64,000 nucleotides of DNA, taken from the NCBI GenBank assembly GCA_047602735.1, contig JBLKOK010000001.1, forward strand, positions 78,261 to 142,260. The letters run 5' to 3'. Within the stretch, counting starts at the first letter, position 1. The number at the start of each line of letters is the position of its first letter. The stretch comes from Candidatus Woesearchaeota archaeon (GTDB lineage: Archaea > Nanobdellota > Nanobdellia > Woesearchaeales > 21-14-0-10-32-9). The notes beneath the pieces are model-generated. The model was not told where the DNA came from and did not search any database. It saw only the letters and a list, made by a program, of their open reading frames with translations. A program made the translations under genes and the position numbers. Shown one piece after another: positions 1 through 64,000 of the stretch.

Positions 1-834
1 ATCCATTGCTTTTTCTAAGTCTTCTGGATTTAAATATTCTAAAGGAGTGTTTTCTTCTATCCATAAAAATATTTTATCTAAATCTATATCTACTTCGTCT
101 AAAGCTCTAAGAGCTATCTGAGGATTTTTACTTTTATATATTATTCTTAAACCATCCTCTAATTTTTTAGAAGTGTTTCTTTCGCTAAGAGTTAAAGCAT
201 CTTCTAAAGTTATATTTTTTCCAAGACTTTGAAGATCGTTAATTGCAGCTCTAACATCCCCTCCACTTATTCTTGCTATGTGATTTAGAGCTTCATTAGA
301 TATTTGTAGTTGTTCTTTTAGAGAAATTTTTTCAAGGATTTTTTTTACTTCTTCATAAGATAACTCTTTAAATTCTATAAGATCAGATTTTTTTCTCAAA
401 GCCTTTAATTTGTTATTATAAGCATCATTTGCAATTATTATAATTGGATATTTGCTTTCACTTGCAAGCTTTAAAATAGTTGGACTAGCACCCCTATCAT
501 AAACGCCAGATAAACCTTCAGCTTCATCTATTAAAATTATTTTACTAGAGCCAAAAAGACTTCCTTGATTTATAGCACTACCAAGCAAAGATTCTAAAGC
601 AGCAGCCTTTCTTATATCAGAAGCATTTACCTCAACTACTTCTAAACCTTCATCCTTAGCAAGAGCATAAACACTACTGGTTTTACCATTACCAGTACCA
701 CCATATAAAAAAATTAGTTTAGAACCCTTCTTATAGTTTCTAATAAGAGCTTTTAATAATTCTTTTTCTGATATGTGACCAACCACCTCGTTTAATGTGT
801 TTGGAGAATATTTATTTATCCAAGGACTACCCAT
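1..834 (-). CDS. rfcL: Replication factor C large subunit (N-terminal part; gene runs off the left edge of the window)
   Basis: My own reverse translation from the ATG at 834..832 gives MGSPWINKYSPNTLNEVVGH. Walker A is LYGGTGNGKTS and Walker B is ILIDEAEG. The frame is open to position 1. It is absent from the ORF track because no stop lies in the window. Confidence 0.75.
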   Translation of the reverse strand, partial: MGSPWINKYSPNTLNEVVGHISEKELLKALIRNYKKGSKLIFLYGGTGNGKTSSVYALAKDEGLEVVEVNASDIRKAAALESLLGSAINQGSLFGSSKIILIDEAEGLSGVYDRGASPTILKLASESKYPIIIIANDAYNNKLKALRKKSDLIEFKELSYEEVKKILEKISLKEQLQISNEALNHIARISGGDVRAAINDLQSLGKNITLEDALTLSERNTSKKLEDGLRIIYKSKNPQIALRALDEVDIDLDKIFLWIEENTPLEYLNPEDLEKAMD

Positions 835-891
835 AATACTGTAAGAAAAAAGTTTTAGTTTAAATAATTATAAGAAAAAAAATAAAAAAAA

Positions 892-2154
892 TTATAGTTT
901 GTCTATAGTATAAATTTTTAGTTTATCAGAAGACTTAACTTTTGATTCCATACTTACTAAGTAATTAATGTTTACTCTTTCTGCTGAACTTACTAAGTCC
1001 TTATCTGCTTCACCATCAACTATTACTGCATACATGCCACTTCCAAGACTTTTAATTGTGCTTTGAAGCTCTGTTACAGGAACTTTTCCTAAGATGTTTA
1101 ATTTAGCATCTAAGATGTATGCTCCTCTTGTACCAATAAGGTCTTCAGCCATTTCTTTAAACTTAGCCTTTTCAGCTTGAGTTGCTTCTTTAACAGCTTC
1201 AGTTCTTTTACTTGAAGATCTAGATTCCCTGCTGTTTTGTCTAGAATCCCTACTAGAAGATTTTCTATTATCCCTAGAGTTTCTTGAGTCATTAGAACTG
1301 GACTTGTCGCCATTTCCATCTCCAGACATTTCTAGTTTTGCTTGTTCAGCAGTTATTTTACTTCTTAGAGCTTTATGAATTTCTTTCTTTGTTAATTCTT
1401 CAACTTCTTTTCCGTCAGGAGCTTTAGTTACATAATCTAATTCTACTGTTCCTAATAATTCTTGAACAATTAACTTTCCTCCTCTATCTCCATCAACAAA
1501 TACAGTTAATACTTTTTCTTTTCCAAGATCAACAATTGTTTGAGGAATGCTTGTTCCATTGATAGATATAACGTTTTTAAAACCATGTTTTAATAAAGTT
1601 AAAACGTCTGCTCTTCCTTCAACAAGGATTACTTCTTCAGACTCTTCTATTCCCGGTCCACAAGCAAGTCTTTCTTTACCATAACTAGATATCTCCATCA
1701 TCCTTACACTGTAAGCAACTTCGTCACTTAGCTCTTGGCTGTCAGGCATGGATTTGTCCATTAATTCTTTTAAAAGTTCTTTTGCTCTTTTAATTACATT
1801 TTCTCTTTTACTGATTCTAATATCCTCTATTTTTATAACTTCAACTTTAGCATTACAAGGACCTATTCTTTGAATTATTTCTATTGCAGCCCCAACTATA
1901 CTTGTTTCTGCTTTGTCAAGACTACTTGGAACAATTATTTCACCAGTCGTTTTACCAGATTTAGTGTTTAGATTTACCTCTATTCTTCCAATTCTTCCTG
2001 ATTTTTGAAGCTCCCTTAATTCTAAGTCTGCTCCTAAAAGTCCTTCTGTTTGTCCAAAGACAGCACCTATAACGTCAGGTCTGTCTACAACTCCTTCAAT
2101 GAAGATGTTTGCGTTAATAATATATTTAGCTGAAACTTGTGCTATTTTAGCCAT
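892..2154 (-). CDS. dnaG: Archaeal DnaG primase (Toprim domain protein)
   Basis: The N-terminus AKYIINANIFIEGVVDRPDVIGAVFGQTEGLLG is typical of archaeal DnaG. Toprim motifs VEGRADV and DGDRGG are present. A GGAGG Shine-Dalgarno lies about 10 nt upstream. Confidence 0.9.
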   Translation of the reverse strand: MAKIAQVSAKYIINANIFIEGVVDRPDVIGAVFGQTEGLLGADLELRELQKSGRIGRIEVNLNTKSGKTTGEIIVPSSLDKAETSIVGAAIEIIQRIGPCNAKVEVIKIEDIRISKRENVIKRAKELLKELMDKSMPDSQELSDEVAYSVRMMEISSYGKERLACGPGIEESEEVILVEGRADVLTLLKHGFKNVISINGTSIPQTIVDLGKEKVLTVFVDGDRGGKLIVQELLGTVELDYVTKAPDGKEVEELTKKEIHKALRSKITAEQAKLEMSGDGNGDKSSSNDSRNSRDNRKSSSRDSRQNSRESRSSSKRTEAVKEATQAEKAKFKEMAEDLIGTRGAYILDAKLNILGKVPVTELQSTIKSLGSGMYAVIVDGEADKDLVSSAERVNINYLVSMESKVKSSDKLKIYTIDKL

Positions 2155-2211
2155 TTTTTTATGCCTCCTAATTTTCGTGTTTTTATATTGTTTATACTAA
2201 AAGACATAGCC

Positions 2212-2425
2212 AAAAAAACAGTGTAGAACAAGATACTTTAATGAGTGCTGATTCTTATCCAGCAAGTGAACGTGAATTAAACGCATATGAACTTGTTCTA
2301 AAGTGAATAGTTGACTATGAATGTTGCCCGATACACTAACTCCCAAGCTCATTGCCAGGTCACCAGTATTGGTGCTCCTTATCGGAGTTTCGCCGTAAGC
2401 TCCATTGAGTACTCTCATGTCGGGC
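2212..2425 (-). ncRNA. Unclassified structured RNA (two helix-closed domains, each followed by ACA); identity unresolved (H/ACA-like guide or reduced RNase P-like RNA)
   Basis: This is a locally GC-enriched island in a 318-nt gap between CDSs. On the minus strand, TTTATATA (2455..2448) is centred about 26 nt upstream of GCCCGA. UGCCCGA (2426..2420) pairs with UCGGGCA (2331..2325), followed directly by ACA. UAGAACAAG (2300..2292) pairs with CUUGUUCUA (2232..2224), overlapping ACA. The RNA ends in a U7 run (2218..2212). The 76-aa ORF here has no protein-like features. Confidence 0.55.
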
Positions 2426-2447
2426 ATAAATAAGTAAAAAAATGTAA

Positions 2448-2455
2448 TATATAAA
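2448..2455 (-). promoter_or_regulatory. TATA box candidate for the structured RNA
   Basis: TTTATATA on the minus strand sits at the archaeal -26/-27 spacing from the first G of the GC-rich island. Confidence 0.4.
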
Positions 2456-2472
2456 TGTTGTTAAAGATAAAT

Positions 2473-3438
2473 TCAACTTATCCTAGCAACGATTCTTAAC
2501 TCATCCAAGAGTGATTCAAACTCCTGTTGAGCTAAAGATTGTGATAAGAAAGCTCTTATATCTTCCCTTGCATCATTTAAAGATATTTCTTCAGCAGGCA
2601 AAACATCATCTTTTATCATTATGTGAATTCCAAACATTGTTTCAACGTTTCTTATTTCACCAATTTCCATTTCTAATCCTGCATCTTTGAATTCTTCAAC
2701 AAAAGGATCATTTTGACCAAAAACATACTCACCACATTGATCAGTACTTGCAATATCATCATTATATTCAGTTACAAGTTCACAGAAATTAGAAGCATCT
2801 TGATTTATCAAATCTCTTACTTCTTGTGCTTTTTGTTGATAGTCTTCATTTTCATTACTTATTAAAATGTGTCTTACAACAGCTCTTTCAGGTTGTTGAA
2901 ATTGATCTAAATTTTGAGCATAATAAAGATTTATATCTTCATCTAAAACATCTATTTGCGCTATTACTTGATCAATTAATAATGAAATAACTAAGTTATT
3001 TTCAAAATATGATTCGAAATAATTAAAACTTACACCTCCTAATTCTAATTGTGCTCTTAAATCTTCTTCAGTTAGACCATTAGCTATAAGTATATCGTTG
3101 AACTCTTGTGATACTTCTTCATTAGAAACCCTTAAATTTCTTCTATTAGCTTCTTGCAATAAAAGAGTCTCAGTCACTATTTCATCAAGTGCTTGTTCCT
3201 GAGTTGCTTGAACCCCCATAGTTTGCATAAAAGCTAACCTATTTTGAAGATCTTCTTGAGTTATCTTATCGCCATTTACAGTTAATACAACAGACTGAGT
3301 AGAACCAGATAGCAATGAGTTTATTAGTAGTACAGCTACAATACCTATTAAAAGTATCGAAGAAATTATTTGATACTTATAATTTTTCATTAATTTTTTA
3401 TTTTTAAATAAAGATTTTTTTTTAACCAAAAATATCAC
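2473..3438 (-). CDS. Membrane-anchored or secreted parvulin-type peptidyl-prolyl isomerase (PrsA/SurA-like)
   Basis: There is an N-terminal hydrophobic anchor (ISSILLIGIVAVLLI), a SurA_N-like helical region and a rotamase core (RHILIS...FGIHIMI). The true start may be the internal MKNYKYQ at 3390. Confidence 0.6.
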   Translation of the reverse strand: MIFLVKKKSLFKNKKLMKNYKYQIISSILLIGIVAVLLINSLLSGSTQSVVLTVNGDKITQEDLQNRLAFMQTMGVQATQEQALDEIVTETLLLQEANRRNLRVSNEEVSQEFNDILIANGLTEEDLRAQLELGGVSFNYFESYFENNLVISLLIDQVIAQIDVLDEDINLYYAQNLDQFQQPERAVVRHILISNENEDYQQKAQEVRDLINQDASNFCELVTEYNDDIASTDQCGEYVFGQNDPFVEEFKDAGLEMEIGEIRNVETMFGIHIMIKDDVLPAEEISLNDAREDIRAFLSQSLAQQEFESLLDELRIVARIS

Positions 3439-3525
3439 CCTTAGAAATAATGTATAAATTTATAGTTATTAAAAGTATCGGTTTAAAAGGTAAATATATA
3501 AATAATTAAGTAATACAAACATTTA

Positions 3526-5841
3526 ATGAACGATATCGTCATAGGGAGAGAGGAAAAAGATAAGAAACGTTTAGGTTCTAAAGGCACAGTTTTTATAGGT
3601 AAACACTATATACAGATGGGAAGGACTTCCTCATTATCTAATAAGGTAATGCTTGATGTTACAAGAAGCCACGTCGTTTTTATTTGTGGTAAGAGAGGAG
3701 GAGGTAAGTGTCTTACAGGAGATACCGAAATAATTCTTGGAGATGGCAGTTTAAAGAAAATAAGAGATCTAGAGTTTGATGACCATACAATTATGAGCTT
3801 AGATCTTAATTTAAAAATTAATCCAAAAGAAAAAGATGCTTTTTTTGAAAGAGAAGTTTATGAGATATTGGAAGTTACGCTAGGAACTGGTAAAAAAATT
3901 AGATGCACTCCTGAACATCCACTTCTTAGCCTATATGGTTGGGAAGAAGCACAGGATTTGAATATAGGAAATAAGATTGCAACTCCAAAGATTCTTCCAG
4001 TTTTTGGAGAATACGATGTAGAAGAAAAAGAAGTTAAGAAAATAAGCTATAATTTAGGTGTTAATAAAAAAGACGAATCTATAAAAAAAGAAATAGAAAT
4101 GCTTAATTTTAAAGAAGAAAAATTAACTGAAGTACCAGAAGAAATATTTAAGCTTCCAAGATATAAATTAGCAGTTTTTTTAAATAGAGTTATGAGTTGC
4201 GATGCCACGATTTCAAAAGAAGATGAGTGGGTTATTAATTATAAAAATAAGAGCGAGAGAATAACAAAACAAATTCAACATTTACTTTTAAGATTTGGAA
4301 TTATTAGTAGTTTTGTTAAAAAAAGATACAACTATCTTTTAATAGAAGACGGTTTTGTTAAAAATTATCTTGAGAATATTGGTTTTTTTGGAGCTAAAGA
4401 AAAACCACAAAAAGTTGCTTTAAGAGAAACAGCTTACGAAGTAGAACAACTAGATATTCCCGAAGAATTATTAGACTTTTTCGACCCTGAAGATTGGGAA
4501 GTTTTAGGTAAGAACTTTGTTGTTAAAAATAATAATTATAATTATAAAGAAATTAGCGAGACCCAACATAAACAATTTATTTCAAAACTAATTGAGTCAG
4601 ATATATACTGGGATGAAATTGTTAAGCTAGAAAAAATATATAAGAAAACTAAAGTTTATGATTTGACAGTTCCCGAAACTAATAATTTCATAGCAAATAA
4701 CATAATAGTTCATAATTCTTACACTATGGGAGTTATAGCTGAAGGAGTTAGCGAACTTCCTGAAGAAGTTAAAAATAATATTTCTATAATAATACTTGAT
4801 ACAATGGGTGTTTATTGGACTATGAAGTATCCAAATAAACAAGATAAACAATTGCTAGATGAATGGGATTTAGAAGGTAAGAGTCTAGATGTTAAAATAT
4901 TCACCCCCTATAAATATCATGAAGAGTATAAAGAGAAAAATATTCCAACAGACATGCCCTTTGCTATAAAACCATCAGAGCTGTCAGGACAAGATTGGAA
5001 CCAGACATTTAGTATAAAACCAGAAGAACCAATAGGAGTTTTGATTGAAAAAGTTATTAATGATTTACAAGAAGAAGGAATTGATTTCGATATAGATGAC
5101 ATAGTTAACCGAATTAGTAAAGAGACAGATTATGAAAAACATGTTTTGAACGCAGCAAAGAACTTGTTTGAAAACTCTAAAGGATGGGGACTTTTTAATA
5201 AAGACGCTACAACATTAAAAGAAGTTGCAGTAGCAGGACAAGTTTCAGTTTTAGATGTTAGTTGTTATGCAACTATGCCCGGTAGCTGGAACGTCAAGAA
5301 CTTAGTTATAGGATTGATTGCACAAAAATTGTTTGTACAAAGAATGATTGCTAGAAAAGAAGAAGAATTTGGAGCAGTACATAAATCAGCAAATCCTTAT
5401 TCGGACGACGCAGAAACCAAACAAGAATTTCCAATGGTCTGGCTAGTTATAGATGAAGCACACGAATTTTTACCAGTCAAAGGAAAAACTTTAGCAACAG
5501 ATCCATTAGTAACTATACTTAGAGAAGGACGACAACCAGGAATTAGTTTAATTTTAGCAACACAACAACCCGGAAAAATACATACAGATGTTATGACTCA
5601 ATCAGATACAGTTATAGCACATAGAATAACTGCTAAAATGGATACCGATGCACTGGGAACATTGATGCAAAGCTATATGAGAGAAGGATTAGTTCAACAG
5701 CTTGATAATCTTCCAAGAGAAAAAGGTAGTGCAATAATTTTTGATGATACAAACGAAAAAATGTACCCTATAAGAATAAGACCTAGATTTACATGGCACG
5801 GCGGAGGAGCTCCAAGTGCTTTAAAAGAACGCGAAGATTAA
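3526..5841 (+). CDS. HerA/FtsK-superfamily (DUF87-like) P-loop ATPase, host of an intein
   Basis: The Walker A GKRGGGK|S is split by the intein. Walker B is VWLVIDEAHEF, and LILATQQPGKIHTDVMTQSDTVIAHRIT is typical of HerA-like ATPases. Confidence 0.75.
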   Translation: MNDIVIGREEKDKKRLGSKGTVFIGKHYIQMGRTSSLSNKVMLDVTRSHVVFICGKRGGGKCLTGDTEIILGDGSLKKIRDLEFDDHTIMSLDLNLKINPKEKDAFFEREVYEILEVTLGTGKKIRCTPEHPLLSLYGWEEAQDLNIGNKIATPKILPVFGEYDVEEKEVKKISYNLGVNKKDESIKKEIEMLNFKEEKLTEVPEEIFKLPRYKLAVFLNRVMSCDATISKEDEWVINYKNKSERITKQIQHLLLRFGIISSFVKKRYNYLLIEDGFVKNYLENIGFFGAKEKPQKVALRETAYEVEQLDIPEELLDFFDPEDWEVLGKNFVVKNNNYNYKEISETQHKQFISKLIESDIYWDEIVKLEKIYKKTKVYDLTVPETNNFIANNIIVHNSYTMGVIAEGVSELPEEVKNNISIIILDTMGVYWTMKYPNKQDKQLLDEWDLEGKSLDVKIFTPYKYHEEYKEKNIPTDMPFAIKPSELSGQDWNQTFSIKPEEPIGVLIEKVINDLQEEGIDFDIDDIVNRISKETDYEKHVLNAAKNLFENSKGWGLFNKDATTLKEVAVAGQVSVLDVSCYATMPGSWNVKNLVIGLIAQKLFVQRMIARKEEEFGAVHKSANPYSDDAETKQEFPMVWLVIDEAHEFLPVKGKTLATDPLVTILREGRQPGISLILATQQPGKIHTDVMTQSDTVIAHRITAKMDTDALGTLMQSYMREGLVQQLDNLPREKGSAIIFDDTNEKMYPIRIRPRFTWHGGGAPSALKERED
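3709..4716 (+). mobile_element. Intein (336 aa) with a degenerate LAGLIDADG-like endonuclease insert, located in the Walker A loop
   Basis: It starts with CLTGDTEI (block A) and contains TPEH (block B TxxH). LAVFLNRVMSCDAT and NYLENIGFFG are LAGLIDADG-like. VYDLTVPETNNFIANN is block F. It ends in IIVHN followed by the extein Ser. Removing it restores GKRGGGKS. Confidence 0.85.
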
Positions 5842-5893
5842 ACAAAAAAATCAAAGAAAAATATATAATAACTCAAAATTAACTATAATAAAA

Positions 5894-6193
5894 ATGGTTT
5901 TTAGTAAAAATTATGCAAAAACAACTGATAAATCAGTTTACCCGAAGTGGATAGAAGTTTCTTTAACAAAAGAAGAAGAGATAGAAGCAGAAAGAAAGTG
6001 TAGGGAAGAAAATATAACAATTATGAATGAATGTATAGAAGATGCAAAACTAATAGTTAAAGAACAAAAATTGTTTGAAAACCAAAATCATGTTACTCGA
6101 ATAGCAAATGCTTTGTTTGATAAGAGAGCAAGCCACGTAGTTTTTTTTAAAGAAAATAAAACTAAAGAAAAGTTTGATGAACTTAATTCTTAG
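5894..6193 (+). CDS. Hypothetical protein (99 aa, Lys/Glu-rich)
   Basis: ORF only; no recognisable motif. Confidence 0.4.
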   Translation: MVFSKNYAKTTDKSVYPKWIEVSLTKEEEIEAERKCREENITIMNECIEDAKLIVKEQKLFENQNHVTRIANALFDKRASHVVFFKENKTKEKFDELNS

Positions 6194-6695
6194 ATAAACT
6201 TATACTTTTAAACTTGTAATCTAAAGGAAGATGAGTTATCATATTATTTCCATATTTTAATTTAAATTTGTTAACTAAATCATATAATCTTCCTTGTTCT
6301 TTAAATTGTTCTTTAAAAAAAATATGATTTATTTGATGAACAACATCTGATTCGTCGTTATAGAAATTAAGTGCTAAACCCTCTTTTTTAGAGCCGTGAT
6401 AATTCTCTTTATCAGTATAATCATTTATTTCAACATATAAAGATACTAATTCATCAAAATTTTGTTTAGAATGATCTGTTAATCTTAACTTAACTACATT
6501 TTTTTGATTTTTAGGCGCAAGAGGTTCTAATTCATAAAAAGATTCGACTACGTCAAAGCTTTCAAATACATAGTTAAGTTCATCGTCAAATAAATCATTT
6601 ATTATGTACTCAACCCTATCAGATATATTTGCATAATCTTCTTTTAAGATTTGTTTGAATTCTTTCAAATCTAAAACATTGGACATAACTTGCAA
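6183..6695 (-). CDS. Hypothetical protein (170 aa, acidic)
   Basis: ORF only; it is convergent with 5894..6193. Confidence 0.45.
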   Translation of the reverse strand: MQVMSNVLDLKEFKQILKEDYANISDRVEYIINDLFDDELNYVFESFDVVESFYELEPLAPKNQKNVVKLRLTDHSKQNFDELVSLYVEINDYTDKENYHGSKKEGLALNFYNDESDVVHQINHIFFKEQFKEQGRLYDLVNKFKLKYGNNMITHLPLDYKFKSISLSKN

Positions 6696-6773
6696 GTAGT
6701 AACTTTTATTATTTAAATGTTTTGAGAAAATTCAAGGAATAGACTTATAAAAACCAAAATATTACTACTTTTT

Positions 6774-7208
6774 ATGGAAGTCCAAGCAAACGATCAAGTA
6801 AAGGTCGAATACGAAGGAAAATTAGAAGACGGAACAATATTTGACAGCTCAGAAAAACACGGTAAGCCATTAGAATTTAAAGCAGGAACCGGACAAGTAA
6901 TTAAAGGTTTTGACTCAGCAGTTATAGGTATGAAAAAAGATGAAGAAAAAAACATAACTATAACTCCAGAAGAGGGATATGGCCCAGTTAGAAAAGAACT
7001 AGTTACAGATATACCAAAACAAAAACTTCCTGAAGGAGAAGTTAAAGAAGGTATGGTTCTTGCAGTTCAAAGCCCGGATGGACAACAATTTCCAGCTACA
7101 GTAGTTAAGGTTCACGAAGATAAAATAACAATTGATATGAACCCGCCACTTGCAGGAAAAACCTTAAACTTTAAATTAAAAGTAACAGATATTAAAAGAG
7201 AAGAATAA
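6774..7208 (+). CDS. FKBP-type peptidyl-prolyl cis-trans isomerase (SlyD-like short form)
   Basis: VKVEYEGKLEDGTIFDSS...LEFKAGTGQVIKGFDSAVIGMK...GYG is the classic FKBP core. Confidence 0.85.
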   Translation: MEVQANDQVKVEYEGKLEDGTIFDSSEKHGKPLEFKAGTGQVIKGFDSAVIGMKKDEEKNITITPEEGYGPVRKELVTDIPKQKLPEGEVKEGMVLAVQSPDGQQFPATVVKVHEDKITIDMNPPLAGKTLNFKLKVTDIKREE

Positions 7209-7302
7209 AATCTTTTTTTATCACAATTTTTTTTGTTATTTTTCATAATTCTTACGATTTTTTCTTAGATATTAATTAATTGTTTTTAGATTATCTTATA
7301 GT

Positions 7303-7977
7303 ATGAAAATAAAAGAAACACCCACTAATTTAAGACCAAGAGAAAAACTAAAAAGACTAGGAAGCTACCAATTAGACGATAGAGAACTTATTGCAATAAT
7401 AATAAGTAAAGGAACTAAACATAATGATGTATTAAAAATTTCTAATAACATTATAAAAAAATATGATGTCGAAACTTTGAGAAATGCTAGTATAACTGAA
7501 CTTAAAAAAATAAAAGGATTAGGAGAAGTTACCGCCATTAAATTAAAAGCAGCATTAGAACTTGGATCCAGACAAAAAATTAGAGACAAAATAATAATTA
7601 AAAATTCAAAAGATGTATTTAATATTTGTAAAGATATGAAATTTTTAAAAAAGGAACATTTTGTTATACTAATGCTCGATACAAAGAATCAGCTAATAAA
7701 AAAAGAAGTTGTTAGCATAGGCACCCTTAACTTAGCAATCATTCATCCAAGAGAGATATTTAAAGAAGCTATTAAAGAATCTGCAAATTCCATTATATTA
7801 GTTCATAATCATCCAAGTGGAAATAGTGAACCAAGCGATGCAGATATAGATATTACTAATAAACTTATAAAAGCAGGAGAGCTTTTGGATATAAGGGTTT
7901 TAGATCACGTGATTATAGGAAATAAGTATTATAGTTTTTCAGATATTGCTAAAGAACATAACCAATCATTAATTTGA
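7303..7977 (+). CDS. radC: RadC-like JAB-domain protein (UPF0758)
   Basis: An HhH region (LKKIKGLGEVTAIKL) is followed by the JAMM motif HNHPSGNSEPSDADI. Confidence 0.85.
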   Translation: MKIKETPTNLRPREKLKRLGSYQLDDRELIAIIISKGTKHNDVLKISNNIIKKYDVETLRNASITELKKIKGLGEVTAIKLKAALELGSRQKIRDKIIIKNSKDVFNICKDMKFLKKEHFVILMLDTKNQLIKKEVVSIGTLNLAIIHPREIFKEAIKESANSIILVHNHPSGNSEPSDADIDITNKLIKAGELLDIRVLDHVIIGNKYYSFSDIAKEHNQSLI

Positions 7978-8425
7978 TATCTTTTATGTACTTAGTTTTA
8001 TTTGGTATAACAACAGGTTTTGTTTCTAAACCATTTGACCAATTAGAAAATTCAAATAATTTATCTTTATCTGTTTTTATTCTAGGTTGTGAGGTAAGAT
8101 TTGTATCTCCAAAATATAATCCTAGCCTATAATTATTAGAACTATAAAGCTCATCAGTTATTGTTAGAGTTAATTTGTTATAAATAGGAATAATAGTATT
8201 TTCATAATGAATATGAGTAAAACCCATTGCTCTTCCAGGACTTAAAGAAGGATAAAAATATTTATCTTTACTTTCTTTAAAAGAAGCATTTCTAATAACT
8301 CTTAAACTAGCACTAACCTCAAGCCCAGCAGAGAATTTTTGATTAACTTCTTCAAATCCAAGTAAATAATTTGTATCAAATAAATCACTTAGACTATACC
8401 ATCTACCTAAATTTTTTTGTTTCAT
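7949..8425 (-). CDS. Hypothetical protein (158 aa)
   Basis: ORF only; beta-rich composition. Confidence 0.4.
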   Translation of the reverse strand: MKQKNLGRWYSLSDLFDTNYLLGFEEVNQKFSAGLEVSASLRVIRNASFKESKDKYFYPSLSPGRAMGFTHIHYENTIIPIYNKLTLTITDELYSSNNYRLGLYFGDTNLTSQPRIKTDKDKLFEFSNWSNGLETKPVVIPNKTKYIKDIKLMIGYVL

Positions 8426-8433
8426 TTTAATAT

Positions 8434-9486
8434 TTACTTTTTGACATATAATGTTTGAGTAGGATACGCCATATCTATTTTTTCTTTTTCAAATCTTTCT
8501 TTTAAGTCTAAATTCACGTTTTGTTGAATATCCATATATTCCGCATAGTCATTAGATTTAACAAAATAAACAACTTCGTAATCTAGTGAGAAATCGTTAA
8601 ACGCTTTGAAATGAACCCTGTCTAAGTCCGCATTATCAACTTTATCAAATATTTCAGAAACAATTTTAGGAATTTTTCTCATCTTCTTAGCAGGAGTTTC
8701 ATAAACTATTCCAAACTCAAAGACTATTCTTCTTTGCTTCATCCTTTTAAAATTATTAACTCTTGTTTCAGTTAACTCTTTATTACTTATTACTAGTTCT
8801 TGGCCTTGAAGAGTTTTTATTCTGGTGGTTTTAATACCAATTTTTTGAACAACACCACTATCAGATCCCGTTACTATGAAATCTCCAACTCTAAACGGTT
8901 TATCAAAATAAATAGTTATACTTGCAAAAAGATCAGTTAGAACTCCTTGCAAAGCAATTGCTATTGCAAGTCCCCCTATACCAAGACCAGCTATAAACGT
9001 AGTTATTTGCACGCCTAAGTTTGATAAAACAAATAATATTGCAAACACCCAAACTAAACCCTTAGCAAGTGACGCTAAGAAATCAACTAGTGCAGAGTCG
9101 TGAACATTATCTGCTTCTTGTTTTTTGATTATTTCTTCTTTTATGTGAGTTATCACTATTGATAAACTCTTAATAGCATAGTATACTAATACAACTAATA
9201 ATAGGTAATTCATAAAAATATTAAATAAAGAGTTTGTGTATAAGTATAACGTGCTAAAATAAAGACTAATCCAAGCATAAAAAGGCCAACCAAATCCTTG
9301 TAGTATTTCTACAGCTATATCATCTAGCTGCGTCTTAGTTTTTTTAGCAAATTTTTCTAATTTTACTAATATAACATATTTGAATAAGAATAAAAAAAAC
9401 CATATTACTACAAATAGACTAAAAGCTATTATCCAATCTTGGACTGTGTTTGAGAATAATTCATAATTTAAGTATTCAAGCATCAT
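8434..9486 (-). CDS. Small-conductance mechanosensitive channel (MscS family)
   Basis: Multiple TM segments are followed by the MscS beta domain FRVGDFIVTGSDSGVVQKIGIKTTRIKTLQGQELVISNKEL. Confidence 0.85.
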   Translation of the reverse strand: MMLEYLNYELFSNTVQDWIIAFSLFVVIWFFLFLFKYVILVKLEKFAKKTKTQLDDIAVEILQGFGWPFYAWISLYFSTLYLYTNSLFNIFMNYLLLVVLVYYAIKSLSIVITHIKEEIIKKQEADNVHDSALVDFLASLAKGLVWVFAILFVLSNLGVQITTFIAGLGIGGLAIAIALQGVLTDLFASITIYFDKPFRVGDFIVTGSDSGVVQKIGIKTTRIKTLQGQELVISNKELTETRVNNFKRMKQRRIVFEFGIVYETPAKKMRKIPKIVSEIFDKVDNADLDRVHFKAFNDFSLDYEVVYFVKSNDYAEYMDIQQNVNLDLKERFEKEKIDMAYPTQTLYVKK

Positions 9487-9508
9487 GTTTTAGAATGAGA
9501 ACTTATAT

Positions 9509-10303
9509 TTATAGCTTTTGGAGCCAAGAACCATACCTAGTGTAATTAAAAGAGTAAGGTTTTTTTGAAATATTGTTTTTTGAGATTAGTAACCACTGAT
9601 TTTTTGATAAGCCAAATAAGTTTAGCCGAGTTAATAAATAAAAGAAAGGTTTAAACAAAAACATAGGTACTTTTAGACAAACCTTATTTTTTGAAGATTT
9701 ATATTTTTTTACAAAATCATAAAAAGTCATTTTCTCAGGACCAGCAACCTCAATTATACCTTTTTTTGTTTTTAGATGTTTATTTATTATCTTAGCAATA
9801 TCTTCAACGAAGACTGGTTGGACTTGGAACTTAAAGTTTGGAAAAAAAGGAACATTCTTAATTTGTTTAAAAAGCTCTGAACCTTCTCCAAAAATCATAG
9901 AAGGCCTAATAATTAAAGTGTTCGTTTTACTAGAAAGTATTATTTGTTCAGCTTTTCCTTTTGTTCTTAGATATTCATTCTTAGACTTTTTATTTGCACC
10001 TATAGCTGATACGTGTATGAATCTTTGATTTTTATTTAAAGAAAACAATATATTCCTAACTCCTAAGACATGAACATCAGAGTAAGACGTTTTAGAAGGC
10101 TCTTTTATTGGAGAAAGACCCGTGAGATTTATTATAACATCATATTTTGGAATTATCTTTTTTACCTTTTCTAAATTCAATATATCCGCTTTTACATGCT
10201 TTTTTTTAGAGCCAGACCTACTCATAGTATAAACATCAGCTTTTATTAAAGGCGAAATATTATTACCTAAAAAACCAGTTCCGCCAATTATTAAGACTTT
10301 CAT
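9509..10303 (-). CDS. NAD(P)-binding Rossmann protein (atypical SDR/NmrA/epimerase-like)
   Basis: The N-terminal MKVLIIGGTGFLG is a glycine-rich dinucleotide fold. Confidence 0.65.
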   Translation of the reverse strand: MKVLIIGGTGFLGNNISPLIKADVYTMSRSGSKKKHVKADILNLEKVKKIIPKYDVIINLTGLSPIKEPSKTSYSDVHVLGVRNILFSLNKNQRFIHVSAIGANKKSKNEYLRTKGKAEQIILSSKTNTLIIRPSMIFGEGSELFKQIKNVPFFPNFKFQVQPVFVEDIAKIINKHLKTKKGIIEVAGPEKMTFYDFVKKYKSSKNKVCLKVPMFLFKPFFYLLTRLNLFGLSKNQWLLISKNNISKKPYSFNYTRYGSWLQKL

Positions 10304-10536
10304 TTCTTCTTGATTTTTTTAATAGCAAGAGAATCTATTGCATCCGGACTTGTATCAGATTTAGTCATAGTAAACATACTAGCTATGAACATCATTAAGA
10401 AAAATATCATGAATGTAAACCCCCAACTAGTGCTTATTTGAGGCATTATATACATAACACTCACTAAGAAACCTAATATTGATATAAGCATAAATTTACT
10501 ATCTAATGGAGCTATTTTAACTTTCATAATTCTCAC
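10300..10536 (-). CDS. Small membrane protein (78 aa, two hydrophobic segments)
   Basis: Two TM-like stretches; it has a 4-nt overlap with the downstream SDR gene. Confidence 0.5.
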   Translation of the reverse strand: MRIMKVKIAPLDSKFMLISILGFLVSVMYIMPQISTSWGFTFMIFFLMMFIASMFTMTKSDTSPDAIDSLAIKKIKKK

Positions 10537-10558
10537 CTATTAATTATTGTTGTTAAAC

Positions 10559-11017
10559 TTATTTATAATGATTTTGTTCTAAGAATTCTTTAAATACCTT
10601 TATTGCTACATCTTTATTTTTTGGATAAGCTGCTATGTTAAAAGTGAAATGAACACAATCTCCTTTTTCAGTTAACAAGTATTCATCATCTAAAAAGCTT
10701 AGTTTGTCCAATCTTAAATAAAAATTACACGAATCATCTATTCTTTTTTCATAGTTTAAATCAGAAGATACTTTTGATAATAGGAAATTTGCAAGATCTT
10801 TTGTTTGTTTATCTTTTTTTATGTTAAATGTTAAAATAGTTATTTTTTTATCTAAAAAACCAAGTGCTTGTGATTCTTCTAGTTTTATTTTAAATCCTAA
10901 CGCTTCTTGTAGGTCAACTATTTTTTTTATTAACTCGGCTTTGTTTTCATGACTATAAACAAACAGCCTCATATTTATTGAGTGAAAGTATTTCATACAG
11001 ATTAGTATAAAAGACAT
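10559..11017 (-). CDS. Hypothetical protein (true start possibly the internal MRLFVYSH)
   Basis: ORF only. Confidence 0.4.
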   Translation of the reverse strand: MSFILICMKYFHSINMRLFVYSHENKAELIKKIVDLQEALGFKIKLEESQALGFLDKKITILTFNIKKDKQTKDLANFLLSKVSSDLNYEKRIDDSCNFYLRLDKLSFLDDEYLLTEKGDCVHFTFNIAAYPKNKDVAIKVFKEFLEQNHYK

Positions 11018-11049
11018 ATTTAAATAGATTATTACCTATAAGGCTTAGT

Positions 11050-11940
11050 ATGAAGCATAATATTACTGCCACAATTCTTCTTATAAGTGTTTTTATCTTA
11101 GCACAAATAGTTGGTTTGAGCTTTGTTAGTATGAGTACTCAGACAACAACTGTTGAAGGAGAAATAGTTGTTGGGTTTGATAGTACTAGTATAGGGGAGA
11201 GACCAGAAACACAAGGTTTTGAAACACTCATAATATTATTTTTAGGTATAACTATTGGTACTTTGATTTTGCTTTATATAGCAAAAAAGAATAAGATTAA
11301 TATGTGGAGAGCTTGGTTTTTTATTGCCAGCCTTATTGCAATTAGCATAAGTCTTGGAGTTATTTTAGAGGGAATAATACTTTGGATTTTTACTTTGATT
11401 ATAGTTATGCTTAGATTTTATAGACCTAATTTTTTTACAACAAACACCGCCGAAATATTAATGTATAGCGGACTTGCAGTGTTTTTAGTTCCAATACTTG
11501 ATGTTAGCACTATGTTAGTTATTTTAATTCTTATAAGCTTATATGACATGTATGCTGTATGGAAGAGTAAACACATGGTTACTATGGCTAAGTTTACTTC
11601 AGATAATAATTTGTTTCCAGGTCTTAGCTTAAAATATAATAGAAAGAAAAAAGATGAAACAACAAATAGTAAAATAATTAAAAGTAGTAAAACAATAGGT
11701 GTGATTGGAGGAGGAGATGTTGTTTTTCCTCTGCTTTTTGCAGGTACAATATTAGTTAGTTTAGTGTCTAAAGGAGTTAGTAAGAACTTAGCATTTGCTC
11801 AAAGTAGCATAATAATTTTTATGAGTGCTATTAGCTTATTGACATTATTTTATTTTTCAAAAAAAGAAAAATTTTACCCGGCAATGCCATTTATAACAAT
11901 TGGATGTTTAATAGGATACGTTATAATACTTTTAATCTAG
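11050..11940 (+). CDS. Presenilin/signal-peptide-peptidase family intramembrane aspartyl protease (A22)
   Basis: A polytopic protein with the three family signatures: LYDMYAV (YD), GGGDVVFP (GxGD) and PAMPFI (PAL-like). Confidence 0.8.
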   Translation: MKHNITATILLISVFILAQIVGLSFVSMSTQTTTVEGEIVVGFDSTSIGERPETQGFETLIILFLGITIGTLILLYIAKKNKINMWRAWFFIASLIAISISLGVILEGIILWIFTLIIVMLRFYRPNFFTTNTAEILMYSGLAVFLVPILDVSTMLVILILISLYDMYAVWKSKHMVTMAKFTSDNNLFPGLSLKYNRKKKDETTNSKIIKSSKTIGVIGGGDVVFPLLFAGTILVSLVSKGVSKNLAFAQSSIIIFMSAISLLTLFYFSKKEKFYPAMPFITIGCLIGYVIILLI

Positions 11941-12576
11941 TAAGAATTCATCATCTACTTCTACCTTAACTTCTTCTTTTAGTGGTTTTTCTTCAGATTT
12001 ATTTTTATTCGGAGTATTTTTAGTCTTTAAAACAGTTTTTTTGGTCTTCTTAGCAGCCTTATTAGTGTTTTTAGTTGATGGTTTTATGTTTGATACCTTA
12101 AAATCATATACTTTTATTGCAGATATTTCAACTCCGAATTCTTTTAATTTATCTACAACACTCTTTTTAATTTCTTCTAATAATTTAGAACCATTCTTTA
12201 ATATGTACTCAGAATCTTTTTGACCAATAACTACTTTTATAGCGCTTCTAACTGTTTGAACTATTATTGTGTCTATGTCTTCAACATCTAATGTTTTTGC
12301 AGGCTCGACTATTTTAATAAAAGCAGCAGACTTAATTTGAACTTTACAATCAATTATTGATACTTCTAAATCTTTTAAATCAACTGATCTTTGTTTTACT
12401 TTAACATAGGTTAATTTTTCTATTAGCGGAAATATTAAGGATATACCCGGGCCAATTGTTCTTGTTTGTTTTCCTAGTGTGTAAACAACACCTCTTTGAT
12501 AATGATTAAAGAATCTAAATCCGAACGCTAAGTATATTATTAGTAAAATAAACACTATTAAAATTATTATTTCCAT
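11932..12576 (-). CDS. SPFH/band-7 (stomatin-like) membrane protein with a Lys-rich tail
   Basis: An N-terminal TM is followed by NHYQRGVVYTLGKQTRTIGPGISLIFPLIE, typical of SPFH domains. Confidence 0.75.
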   Translation of the reverse strand: MEIIILIVFILLIIYLAFGFRFFNHYQRGVVYTLGKQTRTIGPGISLIFPLIEKLTYVKVKQRSVDLKDLEVSIIDCKVQIKSAAFIKIVEPAKTLDVEDIDTIIVQTVRSAIKVVIGQKDSEYILKNGSKLLEEIKKSVVDKLKEFGVEISAIKVYDFKVSNIKPSTKNTNKAAKKTKKTVLKTKNTPNKNKSEEKPLKEEVKVEVDDEFLLD

Positions 12577-12615
12577 TTTTGTTAATAAGTTGTTTTGTTT
12601 AATATAGTTTACTAA

Positions 12616-13812
12616 TTAAACCTTGAACTCACCGTTTTCATATATGACTTTCTTAGAGCCATCTTTTAGAGTAGCCGTTACCTTTCTTTTGTTAGTGGAC
12701 ACTATGTCTGTGTGTACAGATGATTCGTTAAAACCTAGCTCTTCCCATTGTTCTTTTGATACTTTAGAAGGATCTTTTGTATAACTATCTTTATATGCAC
12801 TTCCAAGAGCTATATGCGTGTTTCCTTGTTCTCCACCCACATTTTCATCAAATAGTGTTTCTCCCATAAACTTTGTTATTCTTGAAAGCCTCCTATCAGT
12901 TAGACTAAACTCCCCAACCATATCTGCTCCTTTTGTTGCAATCATATCTTTTAATACTTTAAGACCAGTAGAAGCATCAGCCTTTGTTACTCTTCCATTT
13001 TCAAATTCTAAATATACATCTTGAATTAAATTACCATACCTATACAGATCTTTGTTGAAACGTATCTTTCCACTAGTTCTTTTACAATCAGGACTTATAT
13101 AGAGCTCAAAGCTAGGTATGTTTCTTCCACTTCCACCAAGCCACTTCCTGTTTTCATCAAGCCCAATAATTAAATCAGTGTCTAAAGATTCTATTCTTAA
13201 ATAATCAATATCTAAAGAATTAAGCTCTTTTCTTACACGCTCAATTTCATCTACAACTTCTCTCCATTTTAAAACAGGGTCTTCTTCATCTAAGTAACAA
13301 GCATTTATTATTTCTCCCCAATACTCTTCTAATGACATATTTACTTCATTTGCCATTTGTTTAGTTCCATAAAGAGCAAGAGTCCAAGTTAGCTTACCTT
13401 TATTTTCTTTTTCTTGAATTTTTTCTCTAAACTCTTTTAATGCTTCTCCTCTAGCCATAATTTTTTTAGAATCAATTCCTTCTAACTCTTTTTTATTAGT
13501 TTCAGCAATTATGCTTACAAGATGATCAATTTGGTCAATTATTCCATCCATATATTTTTTTGGATAAAAAGTTATTTGCTCCTCCGAACCATTTTCAAAA
13601 ATGTCTCTTTTCATATCATCTGGAGAAAAATGAACTATTGGATGCCCCCCAGCCTCTAATACTTTTTTGTACAAAGATTTTAACATAGGCTTTGCGCATT
13701 CAGGAACTCTTAGAAGAACTACGTCATCTTTTTTTATTCCTTTAAAATCATTTAATGCAAATTTTATTAATAAATCCGCGTACTTGTCCAATATTTCTTT
13801 AGAAACCACCAT
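12616..13812 (-). CDS. M29-family aminopeptidase (AmpS/PepS-like)
   Basis: The length and motifs (GNTHIALGSAY, VHTDIV) match thermophilic-type aminopeptidase T/S. Confidence 0.75.
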   Translation of the reverse strand: MVVSKEILDKYADLLIKFALNDFKGIKKDDVVLLRVPECAKPMLKSLYKKVLEAGGHPIVHFSPDDMKRDIFENGSEEQITFYPKKYMDGIIDQIDHLVSIIAETNKKELEGIDSKKIMARGEALKEFREKIQEKENKGKLTWTLALYGTKQMANEVNMSLEEYWGEIINACYLDEEDPVLKWREVVDEIERVRKELNSLDIDYLRIESLDTDLIIGLDENRKWLGGSGRNIPSFELYISPDCKRTSGKIRFNKDLYRYGNLIQDVYLEFENGRVTKADASTGLKVLKDMIATKGADMVGEFSLTDRRLSRITKFMGETLFDENVGGEQGNTHIALGSAYKDSYTKDPSKVSKEQWEELGFNESSVHTDIVSTNKRKVTATLKDGSKKVIYENGEFKV

Positions 13813-13860
13813 TATAAATTTTAAGAAAATGAATACTATATAAATTTTTTTTAAATAAAG

Positions 13861-14373
13861 TTATTTTTGATATAAAAAAGGAGTTCTAAATCTTACGTCT
13901 TTTTTTAAACCATCTAAAACAACTAATAATTCATAATCATTAAAATCTTCCCAACTAATAAGTAACGCGTCATACCCTAAAAGCCCTTCTTTCTTATTAT
14001 CTACAATAAATAAAGATAGTCCTTCAATATTTATTTCATGAATACTTGCAATTTTAATATTTTGCAAGTCTTCAGTTCGTATCACTTTTCTTTTAGACGC
14101 AATTAAATTATATCCCTCGTCCAACATCGTTTCCTTTAAATTAATATTTTCATAAGTATATGCTTTTCTTCCAATTATTATTTTATCTACCTCATCATTA
14201 TTTAAACTTATAAGAGCACTTGCAGCACTATCAAAAACAACGTAGTTATAATTAGGATAATTAGTAGTTACAAAATCTTGCATAGTAGGACAAAATCCAA
14301 TAGTTAAATTATTTGAAGGAATACAACTAACAATTAATACTAATACTGATAGAAACAATATTTTTTTAACCAT
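13861..14373 (-). CDS. Secreted or lipobox protein of unknown function, last gene of the redox operon
   Basis: It has a signal peptide ending in LIVSC and overlaps the upstream flavoprotein gene by 8 nt. Confidence 0.5.
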   Translation of the reverse strand: MVKKILFLSVLVLIVSCIPSNNLTIGFCPTMQDFVTTNYPNYNYVVFDSAASALISLNNDEVDKIIIGRKAYTYENINLKETMLDEGYNLIASKRKVIRTEDLQNIKIASIHEINIEGLSLFIVDNKKEGLLGYDALLISWEDFNDYELLVVLDGLKKDVRFRTPFLYQK

Positions 14374-15610
14374 ATTTTATCTCTATTTTTTTTATAGCTA
14401 TTTTTGCAGCTTCAATTAAAGGATCTTTTATGTTAGCCACACAAGGATTATAACAAGTATCTACTTTTACCAAATCATAAATAGTTAGTTTAGATCTTAT
14501 AAACCCCGAGACCATATTTAATCTCCCAGCAACTTCTTCTTTACCAATTATTTGGCAACCTAAAATTAAACCCTTAGAATTACATATAATTTTTAAAATA
14601 TATTCTTCACCACCACAAGTCATATATTTATTAGTTGTTGTAATTTTAGAAACTACTATATTCTCAAAAATAGTATTAGCAATATTTTTAGTTAATCCGA
14701 CGCTTCCAATCACTAAATCACCAATTTTTGAAACCGAGTTTGGTATAAAACCCCCATATTTTTTTTGATTATCTGATAAAATATTTTTTGCTAAGAATTC
14801 ACCTTGCTTTTGAGCTATACTTCCAAGCATGCAATATTCGTATTTATTTGTTATTAAATTTTTAGTTTTAGCCATATCTCCTATTAAATAAGTATTTTTA
14901 TCAATCATTAACTTCTCATTAGGACGATATTTTAAGTCTAATTTTTTTAATATATCAAGATCTGGTTTAAATCCAGTTGAAATAACTAAGTTCTTAGTTT
15001 TGATTTGTTTTATATCAGTTATTTTTTTATTTAAAATAATATTTATACCCTTTTTTTTAAGATAATCGTATACCTTACTAGACATATCTTTATCTAAGTA
15101 ATTAGCAAGCAATGAATCTTTTGATTCCACAATAGTTACGTCAGAGTTCTTAGCTAACGCAAAAGCTAATTCTAATCCTATATAACCTCCCCCTAAAATT
15201 GTTGTGTTTCCAGTTATTTTTTTTAATTTAATTGCATCTTGTTTTGTTTTTAATAAAAAAAAGTCTTTTAATCCTTTTATTTTTGGAATTATTGGTTTAG
15301 ATCCTGTTGCTAATACCAATACATCATAACCAAGAGATTTTTCAATAGATCCATCAAATAAAACTAATGAATTATTTTTTCTTTTAATAGGAAAATGTTG
15401 TTTTAAAAAATTTATATTATCTTCTTTGTAAGAATTGTAAACATCTACACTGCTAATCTTGCCTTCAATAAAATATGGAAGACTGCAAGGACTATATTGA
15501 TTATTGTTTGTTTTATCAACTAATGTTATGTCTACATCTTTATTATAAAACCTTAATTTTCTTGCAAAAGCAGTACCTGCAGTTCCACCACCAACTATTA
15601 CTATTTTCAT
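14366..15610 (-). CDS. FAD-dependent pyridine nucleotide-disulfide oxidoreductase (CoA-disulfide reductase / NADH oxidase family, single redox Cys)
   Basis: MKIVIVGGGTAGTA is the FAD fold. YSPCSLPYFI matches the Cys42 motif of the Nox/Npx/CoADR family. A second GGGYIGLE motif is the NAD fold. Confidence 0.8.
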   Translation of the reverse strand: MKIVIVGGGTAGTAFARKLRFYNKDVDITLVDKTNNNQYSPCSLPYFIEGKISSVDVYNSYKEDNINFLKQHFPIKRKNNSLVLFDGSIEKSLGYDVLVLATGSKPIIPKIKGLKDFFLLKTKQDAIKLKKITGNTTILGGGYIGLELAFALAKNSDVTIVESKDSLLANYLDKDMSSKVYDYLKKKGINIILNKKITDIKQIKTKNLVISTGFKPDLDILKKLDLKYRPNEKLMIDKNTYLIGDMAKTKNLITNKYEYCMLGSIAQKQGEFLAKNILSDNQKKYGGFIPNSVSKIGDLVIGSVGLTKNIANTIFENIVVSKITTTNKYMTCGGEEYILKIICNSKGLILGCQIIGKEEVAGRLNMVSGFIRSKLTIYDLVKVDTCYNPCVANIKDPLIEAAKIAIKKIEIKYG

Positions 15611-16017
15611 TTTAACATTTCTTCACATTCTTCGCTTAAACATTTAATAACTAAGTCTTCCATTTCTTGAGCCAATCTTTGACTAAAACCAACAAACGTT
15701 TGATTAGCAATAAATGTGGTTGGAACACCCCTTACAGTAACACCATATTCATTTGCTACTCTTCTAAATAATTCTTGATTTGTTCTATTTGAATATATTT
15801 CAAATCTTAATATTTCAACATCATGTCTTTGTTCTAACTCATCTAAAAAAGGCTTTTGTTGAGTGCAAATAGGGCATGTATTTCCCCAAAAATAATATAT
15901 TGTTAATTTGTCCTCTGACCCAAAATAACTATCTTCAAAACTAAACTCTTCCTCATATTGATTAGAACAACCACTAACAACCAATAATGCTAATAATATA
16001 TATACATAATATTTCAT
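15607..16017 (-). CDS. Secreted thioredoxin-fold protein with lipobox (CPIC active site)
   Basis: The signal peptide ends in VVSGC. It contains WGNTCPICTQQ (CxxC) and the cis-Pro region VPTTF. Confidence 0.75.
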   Translation of the reverse strand: MKYYVYILLALLVVSGCSNQYEEEFSFEDSYFGSEDKLTIYYFWGNTCPICTQQKPFLDELEQRHDVEILRFEIYSNRTNQELFRRVANEYGVTVRGVPTTFIANQTFVGFSQRLAQEMEDLVIKCLSEECEEMLK

Positions 16018-16394
16018 TTTATTTTATCCCCATAATATTTTTTTGCTTTTTCACTACTCATTAAATCACTTTCTTTAGTTTCCACCGTTAGCTTAACAAT
16101 CCAATTTTTATACGAATCTTCATTTAATAAATTAGGTTCATCAAACAATCCATCGTTTACTTCAACTACTTCGCCTTCAACAGGACAAGATAAATCACCA
16201 GACCACTTTAAAGAATTTATTGTGACATAAGTTTCATTTAATTTTATTTTTTGACCTTTTTTTGGAAGATCTATAAGTACAATTTCTTTAATGTTATCAA
16301 CTGACTCTTGAATCATACCAACAGTAGCTATACCTTTACTTATTTTAATCCAAGAAAAATCTTTATTATATACTAAGTTTTTTGGAAAGCTCAT
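16014..16394 (-). CDS. Glycine-cleavage H-protein-like lipoyl-carrier protein
   Basis: WIKI..G.ATVGM and INSLKWSGDLSCPVEGEVVEVN align with the GcvH ESVKA...PVSGEVVEVN motif, and the lipoyl-Lys position is retained. Confidence 0.7.
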   Translation of the reverse strand: MSFPKNLVYNKDFSWIKISKGIATVGMIQESVDNIKEIVLIDLPKKGQKIKLNETYVTINSLKWSGDLSCPVEGEVVEVNDGLFDEPNLLNEDSYKNWIVKLTVETKESDLMSSEKAKKYYGDKIK

Positions 16395-17284
16395 TTTAAT
16401 TTCTTTGCACCTCTTTCAATAAGTATTATTAATCCACTAAACAAGATAGAGCCTAACACAACCAATAGTGCATAAGACATATTATACATTAAACTGCTAT
16501 CTATTATTAGTATTAATGCTAAAGCTATTATTAATATTCCTCCAATCAATTTTAATGCTCTTCCTTTAAATTCTGTCATTTTAAATGATTTTAATGTTAT
16601 TAATACTGTGATCAATATCATTATTTCTATTGCTAAATAAACAAATAAATATAATAATAAAAACCAAAAAAAGTTTGAAGAAGCAGTAGTAGTTATTATA
16701 CCCGACCAAATTAGAGGAAGACCCGCCGTGCAAGGAAGTTCTATTATGGAGATCCCAAGAGCCATAACAATAGTTGAAAATATTAGTATGTGATTTTTTT
16801 CTTCACGTATTAGGTTTCTTGATTTTTTGAATATCTCTGGCTTATATTTATCAGGTATTGTAAAACTTATACCTTTTTTGTAGAAAAAATAGTCTTTTAC
16901 ATTGACTAAACCAAATATTAAAGCAAGTATTGCAACAAAGTAAGTTATTGATGTTAGTTGATTCATAAAAGTAAAAATAGTGAATATACCTGCTATGAAC
17001 AAACCATAAACAGCCGCAGTTGTAAATAAAAATACACTACCAACAAGAGCTATCTTTTTTCTAGACTTTGTGTGTATTATCATACCCAACAAAAATAATA
17101 AAACCCAAATACTACAAGGGTTAAAACCATCCGCACCTGCAATAAGTATGGTTGCTAAAAACAGAGGCATTTGTTCAACATCAACAGCACCAATTATAGG
17201 CACGTCTAATATTTGATCTGCAGATACCACTGGTAAAATAAATACAGTTAATAATATTATTAATAATAGTTTTTTTATTCGCAT
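16391..17284 (-). CDS. CcdA/DsbD-like transmembrane thiol-disulfide electron transporter
   Basis: A polytopic protein with two intramembrane Pro-Cys motifs (GFNPCSIW and ELPCTAGLP), as in the DsbD/CcdA family. Confidence 0.55.
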   Translation of the reverse strand: MRIKKLLLIILLTVFILPVVSADQILDVPIIGAVDVEQMPLFLATILIAGADGFNPCSIWVLLFLLGMIIHTKSRKKIALVGSVFLFTTAAVYGLFIAGIFTIFTFMNQLTSITYFVAILALIFGLVNVKDYFFYKKGISFTIPDKYKPEIFKKSRNLIREEKNHILIFSTIVMALGISIIELPCTAGLPLIWSGIITTTASSNFFWFLLLYLFVYLAIEIMILITVLITLKSFKMTEFKGRALKLIGGILIIALALILIIDSSLMYNMSYALLVVLGSILFSGLIILIERGAKKLK

Positions 17285-17336
17285 ACTAATAATAATACTT
17301 GAAATGCTTTATAAACCTATTTTTCAAATAATGAAA

Positions 17337-17807
17337 TCATAAAAAAAGCTTTTTTAAATTATCATTTAATTTAATTTTGTGAGTCATACCTTTACTGGTT
17401 TTATAAATTATTTGTTTAGCCTCTAAATTTTTAAGTCTTCGATGTAATTTTACATTAGACATTTTTAGTTTTGAAGCAAGCTTGCTTTGATAGTCTTCAC
17501 CTTTATTGTTTATTAAATGATTAACAATATTTTTTTCATCTGAATCTAAAAAGTTCAAAGTTTCTATTAACAATTTTTTATGTTTAATTTGATCTTTTTC
17601 AACAGCTTTGCTATGAAAATAATAAGTTATACTTCCTGAGAAGAGACCAAGACTTGCAAGAGCTAATAATATTAAATATAAAGACGTTTCACACCCACAA
17701 CTTTTGGTTATAGTATAATTTTCTTGAACAAATATTATTAGAGATAAAACTATAAACATGAATAACGTTATTATACCAAGACTTGCAAATATATATTTCT
17801 TGTTCAT
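17337..17807 (-). CDS. Membrane-anchored winged-helix transcription regulator (MarR/ArsR-like) with a CGC motif
   Basis: Two TM segments flank SCGCETS. The C-terminal wHTH is YQSKLASKLKMSNVKLHRRLKNLEAKQIIYK. Confidence 0.6.
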   Translation of the reverse strand: MNKKYIFASLGIITLFMFIVLSLIIFVQENYTITKSCGCETSLYLILLALASLGLFSGSITYYFHSKAVEKDQIKHKKLLIETLNFLDSDEKNIVNHLINNKGEDYQSKLASKLKMSNVKLHRRLKNLEAKQIIYKTSKGMTHKIKLNDNLKKLFL

Positions 17808-17915
17808 TTCTAAAATACACTCACTAAGATAAACTATAATAGTAATAGATATATAAATGTATTTTTGTTAAATATATACAATACTTTTTTATATTCATAG
17901 TTTTATCTAATAGTT

Positions 17916-18464
17916 ATGACAGAGCAATCTAAAAGACGAAAAAAAATCAAAACCATTTTTTCACAACATAAAATATTAACCGAGAATAGTGATGAAGCCA
18001 GAGAATTATATCAGCAAAATAGGTTTGGAACTATGACTGATGATGGCCAAGTACAACTTAGTTTACACGAAGCACTCTATCTTTTAGAAAAAGGAAGACT
18101 AAGCATGTTAGATGGTAGAAAAAAAGAACTTAGCATGTCAGAAGTGATTAAAAAAAGTAAGAAATCAGAACCTAACTTTTTGATAAGATACGCTGTTTTT
18201 AAAGATATGAGAAACAGAGGATATATTATTAAGACAGCTTTAAAATTTGGAGCAGACTTTAGAGTTTATGATAGAGGAGTAAAACCTGGAGAAGATCACG
18301 CTAGATGGGTAGTATATCCTGTTCATGAAGGTTCAACACTTACATGGTATGAGTTTGCAGCAAAGAACAGAGTTGCACATAGTACAAAGAAAAGACTTAT
18401 GCTTGCAGTTGTAGATGACGAATCAGATGTTACTTATTGGGAAGTTAAATGGATTAGACCATGA
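17916..18464 (+). CDS. endA: tRNA-splicing endonuclease
   Basis: YAVFKDMRNRGYIIKTALKFGADFRVY and HARWVV match the catalytic C-terminal domain of archaeal EndA. Confidence 0.85.
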   Translation: MTEQSKRRKKIKTIFSQHKILTENSDEARELYQQNRFGTMTDDGQVQLSLHEALYLLEKGRLSMLDGRKKELSMSEVIKKSKKSEPNFLIRYAVFKDMRNRGYIIKTALKFGADFRVYDRGVKPGEDHARWVVYPVHEGSTLTWYEFAAKNRVAHSTKKRLMLAVVDDESDVTYWEVKWIRP

Positions 18465-19348
18465 ATATTACTAAAGAAGAAATACTGAGTGTTGTAAAAG
18501 ATAAAGGACCGATAATTCCTTTAGATATTAAAAGAGCTCTTAATAAAGGAGATTCTATGATCATAGGAGCTATGCTCAGCCAACTCATAAATTCTGGAGA
18601 GGTTAAAATTACTAATGTTAAACTTGGAAGCAGTCCGTTTTATTATGTTAAAGAACAACTAGAAAAGTTAGAAGAACTCTCAGAGTATTTGAATGAAAAA
18701 GATAAAAGAGCATACAATTTACTTAGAGAAGAAAAAGTATTAAGAGATAATAAGCTAGAGCCAATAGAGAGAGTTAGTTTAAGAAACATACCTGATTTTT
18801 CAAAGAAATTAGTTGTTAGCATAAGCGGAGAAAAAGAGATATTTTGGAAATATTATTTGCTTTCAGATAATCAAGGAGTAGAAGTTATAAAACAAAAAAT
18901 TATTCCACAAAAACAAATAGCTAAAAAACAAGAAGAGAAGAAAGAACCTCAAAAACCTGTTCAAAAAGAACCAGCTGTGGAAACTAAAAAAGAGGTTAAA
19001 GAACAACAAAAAACTCTTGAAGACGATAATGATAGAAGTGAATTTGAAAATATGCTAAGAACTTATTTTGATGCACAAGGAATAATAGTGGTTAAAAAAG
19101 AAGTTGTAAGAAAGAATTCAGAATACGATTTTAATATTAGATTGAGAACTGCTCTTGGTGACGCAGAATTTTATTGTAAAGCTAGAAATAAGAAAAAAGT
19201 GCCTGATGGAGACATAGCAGATGCTTATCTTCAAGGTCTTATAAAAAGAAGCCCAACTGTTTTTATTACAAACGGAGAAGTTGCAAAAAAAAGCAAAGAT
19301 AAACTTAAAACACATTATAAAGGACTTATAATTAAAGAGATAAAATGA
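18461..19348 (+). CDS. Winged-helix protein with a C-terminal Mrr-like (PD-(D/E)xK) domain
   Basis: N-terminal wH (DIKRALNKGDSMIIGAMLSQLINSGEV), a Lys/Glu/Pro linker, and a C-terminal YDFNIRL...AEFYCKARNKKKVPDGDIADAYLQG resembling Mrr_cat. It has 4-nt overlaps with both neighbours. Confidence 0.45.
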   Translation: MNITKEEILSVVKDKGPIIPLDIKRALNKGDSMIIGAMLSQLINSGEVKITNVKLGSSPFYYVKEQLEKLEELSEYLNEKDKRAYNLLREEKVLRDNKLEPIERVSLRNIPDFSKKLVVSISGEKEIFWKYYLLSDNQGVEVIKQKIIPQKQIAKKQEEKKEPQKPVQKEPAVETKKEVKEQQKTLEDDNDRSEFENMLRTYFDAQGIIVVKKEVVRKNSEYDFNIRLRTALGDAEFYCKARNKKKVPDGDIADAYLQGLIKRSPTVFITNGEVAKKSKDKLKTHYKGLIIKEIK

Positions 19349-21075
19349 AAGAAAACTGGGATTTTAAAGAATTAGAAGTAGATGAAAAAAAAACTTTGAA
19401 AGAAGTTGAAGACAATACAAACTTAATAGCTAGCTATAAGAACAAACAAATAAGCGTTAGTGAGCTTAAAAAAATACTTGATTTAAAACAAGAAATAAAA
19501 TCAGGCTTTGGAAAACTATATGCTTATTATTCTTTAAAACAAAGTCTTAATACAGAAGATACAAAAGCACTTAGTAAACTAGGTTTGTTTCAAGATATAA
19601 GTAACGATATTAGTAATAAAACAAGGTTTGTTTCAATATGGTTTTCTAGATTAAGTAAAGAAGAAGCAAAAAAGTATTATGAAAGTAAAGAGCTTGAAGA
19701 ATATAAATATCATCTTAAAAATCTTATAAAAAATAAGAAGTATATTTTAGACGAAGATAAAGAAGAGATAATAAGTATAAAAAATATTTCAGGAGCAGAC
19801 GCAATAGTAGATATTTATGATATACTAACTAGTAGATATGAGTATGATTGGGAGGGAGAAATAGTTACCCAAGAACATGTTACTAGTTTTTTTAATAATT
19901 CAGATCCTAAGAAAAGAGAAAAAGCATACCAATTAGTTTTAGGTAAGTACAAAGAAGAAAGCGTTTTGTTATCTGAAATATACAAAAATATTGTTAAAGA
20001 TTGGTATAATGAAGCAATAAAGATTAGAAAATATAAAAGCTCAATTAGTGTTAGAAATGTTTCTAATGATGTATCTGATAAATCAGTAGAAGTACTGCTT
20101 AAGGTTTGTGAGAAAAATGTTAAGGTTTTTTCTGAGTACTTTAAATTAAAACATGAATTAAATAAAGGTAAATATGAAAATAGTCGGTATCATATATATG
20201 CTCCTTTAGATATTAAACAAAAAAAATATAGTTATGAAGAGAGTAAGAAAATTGTTTTAGATACATTTGAAGAGTTTGATAAAAGAATGTATGATGCTGC
20301 TTTAAGGATTTTTGATAAAGGACACGTCGATAGTCACCCATATAAGAATAAAAGAGGAGGCGCATTTTGTTACTCACCTACAAGTAAGGTAACACCATAT
20401 ATTTTGTTAAATCATACAGATAATTTAAAAGATGTATTTACTATGATTCATGAGTTAGGTCATGGACTTCATAGTTTAGCTGCAAGTAAACATAATGAAT
20501 ATAATTTTCATGCAAACTTACCTTTAGCTGAGACGGCTAGTATTTTTAGTGAAAACCTGCTTGCAAATAAGATGCTTAGAGAAACAAAAAAAGACGAAGA
20601 AAAAATAGATATACTTAGAGAAATAATAGATTCTTCATATGCAAGTATAGGTCGCCAATCATTTTTTGTATTATTTGAATTAAAAGCACATGAAGCCGTT
20701 ATGAGAGGAGCTACAAAAGAAGAAATAGATGAGATTTATTATGATATATTAAAAAAACAATTTGGAGATATGCCTATACCAGATGAATATAAACATGAAT
20801 GGAACTACATACCACACATTCACAGATCGCCATTTTATTGTTATGCATATGCTTGGGGCAACTTGTTAGTTCTTAGTCTTTATGCAATGTATGAAAAAGA
20901 AGGTGAGAGCTTTAAAGATAAATATTGGAATATTCTTAGTGCAGGAGGAAGTAAAAATCCCCAAGAACTATTGCTTGAAGCAGGAATAGATGTTGAAAAA
21001 GAAGAGTTTTGGCAACAAGGATTTGATATTATAAAAAGAAGAATAAAAGAATTCAAAGGACTTGTTAAATCCTAA
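19345..21075 (+). CDS. pepF: Oligoendopeptidase F (M3B metallopeptidase)
   Basis: HELGHGLH zinc motif; length and overall pattern are typical of PepF. Confidence 0.8.
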   Translation: MKENWDFKELEVDEKKTLKEVEDNTNLIASYKNKQISVSELKKILDLKQEIKSGFGKLYAYYSLKQSLNTEDTKALSKLGLFQDISNDISNKTRFVSIWFSRLSKEEAKKYYESKELEEYKYHLKNLIKNKKYILDEDKEEIISIKNISGADAIVDIYDILTSRYEYDWEGEIVTQEHVTSFFNNSDPKKREKAYQLVLGKYKEESVLLSEIYKNIVKDWYNEAIKIRKYKSSISVRNVSNDVSDKSVEVLLKVCEKNVKVFSEYFKLKHELNKGKYENSRYHIYAPLDIKQKKYSYEESKKIVLDTFEEFDKRMYDAALRIFDKGHVDSHPYKNKRGGAFCYSPTSKVTPYILLNHTDNLKDVFTMIHELGHGLHSLAASKHNEYNFHANLPLAETASIFSENLLANKMLRETKKDEEKIDILREIIDSSYASIGRQSFFVLFELKAHEAVMRGATKEEIDEIYYDILKKQFGDMPIPDEYKHEWNYIPHIHRSPFYCYAYAWGNLLVLSLYAMYEKEGESFKDKYWNILSAGGSKNPQELLLEAGIDVEKEEFWQQGFDIIKRRIKEFKGLVKS

Positions 21076-21454
21076 ATTCGAACCATTTAACTTTTTTATT
21101 TTTAATAACTTCTTTTAAGTCCTTTTCGTTTTTTGAAAGATTACTGTTAGATGTTTTTACTTCAACAAATATTACTTCTTCAATTTTTTTGTTAGATAAA
21201 CCCTTAAACACTAAGAAATCCACTGGTTTTCCAATAAATCTTGCATCAGCAGCATCATATTCAAAACCTGGAAGAAAAGGAGCTAATTGTTCAGATATTT
21301 GACCTTGCATTACCGCCCTACTTCTGTTTGCTGCATCTTTTCTAGCATCTAATAATCTTTGTTTAAAACTTTTTTCAGAACTTAACTTTCCGATAAGTCT
21401 GCCAATAAAAAAGGCTATTAAGATTAAGAATGTTAGTAATAAATAAATCCACAT
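21065..21454 (-). CDS. Membrane-anchored PD-(D/E)xK nuclease-like protein (Holliday-junction-resolvase-related fold)
   Basis: N-terminal TM, then PVDFLVF...IFVEVKTS (D...E-x-K). Confidence 0.5.
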   Translation of the reverse strand: MWIYLLLTFLILIAFFIGRLIGKLSSEKSFKQRLLDARKDAANRSRAVMQGQISEQLAPFLPGFEYDAADARFIGKPVDFLVFKGLSNKKIEEVIFVEVKTSNSNLSKNEKDLKEVIKNKKVKWFEFRI

Positions 21455-21482
21455 AATATAATTAGAATTGTTTAAGTTTAAA

Positions 21483-22031
21483 TTATTTACTTATAGTAGA
21501 ATAATTACTTTCTTGCTTAAAGTTAACATTTAATATTAATTCAAGAGGTATATGTACTTGATAATTAAACGGTGAAATGTTTAAAGCATTAGGCGCAATT
21601 ATATCATTAGTTGTTTTAGATAGTTTATTCATTTTTTTCCATTCAGGTTCTTTAGCTAAAAACATTGCTTTATTATATACCACTCCTCTTAGAAGGGATG
21701 GTTTAAAAGAACCATTTTTTATTTTTCCCTCTTCAACTATTGGTTCAAAATTAAATCCTAAGCTATTAGCAGCTTTTTTATACATAGGTAAAGGACGCTC
21801 AAAATCATGTTCTTGATAAACAAAACTTAGACTTTCAATATTTTTATCAAAACCTAAATCAACAGATTTAGTTAATACCTCACTCCAAAAAGCAGCAGCA
21901 TCTATTGCTTGATCATTAGAACTTGGCTGATCTGTTGAAATAAATAAAGGAGAGTCATATCCTCCAATAATTTGAGACTTTGATTCGTATTTACTTGCAG
22001 CTTCCTTCACATAATCTGTTAATTCTTTCAT
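21483..22031 (-). CDS. Hypothetical protein (182 aa)
   Basis: ORF only. Confidence 0.45.
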   Translation of the reverse strand: MKELTDYVKEAASKYESKSQIIGGYDSPLFISTDQPSSNDQAIDAAAFWSEVLTKSVDLGFDKNIESLSFVYQEHDFERPLPMYKKAANSLGFNFEPIVEEGKIKNGSFKPSLLRGVVYNKAMFLAKEPEWKKMNKLSKTTNDIIAPNALNISPFNYQVHIPLELILNVNFKQESNYSTISK

Positions 22032-22143
22032 TTTTATTAGTATTATTTTTTTATTTATAAATATTTCTAAATATTTATTACTTAATAGTGAATAATAATT
22101 ATTCGGATTAATTTTTTATATGAAGAATTATTTTAACTAATGT

Positions 22144-23166
22144 ATGGGTTCTAAAATAACTGACTTGTTAGAAGGAAAAGAAATCAAAGTTGAAAGTCTT
22201 GCAGGAAAAGTACTTGCAGTGGATGCTTTTAACACACTCTACATGTTTTTAACAACTATTAGAGGACCAGACGGAAGTCCTCTTATGACAAGAGAAGGAA
22301 AAATAACAAGCCACATACAAGGACTTATAAGCAGATTTACAAATTATAGCGAAAAAGGACTTAAATTCGTGTTTGTCTTTGATGGAACACCACCAAAATT
22401 AAAATCAGAAGAATCTAAAAGACGAAAGAGCTTAAAAGAAGAAGCAAAAAAACTCTACAAAGAAGCAAAAGACAAAGACGATGTAGAAAACATGAAAAAA
22501 TATGCTGCAAGAAGCGTTTTTTTAACAGATGAAATGATTGAAGAAACAAAAGAGCTTCTAAAAATAATGGGAATTCCTGTTGTTCAAGCACCAAGCGAAG
22601 GAGAAGCACAAGCAGCACATCTTGTAAAAAAAGGAGATGCATACGCAGTAGTTAGTCAAGACGCAGATTCATTGCTTAACGGAGCTTTAAGAGTTATAAA
22701 AAATATGTCTATTACTGGTAGAAGAAAACTTCCAGGAAACTTAGGTTATAAAACATTAGAACCAGAACTGATTGAATTAAAACCAAACTTAGAAAAACTA
22801 GCTTTAACACAAGACGAGCTTATAATGCTCGCCATACTTATTGGAACAGATTATAATTATGGAGGAGTTAAAGGTATTGGTCCTAAAAAAGGTATAAAGC
22901 TTGTAAAAAAAGAAAAAGAAAAAAGCTTTGAAACAATAAATTGGGAAGAACACTTTGATATAGAGTGGAAAGATATCTTTGATACAATTAAAGATATGCC
23001 AATAACAGATGATTACGAGCTTAGATGGCAAAACCCGGATTATGATAAGCTAAGAGAGTTTTTAGAAAAAAGAGATTTTAGTGAGAACAGAATAGATAGT
23101 ACTCTTAGAAAGATTAAGTATGCAGAAGATAAAAATAAACAAAAAGGTTTAAGTGAATTCTTTTAA
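22144..23166 (+). CDS. fen: Flap endonuclease 1
   Basis: AVDAFNTLYMFLTTIRGPDGSPL, the I-domain SEGEAQAAHL...SQDADSL, H3TH GTDYN..GVKGIGPKKG and a C-terminal PIP-like GLSEFF. Confidence 0.95.
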   Translation: MGSKITDLLEGKEIKVESLAGKVLAVDAFNTLYMFLTTIRGPDGSPLMTREGKITSHIQGLISRFTNYSEKGLKFVFVFDGTPPKLKSEESKRRKSLKEEAKKLYKEAKDKDDVENMKKYAARSVFLTDEMIEETKELLKIMGIPVVQAPSEGEAQAAHLVKKGDAYAVVSQDADSLLNGALRVIKNMSITGRRKLPGNLGYKTLEPELIELKPNLEKLALTQDELIMLAILIGTDYNYGGVKGIGPKKGIKLVKKEKEKSFETINWEEHFDIEWKDIFDTIKDMPITDDYELRWQNPDYDKLREFLEKRDFSENRIDSTLRKIKYAEDKNKQKGLSEFF

Positions 23167-24284
23167 ACTTTTAATAAAAAATCAGCTAATTTTTTTGGAG
23201 CAGACTCTCTTCTTTTTTGATGAGCTAATATAAACTCAGATATTTTTTCTATGGCATAACCTTTAAGTTCACCAGATAAAAGTTTTCCTGACTTGTAATC
23301 TTTTTCTAGCTCAGCTAGTTTTTCATCAGATTCTTCAAACATATATCTTAAGTATTGAAACGATACATCAATGTCTGGGTTTCCACCTTTTTTTCTGTGT
23401 TCTTCTAAAGTGTCTTGTCCTCCAGATAAAGCGTATTTGTTTATTTTTTTCTTTATTTGATTTGGAGTGTCAGTTGTTAGAATACTTTTTAGCGATTCAG
23501 TGCTGCTCATCTTACCTTGGTTTCCTGTAAGAGGAGGTAAAAAGGAACATTGTATACTTGCAGGCTTGTAATGACCTAGCTTTGGTAGTATGTCTCTTGT
23601 TATTCTAAAATGAGGATCTTGATCTACTGCGTGAGGTATGAGACACGGTATTTTTTTATTTTGTAATATGCTTGGAAGAAACGAAGGAACTGTTTGCATA
23701 GAAGTATAAAAAATAGAACCAATATTTGAGCTATCATTAAATCCAAAGCTTGATTTTATTGTTGAAAAAGTTATTTTTTTTGCTACCTTGATTGCTTCAG
23801 GATATAGTATTCCTGCATGTTTTGTGTTTACTATGAAATGTGTTTTTTTAGGATTGAACCCTACAGCTATTACATCTAACATGTTTTGATTAGTCCAATC
23901 TTGTATTTCTTCATACGACTTGTCTTTATACAAAAATTTTTCGTCATCTGTAAACTGAAAATATAATTCGACGTCAAATACGTCTTGAAGCCACTTAGTG
24001 AAATACCAAACCATCATGTGACCAATATGTATAGGTCCTGATGGTCCACATCCAGTGTATAAAAAGAATTTGTTCCCTTTTTCATATTCGTCAAATAACC
24101 ATTTTAAGTCTCTGTGAGCAAAAAATATTTGTCTTTTAAGCATTGGATGTAATTCTTTTGTATGCTTTTTTATTCTAAGAAGTAAATCATCATCTATTTT
24201 AGATAAACCAAATTCTTTTACTAATTTATCATAATTTACCTCACCTTTTACATCATAAGGATCAACTTTTGAATGATTTGTCAT
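23163..24284 (-). CDS. trpS: Tryptophanyl-tRNA synthetase (archaeal/eukaryotic type)
   Basis: YTGCGPSGPIHIGHMM (HIGH) and KMSST (KMSKS), with a Trp-type N-terminal region. Confidence 0.85.
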   Translation of the reverse strand: MTNHSKVDPYDVKGEVNYDKLVKEFGLSKIDDDLLLRIKKHTKELHPMLKRQIFFAHRDLKWLFDEYEKGNKFFLYTGCGPSGPIHIGHMMVWYFTKWLQDVFDVELYFQFTDDEKFLYKDKSYEEIQDWTNQNMLDVIAVGFNPKKTHFIVNTKHAGILYPEAIKVAKKITFSTIKSSFGFNDSSNIGSIFYTSMQTVPSFLPSILQNKKIPCLIPHAVDQDPHFRITRDILPKLGHYKPASIQCSFLPPLTGNQGKMSSTESLKSILTTDTPNQIKKKINKYALSGGQDTLEEHRKKGGNPDIDVSFQYLRYMFEESDEKLAELEKDYKSGKLLSGELKGYAIEKISEFILAHQKRRESAPKKLADFLLKV

Positions 24285-24329
24285 AAATATAAAAAATAGA
24301 ATAAGAATTAATAAAACTATCGAAAAAGC

Positions 24330-25721
24330 TTATTTTTTAGAAACTTTTTTATGATAATCCATTAAATCTTTTATACCATGAACCTCTACTAAGTTAGATA
24401 CTTGCTCTTGATTAGTTTTTACACCTGCAAAGAAAACTATGTTATCTGATTCCTTTATTTCTTTCTTTTCTAAAAGATCTAAAGATACCATTGTTATCAT
24501 AGCAGATACAGGAACCGTATCAACAAGAACCGATTTTACTCCCCAAACAAGTTTTGATTTTCTATGAGTTAAAGAATCATCAGTAACAGATATTACAGGA
24601 TTTCTAAATCTAAATCTACTTATTAGCCTTGCACTGTATCCACTTCTTGTAATAGTAACTAATTTATCTGCTTTAATCCTAAACATTAAATCATACGCTG
24701 ATTTTGATAATTCTTCAGATAAATCTCCAGGTATGTTAAAATCTATTGTAGGTTTTACTTTATTTTCAACTTCAACAGCTACTTTATCCATTACTTTAAC
24801 TGAATGAACAGGATATTTACCCGCAGCGGTTTCTCCAGATAACATTATAGCATCTGCACCGTCAAGTATAGCGTTTGCAACGTCACTTATTTCTGCTCTT
24901 GTAGGCGTTTTATTTTCAACCATAGATTCAAGCATCTGAGTCGCCACAATACTTATTTTTGCTTTTTGATTAGTTTTTGTTATTATTTCTTTTTGTATTA
25001 GAGGTATTTTTTCTTCTTCAAGCTCTATTCCAAGATCTCCTCTAGCAACCATTATACCATCGCTGTTATCTATTATTTCATCGATGTTTTTTACTCCTTC
25101 CCAATTTTCTATTTTACTTATTATACCTACATCTAGCTCCCCTATTAACTCTTTTAGATCTAAAATGTCTTGTTTTGACCTGACAAAACTAAGAGCAATG
25201 TATTCAATATTGTGATTTAATGCAAATTCTACTGCCTCAACATCTTTTTTAGACAGACTAGGAATCTTAAGACTTGCATTAGGTATGTTTACACCTTTGT
25301 TTTGTTTTAGGATATAATCGTCAAAGAATTTTATTTTTATTTTCCCTTCTTCTTTTTTTGTGATTTTACCATATAAGTTTCCGTTATCAAAAAATACTCT
25401 ATCCCCTATACTTATCTCTTTATAGAAATTGTAACTAAAATACGGGAGGTCTCCTTTTTTGAAATCAAACGTGTGAGTGGTATTTTTTAATATATTTAGA
25501 TCTTGTGATAATCTTATTCTTATTTCAGGACCTTTTATATCTATCATTATTGGAGCATCACTCACATCTCTTATTTTATTAATTATGGATTCGTATTGGT
25601 CAAAATCTCCATGTGCAGTGTTTATTCTAAAACAATTAACATCTAAGTCTGAAAGTTTTTTTAATACGTCTAAATCAAATGAACTTGGTCCTACTGTTGC
25701 TACTATTTTTGTTTTTCTCAT
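24330..25721 (-). CDS. pyk: Pyruvate kinase
   Basis: MRKTKIVATVGPSS, FRINTAHG, MVARGDLGIE and ATQMLESM. Confidence 0.95.
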   Translation of the reverse strand: MRKTKIVATVGPSSFDLDVLKKLSDLDVNCFRINTAHGDFDQYESIINKIRDVSDAPIMIDIKGPEIRIRLSQDLNILKNTTHTFDFKKGDLPYFSYNFYKEISIGDRVFFDNGNLYGKITKKEEGKIKIKFFDDYILKQNKGVNIPNASLKIPSLSKKDVEAVEFALNHNIEYIALSFVRSKQDILDLKELIGELDVGIISKIENWEGVKNIDEIIDNSDGIMVARGDLGIELEEEKIPLIQKEIITKTNQKAKISIVATQMLESMVENKTPTRAEISDVANAILDGADAIMLSGETAAGKYPVHSVKVMDKVAVEVENKVKPTIDFNIPGDLSEELSKSAYDLMFRIKADKLVTITRSGYSARLISRFRFRNPVISVTDDSLTHRKSKLVWGVKSVLVDTVPVSAMITMVSLDLLEKKEIKESDNIVFFAGVKTNQEQVSNLVEVHGIKDLMDYHKKVSKK

Positions 25722-25803
25722 ATCTTTTTTTGAATTTGGTTTTGTTAATAAATCTTACTAAAAAAAAGACTACATATAAATATGTAAAAAATATTATTTT
25801 TTT

Positions 25804-26805
25804 ATGAAAGCAATAAAGGTGTTGTTAAAAGACGCTGAGAAAGTTAAAAAAGAATTAATTTCTAAAAAAGTATTAGATTTAGATTATAAAGCTAAAAAAG
25901 ATTCTGAACACATATATTTTGGTGTTAAAAAAAGTATCAAAGGATATGATTTAGTTGAAGTAGAACTTGATAAAACAAAAGCTAAAATAAAAAGTTTAAG
26001 AGATGCTCTGAAAAAAGAGTTAGATAAAAAAGAATTAGAACTAGTTAAAACCAGTTATGATGTTATAGGAAGTATAGCGATATTAGAAATTGATGATGAA
26101 ATAAGAAGTAAAGAAAAACTTATTGCAAATAAATTATTAGAAGTTAATAAAACAATTAAAACAGTTTTGAGAAAAGATAGTAAACACGAAGGAAAGTATA
26201 GAACTCAAAAATTTAAGTGGCTTTCAGGTGAAAAGACAAAAGAAACAATTCATAAAGAAAATGGTGTGTTGATTAAATTAGATGTTGAAAATGTTTATTT
26301 TTCTCCAAGACTTGGTAATGATAGAAAAAGAATATCAGAACTTATTGAAAAAAACGAGGAAGTAGTTGTGGTTGGAAGTGGATGCGGGCCATACCCAATT
26401 GTTTTTTCTAAATTGAGTAAGGCTAAAAAAATAATAGGTATAGAATTTAATAAAAAAGGACATGAATATGCATTTAAAAATAAAGAATTAAATAAGATAC
26501 ATAACGTTGATTTTTTATTAGGAGATGCTAAAGATAAACTTAAAGAAATTAAAGAAATCGATAGGATTGTGCTTGCAACACCAGATAATTCAGCTGATTT
26601 TTATGAAGAATCTTTAAAGGTGGTTAAAAAGGGAGGTACTATTCATTATAATGCGTTTTGTAAAAAAGAAGAGTTTAAACTTCTTAAACAAGAACTTGAA
26701 AAAAAAGCAAAGATACACAATAAAAAAATAAGAATAAGTATTGTTAAAAATGGTCAACACGCACCATACGTTTTTAGAATCAGTGCAGATATAAAAGTTT
26801 TATAA
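25804..26805 (+). CDS. trm5: tRNA (guanine37-N1)-methyltransferase Trm5 / Met-10+ family
   Basis: YDVIGSIAILEI, VYFSPRLGNDRKRI and the SAM motif VVVVGSGCGPY. Confidence 0.8.
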   Translation: MKAIKVLLKDAEKVKKELISKKVLDLDYKAKKDSEHIYFGVKKSIKGYDLVEVELDKTKAKIKSLRDALKKELDKKELELVKTSYDVIGSIAILEIDDEIRSKEKLIANKLLEVNKTIKTVLRKDSKHEGKYRTQKFKWLSGEKTKETIHKENGVLIKLDVENVYFSPRLGNDRKRISELIEKNEEVVVVGSGCGPYPIVFSKLSKAKKIIGIEFNKKGHEYAFKNKELNKIHNVDFLLGDAKDKLKEIKEIDRIVLATPDNSADFYEESLKVVKKGGTIHYNAFCKKEEFKLLKQELEKKAKIHNKKIRISIVKNGQHAPYVFRISADIKVL

Positions 26806-26826
26806 ATAACAACGTATTTTCTTATT

Positions 26827-26886
26827 TTGCGATGATGAAGTGAACACCCGCTGAATAAATGATGAAAACGAGTAACTACTGAGCAA
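26827..26886 (+). ncRNA. C/D box sRNA (2'-O-methylation guide)
   Basis: The layout is UUGC-G-AUGAUGA(C, 26832..26838)-12 nt guide AGUGAACACCCG-CUGA(D', 26851..26854)-AUAA-AUGAUGA(C', 26859..26865)-13 nt guide AAACGAGUAACUA-CUGA(D, 26879..26882)-GCAA. The terminal 4-bp stem is UUGC/GCAA. It sits in the 88-nt gap between trm5 and pan. Confidence 0.85.
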
Positions 26887-26893
26887 CCAATAA

Positions 26894-28024
26894 TTATCCA
26901 AACATTGCCTTATAAGACGTGTCTTCTTCTTTTTTCTTAACTTTTATTATAGCATCTAAGAAGTCTTTTTTGTTTACTTTAGTCTTTTTTTGTCTAATAG
27001 CAAAATATCCAGCTTCTGTACATACAGACTTTACTTCTGCTCCACTCAAACCTTCCATTTTAGTTTCTATATCATCAAAAGTTACTTTGTCCAAACTCAT
27101 TTTCCTAGTGTGAATCTTAAATATTTCTTTAAGACCTTCTTTTGTAGGGTTTGGAACTTCTATTAATCTATCTAGTCTTCCAGGTCTAACAATTGCAGGA
27201 TCTAAAATATCTTTTCTATTAGTACAACCAATTATTTTAACATTATCTAATGGTTCAAATCCGTCTAGCTCTGCTAAGAATTGCATAAATGTTCTTTGAA
27301 CTTCTCTCTCACCACTAGTTCCAACTTCTATTCTTTTAGCTGCAATTGCGTCTATTTCGTCAATAAAAATTACGCTAGGCGCTTTTTCTCTAGCAAGTCT
27401 AAATACTTCTTTTACAAGTTTTGCTCCTTCACCAATGAATTTTTGAACGAGCTCAGAGCCAACTATTTCAATAAACGTGCTTTTAGTGCTTGATGCTACT
27501 GCTTTAGCTAAAAGCGTTTTACCAGTCCCTGGAGGTCCGTACAATAATACTCCTTTTGGAGGAGTTATACCTACTTTTTTGAAAAGTTCAGGCTTTAATA
27601 GAGGAAGTTCTACTACTTCTTGAAGTTCTAATTCTTGATCTTTTAGTCCGCCTATATCACTCCATGAAACAGTTGGTTTTTCTATTATTACAAATTGATC
27701 TACTTCTAAGTTTCTTTCTTTATCTAATCTATCTATTATAGTTAGATTTTTTTGTTCAACTGTTACAGTATCACCTAAGGATAAATCTTTTACGTTATTT
27801 GATTTATTTACTAAGAATTTATTCCCATTAGGAACTTTGATTATAGCTGTACTTTCCATGACTTCGACAACTTCAGCAAGCATTAAAGCAGGACTTCTAT
27901 ATCTATCAAGCTCCATTTTTAACTGAAAGATTGTTTCTCTTAAAATCTTATTTTCTTGATCTAAACTATATAGTTGATCATCAAAATCTTTGTCATCTTC
28001 TCTTTTAGCAGCTTTAGATTTCAT
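26894..28024 (-). CDS. pan: Proteasome-activating nucleotidase (AAA+ ATPase)
   Basis: N-terminal coiled coil and OB segment, GPPGTGKTLLAKAVA, IIFIDEIDA and a second region of homology. Confidence 0.9.
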   Translation of the reverse strand: MKSKAAKREDDKDFDDQLYSLDQENKILRETIFQLKMELDRYRSPALMLAEVVEVMESTAIIKVPNGNKFLVNKSNNVKDLSLGDTVTVEQKNLTIIDRLDKERNLEVDQFVIIEKPTVSWSDIGGLKDQELELQEVVELPLLKPELFKKVGITPPKGVLLYGPPGTGKTLLAKAVASSTKSTFIEIVGSELVQKFIGEGAKLVKEVFRLAREKAPSVIFIDEIDAIAAKRIEVGTSGEREVQRTFMQFLAELDGFEPLDNVKIIGCTNRKDILDPAIVRPGRLDRLIEVPNPTKEGLKEIFKIHTRKMSLDKVTFDDIETKMEGLSGAEVKSVCTEAGYFAIRQKKTKVNKKDFLDAIIKVKKKEEDTSYKAMFG

Positions 28025-28049
28025 AAAAGTAAGTAATAATTAGAACTTT

Positions 28050-29033
28050 TTAAAGGTTTGCTATGAGTAAATCTTTTGTAAAACTTGTTAAAATTTCAGG
28101 TTTATTAGCTACTACAACAACGTCTTCTATCCTAATTCCTTGTTTTTTGTAAACACCTGGCTCAATTGTGATTACCTGATTTTCCTTTAGCTTGGTATTG
28201 GTTTTTCCAATTAGTGGAAACTCATGTACTTCAACACCTATACCATGACCTAAGCTATGAATGAAGTATTTGTGTTCATCTTTTAGGTATTCTTCTATGT
28301 TATTTTTTAGTGTTTTTTCTTGTACACCTGGATAAATATCTAAGATTATTTTTTGTTGAGCTTGCAAGACTAATTCATAAAGTTCTTTTTCTTTTTTAGA
28401 AGGTTTTCCTAAGTAAAAAGTTCTTGTCGCGTCACTACAATATCCTTTGTATTTAAAACCTAAATCTATTACTAAGAAACCATTAGTTAGCTTTGATGAA
28501 TTATCATGATGAGGAATACTTGAGTTTTTTCCAGAAGCAACGATTGGTTTAAATGCGAGTTCTAAGTTGTTTTTTGCTGCAAACAAGTTTATTTCTTGTT
28601 CTATGTCTTTTTCTTTTTTGTATTTCTTTTTTTTAATATTTAACCATATTAAATTAAAGCATTCATCTGCTAAAGAACATGCTTTTTTTATAAATAATAT
28701 TTCTTTTTTAGATTTTACATCTCTTATGTTTATTTCTATTTCTTTTATTCTAAATAATGATTTATGTTTTATTTTAAAAGAGGATTTGTTTACAAGTACT
28801 TTGCTCGGCAAGTTTTCTTTTTCAAAAGGTTTTATTATGAAATCAGGATTTTTGTAGTTTTCTAATGGGCTTATCAAAAGTATTGGTTTTCCTGTTCTTC
28901 TAATAAGCATATACGAGTTTTTTAGCTCTTTTCCTAAAAGCCAAAAGTGATGTGGGTCTTCATAATCTAAAAATAAGAAGTTTTCAGTTTGGTTTTTGAA
29001 TAATTTTTTTAATTTAGTAAGTTTCTCCCTCAT
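28050..29033 (-). CDS. Xaa-Pro aminopeptidase/dipeptidase (M24B)
   Basis: HSLGHGIGVEVHEFP, ITIEPGVY and IRIEDVVVV. Confidence 0.85.
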   Translation of the reverse strand: MREKLTKLKKLFKNQTENFLFLDYEDPHHFWLLGKELKNSYMLIRRTGKPILLISPLENYKNPDFIIKPFEKENLPSKVLVNKSSFKIKHKSLFRIKEIEINIRDVKSKKEILFIKKACSLADECFNLIWLNIKKKKYKKEKDIEQEINLFAAKNNLELAFKPIVASGKNSSIPHHDNSSKLTNGFLVIDLGFKYKGYCSDATRTFYLGKPSKKEKELYELVLQAQQKIILDIYPGVQEKTLKNNIEEYLKDEHKYFIHSLGHGIGVEVHEFPLIGKTNTKLKENQVITIEPGVYKKQGIRIEDVVVVANKPEILTSFTKDLLIANL

Positions 29034-29137
29034 ATATGTATTAAGTAGTACTAGTTTATAATATTAACTATGACTTAGAGCAGTATTTGTGTATCTATGA
29101 ATAAGTTTTATATACTTCTTTTTCTTTTTGGTTATTT

Positions 29138-30151
29138 ATGAAACCAGAAGAAAAATACGAGCTTATAACAAAAGATTTACAAGAAGTAGTTGGAGAAGAA
29201 GAACTTAAAGAGATTTTGAAGAAGAGAAATCTTAGAGTTTATCTTGGAACAGCAACTACAGGTAAACCTCACTTTGGATATTTTGTTCCTATGATGAAGA
29301 TAGCAGACTTTTTGAAAGCAGGAGCAGAAGTGAAGTTGTTATTTGCAGATCTTCATGGCTATTTAGATAATATGAAGAGTGATTGGGATCTTTTAGAGAA
29401 AAGAACAAGGTTTTATGAATTAGTTATTAAAGGAATGCTTAGCGTTGTAGGAGCTCCTTTAGATAAATTAGAATTTGTTAAAGGAACAGACTTTCAGTTA
29501 TCAGAAAAATATACTCTTGATATGTATAAGCTTTCAGCTATGGTTACAACAAAAGATACTCAAAAAGCAGGAGCAGAAGTTGTAAAACAAATTGAAAGCC
29601 CTAAGATGTCAGGATTATTATATCCAATATTACAAGCACTTGATGAAGAACACCTAGGCGTTGATGCGCAGTTTGGAGGAGTAGATCAAAGGAAAATATT
29701 TATGTTTGCTAGAGAGAATCTTCCAAGAATAGGATATAAGAAAAGAATACATCTTATGAGTCCTTTAATTCCAGGTCTTGGAAAGAGTGGTAAGATGAGT
29801 AGTAGTGAGCCTTCAAGTAAGATTGATTTTGACGATACAGAGAAACAGCTTAGAAAAAAAATCAATAAAGCATATTGTGAAGATGGTAACTTGGAGAATG
29901 GATTATTACCATTGTGTAAGTATTTGTTGTTTAGAGACTTAGACGAATTCGTAATTGACAGACCAGAAGAATACGGAGGAGAGATTAAGTTTAAAACATA
30001 TAAGGATTTGGAGAAAGCTTTTGAGAAAAAAGAGCTTAGTTCAATAGATTTAAAGCAAGGAGTAGTAAAATATTTGAAGAAATATGCTGATCCTATGAGA
30101 GAATTATTGTTAAAACATCAAGATTTGATTAAAGAAGCATATCCTAACTGA
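29138..30151 (+). CDS. tyrS: Tyrosyl-tRNA synthetase (archaeal type)
   Basis: [14 protein letters not shown] (HIGH-like), [10 protein letters not shown] and [11 protein letters not shown] (KMSKS). Confidence 0.9.
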
Positions 30152-30153
30152 AA

Positions 30154-30813
30154 ATGAATGAATTGATAGAAAAAACAAAACTATTTGTAAAAAAAGAATT
30201 ATTAGGAGAAACAACAGGACATGACTACTGGCATTCATTACAAGTATGGAAAAATGCTAAAAACATAGCAAAAGATAATAAGAATATAGATATGGAAATC
30301 GTGGAATTATCATCTTTACTCCATGATATTGGAGACTGGAAGCTAAATAAATGAAAAACTAATAAACAAAAAACAAAGTTATTTTTAAAAAAACAAAATC
30401 TTCCGGCTGAAAAAATAAATGCTATATTAGAAATAATAGACAATCTAGCCTATAGAGGTTCAAAAGCAAAGAAAAAACCTCTTTCTAAGGAGGGAAAAAT
30501 AGTACAAGATGCAGATAGATTAGAAGCTCTTGGAGCTATAGGTATAGCTAGAAGCTTTGCTACAGGTCAAAGACTAGGTCAAGAGATATACAACCCTAAT
30601 ATAAAGCCACTAATAAATATGAATGAAGAAGAATATAAAAAACAATATACTGGCAAGAGAAAAAACACCACAATAAATCACTTTTATGAAAAACTTTTAA
30701 TTGTAGCAGACCAGATGAATACAAAAAAAGGAAAAGAATTAGCAAAAAAAAGAAAAGAATTCATAGAGTTATATTTAGATCAGTTTTTTAGGGAATGGGA
30801 TGGAAAAAGATAA
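30154..30813 (+). pseudogene. HD-domain phosphohydrolase (YedJ-like) interrupted by one in-frame TGA at 30352..30354
   Basis: A single frame reads ...GHDYWHSLQV...LLHDIGDWKLNK-TGA-KTNKQ...EGKIVQDADRLEALGAIGIARSF...HFYEKLL... The two listed ORFs (30154..30354 and 30619..30813) and the unlisted middle part are all in the same frame. Confidence 0.7.
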
Positions 30814-31450
30814 AGAATTAAGTGAATTAATAGATTTATTTAATAAACATTTTGATAAAAAAATAGACTTAAAAAAATTAAAATTCAAAAAAATAAATTC
30901 CTCACAAGAAAATCCTTTTTTAAATTTTGTTTCTAATAGTAGATTTTCTAAGTTTTTTATGTTAAAAATAATAGATAAATTAGATAATTATAAGTTTTAT
31001 CTAGCAAATAAAAATATTAAGTTAAAACATGAAACTGCAGAAGAGGAATACATAGAAGAAGAAATAGGGCCAGGAATAATAATACGTGAATTTGAACAAG
31101 AAGAAATATTTGATAAAGTATTAGACGATCTTGGATTTGAAGTAGTAAATACAACCAAAAATCCTTATTTAGATCAAGTAGAATGGATTACTAAGAACAA
31201 TATACAAGAGTTAAATGCATCTCATCAAGACATAATAATAGCATTAAAAGAAGATTCATGTATTATTTTTTTAGAAAATGAAGTAGGCTACTATAATTTA
31301 GATATTAAAAAAGATCTAGAATATATAAGGATTATTACTAAAAGATTTTTAGATAAGAAAAAAAATCCGACGTTTATAAAACACGAAGAATATATAACTA
31401 TTTTATTAGAATTATTACCTGGAAAAGTTAAATTAAACCAGCTCACATAG
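30800..31450 (+). CDS. Hypothetical protein (216 aa)
   Basis: ORF only; it overlaps the HD gene end by 14 nt. Confidence 0.45.
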   Translation: MEKDKELSELIDLFNKHFDKKIDLKKLKFKKINSSQENPFLNFVSNSRFSKFFMLKIIDKLDNYKFYLANKNIKLKHETAEEEYIEEEIGPGIIIREFEQEEIFDKVLDDLGFEVVNTTKNPYLDQVEWITKNNIQELNASHQDIIIALKEDSCIIFLENEVGYYNLDIKKDLEYIRIITKRFLDKKKNPTFIKHEEYITILLELLPGKVKLNQLT

Positions 31451-31510
31451 AAATCTTTATAAACTAAACAATAGTAATAGTAAATATATAATTTTAAGGG
31501 TGGAAATATT

Positions 31511-31774
31511 ATGGCTGAAGATGAAAAAAAATATTCAAAACAACTTATTGGTAAAACAGTAGTTTCTAAAACAGGAAAAACATTTGGAACAGTAGGAGAC
31601 TTAGTATTTGAAACTAATTCAGGAGAATTAATTCATATCATACTTGGAAATCCAACACCATACAGCAAGAAATTAGAACTTGAAAAATCCAAGACAGGAG
31701 ACTCACTAATACCATTTTCAGCAGTTATTGCTATGGGAGATTTCTTAGTAGTTGCTGAAGAAGACATCATATAA
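31511..31774 (+). CDS. PRC-barrel domain protein
   Basis: LIGKTVVSKTGKTFGTVGDLVFETNSGELIHIIL...IPFSAVIAMGDFLVV. GGGUGG (SD-like) lies upstream. Confidence 0.75.
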   Translation: MAEDEKKYSKQLIGKTVVSKTGKTFGTVGDLVFETNSGELIHIILGNPTPYSKKLELEKSKTGDSLIPFSAVIAMGDFLVVAEEDII

Positions 31775-31775
31775 A

Positions 31776-31799
31776 TTTTTTTTATTAAAACTTTTTTTT
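31776..31799 (+). terminator. Oligo-T terminator candidates (two T8 runs) after the PRC-barrel gene
   Basis: T8 at 31776..31783 and T8 at 31792..31799, immediately after the stop codon. Confidence 0.4.
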
Positions 31800-31801
31800 C
31801 T

Positions 31802-33736
31802 TTAAAATCTTACACTTATAACATCTCTATCTATTTTGTCTGATATTTGTCTAACTTTAGCTTTTAGATCGTCATCTAGGGTTGCGTGTTGTATTTGTTG
31901 TAATAAATCTAGAACTTGACGTACATACCTAACAACGTCTCCCTCGGGCAAGTTAGAATATTCTAATAATTCGCCAAAATCACAACCATCATACCAGTTC
32001 ATTAAAAAGTTTTCAAGTAAGAATAACTGGTTTTTCCTGAAGTAATTGTAGAGTATAGTGTTATCTTTTACTTTTTTGAAAGCGGAAGTAGATATTTCTT
32101 TAGATTTAGTGTTGAATTTATGGTTTTTTCTTTCTTCATAGCATATTCTTCCAACAAATAGAAGTATTTCTTTGTTTGTGAATAAGTTCTTGTTTTTATG
32201 AGTAAATAGTTCTCCTACTAAGAGTTCTTGATTGTATATTCTCATAGAGAAAAGTCCTTTTTCTGTCAATTCAGGGCCGTTTAATCCTTGTACTATGTAG
32301 CCTTCTTTAAACAGCTTTTTTTTCTTTTTTTGAAAACTAGCTTTTATCCTGTTGCTTCCTTTTCTTCCTGCTTGTTGATAAGCATAAAAATTACTTTCAA
32401 GTATTACTTCTTGTTCTTGTTCAGTGTGACTATGGACAAGGTTTAGTATTGTGTTAAATGATAATTTAAACTGGCTTTTTAGAGGTTCTTTATCGTCTTT
32501 TACTATTCTTTCAACAGTGTTTAAGTCCATCATTGTTCTTTCAATGTTTACAATGACAAATCCTTGTTTGTCAATTCCACGTCTACCTGCTCTTCCTGCT
32601 AGTTGAAAGAATTCTTTGCTGTTTATGTACCTAAAGTTTATGCCGTCAAATTTTTCCATACTATCAAATACTACTGTTTTTGCAGGCATATTTATTCCTA
32701 CAGAAAATGTTTCTGTTGCAAACAATACTTTTATTAGTCCTTTAGAGAACAATGTTTCTACTATTTCTTTTAGTACAGGAAGTATTCCTGCGTGATGAAA
32801 CCCTATTCCTTTACTTAGTATTTCCCTTAGAGTTCTTGTAGTGTCAAGGTTTAATACAGATTCATCCGTTTCTTTTAGTCTTTCACGAACTATTTTAGAT
32901 ACTTGAAGAGCTTCATCGTTGTTTAAGTAATTATTTTTTTTAGATAATAATATTGCTTTTTTTTGTGTTTCCATCCTGCTAAAGCAAAAATATATTGCAG
33001 GTAACTTATCTTTTATCTCTTGCATAAGATCTAAGTGGCCTAGCTTTCTTTTTCTTTTGAGTTCTTCAAAGAATCTTCTTCTTTTATACTTGTATTTAGG
33101 TATTTTTTCTAATTTTTTTAGTTCTTTGAGTTCTGATAATTTAGTAAATCCTTTTTCTGAATCATAGAATGTTTGATGAAGAGGTACTGCACGTTTTTTT
33201 TCTGTAACAACATCCACATTATGTTTTTTTATAAAAGATATCCAGTTTGCAAATTGTTTGGCGTTTGGAATAGTAGCCGATAAGCATAGAAATCTTGTGT
33301 GTTCTTTGCTAAATATTATACTTTCCTCCCATACTGTTCCTCTTTCAAAGTCTCCCAAATAATGTATTTCGTCAAAAACTATGTATGCAACATCATCTAA
33401 GTCTGGATCGTTAGCTAAGAGCATATTTCTGTATATTTCCGTAGTCATAATTCTTAGAGGAGCTTCGTGATTAATTGTTACGTCTCCCGTCATTATACCT
33501 ACTTTGTCTTCGCCGTATTGTCTTTTGAAGTCAGCATATTTTTGATTAGATAAAGCTTTTATTGGCGCTGTGTAGATTATTCTTTTTCCTTGATTTAGGT
33601 ATTTGTCAATAACAAAATCTGCAATTAGTGTTTTTCCAGTTCCTGTTGCAGCACTCACAACTACGCTGTGATTGTTCTCTATAGAGTTTATTGATTCTTC
33701 TTGAAATCTGTCTAATTTAAATCCTTTAAACTTCAT
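31802..33736 (-). CDS. Ski2/Mtr4/HelY-like DExH helicase with a DSHCT-like C-terminal domain
   Basis: AATGTGKT, DEIHYLGD, SAT, the motif VI QLAGRAGRRG, and a C-terminal WYDGCDFGELLEYSNLPEGDVVRYVRQVLDLLQQI typical of DSHCT. Confidence 0.85.
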   Translation of the reverse strand: MKFKGFKLDRFQEESINSIENNHSVVVSAATGTGKTLIADFVIDKYLNQGKRIIYTAPIKALSNQKYADFKRQYGEDKVGIMTGDVTINHEAPLRIMTTEIYRNMLLANDPDLDDVAYIVFDEIHYLGDFERGTVWEESIIFSKEHTRFLCLSATIPNAKQFANWISFIKKHNVDVVTEKKRAVPLHQTFYDSEKGFTKLSELKELKKLEKIPKYKYKRRRFFEELKRKRKLGHLDLMQEIKDKLPAIYFCFSRMETQKKAILLSKKNNYLNNDEALQVSKIVRERLKETDESVLNLDTTRTLREILSKGIGFHHAGILPVLKEIVETLFSKGLIKVLFATETFSVGINMPAKTVVFDSMEKFDGINFRYINSKEFFQLAGRAGRRGIDKQGFVIVNIERTMMDLNTVERIVKDDKEPLKSQFKLSFNTILNLVHSHTEQEQEVILESNFYAYQQAGRKGSNRIKASFQKKKKKLFKEGYIVQGLNGPELTEKGLFSMRIYNQELLVGELFTHKNKNLFTNKEILLFVGRICYEERKNHKFNTKSKEISTSAFKKVKDNTILYNYFRKNQLFLLENFLMNWYDGCDFGELLEYSNLPEGDVVRYVRQVLDLLQQIQHATLDDDLKAKVRQISDKIDRDVISVRF

Positions 33737-33767
33737 ATTAAATAAAATAATAAGATATACTTATAAA
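33693..33767. repeat. 75-bp perfect direct repeat, copy 1 (first 44 nt of the helicase CDS plus 31 nt upstream)
   Basis: Base-by-base identical to 35019..35093. Confidence 0.95.
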
Positions 33768-33941
33768 ACCTTTCAAAAAGAAATAGAACTATCCCTTATT
33801 TTTTAAATAATTCCCCGCATTTTCCCTATCCGTAGATAGCCAAGCTTTAGAAATATATTTTTCACTAGCAATATAAATATGTCTTCAAGATAGTAATTCG
33901 TTTCCAAAAATTTTTTAAATATACTCAGAAATAATAAGTTT

Positions 33942-34955
33942 ATGAAACGCAATATACTCATATGGTTTGGTCTTCTGTTCGCTTGGTATATTGTCGGAAT
34001 CGTGATTACTGATTTTAGTACAGCATTTTTTTTCTTGTTGTTTCCCCCTCTTATCTTTCTTATTTCTGGATTTGTTCTTGCTCGCATGAAGCACCATAAT
34101 TTAAACGAACAAATAGAGTATGACATTTTAGAGATGAGTTTGTCAATTAGTGCTGGTGCGTTAGGGTTTGCGATTACTTTGTTTGTTATTAGTCTCTTAC
34201 TTCCTCTTCAAGGACAGCTCTTTGTAGTTACTACTCTATACATTCTTCTTGTTCCTTCGTGTCTTGTTATGAGCCTTACTACGTACCTTACTGCTAAGCG
34301 TATCGCAAATAAAACCCCTACTTCCGGAGGAATTACTGCCAGTGTTCTTTTTGCGTTACTTGTTATTGTTATAAGTATTAGCGTGTTAGTTAATCCTTCT
34401 AGCAGTTCTAGTGGTTTGTATACTTCTCTTGTTAACTTCCCCGAAACAGATGTTGAGGTTCTTAACACGATTGCTTCTCAAGATCAAAGAAGAGTAGACT
34501 TATTTATTGAGGTATATAGTTCTAATAGGAACTTTGATACGTTTACTCGTAAACAAGTAGATGATTTAATAAACAGTATTTCTGGTTCTATAAAAGAAGA
34601 CATTATTATTAGCTATATGTATGCTCAACACCTGTTATACACACAGGACTTTGAGGTGTATTCTCGAGAGGACATCTTATCTCATGAGTGTTATTATCAA
34701 TTACATCAGCAAAGAAACGATCTTTCTGGTATAGGAGGTATTATTTCTGATACTCATATTCCATATGTTATGCGAAGAATTATTTTGGCCAGTTCGCTTT
34801 CTTCTATGATTGAAATCTTCACCGATCTCTTAAGTACTAATTATTACAAAGACCTCTATGCTAATTTGTTTGCCGAATCCGAGCTTTATGAAGATCTTGT
34901 TTCTTCTCAAATAGCAAATTATTTAGTTTATTCATATATTGATTCTAGTTGTTAA
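33942..34955 (+). CDS. Membrane protein of unknown function, cargo of the repeat-bracketed insertion
   Basis: 337 aa. The N-terminal half has about 5 hydrophobic segments. The protein is Lys-poor and Ser/Leu-rich. Six of 11 Arg codons are CGN, versus mostly AGA in neighbouring genes. Confidence 0.65.
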   Translation: MKRNILIWFGLLFAWYIVGIVITDFSTAFFFLLFPPLIFLISGFVLARMKHHNLNEQIEYDILEMSLSISAGALGFAITLFVISLLLPLQGQLFVVTTLYILLVPSCLVMSLTTYLTAKRIANKTPTSGGITASVLFALLVIVISISVLVNPSSSSSGLYTSLVNFPETDVEVLNTIASQDQRRVDLFIEVYSSNRNFDTFTRKQVDDLINSISGSIKEDIIISYMYAQHLLYTQDFEVYSREDILSHECYYQLHQQRNDLSGIGGIISDTHIPYVMRRIILASSLSSMIEIFTDLLSTNYYKDLYANLFAESELYEDLVSSQIANYLVYSYIDSSC

Positions 34956-34987
34956 TACTATTATTCAAACTAAGTATTATTTTTTAT

Positions 34988-35062
34988 CTAAACACTTAGG
35001 CTTACTGGATTGATTATAGATTCTTCTTGAAATCTGTCTAATTTAAATCCTTTAAACTTCAT
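34988..35062 (-). pseudogene. Duplicated 5' remnant of the Ski2-like helicase gene
   Basis: ATG at 35062 and MKFKGFKLDRFQEE are identical to the real gene start. The sequence then diverges to a stop at 34988..34990. Confidence 0.8.
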
Positions 35063-35093
35063 ATTAAATAAAATAATAAGATATACTTATAAA
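35019..35093. repeat. 75-bp perfect direct repeat, copy 2
   Basis: Identical to 33693..33767. Confidence 0.95.
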
Positions 35094-35175
35094 TCATTCT
35101 AAAATAATTATTTTCTATATAGAAAATAAATATGAGTTAAAATAGTTAAAGATATATTTTTATATTGAGTAAGAT

Positions 35176-36093
35176 TTGTTAATAAATATGTTATGCGTAG
35201 TAGCGTTTATCGTGTTTGGAATTATGGGTATTTTTTCTTTAAAGTATAGAACACTAGCAAAAGAAGCGCTAAATTGTACTTTTCGAAGAGTTACTTTAAG
35301 AAAATGCGATACTGGTCTTGATAAAAAAGTTAAAAATATGTTTGTTGCCAAGCTTGGACGAAAACATCCACGACTTGGACGTTTTTTATATAAGTACTTT
35401 GAAGTTTTTACATGGATACTAATACTATTAACTGCTTGGTCTATGTATGAGATAGGAGTAGGAACGTATAACTATGCTGTTTACGGAAGTTGTATAAAGC
35501 CAGGAGATAGCGGAGTTTGTATTTTAAACATACAAGAGTCATTAAACCAATACTCCACTATTAGAGCAGATTATCCAGATGAGATGATTTATCCAAGCCC
35601 TAAAGGTCCAAGCATAGGTAATAGTGAATCAGATATCATAGTAATAATGTTTGGATGTTTTACTTGCCCTTATACAACACTCGCAATTCCGAAGATAGAT
35701 GAATTAATTGAAGAATACAAAGACGAAGTTTTATTTGTGTTTAAAGATTTCCCTATACTCAATCATAGATACGCATTTGAAACAGCAACATATGCAAAGT
35801 GTGCTTTAGAACAAAATAAATATTTTGAAGCAAGAACTCTAATTTACACAAATCCCTATTATCATAGCAGACCTGGTGAACTTGCAATAGAATTAAACTT
35901 AGACTTAGATTTGTTTAATGAGTGTATAAATAGTGAAGAAACTGAAAATTATGTGTTTGATGTGTTTGAAGAAGGAATTAACGCACATATTAGAGCAACC
36001 CCTACATTTTTTATTAATGAAGAAATAATAACAGGATCAAGAGATTCGGATATAGATAGAATAAGAAGAGTTATTGAAGAAGAACTAAGATGA
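35176..36093 (+). CDS. DsbA-like thioredoxin-fold oxidoreductase fused to an N-terminal two-TM Cys-containing domain
   Basis: The C-terminal domain has FGCFTCPY (CxxC) and the cis-Pro TPTFFI. The N-terminal region has 2 hydrophobic segments plus Cys pairs (NCTFRRVTLRKC and SCIKPGDSGVC). Confidence 0.7.
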   Translation: MLINMLCVVAFIVFGIMGIFSLKYRTLAKEALNCTFRRVTLRKCDTGLDKKVKNMFVAKLGRKHPRLGRFLYKYFEVFTWILILLTAWSMYEIGVGTYNYAVYGSCIKPGDSGVCILNIQESLNQYSTIRADYPDEMIYPSPKGPSIGNSESDIIVIMFGCFTCPYTTLAIPKIDELIEEYKDEVLFVFKDFPILNHRYAFETATYAKCALEQNKYFEARTLIYTNPYYHSRPGELAIELNLDLDLFNECINSEETENYVFDVFEEGINAHIRATPTFFINEEIITGSRDSDIDRIRRVIEEELR

Positions 36094-37259
36094 TATTTAA
36101 AAAAAGAGATTATAAAAAAGATTTTCCGATAGTTGATAAACATATTTATTTTGATTCAGCTTGTATGTCTTTGAGACCATATATAGTTATTGAAAAACAA
36201 AAAGAGTACTACGAAAAATATAGTTCTTGTGCAGGAAGAAGTAATCATAGTCTTTCAATTAATCTAGATAATGAGATAAGACGAGTAAGATTGCAAGTAA
36301 AAAAGTTTTTGAATGCAAAATCTGAAAGTCAAATAATATTTACAAGAAATACTACTGAAGGAATAAATATAGTTGCAAATTGTTATCCTTTTAAGAGAGG
36401 AGACGTAATATTACTTAGTGATAAAGAACACAATAGTAACTTAGTTCCATGGCAAAACGTAGCAAAAGAAAAAAAGCTTAAATTAGAATTTTTTGAACAT
36501 GGAAATCTTGTTGATTTTAGTAAAAAAATTGTTAGAACTAATTTTTTAGCAACAAACATAACTTCTAACTTAGATGGAAAAACACAAGACGTGGATAAGA
36601 TGTTAAAAGAAGCTAAAAAAAATAACGTAGTAGTGTTATTAGATGCAGCCCAATCAGTTGCTCATCAAACCACAGATGTTAGAAAACTCGGAGTTGATTT
36701 TTTGGTTTTTAGTGCTCATAAAATGATGGGACCAACAGGACTTGGAGTTCTTTATGGAAAAAAAGAATTGTTAGAAGAAATGAAACCTTACAATCTGGGT
36801 GGAGAAACAGTTATAGATACAACTTATGAAAAATACGAGCTTGCACCCTTACCTAATAAATTTGAAGCAGGACTTCAAGACTATTCAGCAATATATGCAT
36901 TTGGAGGAACAATTAATTATATCAATAAAATAGGCTTTAAAACAATAAAAAATAATGACGAAACCATATACGAAATATTAGCAAAAGGACTTAATGAAAT
37001 AGATGAATTAGTATTACTTTCTACTGAACCAGGAAACATAGTTAGTTTTTATGTTAAAAATATAGATAATCACGAAGTAGCACTCCAACTAAGTTCAAGC
37101 AATATAATGGTTAGATCAGGATATCATTGTTGTCATAGCTGGTTTAACTCAAAAAATATAGAAGGTAGTATAAGAGCTAGCTTTTATATATACAATACAA
37201 GAGAAGACGCTGAAACATTCTTAAAAGAACTTAAAAGAGTACTTACAATACTTAAATAA
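36090..37259 (+). CDS. Cysteine desulfurase (class V aminotransferase, SufS/CsdA-like)
   Basis: The PLP-Lys motif SAHKMMGPTGLGVLYG and the catalytic Cys loop VRSGYHCC. Confidence 0.8.
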   Translation: MIFKKRDYKKDFPIVDKHIYFDSACMSLRPYIVIEKQKEYYEKYSSCAGRSNHSLSINLDNEIRRVRLQVKKFLNAKSESQIIFTRNTTEGINIVANCYPFKRGDVILLSDKEHNSNLVPWQNVAKEKKLKLEFFEHGNLVDFSKKIVRTNFLATNITSNLDGKTQDVDKMLKEAKKNNVVVLLDAAQSVAHQTTDVRKLGVDFLVFSAHKMMGPTGLGVLYGKKELLEEMKPYNLGGETVIDTTYEKYELAPLPNKFEAGLQDYSAIYAFGGTINYINKIGFKTIKNNDETIYEILAKGLNEIDELVLLSTEPGNIVSFYVKNIDNHEVALQLSSSNIMVRSGYHCCHSWFNSKNIEGSIRASFYIYNTREDAETFLKELKRVLTILK

Positions 37260-37306
37260 AAAAGTAAAATTATAAATAAAAAACATATTTACTTAATAGT
37301 GATAAT

Positions 37307-38527
37307 ATGATTGTTAACTTAGAAAACAATATACTAAAAAAGAATTTTTCTAATAAAAAACTGGTTTGTTCAGATATAAATACTAGTTATAGCCCTAAAA
37401 AAATTTATGATAGAGAAAGCCTAGAAAATAATGAGCACGTACATAGAGCAATACTTAAGCTTATAGGAAAAAAAGAAAACAAAGGATTAGAAACTAAACT
37501 AGAAAGAACAAAAACTAAACTAGAAGAAGCAAAGAATACTATAAATGAATTAATAGAAACAGAAATAAAATTAAAAAAAATAAATGAAACATATCAACAA
37601 GAACCAAAAAATGCGACTTTTATGTTAGATCAATATAAAGAATTTATAACCGAACTAAGAGAAAACGAGACAGTTAATAATTATTATGAAGAAATAAACG
37701 TTTTAGAAAAAAAATTTATTGGAATGATAAATTCACCTAGAAAAGAGAAAAACATTAACAGAGCAAAAACAGAAGGAATAAAAAGAAAATTATATGGCTT
37801 TTTGAAAAAACAAAATAAATTTAAAACCCACCAATATATGAAAAAAATAACAAAAGAAGTATATACTTACAAAAACGACTTCGAGCTTCTAATGGACTAC
37901 GAAGATAATAAAATAAACTTTGAAAAACCAACAAAAATATTTTCTAAAACAAAAAAACAAATTAAAGAAGAATTAAGAATAATAGAGAAAGAAAAAAAAG
38001 AACTATCAAAAATAGTAGAAGAAACAAAAAAAGAAAAAAAAGAATATGAAAAGGAAAAGCAAGATTTTTTTGATATAAACATAAAAAAAGAACTTAACAA
38101 CTTAGGATACATACAACTTTTAACCTTGTATAAAGAAAATGTTAATGGGGAAGAAAAAAGATATATAGGTAATGAAAAGTTAGATGAAAAACAAACCAGA
38201 GGCTTAATAGAAATAGACTCAGAATTAAATATAACATATACTTCATTTGAAGGAGAAACAATTAATACAAATAGAAAGCTTCTAGGACTTATATATACAC
38301 CTAGTCTAAGATATAATATAAGCGAATATGAAATAGGACAAAAAAACTATGAACGCGGAGACGTAATAGAATACCCAGATATATTTAATGAAGAATATGC
38401 TAAAAACATAAAATTAAGCGAGGTTTTAATAAATGAGTTAGAACTAGGAAGAGTAATAGTTTCTTATGATCAAAAAACAAAAGAATATTTCTTAGAAGGA
38501 AAAATAATTGATAAAATCCTAAACTAA
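37307..38527 (+). CDS. Hypothetical Lys/Glu-rich coiled-coil protein (406 aa)
   Basis: ORF only. Confidence 0.5.
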   Translation: MIVNLENNILKKNFSNKKLVCSDINTSYSPKKIYDRESLENNEHVHRAILKLIGKKENKGLETKLERTKTKLEEAKNTINELIETEIKLKKINETYQQEPKNATFMLDQYKEFITELRENETVNNYYEEINVLEKKFIGMINSPRKEKNINRAKTEGIKRKLYGFLKKQNKFKTHQYMKKITKEVYTYKNDFELLMDYEDNKINFEKPTKIFSKTKKQIKEELRIIEKEKKELSKIVEETKKEKKEYEKEKQDFFDINIKKELNNLGYIQLLTLYKENVNGEEKRYIGNEKLDEKQTRGLIEIDSELNITYTSFEGETINTNRKLLGLIYTPSLRYNISEYEIGQKNYERGDVIEYPDIFNEEYAKNIKLSEVLINELELGRVIVSYDQKTKEYFLEGKIIDKILN

Positions 38528-38555
38528 TATAAATTAGTAAATATTTCTAATCGGT

Positions 38556-39515
38556 ATGGATTCGAACGCTATATGGACTGAAAAATACAGACCACAAAAA
38601 TTCTCAGAAGTAAAAGGACAACAAGAAATAGTAAAAAGAGTAGAAGCATTTGTTAAACAAAAAAACTTACCACACTTATTACTTGCAGGTCCGCCAGGCG
38701 TTGGAAAAACTACTCTTTCACTTGTAATAGTAAAAGAGATGTATGGAGATTCATGGAGAGAAAACTTCTTAGAACTTAACGCATCAGATGAGAGAGGAAT
38801 AGATATAGTAAGACAAAAAGTTAAAGACTTTGCAAGAACAAAAAGCATAGGCGATGTTCCTTTTAAAATAATATACTTAGACGAAAGTGATGCTTTAACA
38901 AAAGAAGCGCAACAAGCACTTAGAAGAACAATGGAGAACTACACAACTACTTGTAGATTTATTCTTAGCTGTAATTACTCAAGTAAGATATTAGAACCAA
39001 TACAAAGTAGATGTACTATTTTTAGATTTAAACCACTTAGCAAAGAATCAATATATGAAATAATAGATTCAATTGTTAAAAACGAAAACTTAACAATAGA
39101 TGAAGAAGCAAAAGAAGCATTGTACTATGTGTCAGGAGGAGATGTTAGAAAGCTTGAAAACGTACTTCAAAGCTGTGCAGCAATAACAAAAGATATCAAC
39201 AAAAATACTATTTATGGAATTAGCAGCTTTGCAGAACCAGTAGAGATTAGAGAAGTTCTTAAAAGATGTATAAATCAAGATTTTCAAGGAGCAAAAAAGA
39301 AGTTACTAGACACTATGCTAAACCAAGGATTATCAGGTATAGATGTTATAAAACAACTTCAAAAAGAAGCATGGAATAGTGAAGCAGACGATCAAATAAA
39401 GCTTGAAATGGTAAAGATGTGTGGAGAAGTAGAATTTAGATTAATAGAAGGCAGTGACGAATTCATACAATTAGAAAGCTTACTTGCAAAATTTGTTTTG
39501 ATAAATAAAAAATAA
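38556..39515 (+). CDS. rfcS: Replication factor C small subunit
   Basis: WTEKYRPQKFSEVKGQ, LLLAGPPGVGKTT, the DESD Walker B and SRC (QSRCTIFRF). Confidence 0.95.
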   Translation: MDSNAIWTEKYRPQKFSEVKGQQEIVKRVEAFVKQKNLPHLLLAGPPGVGKTTLSLVIVKEMYGDSWRENFLELNASDERGIDIVRQKVKDFARTKSIGDVPFKIIYLDESDALTKEAQQALRRTMENYTTTCRFILSCNYSSKILEPIQSRCTIFRFKPLSKESIYEIIDSIVKNENLTIDEEAKEALYYVSGGDVRKLENVLQSCAAITKDINKNTIYGISSFAEPVEIREVLKRCINQDFQGAKKKLLDTMLNQGLSGIDVIKQLQKEAWNSEADDQIKLEMVKMCGEVEFRLIEGSDEFIQLESLLAKFVLINKK

Positions 39516-39531
39516 AAAGAAAAGAAAAAAA

Positions 39532-40470
39532 TTAGTTTCTTTCAACTATCACATTCTTTTGAATGTTTTCGTTGTAGTCATAAACAAGTTCTATGTTAAA
39601 AGGTTGTATCCTTGGACTTCTTTCACTAAACGAAATATCACAAGTTATATCAACAACCCCTTGATCACTTAAAACTATGTATCCTTCACTCGGATTAGCA
39701 CCCTCTCTTAATCCTCTACAACTAACTTCTTCTCCTTGAGCTGAACTAAAGCCAGATACTCTTAAGAAAATTCTGTCATTTCTTCTAGCATCACTTGCAC
39801 AACTGTAACCAGTTTCAAATACTCTTCCCTGGTCTCTGTTTTCAATTGTGAAACTAACTCTTGTTCTATCACTACCCGCAGCAGATTGAGTCATCCTAGT
39901 TATTTGTATAGGTGCAGCACTATTAAAGACTTGTCTGCTTGCTGAAACAGTACAAATATCACCTGTTCTATCTCTTCTAAAATCTTCCTTTACACAAACA
40001 CTCGTAGATACCTGAGTTGAATATTTATAACAAATATCTGCTCTTACAGGAAAAGCCTGATTTCCTTGAACAATATTTTGATAAGCAAAATCATTAAACT
40101 CTACTTCTACAGGTACACTACTAACTATGCTCCCATCAGGGTTTTTAAGATTTCTTTCTATTAATTCTGGACTGTTAGAAGTTAAATCAGCAACATTTCT
40201 TCCAAACTGAGAAGCAGGAAATCCACTGATTGTTACAAGAACATCTTTTGGTTCAACATCAGCTTCACCCCTATTTGTAACTTTTACAATTATGTCAAAA
40301 GGGTCCTCTCCACCGTCACTAACTGTTGCAGGCGGAAAACTATCTACAAAAGAAATTTTCAAACCTTGCGTTCCTCCAATAAACGGAGTCGTACTATCAA
40401 ATCCCGTGTTTGACTCACAAGCTGCAAGTAAAAGCAGCATCGCCGTCAATATAATAAACATTTTTTTCAT
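39532..40470 (-). CDS. Secreted Cys-rich lipobox protein, paralogue 3 of the surface-protein operon
   Basis: The signal peptide ends in LLLAAC. It has 6 further Cys and shares motifs with 40493..41803 and 41832..42809 (CYKYSTQVSTSVCV, AAPIQIT, FTIENRDQGRVFE, ELVYDYNENIQKNVIVER). Confidence 0.75.
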   Translation of the reverse strand: MKKMFIILTAMLLLLAACESNTGFDSTTPFIGGTQGLKISFVDSFPPATVSDGGEDPFDIIVKVTNRGEADVEPKDVLVTISGFPASQFGRNVADLTSNSPELIERNLKNPDGSIVSSVPVEVEFNDFAYQNIVQGNQAFPVRADICYKYSTQVSTSVCVKEDFRRDRTGDICTVSASRQVFNSAAPIQITRMTQSAAGSDRTRVSFTIENRDQGRVFETGYSCASDARRNDRIFLRVSGFSSAQGEEVSCRGLREGANPSEGYIVLSDQGVVDITCDISFSERSPRIQPFNIELVYDYNENIQKNVIVERN

Positions 40471-40492
40471 TTTTTACCTCCTAAAGTAATTG

Positions 40493-41803
40493 TTAACTTA
40501 ATCTCCTTACGCGCAGATTATTATTAATATTTTGCTCATAACCATACCAAAGCTCCATTCTAAGAGGAGTAACATAAGCACTTCCACTTATAAATTCATC
40601 TGCAAAATTATAAGTACAAGTAAATCTACCAACCCCATTATTTAATCTTATGGTTCTTTGAGTACAATCTATGAATGTATCATCTATCATTACAAACCCA
40701 ACATAAACTACATCATGATGATTTCTACCAGTTCCAGTTTCTGGATAATAAGGACTGCAACGCTCAAGGCTTCCAACCTCCCAAACACGTCCGTTACCAA
40801 CATTTCTTACTTCAAAATCCATCACTACACTTCTCCCAGTGTTTCTTTGACTAACTCTTGTAACTGCAACAGGAGCACCTTGATTACTCATAGCTATATC
40901 TTGATTAGCCCTACAAACACCCCTATCACCACTCCAAGGATCAGGATCTACACAAATCATAGGACTAACAAAAGTAGTATATGCATAACAGCTTCTTACC
41001 TGATAAGGAATATTTATTTCATCAGTCCCACTAGGCCAACTACCCTTCATTTGAACTAAAAATTGTTTATAATCATCTCCACCACCTGGAAACTCAGGAT
41101 TATCCCCTCTTAAAGTATAAGTCATACCATTTAAATTTTCAAAATTAAAATTGCCATATATTAAAGACATTAAAAGCTTACCATGATATAAAGTATTTAA
41201 TTGAAAACCATCCAAAGCAAGATTAAAACCCCAATGATTGCCTGTTTGTTGAATTCCAACCCTAACTCCTTCAGGAAGATCCCATCCAAATGCTCTATTC
41301 ATTTGACTAAAATCAAAATTAATTGTTCTTCTATCACCCGCTCCCCTAACACCTATACCACCACAATTTAAATTAAAATTAGGTAAAGGACCAAAAGAAC
41401 CAAAACTAAAACCACAACTATCACCAAAACCTCTTATATTAATAGGTAACTCAGTTCCATCCCCGTATATCCTTGTGACTTCAAAAGTAGGACCAAAACC
41501 AGATAAAAACACAGCTCCATAAGCATCACTCGCACCCCTATTATGAACCCTAACATTTAATTGAATTGCATTACCATCTCTTGTGTTAGTAGCATCTATA
41601 GATCTGTAATAAAGCATGTTTGGAGGCCTATCCAAAATTATGTCAACTCCCTGGGTGCCCGTATAATATCTACAATTTTGACCCTCAGCACAAGCAACAG
41701 CTCTATCAGCACCAAAACCACCACAACCAGCTATAAAAAGTAACGAAACTAATAATACAGGTAATAAAAATTTATTTTTCATAGTAAGTATACTCATAAA
41801 CAT
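40493..41803 (-). CDS. Secreted Cys-rich lipobox protein, paralogue 2 (Gly/Asn-rich insert)
   Basis: The likely start is MKNKFLL (41782). Lipobox FIAGC; 10 further Cys. Motifs are CYAYTTFVSPMICV, GAPVAVT, FEVRNVGNGRVWE and ELWYGYEQNINNNLRVRR. Confidence 0.75.
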   Translation of the reverse strand: MFMSILTMKNKFLLPVLLVSLLFIAGCGGFGADRAVACAEGQNCRYYTGTQGVDIILDRPPNMLYYRSIDATNTRDGNAIQLNVRVHNRGASDAYGAVFLSGFGPTFEVTRIYGDGTELPINIRGFGDSCGFSFGSFGPLPNFNLNCGGIGVRGAGDRRTINFDFSQMNRAFGWDLPEGVRVGIQQTGNHWGFNLALDGFQLNTLYHGKLLMSLIYGNFNFENLNGMTYTLRGDNPEFPGGGDDYKQFLVQMKGSWPSGTDEINIPYQVRSCYAYTTFVSPMICVDPDPWSGDRGVCRANQDIAMSNQGAPVAVTRVSQRNTGRSVVMDFEVRNVGNGRVWEVGSLERCSPYYPETGTGRNHHDVVYVGFVMIDDTFIDCTQRTIRLNNGVGRFTCTYNFADEFISGSAYVTPLRMELWYGYEQNINNNLRVRRLS

Positions 41804-41831
41804 AGTATTTAAAAGTTACCATTTTTAGAAG

Positions 41832-42809
41832 CTAATTTCTTCTTATTTCTACTTGTTTTGAAGTTTGGTCTAAATAATAATAATCAAGCCAAACAGTTAA
41901 AACATCTTGATAACTGCTTGAAGCCCCGAATAAATCATCTTCTTGAACAACACACCTAACTCTCGCCTGATTATTTCTAAGAATAACAGGGTTTGGAGTG
42001 CAATCAAGCTTTATCCCTAGTAATTCAGCCTCTACTTTTATTTCACCAAGAATCCTGTCTGAGCTAGCAGTACAAGCACCTAACCCTTTATCAGTTCCAA
42101 AAACTAAGCCTTGGCCTAAGTTTCTTATAGTTATCTCAAAACTAGGTTGTAAAAGCATAAGTCTTGCTTCAACAACTTCAGAGCCAATTCGCCTTAAATT
42201 ACCATCTTCATCTAAATAAGACCTAGCAGTATCTTGACTTGAAGAAATAAAACCTCTTGGAATAACAGTAGGTTCAATACTTGTTATACCCACAGGAGCT
42301 CCTTGACCTGAATAAGAATGCATAGTTCTTGATCTACAAACACTATTTCTTTGAGTTCCAAATAAATCACTATCTATACAAAAGAAATCTGTGAGTATCG
42401 TAGTGTAAGGATAACAAGTAGATACAGAAATAGAAGTTCTGACTGTCTCTCTTGAACCAGTAATTGATCTTACTTGAAGATTTTCCAAATCACTAATAAA
42501 ACCCATTTCTCCAAAAGGATAATCAGGCTGCTTACCCAATAATTCAAACTCTTCTATTATCTTCCCAGAACCAGTAAAATAAAAAGTATCATACTCAAAA
42601 ATTACTTTGCCGTTTGTATCAAAAGCACCTCTGTTATATACGTTTGCACCAAGCATAAAAGGAGTGTCTTCATAAATTGTAACAGGAGGAGTGTTTTGAG
42701 CAAAACTTGCAACAACCCCCTCTCTTCCCTGAAAATAATTAACCTCACTAAATGAAGGTTGAGAACAAGCCGCAAGTATTAGCAAAACTAATAATAAATA
42801 CCTCATCAT
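41832..42809 (-). CDS. Secreted Cys-rich lipobox protein, paralogue 1
   Basis: Lipobox ILAAC; 6 further Cys. Motifs are CYPYTTILTDFFCI, GAPVGIT, ITIRNLGQGLVFG and VWLDYYYLDQTSKQVEIRR. Its ATG overlaps the upstream stop (ATGA). Confidence 0.75.
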   Translation of the reverse strand: MMRYLLLVLLILAACSQPSFSEVNYFQGREGVVASFAQNTPPVTIYEDTPFMLGANVYNRGAFDTNGKVIFEYDTFYFTGSGKIIEEFELLGKQPDYPFGEMGFISDLENLQVRSITGSRETVRTSISVSTCYPYTTILTDFFCIDSDLFGTQRNSVCRSRTMHSYSGQGAPVGITSIEPTVIPRGFISSSQDTARSYLDEDGNLRRIGSEVVEARLMLLQPSFEITIRNLGQGLVFGTDKGLGACTASSDRILGEIKVEAELLGIKLDCTPNPVILRNNQARVRCVVQEDDLFGASSSYQDVLTVWLDYYYLDQTSKQVEIRRN

Positions 42810-44650
42810 GAGCTACCACCTGGAAGTCTTAAAACATTAATATCAGTTCTAGAAGTTAATTGATAATCATAACTAACTTCAGCAAAAATAGTTACCGGTC
42901 TTACACCAGAACTTGAAATTTGATCAACACTTCTATCGTTAATTTTTGCATTACAACTTACAGCTAAGAAATTAATATCAGAATCAAAATCATAACTGTA
43001 AATAACATAGTTTTGATCTGGATCAGTACCTTGTCTAGTGAGAGGAATAGTACATTGGTTACCTTCAAAACTTATAGCTTCAGGAACTCTTGTTTCAAAG
43101 TTGTTTATCCTTGTTATTTCTCCCCTTAATTGATTATTTCTAATACCAAAATCTAGAGCAAAGAAAGTATCTCTATCATCAAATGTAGGTATTGGCATAG
43201 TTACAGATTCATTCATACCTAAAAATACAGGCCCATTAGTATAAATATTTGTTGGCCTTAAAGGAATTCTATGTCTTTGATTCCAAGTTTGCCTTGAAGC
43301 TTCTTCTAAAGTAGATCTTGGAACAAAATAATAAGTACTATAAGCACTTGTTTTAAAGTTAAACCTAGCATCTAACCTAGCGCTAAATCTTCCCGCACTT
43401 ATATTCATATCCTCAAAATCACAAAATATTCTTCTATCCTCAAAGTCAGAAACATTTATACTCGGAGGAGTTGTAGTCCCCATAACTTCTCTTCCATTCC
43501 TATCCGTCAACGAACAGAAAAATTCAACTTCTACGTTATCAATATAAGATCTTACTTGGAAATCAGCAAATACTCGTATAGGTTGATTTTCATAAAAAGT
43601 ACTAGCAGGTCTTAAGTTATCTAAAAACACCCCTGAACGCTCCCTAGTATTCTCTACTTGAGCAGCATATCCTCTACCAAGAGTTTCATTAAGTCTTGCA
43701 TCTACAGCACCAGTTATAGCCCCATAAGTATTTTTTATATTATCAGTTATAGCAGACAAAGCACTAGATAAATATTCTCTTCCATCCCCAATAACTTCAT
43801 CTGTATCTAATCCTTGTGCAGAACCAACTTCTCCAATAGTTCCTGAAAATGAATTTAACATTAAAAACAAAGCAATAGTTATCATCGCCGCCAAATAAAA
43901 TAAACTAGCCCTCCCTAAGAAGCCTTGATTTATTTGTTTTGCAAATACTAAGTATAAAACCCAAACAGGTATAAACATAAATGCAACATTTAACTGACTT
44001 ATTATTACTTGATCAATAGGAAGCATACTAAACAACCTGCCTATCTGCGGAATAATAAATAACGGAAATAAACTAACAAAAAAGAATTCTTTTAATGCGA
44101 CACCTTTATCCATTTTAATTAATGCTAAACCCGCTAAAGATAATAACATGTAAAGAAATATTCTTTGCATAATCGTAATGGTATCAATTCTAAAACCAAA
44201 ATATAAAAAATCTATAATGTGAACAAGTATAGCTAATGCTAAAAGTATTTGACCTCCTCCCTGATTATTTTCTTCAGGATTATAATCTGATTTTTTAAGT
44301 AACCAACTAAGTCCAGCACCTATAGCCGCTCCAGCACCTACAGCTAATTTTTTAGATCTTAAAGCAGATTGATTATTAGGAGCTTGAGGACTATTTTGAT
44401 TATTAGCTTGATTGTTTTGCTGAGACTGACTTAACTGACTTTGCAACCTACTAACTCTTTGTTCTAATTCTTTTAAATGATCTTCAGATGCTTTTTTAGC
44501 ATCACCCTCTAATGACTCATGACGCTTACTTGCAATACTATGAGCTATTTTAGCAGACTGAAGCATACTCATAATTTTTTCTTCGCTACCTATTGCAGCA
44601 GATCTTGTTCTCATATCAGCACCCGCTCTAGCAAGTAATTGCCAGACCAT
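42806..44650 (-). CDS. Polytopic membrane protein with a cytoplasmic coiled-coil/QN-rich N-terminus and a large ectodomain related to the lipobox paralogues
   Basis: 614 aa, with about six hydrophobic segments (residues ~100-270). The C-terminal 330 aa contain FGIRNNQLRGEI and a terminal EVSYDYQLTSRTDINVLR resembling the paralogue signatures. The ectodomain has 4 Cys. Confidence 0.7.
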   Translation of the reverse strand: MVWQLLARAGADMRTRSAAIGSEEKIMSMLQSAKIAHSIASKRHESLEGDAKKASEDHLKELEQRVSRLQSQLSQSQQNNQANNQNSPQAPNNQSALRSKKLAVGAGAAIGAGLSWLLKKSDYNPEENNQGGGQILLALAILVHIIDFLYFGFRIDTITIMQRIFLYMLLSLAGLALIKMDKGVALKEFFFVSLFPLFIIPQIGRLFSMLPIDQVIISQLNVAFMFIPVWVLYLVFAKQINQGFLGRASLFYLAAMITIALFLMLNSFSGTIGEVGSAQGLDTDEVIGDGREYLSSALSAITDNIKNTYGAITGAVDARLNETLGRGYAAQVENTRERSGVFLDNLRPASTFYENQPIRVFADFQVRSYIDNVEVEFFCSLTDRNGREVMGTTTPPSINVSDFEDRRIFCDFEDMNISAGRFSARLDARFNFKTSAYSTYYFVPRSTLEEASRQTWNQRHRIPLRPTNIYTNGPVFLGMNESVTMPIPTFDDRDTFFALDFGIRNNQLRGEITRINNFETRVPEAISFEGNQCTIPLTRQGTDPDQNYVIYSYDFDSDINFLAVSCNAKINDRSVDQISSSGVRPVTIFAEVSYDYQLTSRTDINVLRLPGGSS

Positions 44651-44651
44651 T

Positions 44652-45818
44652 TTATTTTAACTCAACTTTGAGCTCAGTTATATCCACAGTTTGAAGAGCT
44701 CTAACTTCTAATGAATTAGAACCTGGAACTAAATAAGACGAAACATCTCTTGTAAACACAGAATCTGCAACGTTTACAGATATAAATCTGCCATTAAGGA
44801 ATATTTCCAATCTTTTCCTGTCTGGATTTGTAAACCTTAAATTTAGCTCAGCCTCTCTATTTTGTCTTAAGGTTTCATTTTCATAAAAATACTTTTCATC
44901 AACATCAAAAATAAAAAGAGGGTTATCCGGTATTTCTAATCTTTTAAGTAATCTAAGTTGATCTATTGTTATAGTTCCATCATCAATACTAAACTCTAAA
45001 TAATTTACCCCTGGATATAAGTCTTCTCTAGATAAACTTATATGATTAAAAATATTACAATCAGGAATTCCTCTAAATACCGTGTTATGATTTACTTTTA
45101 TCTCAAAGTTGCTTACTTGCCCAGGATTACAAGTTGCTAAGTATCTTAATCTTGCAGTACTTAACAAAACTGCGTCTCTTTCAGATAAACTCATAGTTTG
45201 AGTGTTAAAAGATCTAGTTATATCAGTTACGTCACCAACCACTCTTAGATTTGAGATGTCGTAATAATTGTATGACCAAAATACTAAACCAGGACTAGAA
45301 ACTAAAAATTTTAATGTGTTTGAATTTCTAAGATCTGAATTATCAATGTATATAGGAGGACTATTCCCATCTATTTCTCCAAAGAAAATTCTTTTATCAT
45401 TTAGCAATACTTCTAATCTTCCCTTACCAACTGCGTTGAACGTGACTATTAAGTCTTCAGCTAACTCAGGATTTATATTAAAAGTCAAAGTATCATCTAT
45501 ATTATCAAATAAACTGTTTTTTACATATAAATTAGATTTACTAGCAACAACCTCCGCAGAAGTAAGAGTTCTCAAATTAAAACTTTGAAGATCTAAACCT
45601 AATTCTGAATCTGGAACAAAATTTAACCTACCAATAAATTCATCAACAAGAACTAGAGGTCTTGACGCAGAAGGCTCAGTAGAAGAATCACCATTATTTA
45701 ATAATGCTTCTCTGTCTGCTGGAGGTAAAAACAATATATATAAGACTATAACAACAGTTATAACAATAAGAGTTATAGCCGCACTATTTGCACTAGATTG
45801 AGCTTTTTTGAATTTCAT
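44652..45818 (-). CDS. Prepilin-like (class III signal-like) surface protein with three internal beta-sandwich-like repeats
   Basis: The N-terminus is MKFKKAQSSANSAAITLIVITVVIVLYILF (basic residues, A/Q, then a hydrophobic helix). Three segments share the pattern LE[VI]xLN...F...G.N.L.F...I..L.V. Confidence 0.65.
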   Translation of the reverse strand: MKFKKAQSSANSAAITLIVITVVIVLYILFLPPADREALLNNGDSSTEPSASRPLVLVDEFIGRLNFVPDSELGLDLQSFNLRTLTSAEVVASKSNLYVKNSLFDNIDDTLTFNINPELAEDLIVTFNAVGKGRLEVLLNDKRIFFGEIDGNSPPIYIDNSDLRNSNTLKFLVSSPGLVFWSYNYYDISNLRVVGDVTDITRSFNTQTMSLSERDAVLLSTARLRYLATCNPGQVSNFEIKVNHNTVFRGIPDCNIFNHISLSREDLYPGVNYLEFSIDDGTITIDQLRLLKRLEIPDNPLFIFDVDEKYFYENETLRQNREAELNLRFTNPDRKRLEIFLNGRFISVNVADSVFTRDVSSYLVPGSNSLEVRALQTVDITELKVELK

Positions 45819-45840
45819 AACATATTTAATTGACGAAAGT

Positions 45841-45849
45841 ATATATAAA
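45841..45849 (-). promoter_or_regulatory. TATA box candidate for the surface-protein operon
   Basis: The minus strand reads CTTTATATATAC, centred about 27 nt upstream of the ATG at 45818. This would give a leaderless or near-leaderless transcript. Confidence 0.4.
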
Positions 45850-45854
45850 GATTA

Positions 45855-46970
45855 CTATGGCAGCCAACCATCAGGATTTTTAAGTTTATCAGGCAAATAA
45901 TCACTTACAACAAAATTTAATCCGTGCTTTGCAAGTGCTTGCTGCTCTGCTCTTTTACCTAATTTTGATTGTTCTTTTATAGCATCTTGCCACTCTTTAT
46001 GAGTTTTTACGAAAGGATCGTTTTTTAGAGCATCTTTTCCTCTTTTCATATCTATTTCCTTCATAGGATGAGTTGGAAGTTTATAATCTATTATATCTTG
46101 AGGCGTAATTCCAATAAACCTTGCTTTTGGAACACAAAAGAACTCATTTATGTGAGCAGCGTTACCACTTCCAACTTTTAAGGTTCTGTAAATATTAAAA
46201 TAACCATAAAAATCTCCATCTGTAAATACATATACAGGAATGTTTGCATGATCACTGAGTCTTCTAATAAATCTTCTACACGCCCTTGTTGGAACACCAC
46301 CCATACTTATTAGTATACAATGCTCTTTTTTCCAAAAACTGTGCTTATTTAATCTTTCAAACATACCATTTGTTTCTATAGCAATTATTGCTTTTGCCTT
46401 AGTCTCGAATTTTAAGTGTTCAACATCACTTGGAATACTATAAGATCCACTTCCAAACTTAGTACAATCAATTCTTAATTCTTCACCTGTGTTACTATCA
46501 ACATCAACAACTATTAACTCACCAGCAACACTTCCCCCGTGTTCATCTGCTATAAATCCTAGTTGTTCTCTGTTTACCTGAAACATAGCTTCAACGTCAT
46601 CCATAACCGCATCAGATTCGTTTTGTTCATTAAAACGAGCCTCTTCCCAGTTCTTTGATACATAATAAGCTTCTCTTTTTGTAGCAATATCTTTGCTATT
46701 AATAAGTTCTTTAGATAAAGCCATAAGTCTTAGAGTTTGAGCAAAACTTTTTACTGTGTTAGCAGTAAGAGTTCTTTTCTTTTTACTTCCTTTAAGCTGA
46801 AAAAAACCATCTTGCTTATTATACATAACATTACTTAAACTCCTTATAGGAGTTGAGAGTTCTGCTTTCTTTTTATCTTTAACATTCTTATAAATTCTAG
46901 CAGCTGTTTCTTGTATTTGTTTTAAAGCATCATTCATCTTTATCTTCCTCTTCATCTTTTTCTCTTCCAA
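45855..46970 (-). CDS. top6A: DNA topoisomerase VI subunit A (Spo11-like)
   Basis: Winged-helix region with the catalytic Tyr (REAYYVS) and Toprim IAIETNG / VFTDGDFYG. The start may be the internal MNDAL (46937), which would remove the 41-nt overlap with top6B. Confidence 0.9.
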
Positions 46971-48591
46971 TACTTGCTAGAGATTCATCGTACTCTTGAT
47001 TTTTAGTAGGGTCAAATTCTATATTTTCTAGCTTACCCCTTCTTTTTTCTAATAAGAAAGATAAGTTTTCTTCAATATCTTTTTTCTCAAAATCAGAAAA
47101 CTCAATTATTTCTTTTAAAGCTTCACTTATATGAGGTATATAAGTTTCGATGTAGCTTCTTTTCTTCATCTCATCTTTTACTTTCCTTTTTTTGTTTAAG
47201 TACCTTCCAAGATCTCTTCCTGCTTCTTGTATAGCAAGCTTCATCTCTTTTATGATATCAGGATAATGAGCAATTGCTTCTTTTGCTTCTGATGTGAAAG
47301 GAACCCATACACTCGCAATATGAACAACTATTACTGCTGCTCCTTGAGGATTGTTATTTCCTGATTGTTGAAGACCATAAGACTTCCAATTTGTTTGACA
47401 AATAGCTTCATTAATTGCACACGAACCTTGTTGGTAAAGTAGAGGAACACGATTTGCAAACCTCATGACTTCAACGCTTCCTTCAGCAGGAATAGTTCCA
47501 CCATAAGCAATAGATACTTCTATTAAGAAAGGATTTCCTCTGTAAACATTAGGTGATCTTGAGACGCTTGAATAAAATTCTGCATTAACTTCTTTTTTCA
47601 AACCTTTTTCTAAAAGCTCAGCACCTATTGGGACAATACACTCAGTTGGAGGCATCATAATCTTTGTTTTTCTAATACCTTCAATTAGACGCTCAGCCAT
47701 ATCACGATTTACTTGTTTTGGCTTAGTCTTACTTAAAACTCCTGCATGTTCTAATATTTCTTCAGCAGTCCTATCCCCTACTCTTGTAAAATCTTCTTTA
47801 AAAAATTGCTTTATAGTAGTAGCTTTTGTTTGTTGAATCATCTTGATCAACATACCCATTTCTACACCATAAGGATGAGGTTTTATTTCTACTGGTTGAA
47901 CAGGCTTTTTTTCTGTAGCACGAACTAGCATTATTTGATCTCCTTTAGGAGGTTGATAAATTAAAGTTACGTGAGGATTGATAATCGCAGTTTCTCTTAT
48001 GTATTCATCAACGCTTTGTCTTCCTTTATTATAAGATGCTTCTAAGTCAATCTCTATTCTCGTCCCAGTTTCTTTAGACCAATTCTTAGTAGCTTCATTT
48101 ATTATTTCAGGATTATTTGTTTGAGTATTTATTTTAAGTTCGTAATAATTAGCAGGTTCATCTTCATGAATCTTAGATATTATCCTAGCAGGCTTACCTG
48201 TTGTTAGTTGACCATACATAACCGCAGCACTTATACCTATACCTTGTTGTCCACGCTGCATTTTCATCTTATGAAACTTAGAACCATACAAAAGCTTTGC
48301 AAAGATTTTAGGAATTTGCTCTTTTATGATACCCGGACCATTATCCTCAATAGCTACTCTGTATCTGTCATTGCCCATATCTATTATTTCAACTATTATC
48401 TCAGGCAAAATTTCTGCTTCTTCACAAGCATCTAAAGAGTTATCAACTGCTTCTTTTATTGTTGTTAAAAGTGCTTTTCTTTTATTATCAAAACCAAGTA
48501 AATGTCTGTTTCTTTCAAAAAATTCAGCAATGCTAATTTCTCTTTGACCCTTAGCCATTTCATGCGCTTTAGAAGTATTTTGATTAGCCAT
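46930..48591 (-). CDS. top6B: DNA topoisomerase VI subunit B (GHKL ATPase)
   Basis: Bergerat fold motifs [15 protein letters not shown] and GQQGIGISA. Confidence 0.9.
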
Positions 48592-48675
48592 AAAAAAAAT
48601 AATGTTTGAAAGTCCTTAATAAATCTTTCTGATAACCAAAAATATTTAAGTAACTAAAAAATAAACAATTACTAT

Positions 48676-49089
48676 ATGGGTAGGGAGCTTGAAAAATATA
48701 TAAAAAGTAGTTTAAGAAACGGAGTGAATGAACAAACCTTAAGGTACAATCTTGAAGCAGCAGGTTGGAGTCAAGATCAAATAAATAAAGGCTTTGCTAA
48801 AGCAAGAAGAAATAATTCTAAGGTCGTACTAGGATTATTTGTCACAGTTTTAATTATAGCACTAGGAACTTCTTTTGCATTTTTTTACTCAAGCTTAACC
48901 AATATAGGAACTCCTACTAACGGTGTAGCTGAACTTTCTAGTTGCGAAATACTACCGAACGGAGAAGTAAAAATAGATTGCTATAGTCAAAAAGTAAGAG
49001 AAAGTTATAATTGCGAAGATATAACCTCACAAATGGAGAGGCTTTATTGTCTTAGAGCTTTAGAGAATTATTATTTACAGCAAGTGTAA
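48676..49089 (+). CDS. Hypothetical single-pass membrane protein with a Cys-containing ectodomain
   Basis: ORF with a central TM (VVLGLFVTVLIIALGTSFAFF) and 4 Cys after the TM. Confidence 0.5.
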   Translation: MGRELEKYIKSSLRNGVNEQTLRYNLEAAGWSQDQINKGFAKARRNNSKVVLGLFVTVLIIALGTSFAFFYSSLTNIGTPTNGVAELSSCEILPNGEVKIDCYSQKVRESYNCEDITSQMERLYCLRALENYYLQQV

Positions 49090-49094
49090 AGAAA

Positions 49095-49634
49095 TTACCA
49101 GTCTTCTAATTCTCTTTGTTTTAATCTCACACGGTTTTTTTCTAAGAACCTATAAACATTACTATGAGGACTTCCTTGAAGCAATGATTCAACTGCTTGC
49201 TTTGCACTAACAACGTTTTCAGACCTACCAATAATCGCGATAGTTTTACCATATACACTGATAAAAGTATCAGTTAAAGATTCAATTGTTTGTCTACTTT
49301 TTCCTTTAGCCCCAATAACCCTTCCTTTAATTCTTTCAAGATGATTCTTATTTTTTATGTAATCAAGTAAAGGAATAATATCTAAAACATAATCTTGTTT
49401 TAATAATAATTGAGCAATGTCAGGATTAAAACCACGAGAAATTCCAAGTATTACTTCTTTTAAAGCATATAGATTTAAGCTATTTTCACCTTTGAGCTTT
49501 ACATCACCTTCTTTGCTGTCAATATCTATGTTTATTCCAGTTAGGAGTTCTAACTCTTCTTTAACAGCACCCTCTTTACCAATTAATACAGCAATTCTAT
49601 CTTTTGGTATTTTTAATTCGTAATTAAACTCCAT
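49095..49634 (-). CDS. KH-domain RNA-binding protein (archaeal Dim2/Pno1-like)
   Basis: Two KH GxxG motifs: IGKEGAVK and IGAKGKSR. Confidence 0.8.
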   Translation of the reverse strand: MEFNYELKIPKDRIAVLIGKEGAVKEELELLTGINIDIDSKEGDVKLKGENSLNLYALKEVILGISRGFNPDIAQLLLKQDYVLDIIPLLDYIKNKNHLERIKGRVIGAKGKSRQTIESLTDTFISVYGKTIAIIGRSENVVSAKQAVESLLQGSPHSNVYRFLEKNRVRLKQRELEDW

Positions 49635-49660
49635 AAATAAAAAGAATACGTGTTTTATAT

Positions 49661-50380
49661 TTAAACGTTTACCCTAACTTTTGCTAAGTGATCTAATATT
49701 TCAGGTAGAATGTCTCTGACTTTCATGTGCTTTGAAAAAAACCTTATGATGTTTTTAACATCTCTTTCTAGCAGTTCTTTAGCATTATAAGCTTTTATAG
49801 TGGTTGATTGACTCATATCAATAAATACCGGCTCACCATCATCGTTTAATATGTTAAATTCTGATAAGTCCCCATGCACTAAACCTGCATCTAATAATTT
49901 TTTTATGCAACTAACTGTTTTTTCAAAGAATTCCTCTATGTCATCAGGTACATCGTTTTTTAGTTGATTAGCAGGATCACCAATCATCTCCATTATTAAG
50001 ATATTGTCTTTGAATGCGTGAGGAGTTGGAACTTTTATTTTTTCTCTTCCAGTAATAAGGTTTCTGTACTCTCTTTGAACCCACGAAAATATTACTTTTC
50101 TTTTTTGATTTTCAAGACCTATAAACCTAGGATCGTTACTTATATAATTAAACATCTGGTTAAAATTACAATTTTCAAGACGATAAATTTTAACTATTAC
50201 ATGATCATCTCCTTTTTCAGCAATGAAGATGTTAGCTTCTTTTCCAAGAGCTAAAGGAGTTATAAGTCTTGTAAAGTATCCTTTGTTTGATAATGTGAAA
50301 AGATTTCTCTCAGTGAAACTATCAAATACGTTTTTATACGTTTTCCACTCTTCTCTTCCTTTACGAGATTTTCTAACCAT
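49661..50380 (-). CDS. RIO-type serine kinase (Rio1-like)
   Basis: GKEANIFIA, VKIYR and LVHGDLSEFNIL. Confidence 0.85.
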   Translation of the reverse strand: MVRKSRKGREEWKTYKNVFDSFTERNLFTLSNKGYFTRLITPLALGKEANIFIAEKGDDHVIVKIYRLENCNFNQMFNYISNDPRFIGLENQKRKVIFSWVQREYRNLITGREKIKVPTPHAFKDNILIMEMIGDPANQLKNDVPDDIEEFFEKTVSCIKKLLDAGLVHGDLSEFNILNDDGEPVFIDMSQSTTIKAYNAKELLERDVKNIIRFFSKHMKVRDILPEILDHLAKVRVNV

Positions 50381-50456
50381 TATGAATTGTTAATATTACC
50401 TTATATTAATAGTTAATCAAGTAATATTTAAATAAAGAAAGGTTTTCTAGAATGAT

Positions 50457-51920
50457 ATGAGTTTAAACGTTGAAGAAATGGCATCTTTTTGTAAAAGAAA
50501 AGGAATAATTTATCCAAGCTCAGAGATCTATGGAGGATTATCTGGATTTTTTAATTACGGACCATATGGCTCAGAGATAAAAAAGAATGTTATTGAAAAT
50601 TGGTGGAAGTATTGGGTTAGAAACAGAGAAGATATCGTGGGAATAGATGGTAGCATAATTGCTAATCCAAAAGTATGGAAAGCATCAGGACACGTAGACG
50701 GATTTTCAGATTTAATACTTGAAACAGAAGATGGTCAAGAACAACTAAGAGCAGATCACTTCTTAGAAGATAAACTAGGAGGATTGTTTGATGGAGTAAC
50801 TCCAGAAGAAGTTGATGAGCTTGTAAAAAAGAATAACTTAACTTATAATGGTAAGAAGCTAAAAAGTTGTGTTTCTTTTAACATGATGTTTACTACAAAT
50901 ATAGGACCAAAATCAGGAAACGTTGCTTATCTTAGACCAGAAACAGCACAAATAATTTTTACAGATTTTAAATTAATACAAGAAAATGCTAGACTAAAAC
51001 TTCCGTTTGGAATAGCTCAAGTAGGAAAAGCATTTAGAAACGAGATCAGCCCGAGAAACTTTATTTTTAGAAGTAGAGAATTTGAACAAATGGAGATTGA
51101 ATATTTTATTCACCCAGAAAAAAGAAGCTGTCCTTTCATAAAAGAAGTTGAAGACGTAAAACTTAATGTTTTAAGCTCAGCTATGCAAGGAAAAGGAGAA
51201 AAATCAAAGATTTATACTGTTAAAGAAGTTATTGAAAAAAACATCATACAAGAATGGCATGCTTATTTTTTAGCAAAGAACCTTAATTGGTTTGTTAGTC
51301 TTGGATGTAACCCAGAAAACTTTAGGGTTAGACAACACCTAGAAAACGAGCTTGCACATTATTCAAGTGATTGTTGGGATTTAGAATATAATTATCCTTT
51401 TGGATGGAAAGAACTTCAAGGAGTTGCAGATAGAAGCGATTATGATTTAACAAAACACATAGATCATAGTAAAAAAGACTTGTCTTTGTATGATGAGGAA
51501 GATAAGAAAAAGATTGTTCCTCACGTTATAGCAGAACCAAGTCTTGGAGTAGATAGAGCAATACTTGTTTTAATGTATGAAGCATATAACGATGATAAAC
51601 AAAGAGGAAACATCGTACTACATTTAAATCCAAAGATTGCACCTATACAAGTAGCAGTGCTTCCATTAACAAAGAAGCTTGATGAGCAAGCAAGAAAAGT
51701 GTTTGAAGATTTAAGAGAAGATTTTACTTGCTTTTATGATAATAGTGCAAGTATTGGTAGAAGATATGCAAGGATGGATGAGATTGGAACCCCGTTTTGT
51801 GTAACATTTGACTTTGATAGCTTAGAAGATGAAAGCGTAACTATCAGGCACAGAGATTCTACTGATCAAGAACGAGTTAAAATAAAAGATTTAAAGATGC
51901 ATATCTTAAAAAATATTTAA
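50457..51920 (+). CDS. glyS: Glycyl-tRNA synthetase (alpha2 archaeal/eukaryotic type)
   Basis: RKGIIYPSSEIYGGLSGFFNYGPYG, YLRPETAQ, FRNEISPR and EPSLGVDR. Confidence 0.9.
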   Translation: MSLNVEEMASFCKRKGIIYPSSEIYGGLSGFFNYGPYGSEIKKNVIENWWKYWVRNREDIVGIDGSIIANPKVWKASGHVDGFSDLILETEDGQEQLRADHFLEDKLGGLFDGVTPEEVDELVKKNNLTYNGKKLKSCVSFNMMFTTNIGPKSGNVAYLRPETAQIIFTDFKLIQENARLKLPFGIAQVGKAFRNEISPRNFIFRSREFEQMEIEYFIHPEKRSCPFIKEVEDVKLNVLSSAMQGKGEKSKIYTVKEVIEKNIIQEWHAYFLAKNLNWFVSLGCNPENFRVRQHLENELAHYSSDCWDLEYNYPFGWKELQGVADRSDYDLTKHIDHSKKDLSLYDEEDKKKIVPHVIAEPSLGVDRAILVLMYEAYNDDKQRGNIVLHLNPKIAPIQVAVLPLTKKLDEQARKVFEDLREDFTCFYDNSASIGRRYARMDEIGTPFCVTFDFDSLEDESVTIRHRDSTDQERVKIKDLKMHILKNI

Positions 51921-52363
51921 CTAATTATTTTTTTATTTCTTAAAATGTTTGTAGTTAAACCCACTTCGTCAGCTAAATTTTTATAAGATAATACTTTGAA
52001 TAAGAATAAATCATGATCTAAACCTTTTGATTTAGATAATAATTCTAATTCAACTATAGCGTTACAACCCTCAATGTATTTTAGTCCTTTATACTCTTTA
52101 ATAGGTAAATTTTTTAGTTTACCAGGACCTTTTTTGTAACCAAGTTTTCTTACATATTTAGCTTGAGAGCTAGTTAAGTATTGTAAAAGACATCTTTTTG
52201 ATAAGTTGTCATAAGTATATGTGCCTTTGTATATTGCAATTAGTATTGCTTTAGGTTTTAAACTAATAGGAGTTACATAAGTACATATATTCATATTAGG
52301 CTCATTTTTGTCTGTATACAAACTATATACTTGTTCATCTACTCTGTTCCAAGGTCTTTTCAT
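51917..52363 (-). CDS. Flavin reductase-like (FMN-binding split-barrel) protein
   Basis: The size and the pattern NMNICTYVTPISLKPKAILIAI resemble the flavin reductase domain. It has a 4-nt overlap with the photolyase-related gene. Confidence 0.45.
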   Translation of the reverse strand: MKRPWNRVDEQVYSLYTDKNEPNMNICTYVTPISLKPKAILIAIYKGTYTYDNLSKRCLLQYLTSSQAKYVRKLGYKKGPGKLKNLPIKEYKGLKYIEGCNAIVELELLSKSKGLDHDLFLFKVLSYKNLADEVGLTTNILRNKKIIS

Positions 52364-53811
52364 ATAGTTTTTAGAAATTCTTCAGCTTTATTTAAAATAT
52401 GTTTTTTTCTATCTTCTTTAAGTTTATCAAACATAGCAACCATGACGGCCATCCTAGGATTTTTTTTGAAGAACTCTCTTTTTTTATCAATGAACCTCCA
52501 ATAAAGACCATCCCATATATCTTGCCAATCCCCCTTTTCATAATCTGACATTTTCATTAAATAAGCACTTCCACTAATATAGGGCTTTGTAGCAAAAGAA
52601 TCATCAGCAAACTGACCCATACCATAAACATTTGGAACCATGACCCAATCACTACTATCAACGTAGAGCTCCATGAACCACTTATATACCTCGTCTGGGT
52701 CTATTTCACAAAGTAACATGAAGTTACTCAACACCATTAACCTTTCTATGTGATGAGTATAACCATATTTAATAACTGTTTTTATAGTATGATCTACAGG
52801 CAAAATACCTGTGGACGCGTCATAAAACTTGCTTGATAATTTCTTTTTATGATTAAAAAAATTCTTGTTGTATTCAATGTTATTATAACATCCTCTAACA
52901 AACTCTCTCCAACCAATTATTTGTCTTATGAAACCTTCTTTACTTGAGAAATTAACATCTTTAGCTAATGCCTTATCAACAACTTCTTTAGGTGTTAAAA
53001 GCCCAAGATTTAACATAGGACTTAAAACACTATGAAATAAAAATGCTTCTTTTGTTGAAATAGCATCTTCATAAGGACCAAAGTCATCAAATCTTTTTTC
53101 TAAGAATTCATCAAGCCAAATTAATGCATCTTTTCTTTTAACAGGTAAAAAAAAGTTTTCAGAATCACCTATGTGATCTTTAAAAATATTATTAACTAAT
53201 TCTGATACTTCTAAAACATGATTTGTTTTTTTAGGAAAAGAAATACTTGGAATTGCTATTTCTTTTGGTAATGGTTTTCTGTTTTCTTTATCAAAACTCC
53301 ACTTTCCATTTAGAGGCCCACCGGTTTTGTTTATTAAAATGTTTAATCTTTTTCTTTGCCATATATAAAAAGAATTCATAAAAAAAGAATTATTACTTTC
53401 TTTCAAATAGTCTTTAAATTCTTGTTTAGATGTCAAAAACGCTTTACTTCTTATTATTTCTAATTCAAAATCGTTTTTTTTACAAAAATCAACTATTATC
53501 TTCTCAAAAAACTTATCTTCAATTTCGTAAGTAATTAATTTCTTTAGATTAAACTCAGTCATGGTTTCTAATAATCTGTGAGTATAACTTTTTTCATCTA
53601 ATTCAAAATAAACTACTTCATTTGATTTTTTTAACTCATCTCTATGATGCCTCATAGCAGATAAGAAAAGAATTATTTTATGTTTATGATACTTAAAATG
53701 AGTGCAAAGATTCTTATCTTCTTTCATAAAAAAAAGAGTCTTACCATCATCTAACTCATCATGATTTTCAAACAAACAATTTCCTAGAATTATAGCTAAT
53801 CTTTCATACAT
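52360..53811 (-). CDS. Cryptochrome/photolyase-family protein (COG3046 photolyase-related type)
   Basis: The N-terminal LAIILGNCLF... and C-terminal HIERLMVLSNFML, WFMELYVDSSDWVMVPNVYGM and KPYISGSAYLMKMSDY are typical of this family. Confidence 0.75.
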   Translation of the reverse strand: MYERLAIILGNCLFENHDELDDGKTLFFMKEDKNLCTHFKYHKHKIILFLSAMRHHRDELKKSNEVVYFELDEKSYTHRLLETMTEFNLKKLITYEIEDKFFEKIIVDFCKKNDFELEIIRSKAFLTSKQEFKDYLKESNNSFFMNSFYIWQRKRLNILINKTGGPLNGKWSFDKENRKPLPKEIAIPSISFPKKTNHVLEVSELVNNIFKDHIGDSENFFLPVKRKDALIWLDEFLEKRFDDFGPYEDAISTKEAFLFHSVLSPMLNLGLLTPKEVVDKALAKDVNFSSKEGFIRQIIGWREFVRGCYNNIEYNKNFFNHKKKLSSKFYDASTGILPVDHTIKTVIKYGYTHHIERLMVLSNFMLLCEIDPDEVYKWFMELYVDSSDWVMVPNVYGMGQFADDSFATKPYISGSAYLMKMSDYEKGDWQDIWDGLYWRFIDKKREFFKKNPRMAVMVAMFDKLKEDRKKHILNKAEEFLKTI

Positions 53812-53817
53812 TTTATT

Positions 53818-55233
53818 TTAATATTCTTCAATTAGCTTCTTTGCTCTCTTTACTATGTCTTTTGCAGTTAAACCATATTTTTTGTATAACTTTTCATAAG
53901 GCCCTGATTCTCCAAATTTGTCTTCGACACCTATAATTTTTAGGTGAGCAGTACTTTTTTGAGCAAGTAATTCAGCTACTGCTCCTCCAAGGCCTCCTGT
54001 GATTTGATGATCTTCAATAGTTATAACAAGGTCAGTTTTTTTAGCACTTTCAAGAATAGTTTTTTCATCTAAAGGCTTTATTGTATGACAATTTATTACT
54101 TCAGCATCAATACCTAGGTCTTCTAATAAATTTGCAGCTTCTAAGGCTTCATGAACACAAGGACCAACCGCGATTAATGTTATGTGATCTCCTTTTCTTA
54201 AGATGTTTGCTTTACCAACTTTAAACTCAGAGCTTGGAGTTGTTATTCTTTTTACGCTTTGACGATTTAATCTAAGATAAACAGGCTTATTTATTTTTGA
54301 AATGGCAATTGTTGCTTTTGTAGCTTCTAAATCATCACAAGGCTGAATTACTATCATGTTAGGAAGTGATCTCATCAAGGCTATATCTTCAAGCATTTGA
54401 TGAGTAGCACCGTCTTCTCCAACTCCTAAACCTGAATGAGTACTACATATTTTTACTGGTTGATCGTTATAACAAATAGTTGTTCTTATTTGCTCGAAGT
54501 TTCTTCCAGGACTAAATGCAGCAAAAGTTGTAGCATAAGGTATTTTTTTGGTGTGAGCAAGACCACTTGCAACAGTTACTAAGTTTTGTTCAGCTACACC
54601 TACTTGGAAAAATCTTTCAGGATATTTTTTTGCAAAACTTGCTACGTTTGTAGATCCACCAAGATCAGCAGTTAGTGCTACAACGTTTTTATTTGTACTA
54701 CCAAGCTCTAATAATCCTCTTCCAAAGCCAGCTCTAGTTGAATCTTTTCCAACTATTTTTTGTAAACTAGTCATAGAAACTCCTAGTTCTAATAGTTCTT
54801 TTTTTGAAATACCAGGAAGAGATTTTTGGTATCTGTTAAGAATTGATTGTTTTAATGAAGATAGAGACTTAGTTGAGCTTTTGTTAATGTCTTGTTTAGA
54901 TATTTTTGTGTACGGCAATTTTTCTTTTACGTCTAAACATTTAAATTTTAAGATGTTGTCTGCATCAAGTAACGGTAATTTTTCTTCGTCTTTTGTAAAA
55001 TATCCGTGTTCTAATAATTTCATTATTAAATAAGTGTTATTTTTTTTATGAAATGATTGCTGTAAATTGAAATGAGTTAGCTCTTCTTGTTCTTTAAAAA
55101 AATCAAATTCTTTAGGAGTTACTCTTATTATTCCATCTGCTTTTTGTTGTTTTAAAAATAGTTTTTTATCTAAACTTTTTGTTTCTCCTTTTTGTTTTAC
55201 TAATAATTCATCGGTGTTTTTTGAACGTTTCAT
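53818..55233 (-). CDS. Transketolase C-terminal subunit (Pyr and C-terminal domains) with an unusual N-terminal extension of about 153 aa
   Basis: From MTSLQKIVGKDSTRAGFGRGLLELG onward it is a canonical TktC (VGVAEQN, GATHQ). The upstream 153 codons are open and the first ATG overlaps the tktN stop (ATGA). Confidence 0.85.
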   Translation of the reverse strand: MKRSKNTDELLVKQKGETKSLDKKLFLKQQKADGIIRVTPKEFDFFKEQEELTHFNLQQSFHKKNNTYLIMKLLEHGYFTKDEEKLPLLDADNILKFKCLDVKEKLPYTKISKQDINKSSTKSLSSLKQSILNRYQKSLPGISKKELLELGVSMTSLQKIVGKDSTRAGFGRGLLELGSTNKNVVALTADLGGSTNVASFAKKYPERFFQVGVAEQNLVTVASGLAHTKKIPYATTFAAFSPGRNFEQIRTTICYNDQPVKICSTHSGLGVGEDGATHQMLEDIALMRSLPNMIVIQPCDDLEATKATIAISKINKPVYLRLNRQSVKRITTPSSEFKVGKANILRKGDHITLIAVGPCVHEALEAANLLEDLGIDAEVINCHTIKPLDEKTILESAKKTDLVITIEDHQITGGLGGAVAELLAQKSTAHLKIIGVEDKFGESGPYEKLYKKYGLTAKDIVKRAKKLIEEY

Positions 55234-56030
55234 TTAAGTTCCTCCAATGCTTTTTTTAACTCTTCATCATTTGGAGTTTTGCCGTGCCACTTGTAATCAT
55301 TTTCCATAAAACTAACTCCTTTTCCAGGAGTTGTATTTGCAACTATTACACAAGGCTTATCTTTTATTTTAGAAGCATTGTTTAATGCTCGCTCTATTTC
55401 TTTAAAATTATTACCGTTAATTTCTTGTACGTGCCAATTGAAAGATTTGTATTTGTCCGCAAGGCTTCCAAGAGGTAATACTTCTTCGGTATTACCATCT
55501 ATTTGTATGAAGTTTCTATCAATTATAACTATAAGGTTGTTTAATTTGTATTTGGCTGCAAATAATACTGCTTCCCAAGTATTTCCTTCTTGATGTTCAC
55601 CGTCACTTGTTATACAAACTACTTTGTTGTTTAACTTATCTAATCTAAGACCAAGCGCTATTCCTGCTGCTTGACTAATTCCACTTCCTAGAGGACCAGA
55701 AGTTGTTTCAATACCTGGAAGAGCAGTTCTGTGAGGATGTCCTTGAAGAGGACTTCCAAGTTTTCTTAAAGTGTTAAGTTTAGCTTTGTTAAAAAAACCT
55801 TTATGAGCTAAAACAGTGTATTGAACGGGACATATATGTCCATTGCTTAAAATTAAGTAATCTCTTTTTTTATCTAATGGCTTTTTTGGATTTATTTTTA
55901 AGAACTTAAAATATAGATATGTGAATATTTCAACCATACCTAAAGGACCTGCAGTATGTCCGCTGCCTGCTTTATTTAACATTTTAAGCATGTCACTTCT
56001 TATTTCTTTAGCTTTTTTTACAAGATCCAT
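55230..56030 (-). CDS. Transketolase N-terminal (TPP-binding) subunit
   Basis: GSGHTAGPLG, LSNGH and GSLGQ-like GPLGSGISQAAG; DGEHQEGNTWEA. Confidence 0.9.
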   Translation of the reverse strand: MDLVKKAKEIRSDMLKMLNKAGSGHTAGPLGMVEIFTYLYFKFLKINPKKPLDKKRDYLILSNGHICPVQYTVLAHKGFFNKAKLNTLRKLGSPLQGHPHRTALPGIETTSGPLGSGISQAAGIALGLRLDKLNNKVVCITSDGEHQEGNTWEAVLFAAKYKLNNLIVIIDRNFIQIDGNTEEVLPLGSLADKYKSFNWHVQEINGNNFKEIERALNNASKIKDKPCVIVANTTPGKGVSFMENDYKWHGKTPNDEELKKALEELK

Positions 56031-56622
56031 TTCCCACCAACTTTTTGTATTGTTCTTTCATATTTTTTGATTTCGTTATAAAAGAACCTACACATACAAA
56101 ATCTAAACCTCTTAATAAATGTATGTTCTCACTATTTACTCCTCCATCAACACCTATGACTAATGAAGGATTTTGTTTTTTGAATAAAAATACTTTATCA
56201 ATAACTTCTTCTAAGAAAACCTGCCCTTGCCTTCCAGGATTAACCGTTAAGAACAAGTAACGATTAGCACCTTTAACTATAACAGGCTTTGTTCTTGGAT
56301 TAAAAGCTATACAAACTTCAAATCCTAAAGAATTTGCTTTTAAAATCGCTTTATTAACATCTTTTGTGGATTCAAAATGAATTATTATCCTCTTGAAACC
56401 TTTTTGTTTTAATACTTCAAAATACTTTTCTGGCTCTTCGACCATTAAATGAGCTTCAAAAAAACCATTTAGCACTGGTAAATCAGCAGGAATTATACTT
56501 TTTGTATCAACAAATATTCCATCCATAAAATCTATTTGTATCACTTCACAAAAACCTAACTCTTCTAATTGAGAAGATAATTCATCTAATTTATTTGTTA
56601 AAATAGCAGGTATTACATCCAT
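56008..56622 (-). CDS. rpe: Ribulose-phosphate 3-epimerase-like TIM-barrel protein
   Basis: IDFMDGIFV, EAHLMV, VNPGRQGQ and GVDGGVN. It forms an operon with the split transketolase. Confidence 0.7.
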   Translation of the reverse strand: MDVIPAILTNKLDELSSQLEELGFCEVIQIDFMDGIFVDTKSIIPADLPVLNGFFEAHLMVEEPEKYFEVLKQKGFKRIIIHFESTKDVNKAILKANSLGFEVCIAFNPRTKPVIVKGANRYLFLTVNPGRQGQVFLEEVIDKVFLFKKQNPSLVIGVDGGVNSENIHLLRGLDFVCVGSFITKSKNMKEQYKKLVGNGSCKKS

Positions 56623-56676
56623 TTAACTAAATAATAGTCCGATACTTTTAAATAAGTTTCTTTCCATAATTAATAT

Positions 56677-56961
56677 ATGAACATTTGTGATCTGGACACT
56701 AACCAGAAAAACATTACCATAACTGGTAAAATAATAGAGATAAGCGAAATAAGAACTTTTACGCGCTTTGGAAACCCAGGAAAAGTAGCAGTTGCAGTCT
56801 TACAAGATGAGTCTGGAAAAATAGACTTAACCTTGTGGGATGATGAAACAAATGAATTCAAAGAAGGCGACACCGTCATAATAGAAAACGGTAAAGTCAA
56901 AGAATTTAGAGGAAACATACAACTTAGCTCAGGTAGCCGAGGAACAATAGAAAAGCTTTGA
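56677..56961 (+). CDS. OB-fold single-stranded nucleic-acid-binding protein (short RPA/SSB-like)
   Basis: ITGKIIEISEIRTF...GKVAVAVLQDESGKIDLTLWDD...GDTVIIENGKVKEFRGNIQL is a classic tRNA_anti/OB pattern. The antisense ORF 56670..56918 is rejected. Confidence 0.7.
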   Translation: MNICDLDTNQKNITITGKIIEISEIRTFTRFGNPGKVAVAVLQDESGKIDLTLWDDETNEFKEGDTVIIENGKVKEFRGNIQLSSGSRGTIEKL

Positions 56962-56996
56962 AAACTTTTATAAATGAAACCTTGTTTACTAAGTCT

Positions 56997-57070
56997 GGGT
57001 TCTTAGCTCAGACTGGGAGAGCGCACCGCTGAAGCCGGTGAGGTCCTGGGTTCAAATCCCAGAGGACCCA
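56997..57070 (+). tRNA. tRNA-Phe (GAA)
   Basis: Hand-folded cloverleaf. Acceptor stem GGGUUCU/AGGACCC, D arm GCUC/GAGC, anticodon stem CACCG/CGGUG with loop CUGAAGC, T arm CUGGG-UUCAAAU-CCCAG, discriminator A. No encoded CCA. Confidence 0.95.
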
Positions 57071-58008
57071 TCTAACAAGTTCTTAACAAGCATCGTAGCA
57101 TACGACCCTTTAGGCAAATAAAACTTAAACCTAACCTTTTTATAGATATCCCCATCTGATTCTACTTCAAATTCTAAGTCTTTGTAATCAATAAATAAAG
57201 AACGATTAGTACCTTCAGCGCTAAGACTTGGAATTTCTCTTATAATAAAAGATCTTAAAGAAATATTTTCTTCTTCTAATAGTTCATCTATTATAGGTTC
57301 TAAATCTTCAGGTATGTCTGATCCAAAACCAATTATAGGTATTTGTCTTTGATTAGACCGCGGATTTTTTTGTAGATATCTTTTAACAGTTTCATTCCAT
57401 AAAAAGCTTTGATAAGCATGAACGTATAACATAAGCATCTTAGGCTGTATTTGTCTTAGAGCATTTACATAATCATTTGGATTATCATACAAAACTTTTT
57501 TTAAGTGTCTTGCTTTTTGTTGATCGAATTCAAGTATTAAGTTTACTGCTTCTTCAAACTTTGAATTAACAATAAAGCGGCCAATAACATGATTGTTTGA
57601 GCTAAACCTTTGTTCATCAAAGTAATTAGGAACACGTTTTTTAGCTATCTTAGGATCTTTTAATTCACGAACTACTATCTCAAAATTGTTACCTTCTAAG
57701 TCTCCAAGACTTACAGGACCATCAGATTTACCTTGATAAGTTAGCGTGATGTTTTCTGTTTCAAAACCAGAAGGCTTAGAATCAAGTATAGATATGTACT
57801 GATAAGTTATAGCTCTTCTATCTTTTAATCCAGCATAACTTATTTTTTTTCTATCAACATTAAGCTGCTTTGCCACTTCAGTTATAGCTGCCTCAGTTGT
57901 ATAATCTATTTTTTTTAAAAGATAAATAGAATACCTACCTGTTTTATTTAAAGTTCTTTTAAAAACCTCTTTTACTATGAAGTCTTCTGGATGTTTTTTT
58001 AGAATCAT
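57052..58008 (-). CDS. truD: tRNA pseudouridine synthase D (TruD/Pus7 family)
   Basis: HPEDFIVKE, the catalytic region YAGLKDRRAIT and NYFDEQRF. The last 19 nt overlap tRNA-Phe on the opposite strand. Confidence 0.85.
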   Translation of the reverse strand: MILKKHPEDFIVKEVFKRTLNKTGRYSIYLLKKIDYTTEAAITEVAKQLNVDRKKISYAGLKDRRAITYQYISILDSKPSGFETENITLTYQGKSDGPVSLGDLEGNNFEIVVRELKDPKIAKKRVPNYFDEQRFSSNNHVIGRFIVNSKFEEAVNLILEFDQQKARHLKKVLYDNPNDYVNALRQIQPKMLMLYVHAYQSFLWNETVKRYLQKNPRSNQRQIPIIGFGSDIPEDLEPIIDELLEEENISLRSFIIREIPSLSAEGTNRSLFIDYKDLEFEVESDGDIYKKVRFKFYLPKGSYATMLVKNLLDGSSGI

Positions 58009-60203
58009 TATAATCTGTTTCTTTTCTTTGGAACAAGCAATATCGTGCTCATAACTTTTATGTCTTTGTGTCTTGGAACAAAGGTTTTTTGCTTTAAATG
58101 AATCTTAGCTTTTGTAAATGCCTGATCTTTTATTTTTTGAACTCTTTTATCAAAATTATTTTTATGAGTTTTAATTCTTTTATCATATTCCTTGTTTTTA
58201 GATTCAAGTTGAGAAACTCTTTTTTCCCAGTGTTTCATTTCCCTTGTTTTTTTTGCAAGATTGGTTTTTGTTAAAAACTTCTTTATGTATCTTTTAGTTT
58301 TAGTTGAAAATAATTTCTTTTTAAATTCCTTAATCTTTTTGTTATTTGATTTCTTTCTATCCTCATACATAGAGACAAATTTATTCTTTTTATCTTCTAA
58401 TTTTTGTATTCTAGGCTTAATCATTTTTTTAAGATAAACATGGTTTGCCTCAACCACTTTATCTCGGTCTGTGTTTACAGCATCAGTTATAGTACTAATA
58501 AAGAATTTAGTTTTAACTTCTACTTTTACTTCCCTTATAGCATAATTTATTGTGTCTTTTATGTTTCTTTTATGTCTTTCAACAACTACGTTATCAGGAA
58601 CATAAGTTGACCAAGTTACTCTACCAAGGTAATTTCCTACAGGTATTAACTTTGTTGTAAGATCAAAAGTAAAAGGACCTCTTAGAGGAAATTTATGAGA
58701 TTTGAAAGGTTTAACTTCACAAACAATTCTTAGATGAGGAATATAAACATCAGCCTTAGTCATAGCAATTTTTATTTGTGTTTCATCACTATTATTTTTT
58801 ACTTGTTTTATTAAGTTTTGAAGAATCTTGTTATCTACTTTTTCTGCTTTTTTACGCTCAACCACCTTAGGCTTTGAAGCTTTTTTTGTTTTAACAGAAG
58901 TTATTTTTTGTTTTATTTGCTTTAAAACAATCTCTCCTTTTACAAAGGGTCTTGAAGAAGGATTGTTTACCCACGCTATTTCTTTATCTTTTAATGGACC
59001 AGAATGATAAGTGTATAGCCATCTAGACTTAATAGTTTTTTTTGTATTAGATATAGAGTTATTATATACAAACATACCTGTTTTTAATGAAGCAATTTCT
59101 TGTTTTAAATCAGAAGGCGCCATATCTAATGCAGTTGCTACTTTTTCCATATCATTTTCTGTTCTAAGCTTTCCAATAAACCTCGTACCAATATTTCCAA
59201 GTATTTTATAATCTATATCTCCTGGGTTTTGAGTAGCAAGTATTATTCCAAGTCCAAAAGCTCTTGCTTGCCTAATTAATAATTCTAATATCTTTTTTAC
59301 AGGAGGATTGCTTGGAGCTGGAGGTAATAATCCTGCTATTTCATCTATGTATAATATATATTTTAACTTTTCACTTCCTCCTTTTTCAAGTAAGAATTTG
59401 TATATTTCAAATAATATTTTTTCAACTACTAATTGTTTTTCTTGTTGGCTGTGAACAAATCTTAAATCAAAAACAGACAAATTATTTTTTACGAACTGAT
59501 CTTTAACATTTATAGTTTCACCTTCTTTCCAAGCTTTTTTAGAAGGACTGCTAAGTAATAAGTTAAGATTTGCAGCTGCTTTTAATCTGTCTTTTTCTTT
59601 TAAGAAATCTTCTAAGTCTAAACTACCAATTTTTTGGAAAGGAGGATTTATTAGAAACTCTATTAATTTTTGAATTGTTAGATCTTCTTTATTATTCCAA
59701 AAAGTAAGAATTATTTCACTTATCAAAGATTGTACCTTTTCAACGTTAGAAGATATGCTTGCAAGCTGAGTTATACTGGCACTTAAAGGTTCGACAAAAT
59801 TAGCAACTTCAGTTATATCTAAATTTTCAAAGTGCTTTGGTCTGCTTAGATCAGGCATTAAGCTTACAGGGATTCCTTTATTGCTTTTAGGAGTGTAAAT
59901 CTTTGTTTGATAATCAAGTGAAGGAGCATATTGTAACTCGTCATAATATTTTTGAGCTGTACTAGTTGCTTTTCTTCCAGTAACAAAAGGTCTGAAATCA
60001 AATTTTTCGTTATGAATACCAAGACCTGCTATATCTCCTTTAGGATCTATTGCAATAACAGGTATTTTTTTTAAAAGTGCTTCTTCAACCAATACTTTAC
60101 ACATAACTGTTTTACCAGAACCTGTTGTTCCAAGAACCGCCGCGTGCCTTGTTAAGTTTTGAATGTTGAACTTTGCGTCTTCGCTTATATTAATTTGACT
60201 CAT
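58008..60203 (-). CDS. HerA/YjgR-like (DUF87/DUF853-type) P-loop ATPase with a 300-aa Lys-rich C-terminal extension
   Basis: GTTGSGKT, AIDPKGDIAGLG, the Walker B YILYIDEIAG and ILATQNPGDIDYKILGNIGTRFIG. Confidence 0.75.
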   Translation of the reverse strand: MSQINISEDAKFNIQNLTRHAAVLGTTGSGKTVMCKVLVEEALLKKIPVIAIDPKGDIAGLGIHNEKFDFRPFVTGRKATSTAQKYYDELQYAPSLDYQTKIYTPKSNKGIPVSLMPDLSRPKHFENLDITEVANFVEPLSASITQLASISSNVEKVQSLISEIILTFWNNKEDLTIQKLIEFLINPPFQKIGSLDLEDFLKEKDRLKAAANLNLLLSSPSKKAWKEGETINVKDQFVKNNLSVFDLRFVHSQQEKQLVVEKILFEIYKFLLEKGGSEKLKYILYIDEIAGLLPPAPSNPPVKKILELLIRQARAFGLGIILATQNPGDIDYKILGNIGTRFIGKLRTENDMEKVATALDMAPSDLKQEIASLKTGMFVYNNSISNTKKTIKSRWLYTYHSGPLKDKEIAWVNNPSSRPFVKGEIVLKQIKQKITSVKTKKASKPKVVERKKAEKVDNKILQNLIKQVKNNSDETQIKIAMTKADVYIPHLRIVCEVKPFKSHKFPLRGPFTFDLTTKLIPVGNYLGRVTWSTYVPDNVVVERHKRNIKDTINYAIREVKVEVKTKFFISTITDAVNTDRDKVVEANHVYLKKMIKPRIQKLEDKKNKFVSMYEDRKKSNNKKIKEFKKKLFSTKTKRYIKKFLTKTNLAKKTREMKHWEKRVSQLESKNKEYDKRIKTHKNNFDKRVQKIKDQAFTKAKIHLKQKTFVPRHKDIKVMSTILLVPKKRNRL

Positions 60204-60270
60204 AATAAATAGTAGTTACACTAAATTGTATATAAATCTTATCTAAAGATTAGTTTTATTTGTTGTTTAT

Positions 60271-60549
60271 TCATTTTAGGTTTAATAATTCGTATCTAGT
60301 TGAATCATCATAAGAATAATTAAGAGTTGCTCTATGAGTATTCATTTGAAGATGTCTTACTTGTTCTTGACATCTATATAAAGAATAATTTTGTTCTACG
60401 CTTTTTAATTTATACCCTGCAAGACCTGATAATATTATTGCGCCACCCAACACTATGCTAAACGCCACATTATTTATTTTATGGTTTTGTATTAGCTGTT
60501 TGTTTTGAGCTTCTAAAATTTCTAATTTTGTTTGTAAATCTTGTTCCAT
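60271..60549 (-). CDS. Small coiled-coil / single-TM protein (92 aa)
   Basis: ORF with a central hydrophobic segment, upstream of the ATPase on the same strand. Confidence 0.45.
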   Translation of the reverse strand: MEQDLQTKLEILEAQNKQLIQNHKINNVAFSIVLGGAIILSGLAGYKLKSVEQNYSLYRCQEQVRHLQMNTHRATLNYSYDDSTRYELLNLK

Positions 60550-60638
60550 AAATTTAAGTAATAAAATGTTTTTTAAAAATATTTTTAGTTATACTCAAAC
60601 TTTTTAAAAACAAAAAATCTCCTACAAATAAAGATGTT

Positions 60639-60713
60639 GAACCTGTAGCGCAGTCTGGATAGCGCGATTGCCTCCTAAGCAATAGGTCGAGGGTTCGAAT
60701 CCCTCCAGGTTCG
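60639..60713 (+). tRNA. tRNA-Arg (CCU)
   Basis: Hand-folded cloverleaf. Acceptor stem GAACCUG/CAGGUUC, D arm GCGC/GCGC, anticodon stem AUUGC/GCAAU with loop CUCCUAA, T arm GAGGG-UUCGAAU-CCCUC, discriminator G. Confidence 0.95.
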
Positions 60714-60722
60714 TTTAAGAAG

Positions 60723-61763
60723 ATGAATATAGAAAAAAAACATTTAATGATATTTACAGCAATACTAGGAGTTTTGCTGTTTTGGTATGTTTTTACAAAA
60801 GTCCCTCTAAGAGAGGTTTTAAACACAATAAGTAATGCGACCTGGCAACTAATAGCCCTGTATCTTGCTTCAGTTATATTAATACAATTAGTTCTTACAT
60901 ATAGATGGAAAATAATTCTTGAAAGCCAAGGAATAAAACATAGCTTTTGGAAACTTAACAATTATAGGATGGCAGGTGTGAGCGTTGGTTTTTTAACACC
61001 TTCAGCTAGTCTTGGAGGAGAACCTGTTAGAGCAGGACTTTTATCAAAAGAAGCAGATTTATCATTTGAAAAAGCACTTAGTAGCGTTGTTATAGATAAA
61101 ACAATAGAGCTTAGTAGTAGCGCAGTATTTTTTATTATAGGAAGCATAATACTTTTGTTAGCTTTTGTAGTTTCTCCAAAACTAGAAATAGCCCTTATAA
61201 TAATTAGTTTGATATTCTTGTTGCTTGTTATTAGTTTTAATTATCGTATGTTTCAAGGTAAAAAGTTTTTTCATCCAATAATAAAATTTGTTGGGCTTTT
61301 AAAAGTTAAAAGAATAAAGAAAATAGAGAATAAGATATTAGATTTTGAGAAGTTAGTACTTAAATTTTTTAAAAAAGACAAAAAACATTTTGTTTACGTA
61401 GTGTTATTTAGCTTGCTTAGTTGGATTATTATGTTTGTCGAATACAGCGTACTAGCAAGGATAGTAGGACAAAATCTTGAAGCAATACAAATATTTCTTG
61501 CATTTAGCTTTGTTGGAGGCGCATATATCTTGCCAATACCTATGGGTATAGGTGCTTTAGAAGCAGGCCAAGTAAGTCTTTTTAGTATTATACAAATAAG
61601 TGCAGCTGCTGGACTTGCACTTGCTTTAATTGTTAGATTAAAAGATACATTGCTTTCAGCAATAGGTGTTTTAATATTTTTTAAATACGGACTTAACTTC
61701 AATGCATTAAAGAATGCTAGGGTTAGTGATAAAGAAAGAAAAGAAGTTATTAAGAAACTATGA
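60723..61763 (+). CDS. Flippase-like polytopic membrane protein (LPG_synthase_TM / UPF0104 family)
   Basis: About 8 TM segments. YRWKIIL...LGGEPVRA is characteristic of the family. Confidence 0.7.
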   Translation: MNIEKKHLMIFTAILGVLLFWYVFTKVPLREVLNTISNATWQLIALYLASVILIQLVLTYRWKIILESQGIKHSFWKLNNYRMAGVSVGFLTPSASLGGEPVRAGLLSKEADLSFEKALSSVVIDKTIELSSSAVFFIIGSIILLLAFVVSPKLEIALIIISLIFLLLVISFNYRMFQGKKFFHPIIKFVGLLKVKRIKKIENKILDFEKLVLKFFKKDKKHFVYVVLFSLLSWIIMFVEYSVLARIVGQNLEAIQIFLAFSFVGGAYILPIPMGIGALEAGQVSLFSIIQISAAAGLALALIVRLKDTLLSAIGVLIFFKYGLNFNALKNARVSDKERKEVIKKL

Positions 61764-62507
61764 TTTTTTTAATTTATTTTTAAAAATAGATCCCATACCT
61801 TTAAGAGAGCTATAAAATTTAGCGTTATCACCAACTATGGAATTTTGTTTTTTTCTAATTTCTTCTAATATATCAGAAGGATTATTTGAATTTGTTAGTG
61901 TTAATGCATTAGCTAGAGATGATAATATGTGGCTGTCACTTCCTGCAATCATAGGCATATCTAATTTTTTTGCCCACTCTAAGCTTTTTATGTTGTTTCT
62001 TTTGCTTTTAGTCGCATTTAAAACTTCTACAGCATCAAGATTTTTTAGTAAAGAATCATCTTTTTTTATTGTTTTAGCAAGCCCTTTTAGTGTCATGAAC
62101 GGATGAGGTACTGCCCTTAGAGCATTGTAATCAGAAGCCATATCTAATATATAACTTGTTGATAGAGTTACTTTGTTTGATCTTCTATTTAGTTTTTTAT
62201 TTGGAGAGATATGACGATTATAAAATGCTTCAAGTTCAGAATGCTTATCAAAATATAACAGTACGTCTTTTGAAGTTATACTAGTGACTTCTATTCCAGG
62301 CACTACTAATAGTTTTGGAAACATTTTTTTTAATAACAAAGAGCCTTTAATTTCGTTATGATCAGTTACTGATACCCCTATTTTGTGTTTTGATAATAAT
62401 TCACCAAATTCTTTTAGCTTAGTATTACAATCATGACTATACTCAGTATGAGAATGCATATCTATTTTAGTTATGCTTTTATCTAATTCTTCAAAATTTT
62501 TTATCAT
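61758..62507 (-). CDS. PHP-domain metal-dependent phosphoesterase
   Basis: IDMHSHTEYSHDC and ...GSDSH. Confidence 0.8.
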   Translation of the reverse strand: MIKNFEELDKSITKIDMHSHTEYSHDCNTKLKEFGELLSKHKIGVSVTDHNEIKGSLLLKKMFPKLLVVPGIEVTSITSKDVLLYFDKHSELEAFYNRHISPNKKLNRRSNKVTLSTSYILDMASDYNALRAVPHPFMTLKGLAKTIKKDDSLLKNLDAVEVLNATKSKRNNIKSLEWAKKLDMPMIAGSDSHILSSLANALTLTNSNNPSDILEEIRKKQNSIVGDNAKFYSSLKGMGSIFKNKLKKS

Positions 62508-63910
62508 TTTAACTTATTTACAAGCATAGCTACCTTCTTGCCGTCAGCTTTTCCTTTAAGAGCACTCATAGCCTTACCCATTAAAGCACCCATAGGAGCA
62601 CCTTTGTTTTCAGAAATAACTTTTTTTACTATTTTTTCAACTTCATTATCATCTAAAGCCTCGTATTTTGAATAATCTATTTTCTTCTTTGTAGATTCAA
62701 CTAATATATCCGGCACACTAGATATAGAGATTTTTTGTTTTTCTAAATTAGATAATAGTTCGTCTACGACTAAGTGTTTTAGAAGTCCTTCTTTTCTTTC
62801 AACGTCTTTTGCTTTCATTAATAATACATCAACTATTATTCCTGCATCTAATTTTTTGTATTTTTTGAATAACTCCTCAAAGTCATCATTGTTTTTTACA
62901 GCAAGTGTTGCTTGATCTTTACTTAAGGAATATTCTTTTTGATATCTTTTAATTTGCTCTTCTAATGTTTCAGGTATTTTAACTTTAAAATTAGGTATTA
63001 TTACTTCTACATCTGTTTCTGGATACATACGATCTGCACCAGGCATAGGCCTTAGATAAGTAGTTGAAAAATCAGCTTCTGCTTTTCTTACTCCGCTTTC
63101 AACTTTCTTTTTTTGTTTGATTAAACTTAATTGACGTTTTATTTCAAAATCAATTACCTTAGGGATGTTTCTGTAATCTTGAAAACCTTTAACCTCGGTT
63201 CTTGCCCCTCCTTTAATTGAAACATTAACATCTTGTCTTATACTACCAAGACCTCTTTTTACATCTATACTTCTCAAAAACATTCCTAGTTTTTTTGCAA
63301 CTAATTTACATTCCTCCGGGCTTTTTATATCAGGAGCAGTAGCAATTTCAAGCAAAGGAATACCCAGCCTAGAAATATTATACGTATCTTTTGTTTTTGT
63401 TCTTTTTATTACTTGAGCAGATTCTTCTTCTAAACAAAGAGATTCAATCCTTATCTTTTTATTTTCAACTTCTATATAACCATTTTTTGCAATTAGAGCT
63501 GTTCTTTGAAAACCAGAAGTATTAGAACCATCTATAACTGTTTTTCTCATAAACTGTATGCAATCCACTACTTTCATGTTAAGAAGCTTTGCAAGTTTTA
63601 ATGCTTCTATTATAGCAGCTTTATTAACTTCATGAGGTGGTTCATCATCTGTTTCAACCAGACAAGTTGTATCATGATATGCTAAGTATTCAAATTCTTT
63701 TGATTTTTCTAATTCGTGTAAAGCAGCTTTATCTACTTGACCCGATTCACCTGCACTAGCTCTTAGCTGTCTTTTAAAACTAAAATGAGGTTTGTCTTTT
63801 CTTATAACAGTTTTACAATTACAAAAAAGCTTTTTTCCTTCAAGCTGCTGGTGTATTTCAAGTCCTGCTTTAAAACCAAGTTCTTCGTAATTAATACTCT
63901 GTTCTGTCAT
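62504..63910 (-). CDS. gatE: Glu-tRNA(Gln) amidotransferase subunit E (short form)
   Basis: LGFKAGLEIHQQL..KLFCNC, ETDDEPPH and a YqeY-like tail. It lies directly downstream of, and overlapping, a GatD-like C-terminus. Confidence 0.75.
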   Translation of the reverse strand: MTEQSINYEELGFKAGLEIHQQLEGKKLFCNCKTVIRKDKPHFSFKRQLRASAGESGQVDKAALHELEKSKEFEYLAYHDTTCLVETDDEPPHEVNKAAIIEALKLAKLLNMKVVDCIQFMRKTVIDGSNTSGFQRTALIAKNGYIEVENKKIRIESLCLEEESAQVIKRTKTKDTYNISRLGIPLLEIATAPDIKSPEECKLVAKKLGMFLRSIDVKRGLGSIRQDVNVSIKGGARTEVKGFQDYRNIPKVIDFEIKRQLSLIKQKKKVESGVRKAEADFSTTYLRPMPGADRMYPETDVEVIIPNFKVKIPETLEEQIKRYQKEYSLSKDQATLAVKNNDDFEELFKKYKKLDAGIIVDVLLMKAKDVERKEGLLKHLVVDELLSNLEKQKISISSVPDILVESTKKKIDYSKYEALDDNEVEKIVKKVISENKGAPMGALMGKAMSALKGKADGKKVAMLVNKLK

Positions 63911-64000
63911 TTAGCTCCCCTGATATATCTTCGTAATATAATTTCTTTATTTCTTCGTATTCGTAGTTGCTTAAAAGCCATGATAATTTTATGTAAGCAG
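63891..64000 (-). CDS. gatD: Glu-tRNA(Gln) amidotransferase subunit D, C-terminal end (gene enters from the right edge)
   Basis: My own translation gives ...AYIKLSWLLSNYEYEEIKKLYYEDISGELNDRTEY*. The AYxKLxWLL pattern is typical of the asparaginase/GatD C-terminus. It overlaps the gatE start by 20 nt. Confidence 0.55.
   Translation of the reverse strand, partial: AYIKLSWLLSNYEYEEIKKLYYEDISGELNDRTEY

What the first reader, a model, noticed from the sequence alone, without database searches (positions are those of the whole stretch)
33693..35093. 1.25 kb insertion bracketed by perfect 75-bp direct repeats that duplicate the 5' end of the Ski2-like helicase gene
33693..33767 and 35019..35093 are identical base for base. 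Each copy contains the first 44 nt of the helicase CDS (MKFKGFKLDRFQEE) plus 31 nt of its upstream region. The left copy heads the intact gene. The right copy heads a 24-codon remnant (34988..35062).

The 1251 bp between the copies carry a single + strand gene (33942..34955) with atypical codon usage. Without the insert, the helicase gene and the DsbA-like gene (35176) would be simple divergent neighbours.

This is the footprint expected of site-specific integration at an att site overlapping a gene's 5' end. No integrase, transposase or terminal inverted repeats are present. It may therefore be a decayed or minimal element, or a product of an unusual recombination mechanism.
Basis: partly seen in the sequence, partly recalled or inferred. 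Interest (0 to 1): 0.65.

Follow-up and report, generated by a model that had tools for sequence, protein, structure and literature searches.

The report
Single-gene insertion flanked by promoter duplication
A small DPANN archaeon (Woesearchaeota) recently gained one foreign membrane-protein gene, inserted so that the promoter and start of a neighbouring helicase gene are duplicated exactly on both sides; the only two known relatives of that gene sit between similar duplications in other archaea, which hints at a gene cassette that moves without a recombinase of its own.

Summary
Window 33693-33767 and 35019-35093 are an exact 75-bp direct repeat with sharp ends, and it is the only sizeable repeat in the 64 kb.

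- **What the repeat is.** On the helicase strand it holds the TATA box (-31), a 24-nt spacer, the ATG and 41 more nt. That is a leaderless core promoter plus 14.7 codons.
- **Empty site.** The two closest relatives (helicase 80-82% aa) have helicase and DsbA as divergent neighbours 119-138 bp apart. The window's right flank aligns to that spacer (z 15-20).
- **The insert.** It is 1,251 bp with its own TATA box, a 337-aa five-TM protein and a T6 tract. Codon usage is a strong outlier (z -4.8).
- **No recombinase.** I found no terminal inverted repeats, no attC-like fold, and no integrase or transposase anywhere in the window.
- **Read support.** Independent k=31 assemblies from at least 7 sequencing runs reproduce both junctions exactly.
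- **New result.** Only two homologues exist among 1.8 billion representative proteins. One is bracketed by a ~68-bp, 86% duplication of a tRNA-endonuclease 3' end plus TATA box. The other is bracketed by a repeated promoter spacer. Five of six other insertions in these loci show nothing similar and one shows only a weak match.

Best reading: a recent, recombinase-less single-gene cassette, integrated by recombination between a circular form and the target. The mechanism is inferred, not shown.

The parts
33693..33767 (.). Left copy of the exact 75-bp direct repeat. It heads the intact helicase gene.
   Evidence: Identical to 35019-35093. It holds CDS nt 1-44 plus 31 nt upstream.
35019..35093 (.). 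Right copy of the 75-bp repeat. It is contiguous with the ancestral helicase-DsbA spacer.
   Evidence: The flank 35094-35230 aligns to the L023, L024 and L025 intergenic regions with z = 20, 15 and 8.
33761..33767 (-). TATA box (TTTATAA, -31 to -25 from the ATG) of the intact helicase gene, at the very edge of the repeat.
   Evidence: A TATA-like hexamer starts at -31 to -28 from the ATG in 19 window genes, which indicates leaderless architecture. Relatives have a TATA box at the same place.
35087..35093 (-). Duplicate helicase TATA box, now heading the remnant ORF and pointing into the 3' end of the cargo gene.
   Evidence: Sequence identity. Its activity is inferred.
31802..33736 (-). Ski2-like DEAD/DSHCT helicase gene (644 aa), intact.
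   Evidence: Pfam DEAD, Helicase_C and DSHCT. Orthologues are 80-82% identical in L023, L024 and L025.
33768..35018 (+). The 1,251-bp insert: own promoter, one gene and an oligo-T tract. It has no terminal inverted repeats.
   Evidence: Absent from L023 and L024. TIR test at background. Reproduced exactly in Logan contigs L029 and L030.
33914..33923 (+). TATA box (TTTAAATATA) of the cargo gene, starting at -28 from its ATG.
33942..34955 (+). Cargo gene: 337 aa, five N-terminal TM helices and a helical C-terminal domain with two invariant Cys. Function unknown.
   Evidence: No match in Pfam, PHROGs, PADLOC or PDB. Only two homologues, P0122 and P0123, aligned over full length. Codon outlier. 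AF2 pLDDT 45-48.
34980..34985 (+). T6 tract 25 nt after the cargo stop codon, a likely archaeal terminator signal.
   Evidence: Sequence. No significant hairpin or attC-like fold in 34950-35018. Its function is inferred.
34988..35062 (-). 24-codon remnant ORF: the first 14.7 helicase codons fused to the end of the insert.
   Evidence: There is no helicase homology beyond +44.
35108..35129 (.). 22-bp perfect palindrome TTATTTTCTATATAGAAAATAA, conserved upstream of the helicase in relatives. It now lies next to the remnant copy, 1.3 kb from the intact gene.
   Evidence: Unique in the window. Conserved in L023, L024 and L025. Not duplicated in the insert.
35188..36093 (+). DsbA-like thioredoxin-fold gene (301 aa from the ATG), the ancestral divergent neighbour of the helicase.
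   Evidence: Pfam Thioredoxin_4 and DSBA. The start aligns with L023 and L024.

Best explanation
A self-contained single-gene expression cassette (own TATA box, a 337-aa membrane-protein gene and an oligo-T tract) was acquired recently from a compositionally different genome. It integrated into the helicase/DsbA divergent promoter region of a Woesearchaeota chromosome.

The integration has Campbell topology. A circular form, made of the cassette plus one copy of the 75-bp target, recombined reciprocally with the chromosomal target. The target (helicase TATA box, spacer, ATG and 41 nt of CDS) therefore now lies on both sides. The recombination function is supplied in trans, either by host homologous recombination or by an unlinked recombinase.

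- The left copy keeps the helicase gene and its core promoter intact.
- The right copy is a dead 24-codon stub. It retains the ancestral upstream palindrome and probably fires antisense into the cassette.
- The direct repeats make the insertion reversible by looping out a 1,326-bp circle.

Shown: the insertion, the empty site in relatives, the foreign composition, the absence of a recombinase in cis, the junctions in reads, and the recurrence of the footprint in the gene family. Inferred: the circular intermediate, the recombination enzyme, and the antisense transcription.
For: - Exact, sharp-ended 75-bp repeat, unique in the window.
- Empty site in L023 and L024, with the right flank homologous to their spacer.
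- Codon-usage outlier, z = -4.8.
- The insert holds only one non-recombinase gene. It has no TIRs and no attC-like fold.
- No integrase or transposase among all window ORFs of 120 aa or more.
- Both junctions are reproduced in at least 7 sequencing runs, and the k=31 graph branches at the repeat in every one.
- The family has only three members.
- In L026, L031 and L032 the homologue is bracketed by a ~68-bp duplication covering the last 51 nt of EndA (86% identity) plus the TATA box.
- In L027 a 23-45-nt promoter spacer is repeated on both sides of the homologue, and again after the next two genes.
- Flank-to-flank alignment gives z = 42, 22 and 12 for the three family loci. Five other lineage-specific insertions give z < 1, and one gives z = 3.7.
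- A recombinase-free precedent exists: PeSL mini-circles in T4-type phages (PMC2839356).
Against: - No circular form, empty-site allele or recombinase has been seen.
- The origin of a circle that already carries a host-identical 75-bp segment is unexplained.
- 75 bp is a short substrate for RadA-type homologous recombination.
- The repeat is single-copy in the window, unlike PeSL motifs, which occur at many loci.
- The L027 spacer repeat may simply be a strong promoter consensus, since a fourth spacer is also similar.
- The recurrence rests on only 2-3 independent loci.
Confidence: 0.45

Rival explanations
1. Target-site duplication made in situ. Two nicks 75 nt apart on opposite strands, or a staggered break at the promoter, were filled in. 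A captured foreign DNA fragment was ligated between the two filled ends. This would be either a transposase-like enzyme acting in trans or plain break repair.
For: - The two copies are 100% identical with sharp ends, as expected for a fill-in duplication.
- No recombinase and no shared att core among family members.
- Duplication lengths differ between loci (75, about 68, and 28-45 nt), as in imprecise repair.
- Each repeat/insert boundary abuts a TATA-like box.
Against: - No known prokaryotic transposase or casposase makes duplications of 45-75 bp. From my own recollection, casposon duplications are 14-15 bp; PMC6563490 was read only for the general definition of target-site duplications and does not give that figure.
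- There are no TIRs.
- The L026 copies differ by 14%, and 4 of the 7 changes are synonymous. That fits a homeologous copy brought in better than an in-situ duplication, although decay could also explain it.
- Random capture does not explain why the same gene family shows the footprint three times.
Confidence: 0.15
2. Remnant of a larger integrative element (a provirus or plasmid with its own tyrosine integrase). It integrated site-specifically at an attB overlapping the helicase 5' end and then lost everything except one gene. This would be a CIME-like relic.
For: - Direct repeats that restore a gene end are the classic attL/attR footprint (PMC6563490).
- CIMEs are defined as elements that kept attL/attR but lost their integration genes (PMC5704250).
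- The L026 duplication lies at a protein gene's 3' end, a common archaeal target.
Against: - Independent decay to the same single gene would be needed in L026 as well, where the insert is 1,126 bp.
- Perfect repeat identity and unameliorated codon usage argue for a recent event, leaving little time for decay.
- No related larger element or cargo homologue was found in viral, plasmid or metagenome collections.
- No integrase in the window.
- No shared att core.
Confidence: 0.15
3. Replication-based template switching (of the MMBIR/FoSTeS kind). The nascent strand left the helicase promoter, copied foreign DNA, and re-annealed 75 nt upstream of where it left, so that it re-copied the segment.
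For: A 4-nt TTAT match, offset by one mismatch, lies at the insert-end/helicase junction (TTATA|GATTC against TTATT|GATTC). A BRE-like GAAAGGT sits next to the TATA box on the insert side, which is compatible with a join inside TATA microhomology.
Against: The microhomologies are within chance for 70% A+T DNA. This model does not explain the recurrence in one gene family, nor the L026 copies that differ partly at synonymous sites.
Confidence: 0.1
4. Assembly artefact. The chromosome carries the empty site, and a separate 1,326-bp circle (insert plus one repeat copy) was threaded into the contig through the shared 75 bp.
For: A k=31 graph cannot separate the integrated form from empty site plus circle, because both give the same branches. 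No contig on record spans the repeat with an identical full-length helicase.
Against: - Both junctions are real in reads of at least 7 runs from two accession series.
- In each of the six Logan contigs shown that carry this DsbA gene, the contig stops exactly 30 nt inside the repeat, so no shown sample has an unbranched empty site. A seventh contig of the same kind was not displayed.
- A 1.3-kb circle with no replication gene is not a plausible stable replicon.
- The L026-type footprint, with copies 86% identical, cannot be a graph artefact and is reproduced in three assemblies.
Confidence: 0.07

Closest known systems
attL/attR-flanked integrative elements of archaea, and their integrase-less relics (CIMEs)
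   Same: An insert bracketed by direct repeats identical to a single-copy target. [quoted passage not shown] Relatives show the empty site. In principle it can be excised as a circle.
   Different: - The insert has no integrase, and none is found within 64 kb.
- The unit is one gene of 1.1-1.25 kb in both the window and L026.
- The target is the 5' end plus core promoter of a protein gene. In Thaumarchaeota, 14 of 68 elements used 3'-distal regions of protein genes (PMC6563490).
- The targets of the three homologous cassettes differ and share no core.
PeSL mobile regulatory cassettes and mini-circles of T4-type phages (PMC2839356)
   Same: ORFan genes flanked by direct repeats that contain a promoter. 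No dedicated recombinase. Recombination between the repeats yields small circles that could re-insert at another copy. The result is single-gene gain and loss between conserved genes.
   Different: PeSLs are a repeated motif at many loci in one phage genome. Here the 75-bp repeat is a unique host promoter plus gene start, in a cellular archaeal chromosome. No circles have been observed here.
Campbell-type insertion-duplication by a single crossover (as with suicide plasmids in the laboratory)
   Same: The exact topology: target, insert, target, with two identical copies and arbitrary, sharp repeat ends.
   Different: It needs a circle that already carries host DNA, and no source for such a circle is known here. 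The homology is only 75 bp.
Target-site duplications of transposons and casposons
   Same: Identical direct repeats of target sequence on both sides of an insert.
   Different: There is no transposase or Cas1 and no terminal inverted repeats. The duplications are 45-75 bp and vary in length, rather than being short and fixed.
Integron gene cassettes
   Same: A promoter-proximal single-gene cassette without a recombinase of its own. L027 looks like a small array with a repeated boundary sequence.
   Different: No attC-like imperfect palindrome and no intI/attI platform in the window. Here the repeats are copies of host sequence.

Membership tests
Integrase-mediated integrative element (attL/attR) | Direct repeats flanking the insert that match a single-copy site in genomes lacking the insert | tested here: met
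   75/75 identity. L023 and L024 have one copy between helicase and DsbA.
Integrase-mediated integrative element (attL/attR) | Element-encoded tyrosine or serine integrase | tested here: not met
   The insert holds one ORF with no Pfam, PHROGs or PADLOC match and no recombinase motifs. No recombinase in any window ORF of 120 aa or more.
Integrase-mediated integrative element (attL/attR) | Conserved att core shared by related elements | tested here: not met
   The window repeat, the L026 repeat and the L027 spacer share no word of 8 nt or more, only TATA-like heptamers. The targets differ: helicase 5' end against EndA 3' end.
Integrase-mediated integrative element (attL/attR) | Excised circular form with a reconstituted attP, and an empty attB in the population | not testable with these tools
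   No reads are available. The k=31 contigs are compatible with either state.
CIME (integrase-less relic of an ICE, IME or provirus) | [quoted passage not shown] | tested here: inconclusive
   The first half is met. No parent element or cargo homologue was found in viral, plasmid or metagenome collections. The same single-gene unit in L026 argues against independent decay.
DDE transposon / IS / casposon | Transposase or Cas1, terminal inverted repeats, and a short target-site duplication of fixed length | tested here: not met
   No such gene. TIR score at background, with 296 of 1000 shuffles as good. Duplications are 75, about 68 and 28-45 nt.
Integron gene cassette | attC imperfect palindrome at the cassette's 3' end, and an intI/attI platform | tested here: not met
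   Fold of 34950-35018 has z = 0.24. No Rfam hit. No integrase in the window.
PeSL-like mobile regulatory cassette | ORFan flanked by direct repeats that contain a promoter | tested here: met
   The repeat starts at the helicase TATA box. The L026 and L027 repeats include TATA boxes.
PeSL-like mobile regulatory cassette | The repeated regulatory motif is dispersed at many loci of the same genome | tested here: not met
   Only two copies in 64 kb. L027 has three or four similar spacers in 4 kb.
PeSL-like mobile regulatory cassette | Mini-circles formed by recombination between flanking repeats | not testable with these tools
   This needs reads or inverse PCR.

The most novel reading that the evidence does not exclude
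The 337-aa membrane-protein gene family marks a previously unrecognised kind of recombinase-less single-gene mobile cassette in DPANN archaea. It would insert beside TATA boxes or gene boundaries and duplicate 45-75 bp of the target, including a core promoter, so that the host gene stays expressed. It would be able to loop out again through the repeats. This would be a general route by which streamlined archaeal genomes gain and lose ORFans.
Probability: 0.2. Interest if true: 0.75.

Novelty: new variant of a known kind. Interest (0 to 1): 0.55.

Why it matters
DPANN archaea have tiny, gene-dense genomes full of lineage-specific ORFans, and almost nothing is known about how single genes enter them.

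This locus is an unusually clean, very recent gene gain. The empty site is known, the donor composition is still visible, and the scar is intact. The scar is a duplicated leaderless core promoter plus gene start, which explains how an insertion 44 nt inside a conserved helicase gene could be tolerated.

All three known members of the cargo family sit between comparable duplications, in genomes of 30%, 45% and 59% G+C. If that reflects a mechanism, it would be a new recombinase-independent, or trans-mobilised, way of moving genes in archaea.

It also gives a concrete test case for excision, circle formation and antisense control of a newly acquired gene.

Tried and rejected
1. **Second, diverged copy of the helicase upstream region on the insert side.** Rejected. 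Local alignment of 33768-33941 to the relatives' spacers gives z of 2 or less, and the 28-bp palindrome has no second copy in the insert. What remains is a BRE-like GAAAGGT (13/15 with L025; anchored z = 3.4, 2 of 1000 shuffles), which is unexplained.
2. **Helicase homology beyond +44 in the remnant.** None found.
3. **Remnant of an EndA 3' end inside the insert**, as a trace of an earlier EndA-linked location. None found.
4. **Terminal inverted repeats, attC-like fold and Rfam families.** Nothing.
5. **Cargo function.** Pfam, PHROGs, PADLOC and a PDB profile search gave nothing. Both AF2 models are too poor (pLDDT 45-48) for a fold search, so none was run.
6. **Cargo or repeat on viral or plasmid DNA.** None.
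7. **Same species in JGI metagenomes, by a 50-nt exact pattern.** None. More family members there: none.
8. **Exact-protein look-ups** of the full-length or 5'-cut helicase, the 305-aa DsbA and the 289-aa cargo. Not on record.
9. **Flanking duplications as a general feature of insertions in these genomes.** Rejected. Five of six other insertions have z < 1, and one (L023 toxin-antitoxin plus SDR) has a weak z = 3.7.
10. **Duplication of the RFC promoter around the neighbouring 406-aa insertion.** The flank-to-flank test is not significant, although the ancestral RFC promoter clearly lies upstream of the inserted gene.
Full report
**Observation**

The two 75-bp segments, 33693-33767 and 35019-35093, are identical base for base. 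Identity ends abruptly on both sides: the adjoining 60 nt match at 17/60 and 21/60, which is background for this 30% G+C DNA. No other copy exists in the window, and no other direct repeat of comparable length and identity occurs in the 64 kb.

- 31802-33736 (-) is a Ski2-like DEAD/Helicase_C/DSHCT helicase.
- 35188-36093 (+) is a membrane-anchored DsbA/thioredoxin_4 protein.
- 33942-34955 (+) is the only long ORF between the repeats.
- The right copy heads a 24-codon ORF, MKFKGFKLDRFQEESIINPVSLSV*.

**What the repeat is**

Read on the helicase strand, the repeat is TTTATAA, then 24 nt, then ATG, then 41 nt. In this genome a TATA-like hexamer starts at -31 to -28 from the ATG in 19 genes. That is a sharp peak and indicates leaderless transcripts. 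The helicase orthologues of relatives have a TATA box at the same distance. The repeat is therefore the helicase core promoter from the outer edge of its TATA box, plus the first 14.7 codons.

**Organism and empty site**

Helicase relatives place the window in the Woesearchaeota, a DPANN lineage. The closest helicases in 5.8 billion proteins are 80-82% identical. Their contigs show the following.
- L023 (JGI 3300075147) has RFC, SufS, DsbA, a 119-bp spacer, then helicase.
- L024 (ENA ERZ27301260) has DsbA, a 138-bp spacer, then helicase.
- L025 and L001 carry a VapBC pair at the equivalent place instead of DsbA-SufS.

The window's sequence to the right of the right copy (35094-35230) aligns to those spacers with z = 20, 15 and 8. 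The sequence to the right of the left copy (33768-33941) does not align (z of 2 or less). The ancestral state was therefore helicase, one copy, DsbA, and 33768-35018 plus one repeat copy is an insertion.

More distant relatives have RFC as the direct divergent neighbour of the helicase. The whole RFC-helicase interval is thus a variable spot.

**The insert**

It is 1,251 bp with these parts.
- 174 bp upstream, with a TATA box at -28 (33914-33923).
- A 337-aa ORF.
- A T6 tract 25 nt after the stop codon.
- 33 more nt.

There are no terminal inverted repeats, no attC-like or other significant fold at the 3' end, and no Rfam match.

Codon usage is the strongest outlier among 59 window ORFs, at z = -4.8. 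Third positions are T 0.53 / A 0.20, against about 0.3 / 0.5 in neighbouring genes. The gene uses CTT, CGN, ATT and GAG where the genome uses TTA, AGA, ATA and GAA. The gene has therefore not been in this genome long.

The protein has five predicted N-terminal TM helices and a helical C-terminal half. Invariant features include a K-H-L-x3-I-E-x-D-x-L-E motif and two Cys residues. It matches nothing in Pfam, PHROGs, PADLOC or the PDB, so its function is unknown. It does not look like a recombinase.

**No recombinase nearby**

All window ORFs of 120 aa or more were scanned against Pfam. They are housekeeping archaeal genes (EndA, FEN1, TrpRS, TyrRS, pyruvate kinase, Trm5, PAN, Topo VI A and B, RFC, transketolase, GatB and others) or unknowns that are syntenic in relatives. 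None is an integrase, transposase or Cas1.

**Reality of the junctions**

The cluster of the cargo protein contains a 337-aa member from Logan assemblies.
- Contig L029 (SRR32456830; the same contig is seen in 6 samples) is exactly window 33738-35048. That is 30 nt of the repeat, the insert, then 30 nt of the repeat, 1,311 bp in all. This is what a k=31 graph yields when the insert is bounded by a repeat.
- L030 (SRR28154546) is window 33745-35048.
- Six Logan contigs carrying the identical DsbA gene (SRR32456828, -830, -841, -880, -881, -906) all start at window 35064, the last 30 nt of the right copy. They are 100% identical to the window for up to 11 kb. A seventh contig of the same kind was reported but not shown.

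Both junctions therefore exist in raw reads of at least 7 runs, and each displayed contig carrying this DsbA gene breaks at the repeat. This excludes a chimeric join. It does not by itself separate the integrated form from an empty site plus a free circle.

No contig with an identical full-length helicase, empty or filled, is on record.

**The cargo family carries the footprint elsewhere**

An exhaustive HMMER search of 1.84 billion representative proteins found only two homologues, P0122 (32% identity) and P0123 (30%), both aligned over full length. Word-based, profile, viral, plasmid and JGI-contig searches added none.

P0122 lies on L026, which has 45% G+C, directly after the tRNA-intron endonuclease gene EndA.
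- The last 51 nt of EndA (971-1021) recur at 2148-2198 with 86% identity.
- With small gaps the similarity runs on through the TATA box, giving about 68 nt in all.
- The repeat brackets 1.1 kb that holds only the homologue.
- The same structure is present in two further assemblies, L031 and L032.
- Four of the seven differences between the copies are synonymous in the EndA frame. This hints that one copy came from another EndA allele, although A+T-biased decay could also produce it.

P0123 lies on L027 and L028, which have 59% G+C.
- It probably follows EndA as well.
- It is preceded and followed by a 28-45-nt spacer, TA[AG]CACCACAACCAATAAATA[AG]CG.
- A third copy of the spacer follows the next two genes.
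- A fourth spacer is similar, so this case may partly reflect a promoter consensus.

A uniform flank-to-flank alignment test gives z = 42 (window), 22 (L026) and 12 (L027). Five other lineage-specific insertions in these loci give z < 1, and one gives 3.7. Across about 400 kb of related loci, the only other long dispersed repeats are a tandem gene duplicate and a tandem array. The three repeats share no core of 8 nt or more, but each repeat/insert boundary abuts a TATA-like box.

**Mechanism**

The topology of target, insert, target with identical copies is that of reciprocal recombination between the chromosome and a circle carrying one copy of the target. Two features argue that the single gene is the mobile unit and that recombination is supplied in trans. 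The unit is the same single gene in the window and in L026. And no recombinase is linked. Recombination could come from host homologous recombination or from an unlinked recombinase.

The nearest documented analogue without a dedicated recombinase is the PeSL cassette of T4-type phages. There, ORFans flanked by promoter-containing repeats loop out as mini-circles (PMC2839356). The nearest analogue in footprint is an attL/attR-flanked element that has lost its integrase, a CIME (PMC5704250). Archaeal elements do target the ends of protein genes, but the reported cases are 3' ends (PMC6563490).

I give the circle-plus-trans-recombination reading 0.45. The rivals score as follows.
- In-situ staggered-break duplication with DNA capture: 0.15.
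- A decayed larger element: 0.15.
- Template switching: 0.10.
- A mis-threaded circle in the assembly: 0.07.

What is shown is the insertion, its recency, its foreignness, the lack of a recombinase in cis, the junctions in reads, and the recurrence in the family. The enzyme and the intermediate are inferred.

**Consequences (inferred)**

The intact helicase keeps its TATA box, spacer and start. It has lost the conserved 22-bp perfect palindrome (35108-35129) that lies upstream of the helicase TATA box in the three closest relatives. That palindrome now lies beside the dead right-hand copy.

The insert happens to supply a BRE-like GAAAGGT directly next to the left-copy TATA box. It is identical to L025 at that position. 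Whether this is selection, chance, or a join within TATA microhomology is open.

The right-hand promoter copy points into the 3' end of the cargo gene and could produce antisense RNA.

Recombination between the repeats would restore the empty site and release a 1,326-bp circle.

**Verdict**

The claim of site-specific integration at an att site is not established, and the decayed-element idea is weakened. The locus is best filed as a new variant of repeat-flanked, recombinase-less gene cassettes. Its unusual feature is that the duplicated target is a leaderless core promoter plus gene start, and the cargo family has a suggestive but small (n = 3) association with this footprint.

Noticed in passing
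window 35108-35129: A 22-bp perfect palindrome, TTATTTTCTATATAGAAAATAA. With its flanks it has an 11-6-11 layout (arms match 10/11, spacer TATATA), like a tyrosine-recombinase or dif-type core site. It is unique in the window and one arm is identical in L023, L024 and L025, always upstream of the helicase TATA box. It could be a transcription-factor operator or a recombinase site.
   Followed up: partly
window 37307-38527: A second lineage-specific insertion: a 406-aa Lys/Glu-rich ORFan (23.6% G+C, no Pfam, PHROGs or PADLOC hit) between SufS and RFC, absent from L023. The ancestral RFC promoter (TTATAAATAA..TATTTACTTAA, 37272-37306) now sits in front of the inserted gene, and RFC uses another TATA box at about 38529. 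No significant flanking repeat.
   Followed up: partly
window 33768-33782, compared with L025 5925-5942: The insert side of the left repeat carries GAAAGGT directly upstream of the helicase TATA box. This is identical to L025 and 6/7 with L023, whereas the ancestral right flank has AGAATGA. Anchored alignment gives z = 3.4 (2 of 1000 shuffles). Unexplained: it could be BRE selection, chance, or a join within TATA microhomology.
   Followed up: partly
window 3526-5841: A HerA-like (DUF87) ATPase gene interrupted by an intein with a LAGLIDADG homing-endonuclease domain. This is the only recognisable selfish element in the window.
   Followed up: no
L027 1-4188 and L028 (59% G+C); L026 470-1021: Extreme avoidance of T at third codon positions: 0-3% in all five L027 genes and 5% in L026 EndA, with C and A dominating. 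This is an unusual strand or codon bias in these archaeal contigs.
   Followed up: no
L025 5231-5865 and L001 1942-2576: A VapB/VapC (PIN) toxin-antitoxin pair occupies the RFC-helicase interval in these relatives, where the window and L023 carry DsbA-SufS. The interval is a hotspot for gene turnover.
   Followed up: partly
L023 13465-13549 compared with 14828-14913: There is a weak, gapped similarity (z = 3.7, 4 of 500 shuffles) between the TyrRS 5' end and spacer on one side, and the region in front of the M24 peptidase gene on the other. These two regions flank an inserted PemK toxin-antitoxin pair plus a short-chain dehydrogenase block. It may be an old, decayed boundary duplication of the same type.
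   Followed up: partly
window 30154-30813: Two short ORFs (66 and 64 aa) whose sequences look like the N- and C-terminal parts of an HD-domain phosphohydrolase, between TyrRS and a 216-aa ORFan. Possibly a disrupted gene. This block is absent from L023.
   Followed up: no
window 39532-45818: Five consecutive genes (312-614 aa) with no Pfam match, conserved in order in L023 and L025. This is a conserved Woesearchaeota gene cluster of unknown function.
   Followed up: no
window 50430-50456: GAAAGGTTTTCTAGAATGAT, directly before the ATG of a class II aminoacyl-tRNA synthetase gene, contains both the 10-mer next to the left repeat (GAAAGGTTTT) and the 9-mer next to the right repeat (TAGAATGAT). 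Probably coincidence.
   Followed up: no

Follow-up and report, generated by a model that had tools for sequence, protein, structure and literature searches.

A conserved five-gene module of Woesearchaeales predicted to encode a cell-surface complex, with peptidoglycan hydrolase fusions in some orthologues

The DNA analyzed here is a 64-kb stretch (hereafter the window) of a Candidatus Woesearchaeota contig. At positions 39532-45818 its minus strand carries five co-directional and tightly coupled genes, termed A to E, with products of 388, 614, 325, 436 and 312 aa. All five open reading frames (ORFs) had been described in an earlier sequence-only reading and were present as claimed, and the same five genes were recovered on the contig by an independent gene call. 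The intergenic gaps A-B, B-C, C-D and D-E are 1, -4, 28 and 22 nt, respectively; three of these agree with the earlier values, while the 22 nt previously given for C-D is obtained only with a D start at the third codon (Met3). The D start giving 436 aa matches the independent gene call. With such tight junctions the locus is a translationally coupled operon, and a Shine-Dalgarno GGAGGT is found upstream of gene E. A TATA-like box, previously placed about 27 nt before the first ATG, was read from the sequence as TTTATATA (45842..45849, minus strand), 24-31 nt upstream of the gene A ATG (45818) and 6 nt past the stop of the gene for topoisomerase VI subunit A; it is a putative promoter of a leaderless or short-leader transcript. 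A divergent Pelota gene precedes A in most other genomes, where transcription of the module must therefore start from a promoter of its own. Directly after the E stop, an oligo-T tract (39507..39531, minus strand) that overlaps the 3' end of a convergent RFC small-subunit gene may act as an archaeal terminator.

Relatives of gene A were found in the genomes of 92 GTDB species, each of DPANN type; the count hangs on one peptide pattern and may differ from the true phyletic range, Pacearchaeales included. The module occurred in nearly all sampled relatives and was always single-copy. Its gene order was very strongly conserved: of the 55 species loci whose flanks were long enough, 47 contain A, B and all three lipoprotein paralogues in the order A-B-C-D-E, and a further seven contain A, B and two paralogues. 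Conserved co-occurrence, on which the earlier proposal of a single assembly depended, was thus found in related genomes. The usual context is Pelota on one flank and RFC on the other; across the window and 82 loci the neighbors were TopoVI, RFC, Pelota, TrmB and similar housekeeping genes, and no linked non-housekeeping family other than the module genes was found in the conserved neighborhood.

Genes C (41832..42809), D (40493..41803) and E (39532..40470), all on the minus strand, encode lipoprotein paralogues at operon positions 3, 4 and 5. Their claimed kinship was borne out by mutual BLASTP matches (8e-14, 1e-13 and 5e-6) and by HHalign comparison of the family profiles, which aligned over their full length with 100% probability (E 2e-58, 5e-44 and 1e-39). 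Three of the four sequence motifs attributed to them were exact in C, D and E, with 0 of 2000 shuffles matching all three, while the fourth as originally written matched E and B and is fitted only approximately by C and D. The best cross-genome match of each protein always fell at the same operon position (47/47/47), which suggests an ancient triplication and non-redundant subunits; judged by their sequences, C, D and E are ancient, position-specific and non-interchangeable paralogues. Each has an N-terminal signal peptide that ends in a lipobox of the form [LVI][ASTVI][GAS]C, as expected of Sec-type lipoproteins of the archaeal AliA/AliB pathway, namely LAAC in C (Cys15), IAGC in D (Cys27) and LAAC in E (Cys18); a lipobox-like motif occurs in 153 of the 173 members of the paralogue superfamily. 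Lipoproteins are reported to be prevalent in DPANN, where AliA is reportedly present with gaps (PMC12462473). Beyond the lipobox, C has six further Cys and D has ten; in 23 E-family sequences the lipobox Cys is invariant, and in the E family six further Cys (147, 159, 173, 224, 251 and 277) are invariant too. The mature Cys counts of 2, 4, 6, 10 and 6 reported earlier for A to E were reproduced. The AF2 model of E (pLDDT 90, pTM 0.84) shows tandem Ig-like beta-sandwiches, for which the top Foldseek PDB matches were integrins, MSCRAMMs and a transglutaminase, all generic with TM around 0.2.

Gene A (44652..45818, minus strand), defined by its ORF, a family alignment and an AF2 model, encodes a predicted surface protein, anchored by its N-terminus, whose most conserved stretch is residues 10-44. 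This membrane anchor and juxtamembrane helix (45687..45791, minus strand), delimited by conservation and the AF2 model, consists of a transmembrane (TM) helix at residues 10-29 and a second helix at residues 33-44. The juxtamembrane segment LYILFLPPxxRExLL is invariant in the family alignment, with Y27, L29, F30, P32, R36 and L40 among the invariant positions, and the whole stretch is a likely intramembrane contact with B. The invariant Cys of the family are C230 and C254. In the AF2 model (pLDDT 87) the TM helix is followed by a Pro-Pro break, a flexible linker and three jelly-rolls, which are modeled as CBM or galactose-binding-like (lectin/CBM-like) beta-sandwiches. Foldseek matched A to GH35 accessory domains, BcsB, reelin and PNGase F with TM <=0.26.

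The prepilin-like N-terminus noted earlier in A, a basic-A-Q-hydrophobic pattern, is present as KKAQSSA followed by a hydrophobic stretch, and [KR]x?[GA]Q is found in 61 of 83 family members. A type IV filament-related system, pilus or bindosome-like, in which A would be a class III pilin-like subunit cut by prepilin peptidase and the other products accessory, could be read from this N-terminus, as KKA|QSSA of A388 fits a FlaFind-type pattern. Class III signals also anchor non-filament surface proteins, e.g. bindosome components (bioRxiv 10.64898/2026.04.22.720090). However, only 22 of 81 members of the A family fit the strict class III pattern, and the modeled A, a 20-residue TM helix broken by the invariant Pro-Pro and followed by a linker, has no pilin alpha1-beta fold. 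The machinery expected of such a system was also absent from the cluster and its conserved neighborhood: no PilB/FlaI-type secretion ATPase was found among the five products or the neighbors (window and 82 loci), no class III signal peptidase (PibD/FlaK/EppA, Peptidase_A24) was found within the 64-kb window, and B, the sole polytopic protein, gave no match to the T2SSF platform domain or FlaJ at E up to 1, with an empty PDB profile search. A type IV filament system is disfavored on these grounds and appears very improbable, and the pilus-like "assembly line" read earlier from the gene order was not supported.

Gene B (42806..44650, minus strand; 4-nt overlap with C) was delimited by its ORF, junctions, family conservation and hydropathy. 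A variable, K/E/Q-rich cytoplasmic N-terminus precedes a block of five TM helices at residues 131-263 (43862..44260, minus strand; family-mean hydropathy and conservation), in which H143, D146, P201 and P228 are conserved and the remainder only weakly so. The conserved ectodomain of about 300 aa (residues 310-614; 42809..43723, minus strand) forms the family core and is the fusion site in orthologues. It contains C379, C410, C533 and C566, kept in >=90% of members, as well as a YTxGPV motif and a C-terminal YxY...VxV strand. The sequence-only reading saw in it degenerate versions of the last two lipoprotein elements; the C-terminal Y-D-Y...V-x-V-x-R strand does align, the other element does not. 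The alignment between the B ectodomain and the lipoproteins covers 22-25 columns at HHalign probability 1-21%, and the sequence evidence for kinship is weak. An N-in/C-out topology is indicated for B because extracytoplasmic hydrolase domains are fused after the ectodomain in orthologues. More generally, the extracellular location proposed earlier for the module is supported by the conserved lipoboxes, the invariant Cys, the all-beta models of A and E, and the hydrolase domains fused to B orthologues.

In searches of Pfam, NCBIfam, PHROGs, PADLOC and PDB sequences, no match was obtained for any of A to E, in agreement with the earlier statement that no characterized family was recognizable. 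The CARDB/Ig-like flavor remarked upon at that stage survives only in the generic sense of the Ig-like fold of the E model, as none of the five proteins matched the CARDB or DUF11 profile with E up to 1. No WxL, DUF916, DUF3324 or LPXTG domain was found in them with Pfam or NCBIfam, no PGF-CTERM signal is present (the C-termini end in a beta-strand motif), and no transporter family was matched by the five-TM block of B in Pfam or the PDB profile search. Known S-layer families gave no Pfam, NCBIfam or PDB-sequence match, and no S-layer entry was among the top Foldseek PDB matches of E. In the profile and structure searches no member was confidently matched to an S-layer, pilus or adhesin system already described, and the sequence comparisons mark the module as a previously undescribed candidate five-gene surface complex.

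The main functional clue, absent from the sequence-only reading, is visible in orthologues only. In 9 of 72 species B is fused with a peptidoglycan hydrolase, a number rising to about 15 with divergent cases. Above the Pfam gathering score, B proteins contained SLT (7), Peptidase_M23 (1) and NlpC/P60 (1) domains, with SLT and M23 directly after the ectodomain and NlpC/P60 inserted into it. A fusion-specific SLT profile recovered 5-6 extra divergent cases and matched nothing outside B proteins, and the catalytic E-S...G[LI]MQ signature is kept in 5-6 of the 8 SLT domains. In addition, two position-3 lipoproteins carry one a 3D domain and the other a DUF2272 domain, the latter being grouped with NlpC/P60, CHAP and Tse1-type amidases (PMC10318531). 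Five hydrolase families scattered over at least four clades of the gene-A tree point to repeated recruitment, and elsewhere peptidoglycan hydrolases are reported from no more than about 5% of archaeal genomes (PMC12352652). Other accessory domains were of lectin, CBM or adhesion types (ConA-like, CBM_35, fn3, PKD and beta/gamma-crystallin). B may serve the fused domains as no more than a handy anchor at the cell surface. The window's own module is unarmed: neither Pfam nor the fusion-specific SLT profile detected SLT or another hydrolase domain in its five proteins. As about 80% of modules are likewise unarmed, the core function cannot be peptidoglycan cleavage itself.

From the gene structure, conservation, paralogy, predicted folds, anchor signals and domain fusions described above, we infer complex formation, subunit contacts, a ligand and a biological role as follows. 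A to E would be subunits of one membrane-anchored, disulfide-stabilized complex exposed on the outside of the Woesearchaeal cell membrane. A and B would form its membrane-embedded base, probably via the invariant TM and juxtamembrane segment of A. The lipoproteins C, D and E, each taken to consist of tandem Ig-like sandwiches, would dock on this base. The complex may contact glycan-rich wall material on partner cells, which would most likely be bacteria. In about one lineage in five it would be armed by a lytic transglycosylase, M23 endopeptidase or NlpC/P60 amidase after or in the B ectodomain, or alternatively by a 3D or DUF2272 domain on the position-3 lipoprotein. An armed module might couple binding to local peptidoglycan cleavage and thereby serve attachment, entry or scavenging, while the window's unarmed version would serve binding or scaffolding only. 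To this reading, in which a surface complex of fixed composition touches the walls of partner cells, probably bacteria, and is armed with enzymes in some lineages, we give about an even chance. Against it count the generic fold matches of A and E (TM around 0.2) and the methanogen partners that some authors propose for Woesearchaeota, since methanogens have no murein. The further step, that the module is the conserved core of a Woesearchaeales host-contact apparatus that docks onto bacteria and, when armed, breaches their peptidoglycan, is a tentative and somewhat doubtful one. If true, it would provide the first lineage-wide molecular marker and the first experimental handle for DPANN archaea that live on bacteria instead of on fellow archaea, and the module offers a concrete route to testing whether these tiny symbiotic archaea attach to or feed on bacteria.

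The same conservation could instead mark a structural envelope layer, in which the module is an S-layer-like or S-layer-anchoring scaffold and the hydrolase or lectin domains are incidental decoration on an abundant surface protein. Presence in nearly all sampled relatives as a single copy, in fixed order and in a housekeeping neighborhood would suit this, as would the roughly 80% of modules without an enzyme domain. Its lipid-anchored, Ig-like, Cys-stabilized domains recall known archaeal S-layer lattices, those of Haloferax and Nitrosopumilus being built of Ig-like domains. However, archaeal S-layers are normally made of just one or two proteins of very high abundance, whereas the module would contribute five equimolar operon products, one of them a 5-TM protein, and neither the sequence searches nor Foldseek linked the module to a known S-layer protein. 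Specifically, archaeal S-layer glycoproteins with Ig-like domains and lipid anchors, such as Haloferax volcanii csg, and SlaA/SlaB of the Sulfolobales are, like the module, extracellular, Ig-like, membrane-tethered archaeal envelope proteins, but they comprise one or two proteins as against five, no homology to them was found, and the module lacks PGF-CTERM and has a 5-TM subunit. Chance decoration is also hard to credit when five kinds of murein hydrolase were recruited independently, and in Woesearchaeota metatranscriptomes separately annotated "S-layer protein genes" are reported to be among the top transcripts (PMC11606122). On balance we regard an envelope layer as unlikely.

Harvesting of surface glycans or muropeptides was also considered, with the lipoproteins and A capturing fragments, hydrolases trimming them and B delivering the products to the membrane or through it, to the benefit of a metabolically dependent cell. 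Such a scheme would suit a module that joins beta-sandwich lipoproteins and CBM-like domains with a polytopic protein and, occasionally, a glycan or peptide hydrolase. It follows the logic of the Bacteroidetes Sus-like outer-membrane complexes (SusD/E/F/G), in which tandem Ig-like/CBM surface lipoproteins work together with a membrane protein and a hydrolase of glycans. The likeness is one of logic only: the module lacks a TonB-dependent transporter and a SusD fold, shares neither sequence nor any specific fold with these systems, and belongs to a single-membrane archaeon. Muramoyl-tetrapeptide carboxypeptidase is reported to be plentiful in genomes of related DPANN, for which it has been proposed that they scavenge amino acids from bacteria (PMC11537232). 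In contrast, the five-TM block of B is weakly conserved save for a few residues and has no transporter-family match, no gene for an ATPase, a permease or a binding protein lies in the linked neighborhood, and most modules have no hydrolase, so that harvesting seems improbable.

The proposed wall-contacting complex was further compared with characterized systems. The Gram-positive cell-surface complex (Csc/WxL) clusters of enterococci and lactobacilli are operons of paralogous secreted beta-sandwich proteins with a membrane-anchored partner, which assemble into a surface complex implicated in the binding of polysaccharide or host. The operon logic is the same, and the WxL-interacting protein structures 9i25 and 9i1y were among the E Foldseek matches (ranks 39 and 49), but TM was only 0.19-0.23 and the module is without WxL, DUF916 and LPXTG domains. 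It is anchored in the archaeal membrane by lipoboxes and TM helices, whereas Csc/WxL proteins bind the peptidoglycan of their own cell. BcsB, the periplasmic subunit of bacterial cellulose synthase, resembles A as a membrane-anchored jelly-roll carbohydrate-binding chain and ranks with the best structural matches of A (Foldseek probability 1.0); however, TM was <=0.26 at 8-10% identity, BcsB is C-terminally anchored and has flavodoxin-like domains, and neither a BcsB Pfam match in A nor a synthase gene nearby was found. The catalytic domain of membrane-bound lytic transglycosylases (SLT/GH23) is absent from the window's five proteins and present only in B orthologues of other species. From the same lineage, large single Woesearchaeota proteins with SLT/GH23 are reported that are proposed to bind and degrade bacterial walls (2021, PMC8204110), as are the GH23 genes of "vampiristic" Woesearchaeota (Vigneron et al. 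2022, PMC9723730). Like the armed module they place SLT/GH23 outside the cell in the same lineage, with binding and degradation of the host or prey wall proposed. According to their descriptions they are single, enzyme-detected proteins, whereas in the module the enzyme is an optional extra on subunit B. Unlike the reported SLT/GH23 proteins, among them those of fam00969, the module has a core without an annotated domain that is kept with or without the enzyme.

The module lies on the minus strand at window positions 39532–45818 and consists of five ORFs – A (44652–45818, 388 aa), B (42806–44650, 614 aa), C (41832–42809, 325 aa), D (40493–41803, 436 aa) and E (39532–40470, 312 aa) – with B a polytopic membrane protein carrying an ectodomain and C, D and E paralogous lipobox lipoproteins. 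The same five genes were recovered by an independent gene call on this contig, and the NCBI copies of the proteins carry locus tags ACMXX9_00680 to 00700 and the label Candidatus Woesearchaeota archaeon. The contig is archaeal and the window has a low GC content of ~30%. Intergenic distances from A to E are 1, −4, 28 and 22 nt, as given in the sequence-only reading except for C–D, which had been put at 22 nt. A TTTATATA box, read from the sequence, is located on the minus strand 24–31 nt 5′ of the ATG of A, a ribosome-binding site GGAGGT is present for E and an oligo-T tract lies directly 3′ of the E stop codon. Upstream of the module lie the genes for topoisomerase VI B and A, in the same orientation, and downstream the convergent RFC small subunit gene, the remaining genes of the window being ordinary housekeeping genes.

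Homologues of A (43) and of E (29, ranging from close to distant) all came from sources labelled Woesearchaeota or Nanoarchaeia, while a word-indexed search returned only three homologues of B because this protein diverges quickly. The surroundings of three distant homologues, inspected at the outset, had the identical five-gene layout ending convergent with RFC. An A-profile scan covering one genome per GTDB species gave 92 confirmed loci, of which 80 were retrieved, and iterative HMM searches of their ORFs picked up A first, B next and after it three members of the C/D/E superfamily. The gene order, for which a check in related genomes had been proposed, proved to be conserved, with the full set (A, B and three paralogues) present in 47 of the 55 loci with enough downstream sequence, A and B with two paralogues in 7 and A alone in 1. 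A Pelota homologue was found near the module in 71/84 loci, usually upstream and divergent, and RFC lay downstream in 36 loci; no other co-travelling non-housekeeping family was found among the neighbours in the loci examined. Used exhaustively with HMMER, the E profile retrieved 2,706 representatives of clusters formed at 50% identity (547 with E ≤1e-30), and the superfamily is therefore large in environmental data. GenBank TPA assemblies with the module are often titled “uncultured Methanosarcinales archaeon” (loci L006, L009, L022, L026, L027, L031 and others) and one (L041) “Alphaproteobacteria bacterium”; these discordant titles are probably taxonomic mislabels or bin contamination. At the distant locus L002 (12498–18905, minus strand), two large proteins without annotation (938 and 1074 aa) adjoin the module just past RFC, together with a beta-propeller protein, and these may be further surface proteins.

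C, D and E are homologous from end to end (HHalign probability 100%, E values between 1e-39 and 2e-58). Of the four sequence patterns proposed earlier for these proteins, and in part for B, the first three occur exactly in C, D and E (0/2000 shuffles matching in all three), whereas the fourth is exact only in E and B. In the 47 loci with exactly three paralogues, each gene found its best cross-genome match at its own operon position (47/47/47). The triplication is therefore older than the diversification of the clade, and no copy can stand in for another, as would be expected of distinct subunits of one complex. The module would offer a clean case of a heteromeric complex arising by gene triplication. 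A lipobox-like motif is present in 153/173 superfamily members, and in the alignment of the E family the Cys of the lipobox and six others show no variation. The confident AlphaFold2 model of E (pLDDT 90, pTM 0.84) is all-beta, with tandem Ig-like sandwiches. Its Foldseek neighbours in the PDB (integrin alpha thigh/calf domains, staphylococcal MSCRAMMs, transglutaminase C-terminal barrels and the AglB C-terminal domain) are generic, with TM ~0.2, and a search of a viral structure library gave nothing specific. A Pfam scan of extended E-type homologues gave one informative match, to three ConA-like lectin domains. In P0173, a metagenomic relative of E of 1612 aa, the E-type domain (1072–1344) is preceded by three Laminin_G_3 (ConA-like lectin) domains, another lectin-type elaboration of the family.

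The N-terminus of the A family is strongly conserved: [KR][KR][GA]Q leads into a run of small residues, then a TM helix, then LYILFLPPxxRExLL, which is invariant, as are two Cys in the family alignment. In the HHalign comparison with the profiles of C, D and E, A matched nothing. The AlphaFold2 model of A (pLDDT 87) shows helices at 10–29 and 33–44, a low-confidence linker and three jelly-roll sandwiches. In the Foldseek search against the PDB, its best matches were GH35 beta-galactosidase accessory domains, BcsB carbohydrate-binding domains, reelin repeats, Cry toxins and PNGase F, with probability up to 1.0 yet TM ≤0.26; these matches indicate a lectin/CBM-type fold without membership in any of the families named. 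In about 25 of 83 A proteins (553–635 aa; L002, L017, L023, L027, L028, L031 and ~20 other loci), a ~170-aa insertion separates jelly-rolls 2 and 3; it is exceptionally rich in Cys, repeats the unit CGDDxDxxCPxGC...YDKDCCF and has no Pfam match. A had been read as prepilin-like, and the N-terminus of A388, the window's copy, fits what we take to be a FlaFind-type pattern, which would be in keeping with a type IV filament-related system; only 22/81 A relatives fit the pattern, and the A model is not pilin-like. The defining components of such systems are an ATPase, a platform protein, a pilin and a class III peptidase (bioRxiv 10.64898/2026.04.22.720090), and no type IV filament partner genes were linked to the module in the window or the conserved neighbourhoods, leaving this explanation highly improbable.

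Protein B combines a cytoplasmic N-terminus, K/E/Q-rich and variable in length and sequence, with a conserved core of five TM helices (residues 131–263 in the window's copy; H143, D146, P201 and P228 conserved) and a ~300-aa ectodomain that features a YTxGPV motif, closes with a YxY...VxV strand and keeps four Cys in ≥90% of members. Full-length copies range from 476 to 1319 aa, a spread due to the variable N-terminus and to sequence added at the C-terminus. The ectodomain had been credited with degenerate versions of two elements of C, D and E. Its final strand does align with their profiles (HHalign probability 1–21%) but the rest does not, and B was accordingly rejected, as unproven, as a fourth paralogue.

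No significant match was obtained for any of the five proteins in Pfam, NCBIfam, PHROGs or PADLOC, and searches of the A, E and B family profiles against PDB sequences gave only noise (nanobodies, Piezo and TM-biased matches), in line with the earlier view that no characterized family could be recognized. Since the Foldseek resemblance of A and E is that of generic beta-sandwiches (TM ~0.2), membership in integrin, MSCRAMM, transglutaminase, BcsB or phage tail-fibre families was rejected. A viral or mobile origin was likewise rejected, as a scan of IMG/VR viral contigs gave no relatives and the core-genome synteny of the module is conserved, as was a defence system, there being no PADLOC matches and no defence-island context. 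Among the features tested for all families considered, the generic lipobox signal was the only one clearly present. No description of the five-gene module was found in the literature on Woesearchaeota S-layers, transglycosylases, lipoboxes and gene clusters, and its families probably belong to “module 98” of PMC8204110, a group of lineage-specific families that lack annotation. The folds of which the system is made are common ones.

Pfam scanning of the 34 B proteins of ≥690 aa and of the lipoproteins identified peptidoglycan hydrolase domains, all with scores exceeding the gathering thresholds. B is fused to an SLT lytic transglycosylase in L026, L027, L031, L038, L055, L070 and L071 (best E 7e-19), to Peptidase_M23 in L009 (residues 791–901) and to NlpC/P60 in L013 (residues 637–752), and the position-3 lipoprotein to a 3D (MltA-type) domain in L073 (residues 587–653) and to DUF2272 in L083 (residues 471–579). 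DUF2272 is grouped with NlpC/P60-CHAP-amidase families, including Tse1-type peptidoglycan amidases (PMC10318531). Core-HMM mapping placed SLT and M23 directly after the conserved ectodomain (ectodomain 367–720 and SLT 756–860 in L031; ectodomain 356–750 before the M23 domain in L009), with NlpC/P60 of L013 inserted ahead of the final ectodomain strand. Hydrolase genes in the window or its flanks were also looked for: a jackhmmer search from one SLT seed, which was too narrow, gave 2 matches; a profile of the fused SLT domains detected further divergent copies in L065, L046, L084, L078 and L067 (L053 being marginal), and all matches of this multi-seed profile lay inside B proteins. It had none in the window, where B614 ends at the core ectodomain and is unarmed. 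The E-S...G[LI]MQ catalytic signature is retained in 5–6 of 8 SLT domains. Other accessory domains are of binding or adhesion types (fn3, PKD, beta/gamma-crystallin, CBM_35, a CBM-like domain and three ConA-like lectin domains). Armed modules, those with a fused hydrolase, are spread over at least four separate parts of the gene-A tree. Five peptidoglycan-hydrolase families, cutting bacterial and not archaeal walls, have been recruited repeatedly to two different subunits in scattered lineages. These recruitments show that the B ectodomain is extracellular and suggest that the module acts where bacterial wall material is within reach.

Woesearchaeota rank among the most abundant and most diverse uncultured archaea; to our knowledge, their hosts and mode of attachment are not known and most of their lineage-specific proteins are unannotated. 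The module would be a self-contained, order-wide five-subunit surface system of ancient fixed architecture. The mature proteins A to E have 2, 4, 6, 10 and 6 Cys, as counted earlier. From the genes, their conservation and paralogy, the predicted folds, the anchor signals and the fusions, all of which are observed, we infer a membrane-anchored surface complex of fixed composition, probably stabilized by disulfides, in which A and B would form the membrane base and the three lipoproteins would complete the assembly. It may touch the cell-wall polymers of a partner and be enzymatically armed in some lineages; this is the best explanation of the whole, to which we give an even chance. The conserved set of subunits could also be a purely structural envelope layer, which appears rather unlikely beside the repeated hydrolase fusions and which, if correct, would define the envelope architecture of a major archaeal clade. 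The module resembles Sus-like and Csc/WxL surface complexes in system logic, by analogy only, and a Sus-like system harvesting glycans or muropeptides is, in our estimate, improbable. Published work has discussed extracellular SLT proteins of large size in Woesearchaeota and Pacearchaeota, as well as a lifestyle on bacteria that may be episymbiotic or “vampiristic” (PMC8204110, PMC9723730). Killing of bacteria by archaeal peptidoglycan hydrolases has been demonstrated, with homologues prominent in Nanoarchaeota (PMC12352652), and lipoproteins occur commonly in DPANN (PMC12462473). With defined proteins, it can now be tested whether some DPANN archaea live on bacteria as episymbionts or predators, and this lineage-wide, well-defined target makes it experimentally approachable with whom and how Woesearchaeota interact.

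Several other genes of the window were recorded. A 305-aa membrane protein (35176–36093, plus strand), 3.4 kb from the module, has N-terminal TM segments and a Thioredoxin_4/DsbA-like domain with CFTC (CxxC); such an extracytoplasmic disulfide oxidoreductase would suit the many conserved Cys of the module, and the gene does not accompany the module at L001, L002 and L004, the three other annotated loci inspected. A 406-aa ORF (37307–38527, plus strand), very K/E/N-rich and without a Pfam match, lies between a cysteine desulfurase-like gene and RFC. A 321-aa protein (2473–3438, minus strand) joins a bacterial-type SurA N-terminal domain to a PPIC-type rotamase, a periplasmic-chaperone architecture that is unusual for an archaeon and possibly relevant to the folding of exported proteins. 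At 3526–5841 (plus strand), an intein splits a 771-aa HerA/DUF87-type ATPase, whose residues 69–397 hold Intein_splicing and LAGLIDADG homing-endonuclease domains.

Follow-up and report, generated by a model that had tools for sequence, protein, structure and literature searches.

P0001, encoded in the 64,000-nucleotide window of a Candidatus Woesearchaeota genome (the whole stretch of DNA analysed here), is a polytopic membrane protein that we read, with moderate confidence, as the integral-membrane subunit of a five-protein surface scaffold of Woesearchaeota-type DPANN archaea whose free end can reach bacterial walls. It belongs to what appears to be a conserved operon-encoded surface module, the membrane subunit of which has repeatedly gained five kinds of bacterial-wall hydrolase. 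The module is a concrete gene set for testing the published idea that some such archaea attach to or prey on bacteria. The form found in the window is hydrolase-free, a bare platform of five transmembrane (TM) helices, a stalk and two Ig-like domains that are probable paralogues of three co-encoded lipoproteins, and this platform is the part needed for understanding assembly. A large part of archaeal diversity belongs to Woesearchaeota and their relatives; to our knowledge, none of these archaea has a characterised cell surface, and a host or partner has been identified for almost none. The features discussed below are as follows.

45840..45848, minus strand: TATA-like box TTTATATAT, located ~26 nt ahead of the P0005 start codon (ATG); likely the operon's own promoter, as read from the sequence
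44652..45818, minus strand: P0005, first operon gene; 388 aa, pilin-like N-terminus and three repeated beta-rich modules
42806..44650, minus strand: P0001, polytopic membrane subunit; 614 aa (ORF and translation, family, AlphaFold2 model)
44396..44650, minus strand: P0001 residues 1-85, predicted cytoplasmic helical hairpin (AlphaFold2 helices 2-44 and 50-85); lineage-specific
44366..44431, minus strand: residues 74-95, Q/N-rich low-complexity tract; pLDDT <50 from residue 87
44297..44350, minus strand: residues 101-118, weak Ala/Gly-rich hydrophobic segment between KK pairs, probably no TM helix
43847..44263, minus strand: residues 130-268, conserved five-TM core (model helices, conservation in 142 representatives, loop charges)
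43667..43804, minus strand: residues 283-328, long, probably external helix (stalk) with the conserved NETLG-YY-G-VE at its end (motif conservation; low-confidence model, pLDDT 41-65)
43271..43648, minus strand: residues 335-460, beta-sandwich domain 1, in which C379 and C410 are invariant (strands 340-444 at pLDDT >90; Foldseek tandem Ig-like matches)
42821..43267, minus strand: residues 462-610, beta-sandwich domain 2 with G473-P474, G510, C533, C566 and Y594/Y596 (model, hhalign, BLASTP)
41832..42809, minus strand: P0002, paralogue 1; lipobox LAAC, 325 aa
40493..41803, minus strand: P0003, paralogue 2; lipobox IAGC, 436 aa
39532..40470, minus strand: P0004, paralogue 3; lipobox LAAC, 312 aa, modelled as two beta-sandwiches
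39501..39531, minus strand: T-rich tract immediately following the P0004 stop codon, likely an archaeal terminator

The P0001 family and its operon

The P0001 ORF is real, with exactly the boundaries given by the sequence-only reading. A profile search returned 915 representative proteins or clusters at E<=1e-3 (735 at E<=1e-10), so this is not a chance ORF. By genome search, 176 of 301 genomes in its order contain family members, and the family extends to further orders of the class (203 of 301 genomes in a phylum-wide sample). About 40% of the sampled genomes had no match, and many of these are incomplete or divergent. By sequence, P0001 has no Pfam-A relative (the best match, Wzt_C, has E 0.057 and 13.9 bits against a cut-off of 30.4), its NCBIfam matches are of low complexity only, and the family profile matched PDB sequences only spuriously through TM segments (E>=0.011). 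The same scans of Pfam and NCBIfam gave nothing above cut-off for any of the five operon proteins, and PDB sequence searches with the family profiles gave nothing meaningful. Hints of Wzt_C and MG4 were rejected as beta-sandwich noise.

Judged on its sequence, P0001 represents a so far unnamed Woesearchaeal family, defined in this analysis as "five-TM plus tandem beta-sandwich". P0001 has the five-TM core with P201 and P228, the NETLG-YY-G-VE motif, C379/C410/C533/C566, G473-P474, G510 and Y594-x-Y596, and these residues are conserved in 90-100% of 148 representatives (P228 in 89-90%). It lacks an N-terminal signal and a lipobox (taken as [LVI][ASTVI][GAS]C closing an N-terminal signal) and its first cysteine is C379, so it is not a bacterial-type lipoprotein. 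The AlphaFold2 model has a mean pLDDT of 80.

The operon runs on one strand from 45818 down to 39532 and encodes the pilin-like P0005, P0001 and then the lipobox paralogues P0002, P0003 and P0004, tightly packed with gaps of 1, -4, 28 and 22 nt, in keeping with the earlier proposal that P0001 shares an operon with three lipoproteins. This arrangement is conserved: across 22 loci spread over many families of the order, a P0005-type gene lies directly upstream of the P0001 gene in 21, a P0002-type lipoprotein comes next after it in 21, and the order of all three is kept in 20. In most of the loci with enough downstream sequence, P0003- and P0004-type lipoproteins come next; usually there are three lipoproteins. 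The locus is flanked by housekeeping genes (eRF1, RFC, Topo VI, PheRS), and because of these flanks and a gene order inherited across the order, an origin as a mobile element or defence system was rejected.

P0005 begins with KKAQ, about 20 hydrophobic residues and YILFLPPxDRxxLL, a class III/pilin-like signal or signal anchor, and the alignment of its homologues shows a common [KR][KR][GA]Q with a hydrophobic helix after it; P0005 has no Pfam match. Its N-terminus resembles those of modular type IV pilins and of class III signal-peptide proteins of archaea, such as the bindosome-type binding proteins (PMC13705601). Genes for an A24 prepilin peptidase and for T2SSE-type ATPases are present in the genome. 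The likeness to type IV pilins concerns this neighbour and not P0001, and the operon has no ATPase or other energising component and no assembly platform gene. As the product of the gene just upstream, P0005 would be the fifth member of the module.

The ectodomain and the co-encoded lipoproteins

From about residue 335 to 610 P0001 is modelled as all-beta at pLDDT ~90, giving two Ig-like beta-sandwiches in the C-terminal 280 aa, a confident counterpart to the C-terminal domain of roughly 330 aa that had been proposed from the letters. The protein stops 4-8 residues past its last beta-strand (LPGGSS). Foldseek placed the ectodomain and P0004 in the same fold class as tandem Ig-like or beta-sandwich modules in the PDB (E 1e-6 to 1e-3), including Vibrio cholerae RbmA, the N2-N3 domains of the MSCRAMMs Cna and SdrG, transglutaminase C-terminal barrels, integrin calf/thigh domains, complement MG domains and the C-terminal domain of AglB/STT3. 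Unlike P0001, these modules lack a five-TM anchor, and with low TM-scores (0.1-0.3) and 6-12% identity none is a specific family match. Foldseek against viral structures gave generic Ig-like matches only.

Several lines of evidence strongly indicate that this domain lies outside the cell, as the sequence-only reading had supposed, and not in the cytoplasm. The TM count is odd, the loop charges follow the positive-inside pattern (net charge +1.6 before TM1 and -1.8 after TM5), C379, C410, C533 and C566 are invariant or near-invariant in the family with no cysteine ahead of the ectodomain, and relatives carry peptidoglycan hydrolases fused at the C-terminus. The N-terminus would thus be cytoplasmic, with an extra helical hairpin and Q/N linker in this lineage; the five TM helices would cross the membrane, and a long helix would then hold the two Ig-like beta-sandwiches outside, where the conserved cysteines may stabilise them. 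A gene for a DsbA-like oxidoreductase lies 7 kb away.

The ectodomain is probably a distant paralogue of the two-domain lipoprotein bodies, as judged from fold, coinciding residues and hhalign. The C-terminal end of P0001, EVSYDYQLTSRTDINVLR, forms an xYxY...V.V.R strand, and the ends of the three lipoproteins match it (ELVYDYNENIQKNVIVER, ELWYGYEQNINNNLRVRR and VWLDYYYLDQTSKQVEIRR), which upholds the earlier observation of a mirrored signature. A strict lipobox is found in 57 of 62 lipoprotein homologues, while the other five have [GA]-C at the same position. The model of P0004 (pLDDT 94, pTM 0.86) and that of the P0001 ectodomain are both tandem beta-sandwiches with a long hairpin closing each domain, and their lists of PDB matches overlap (integrin alphaV, transglutaminase C-terminal barrels, MSCRAMM adhesins, the AglB/STT3 soluble domain).

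At the sequence level, BLASTP of P0001 against P0004 gave E 0.002, and hhalign of the domain 2 region against the lipoprotein profile gave E 0.0011 over 159 columns at a probability of just 20%. The P0001 family aligns collinearly with each lipoprotein family in hhalign. For the P0002 family the true score was 30, against 13.5 +/- 2.1 for column shuffles; this null was clean for P0002 and had erratic outliers for P0004, so the P0002 result alone is used. Family-invariant residues coincide, with F430/F432/T434 corresponding to Y148/Y150/T152, P474 to P187, G510 to G215, C566 to C277 and Y594/Y596 to Y297/Y299. When an HMM of all lipoproteins was searched against P0001-family proteins and a genome background, no family member was significant (best E 0.011, among background matches); family members were enriched among the weak matches. 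The proposed relation to the lipoproteins is backed by build, fold class, coinciding residues and the hhalign E-value, whereas sequence support is weak in the HMM search and in the hhalign probability. The tandem Ig-like fold is common, and the likeness could be convergent.

Hydrolase fusions and the function of the module

Half of the long P0001 homologues scanned (14 of 28) carry a hydrolase after the ectodomain: SLT, Amidase_2, Muramidase, M23 or NlpC/P60. The same domains were found by Pfam scan among long representatives, the scan covering the 51 longest of 148. C-terminal extensions without a recognisable domain occur in about half of the long homologues. Pfam and NCBIfam scans found no hydrolase match in P0001 itself, which leaves its relatives as the basis for any link to bacterial walls; most family members likewise have no hydrolase. 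Wall hydrolases are encoded elsewhere in the same genome, as an Amidase_2 domain on a pilin-like protein and as a protein with 3D and SLT domains. The sequence-only reading had not foreseen the fusions.

Binding or degradation of bacterial walls has been suggested as the role of large extracellular or membrane-bound murein lytic transglycosylases (SLT/GH23) in Woesearchaeota and Pacearchaeota (Castelle et al. 2021, PMC8204110, where they are "fam00969" in Module 98; Vigneron et al. 2022, PMC9723730). They come from the same taxa as the P0001 family and share the proposed contact with bacterial walls. The long P0001 homologues would be such SLT proteins, with SLT placed after a five-TM core and two beta-sandwiches, while P0001, unlike the published proteins, has no hydrolase domain. 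Passages of the two papers on these proteins describe the hydrolase domain only and mention no membrane platform, lipoprotein paralogues or five-gene operon.

In the scaffold reading, the five proteins most likely form a hetero-oligomer on the surface, anchored via TM helices, lipid and a pilin-type helix; operon conservation and paralogy make such a complex plausible. In many relatives a peptidoglycan-cutting enzyme sits on the free C-terminal end of the membrane subunit, which suggests that the distal end of the scaffold is exposed and able to reach bacterial walls. Because relatives of P0001 end in enzymes that cut bacterial walls, the module probably faces bacteria, and it may touch them.

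The strongest alternative, a serious one that we nevertheless consider unlikely, is that the module is a general structural layer of the envelope, an S-layer-like coat or set of membrane anchors for cell integrity with no role in bacterial contact, and that for the hydrolases of relatives the subunit, abundant and exposed, is simply a handy display site. Its single-copy, core-genome setting between housekeeping genes in most genomes, its spread through the order and class, and the lack of hydrolases in P0001 and most of the family would all fit, as would its tandem Ig-like domains and its lipid and stalked TM anchors, all of them typical of archaeal S-layer systems (reviewed in PMC5744192). 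Against it, at least five unrelated families of wall hydrolase have been fused independently to the same subunit, which argues for a functional connection and not chance. Five different subunits also exceed the one or two proteins typical of S-layers, and about 40% of the sampled genomes had no match, though many of them are incomplete or divergent.

Two known S-layers illustrate the comparison. In the Sulfolobales, SlaB with SlaA forms a two-component S-layer in which SlaB is a stalked anchor with one C-terminal TM helix, and Haloferax volcanii csg is a lipid-anchored Ig-domain S-layer glycoprotein. By analogy, the P0001 module would share with them external beta-sandwich or Ig-like domains on a helical stalk or lipid anchor and a core, single-copy envelope locus. 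Unlike SlaB, P0001 appears to have its five TMs near the N-terminus, and the module would consist of five different subunits. We know of no sequence similarity between the module and either S-layer.

A more specific form of the scaffold reading, which we hold only tentatively and think rather doubtful, casts the module as an organelle for contact or feeding, through which Woesearchaeota-type DPANN would interact with partners that are bacteria and not archaea. P0001 would form the base plate in the membrane, and binding to the bacterial wall would fall to the Ig-like subunits and the lectin-like pilin-type protein. In relatives the wall-cutting enzymes would be built onto the base plate. In this genome the enzymes would be recruited from the separately encoded pilin-like amidase and SLT proteins, and a conduit or processing function is conceivable for the conserved H-x-x-D in TM1.

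The membrane core and the N-terminal region

The search for homologues that keep the TM core recovered the family, and the conserved membrane part proved to be this core and not the N-terminus. P0001 has five strong hydrophobic segments (135-153, 160-178, 189-207, 222-240 and 250-268), corresponding to model helices 130-151, 157-177, 182-207, 214-237 and 244-279, and five is the modal TM count (18 of 32 homologues). The six or so TM segments counted from the letters are therefore five strong ones and one weak one, residues 101-118, which falls under the KD-19 threshold, is modelled at pLDDT 36-44 and is missing from the homologue P0007. Since the conserved core has five TMs, the topology problem that an even number would have posed for the ectodomain vanishes.

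The core has conserved residues within its helices: H144 and D147 (TM1), Y167 (TM2), P201 (TM3), and P228, W230 and Y233 (TM4). Among 142 representatives, polar residues within the helices are kept in 78-83% and the prolines P201 and P228 in ~90%; H144 and D147 are conserved, yet not invariant. The conservation of H144/D147/Y167/W230 suggests that the core could have a role beyond anchoring. The core might be an enzyme or transporter with catalytic or gating H144, D147 and Y167 near the outer leaflet, for example processing or translocating the co-encoded lipoproteins or importing wall fragments or lipids, with the beta-sandwich domains and lipoproteins as substrate-binding parts. Apart from the conservation of the core, what speaks for this is that we know of no lipoprotein signal peptidase identified in archaea. 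The context is PMC12462473, according to which lipoproteins are reportedly common in DPANN. We regard the idea as improbable: H144 and D147 vary, Pfam, NCBIfam and PDB show no similarity to any transporter or protease family, the operon lacks an energising component, and a single gene in each genome, linked to three particular paralogues, better fits a structural partner than a general processing enzyme.

We rejected as highly improbable a six-TM topology in which residues 101-118 are a true TM, leaving the C-terminal domain cytoplasmic (N-in) or the N-terminal coiled coil external (N-out): the 17-residue LAVGAGAAIGAGLSWLL does score 1.74 in a 17-residue Kyte-Doolittle window with KK on each side, and a similar stretch is found in the close relative P0006, but besides its low pLDDT and its absence from P0007 the segment is missing from many homologues with short N-termini, a cytoplasmic C-domain clashes with the invariant cysteines and the C-terminal wall-hydrolase fusions, and a highly charged 100-aa N-terminus (13 K+R) without a signal peptide is unlikely to be external.

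For the five-TM subunit, the description of a soluble, helical N-terminal region followed by a low-complexity Q/N tract agrees with the prediction of helices 2-44 and 50-85 at pLDDT ~80-90 and with the tract at 74-95, which reads SQSQQNNQANNQNSPQAPNNQS. The stretch ahead of TM1 is 0-241 aa long among 32 homologues (<40 aa in half of them), and most profile matches start at the first strong TM of P0001, which indicates that the coiled-coil and Q/N part is a lineage-specific addition; alignment occupancy at columns 1-120 is 0.27-0.5. A link to a cytoplasmic partner is thus not a conserved function, and a conserved role as cytoplasmic adaptor was rejected. Of the proposed platform joining such a partner to extracellular paralogues, the polytopic membrane protein with an external domain, encoded in one operon with three lipoproteins, is supported. 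Within the N-terminal helices, the spacing of L59/L62/V66/L69/L72 is heptad-like by eye, and the monomer model gives just two long helices.

The P0001 family and its five-gene locus

The 614-aa membrane protein P0001 is the product of the second gene in a compact minus-strand cluster of five, with intergenic gaps, from P0005 to P0004, of 1, -4, 28, and 22 nt:

44652-45818 (-), P0005, ORF for the pilin-like protein, first of five
42806-44650 (-), P0001, ORF for the 614-aa membrane protein, second
41832-42809 (-), P0002, lipoprotein ORF, third
40493-41803 (-), P0003, lipoprotein ORF, fourth
39532-40470 (-), P0004, lipoprotein ORF, fifth

With this packing, a TATA-like box about 26 nt upstream of the P0005 ATG and a T-rich tract after the P0004 stop codon, both read from the sequence, the five genes look like one transcription unit. 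The window has a G+C content of 26-35% and carries archaeal housekeeping genes (Topo VI A/B, RFC small subunit, Rio kinase, KH protein), and the source genome comprises 817 kb in 7 contigs at 76% estimated completeness.

P0001 is a real, conserved gene. A word-based search returned only two relatives, while a HMMER profile search recovered 915 representative clusters (735 reach E<=1e-10), with nearly all matches running from the first strong transmembrane (TM) segment to the end of the protein. Of 301 genomes sampled from the order, 176 contain the family, and a better profile detected it in 203 of 301 genomes of a phylum sample that included other orders of the class. Searches of Pfam, NCBIfam, and PDB returned no sequence relative.

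Gene order is conserved across many families of the order. The pilin-like gene (P5) lies directly upstream of the P0001 homologue (P1) in 21 of 22 loci, and a P0002-type (P2) lipoprotein gene follows P1 in 21 of 22, with P0003- and P0004-type genes (P3, P4) then present in most. Flanking genes vary by locus, yet are housekeeping genes (eRF1, RFC, Topo VI, PheRS). The three lipoproteins are mutual paralogues (P3 versus P4, 2e-14; P2 versus P4, 7e-7), and a strict lipobox is present in 57 of 62 lipoprotein homologues, the other five having [GA]-C at the same position. Some genomes have a tandem pair of P4-type genes, giving a six-gene operon, and in other genomes P2 forms of about 520 aa carry an N-terminal extension (entries for these variants: L044 3305-5424, L046 13296-15449). 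In one genome, the P1 homologue (1373 aa, M23-bearing) is separated from the first lipoprotein gene by a 1472-aa opposite-strand ORF (L060 2160-6578, +), which interrupts the usual order.

P5 homologues have in common [KR][KR][GA]Q, a roughly 20-residue hydrophobic helix, YILFLPPxDRxxLL, and then three repeated beta-rich modules; an A24 prepilin peptidase and T2SSE-type ATPases are encoded elsewhere in the source genome. The three repeats of P0005 share the pattern '...LNG..I......I.....L..G.N.I.I.P......I.EL.V', which is reminiscent of jelly-roll carbohydrate-binding modules, and a Pfam scan of P0005 gave no match. Long P5 homologues of 557-584 aa (L048 10789-12468, L056 6725-8395, L060 10766-12475, L059 9982-11733) have a 170-aa insert between the second and third repeats, made of repeated Cys-rich units (CG-x2-DG-x-CP-x2-C-x4-D-x-DCC) without a Pfam match.

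Architecture and topology of P0001

A sequence-only reading of P0001 had described N-terminal helices with a Q/N tract, about six TM segments, and an ectodomain related to the lipoproteins of the operon, and this was largely right. The AlphaFold2 model (32-sequence alignment, mean pLDDT 80) has helices at residues 2-44 and 50-85, followed by an unstructured stretch containing the low-complexity Q/N tract, which is also seen in the sequence. The TM count had to be revised to five (130-151, 157-177, 182-207, 214-237, and 244-279). Hydropathy gives five strong segments and a weak Ala/Gly-rich one at 101-118; residues 101-123 have pLDDT 36-53, the homologue P0007 lacks the weak segment, and the modal count among 32 homologues is five. 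Beyond the fifth TM the model has a low-confidence long helix (283-328) and then two beta-sandwich domains, at 340-444 and 467-607, both modelled with confidence. All three lipoproteins end in sequence that matches the C-terminal strand of P0001, in agreement with the end signature noted earlier.

The number of TM segments had been raised as a concern for topology, and four independent lines of evidence place the C-terminal domain on the extracellular side. First, the conserved core has an odd TM count. Second, net charge across 32 homologues averages +1.6 in the 25 residues before TM1 versus -1.8 in the 25 after TM5, with more positive charge on the presumed inner loops than on the outer ones. 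Third, the only cysteines of P0001 (C379, C410, C533, and C566, invariant or nearly so in 148 sequences) are confined to the ectodomain, and a membrane-anchored DsbA-like protein is encoded 7 kb from the operon. Fourth, many homologues continue after the last beta-strand into peptidoglycan hydrolases, for which an archaeon without murein offers no internal substrate. The DsbA-like protein (35176-36093, +; 305 aa) carries two hydrophobic segments near its N-terminus and ends in a thioredoxin/DsbA-like domain (Thioredoxin_4, E 1.3e-21; DSBA, 1.2e-7); it is a candidate external disulfide oxidoreductase, a role in keeping with the operon's Cys-rich surface proteins.

The suggested link to a cytoplasmic partner was not borne out as a conserved role. 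The stretch before TM1 varies from 0 to 241 aa, is under 40 aa in half of 32 homologues, and columns 1-120 of the alignment have an occupancy of 0.27-0.5, so the N-terminal part is not conserved. The helical hairpin and Q/N tract are thus an addition in this family and some others rather than part of the conserved machine, possibly serving, for example, oligomerisation in the cytoplasm. Within the TM core, H144 and D147 (TM1), Y167 (TM2), P201 (TM3), and P228/W230/Y233 (TM4) show 73-94% conservation among 142 representatives, the H-x-x-D pair H144-D147 (window 44209-44221, -) in about 80%. This exceeds what a plain anchor needs, and the residues could serve an activity or mark where a partner helix, for instance the P5 one, makes contact.

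Comparison of the ectodomain with the lipoproteins

Pairwise BLASTP similarity is weak (best E 0.002, last 95 residues of P0001 versus P0004). Profile-profile alignments are collinear with each lipoprotein family (E 0.0046 for P2, 0.036 for P3, 0.0045 for P4), and a combined lipoprotein profile gives E 0.0011, although the probability is only 20%. The P2 family has a real score of 30, well above the 13.5 +/- 2.1 of column-shuffled controls. Invariant residues coincide, with F430/F432/T434 falling on Y148/Y150/T152, P474 on P187, G510 on G215, C566 on C277, and Y594/Y596 on Y297/Y299, while C533 pairs in different runs with one or other of two conserved lipoprotein cysteines. The P0004 model (pLDDT 94, pTM 0.86) also consists of two beta-sandwiches, each closing in a long hairpin, and its Foldseek hits overlap strongly with those of P0001 (integrin alphaV, transglutaminase barrels, MSCRAMM adhesins, the AglB/STT3 soluble domain, and protein 4.2). 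The similar fold and coinciding invariants thus favour the proposed relationship, whereas sequence support is weak; the ectodomain and lipoproteins are probably distant paralogues.

Peptidoglycan hydrolases in relatives and in the source genome

We scanned 28 P1-family ORFs longer than 750 aa for fusions, and 14 have a peptidoglycan hydrolase after the last beta-strand: 8 have SLT, and 2 each have Amidase_2 (with an additional muramidase in one), M23, or NlpC/P60. A further long homologue of the 28 has a PKD domain; L052 holds another long homologue, outside the scanned set. The same hydrolase domains recur among 51 long representatives, and hydrolase-bearing P1 homologues occupy the same operon (loci L050, L051, and L060). 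P0001 itself has no hydrolase domain and thus represents, without such a head, a conserved and so far unnamed surface platform of Woesearchaeota. A link to bacterial walls is suggested by the domain fusions in relatives.

None of the papers searched describes the membrane platform, the lipoproteins paralogous to it, or the operon of five genes. Castelle et al. (PMC8204110) reported 51 families, grouped in one module, that are specific to Pacearchaeota and Woesearchaeota; most are of unknown function, and one comprises large SLT-domain proteins, extracellular in location, for which binding or degradation of bacterial walls was proposed. Vigneron et al. (PMC9723730) took the same enzymes as an argument for predation as a lifestyle. 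A 2025 study (PMC12352652) demonstrated that bacteria can be killed by archaeal peptidoglycan hydrolases and pointed to the prominence of these enzymes in Nanoarchaeota, and lipoproteins are reported to be common in DPANN (PMC12462473).

The source genome's own hydrolases lie outside the window on another contig (G000 contig C1, about 121.6-128.9 kb; L064 5595-12890, -). A run of small pilin-like genes there (N-termini MNKKAQ..., MNKRA..., MNKKG..., MKKGS..., KNKKGQ...) includes the gene for a 371-aa protein that combines a pilin-like N-terminus with Amidase_2 (E 1.4e-28), and an 866-aa protein bearing 3D and SLT domains is encoded within or next to the run. This run is a pilin-type locus with bacterial-wall hydrolases in an archaeon.
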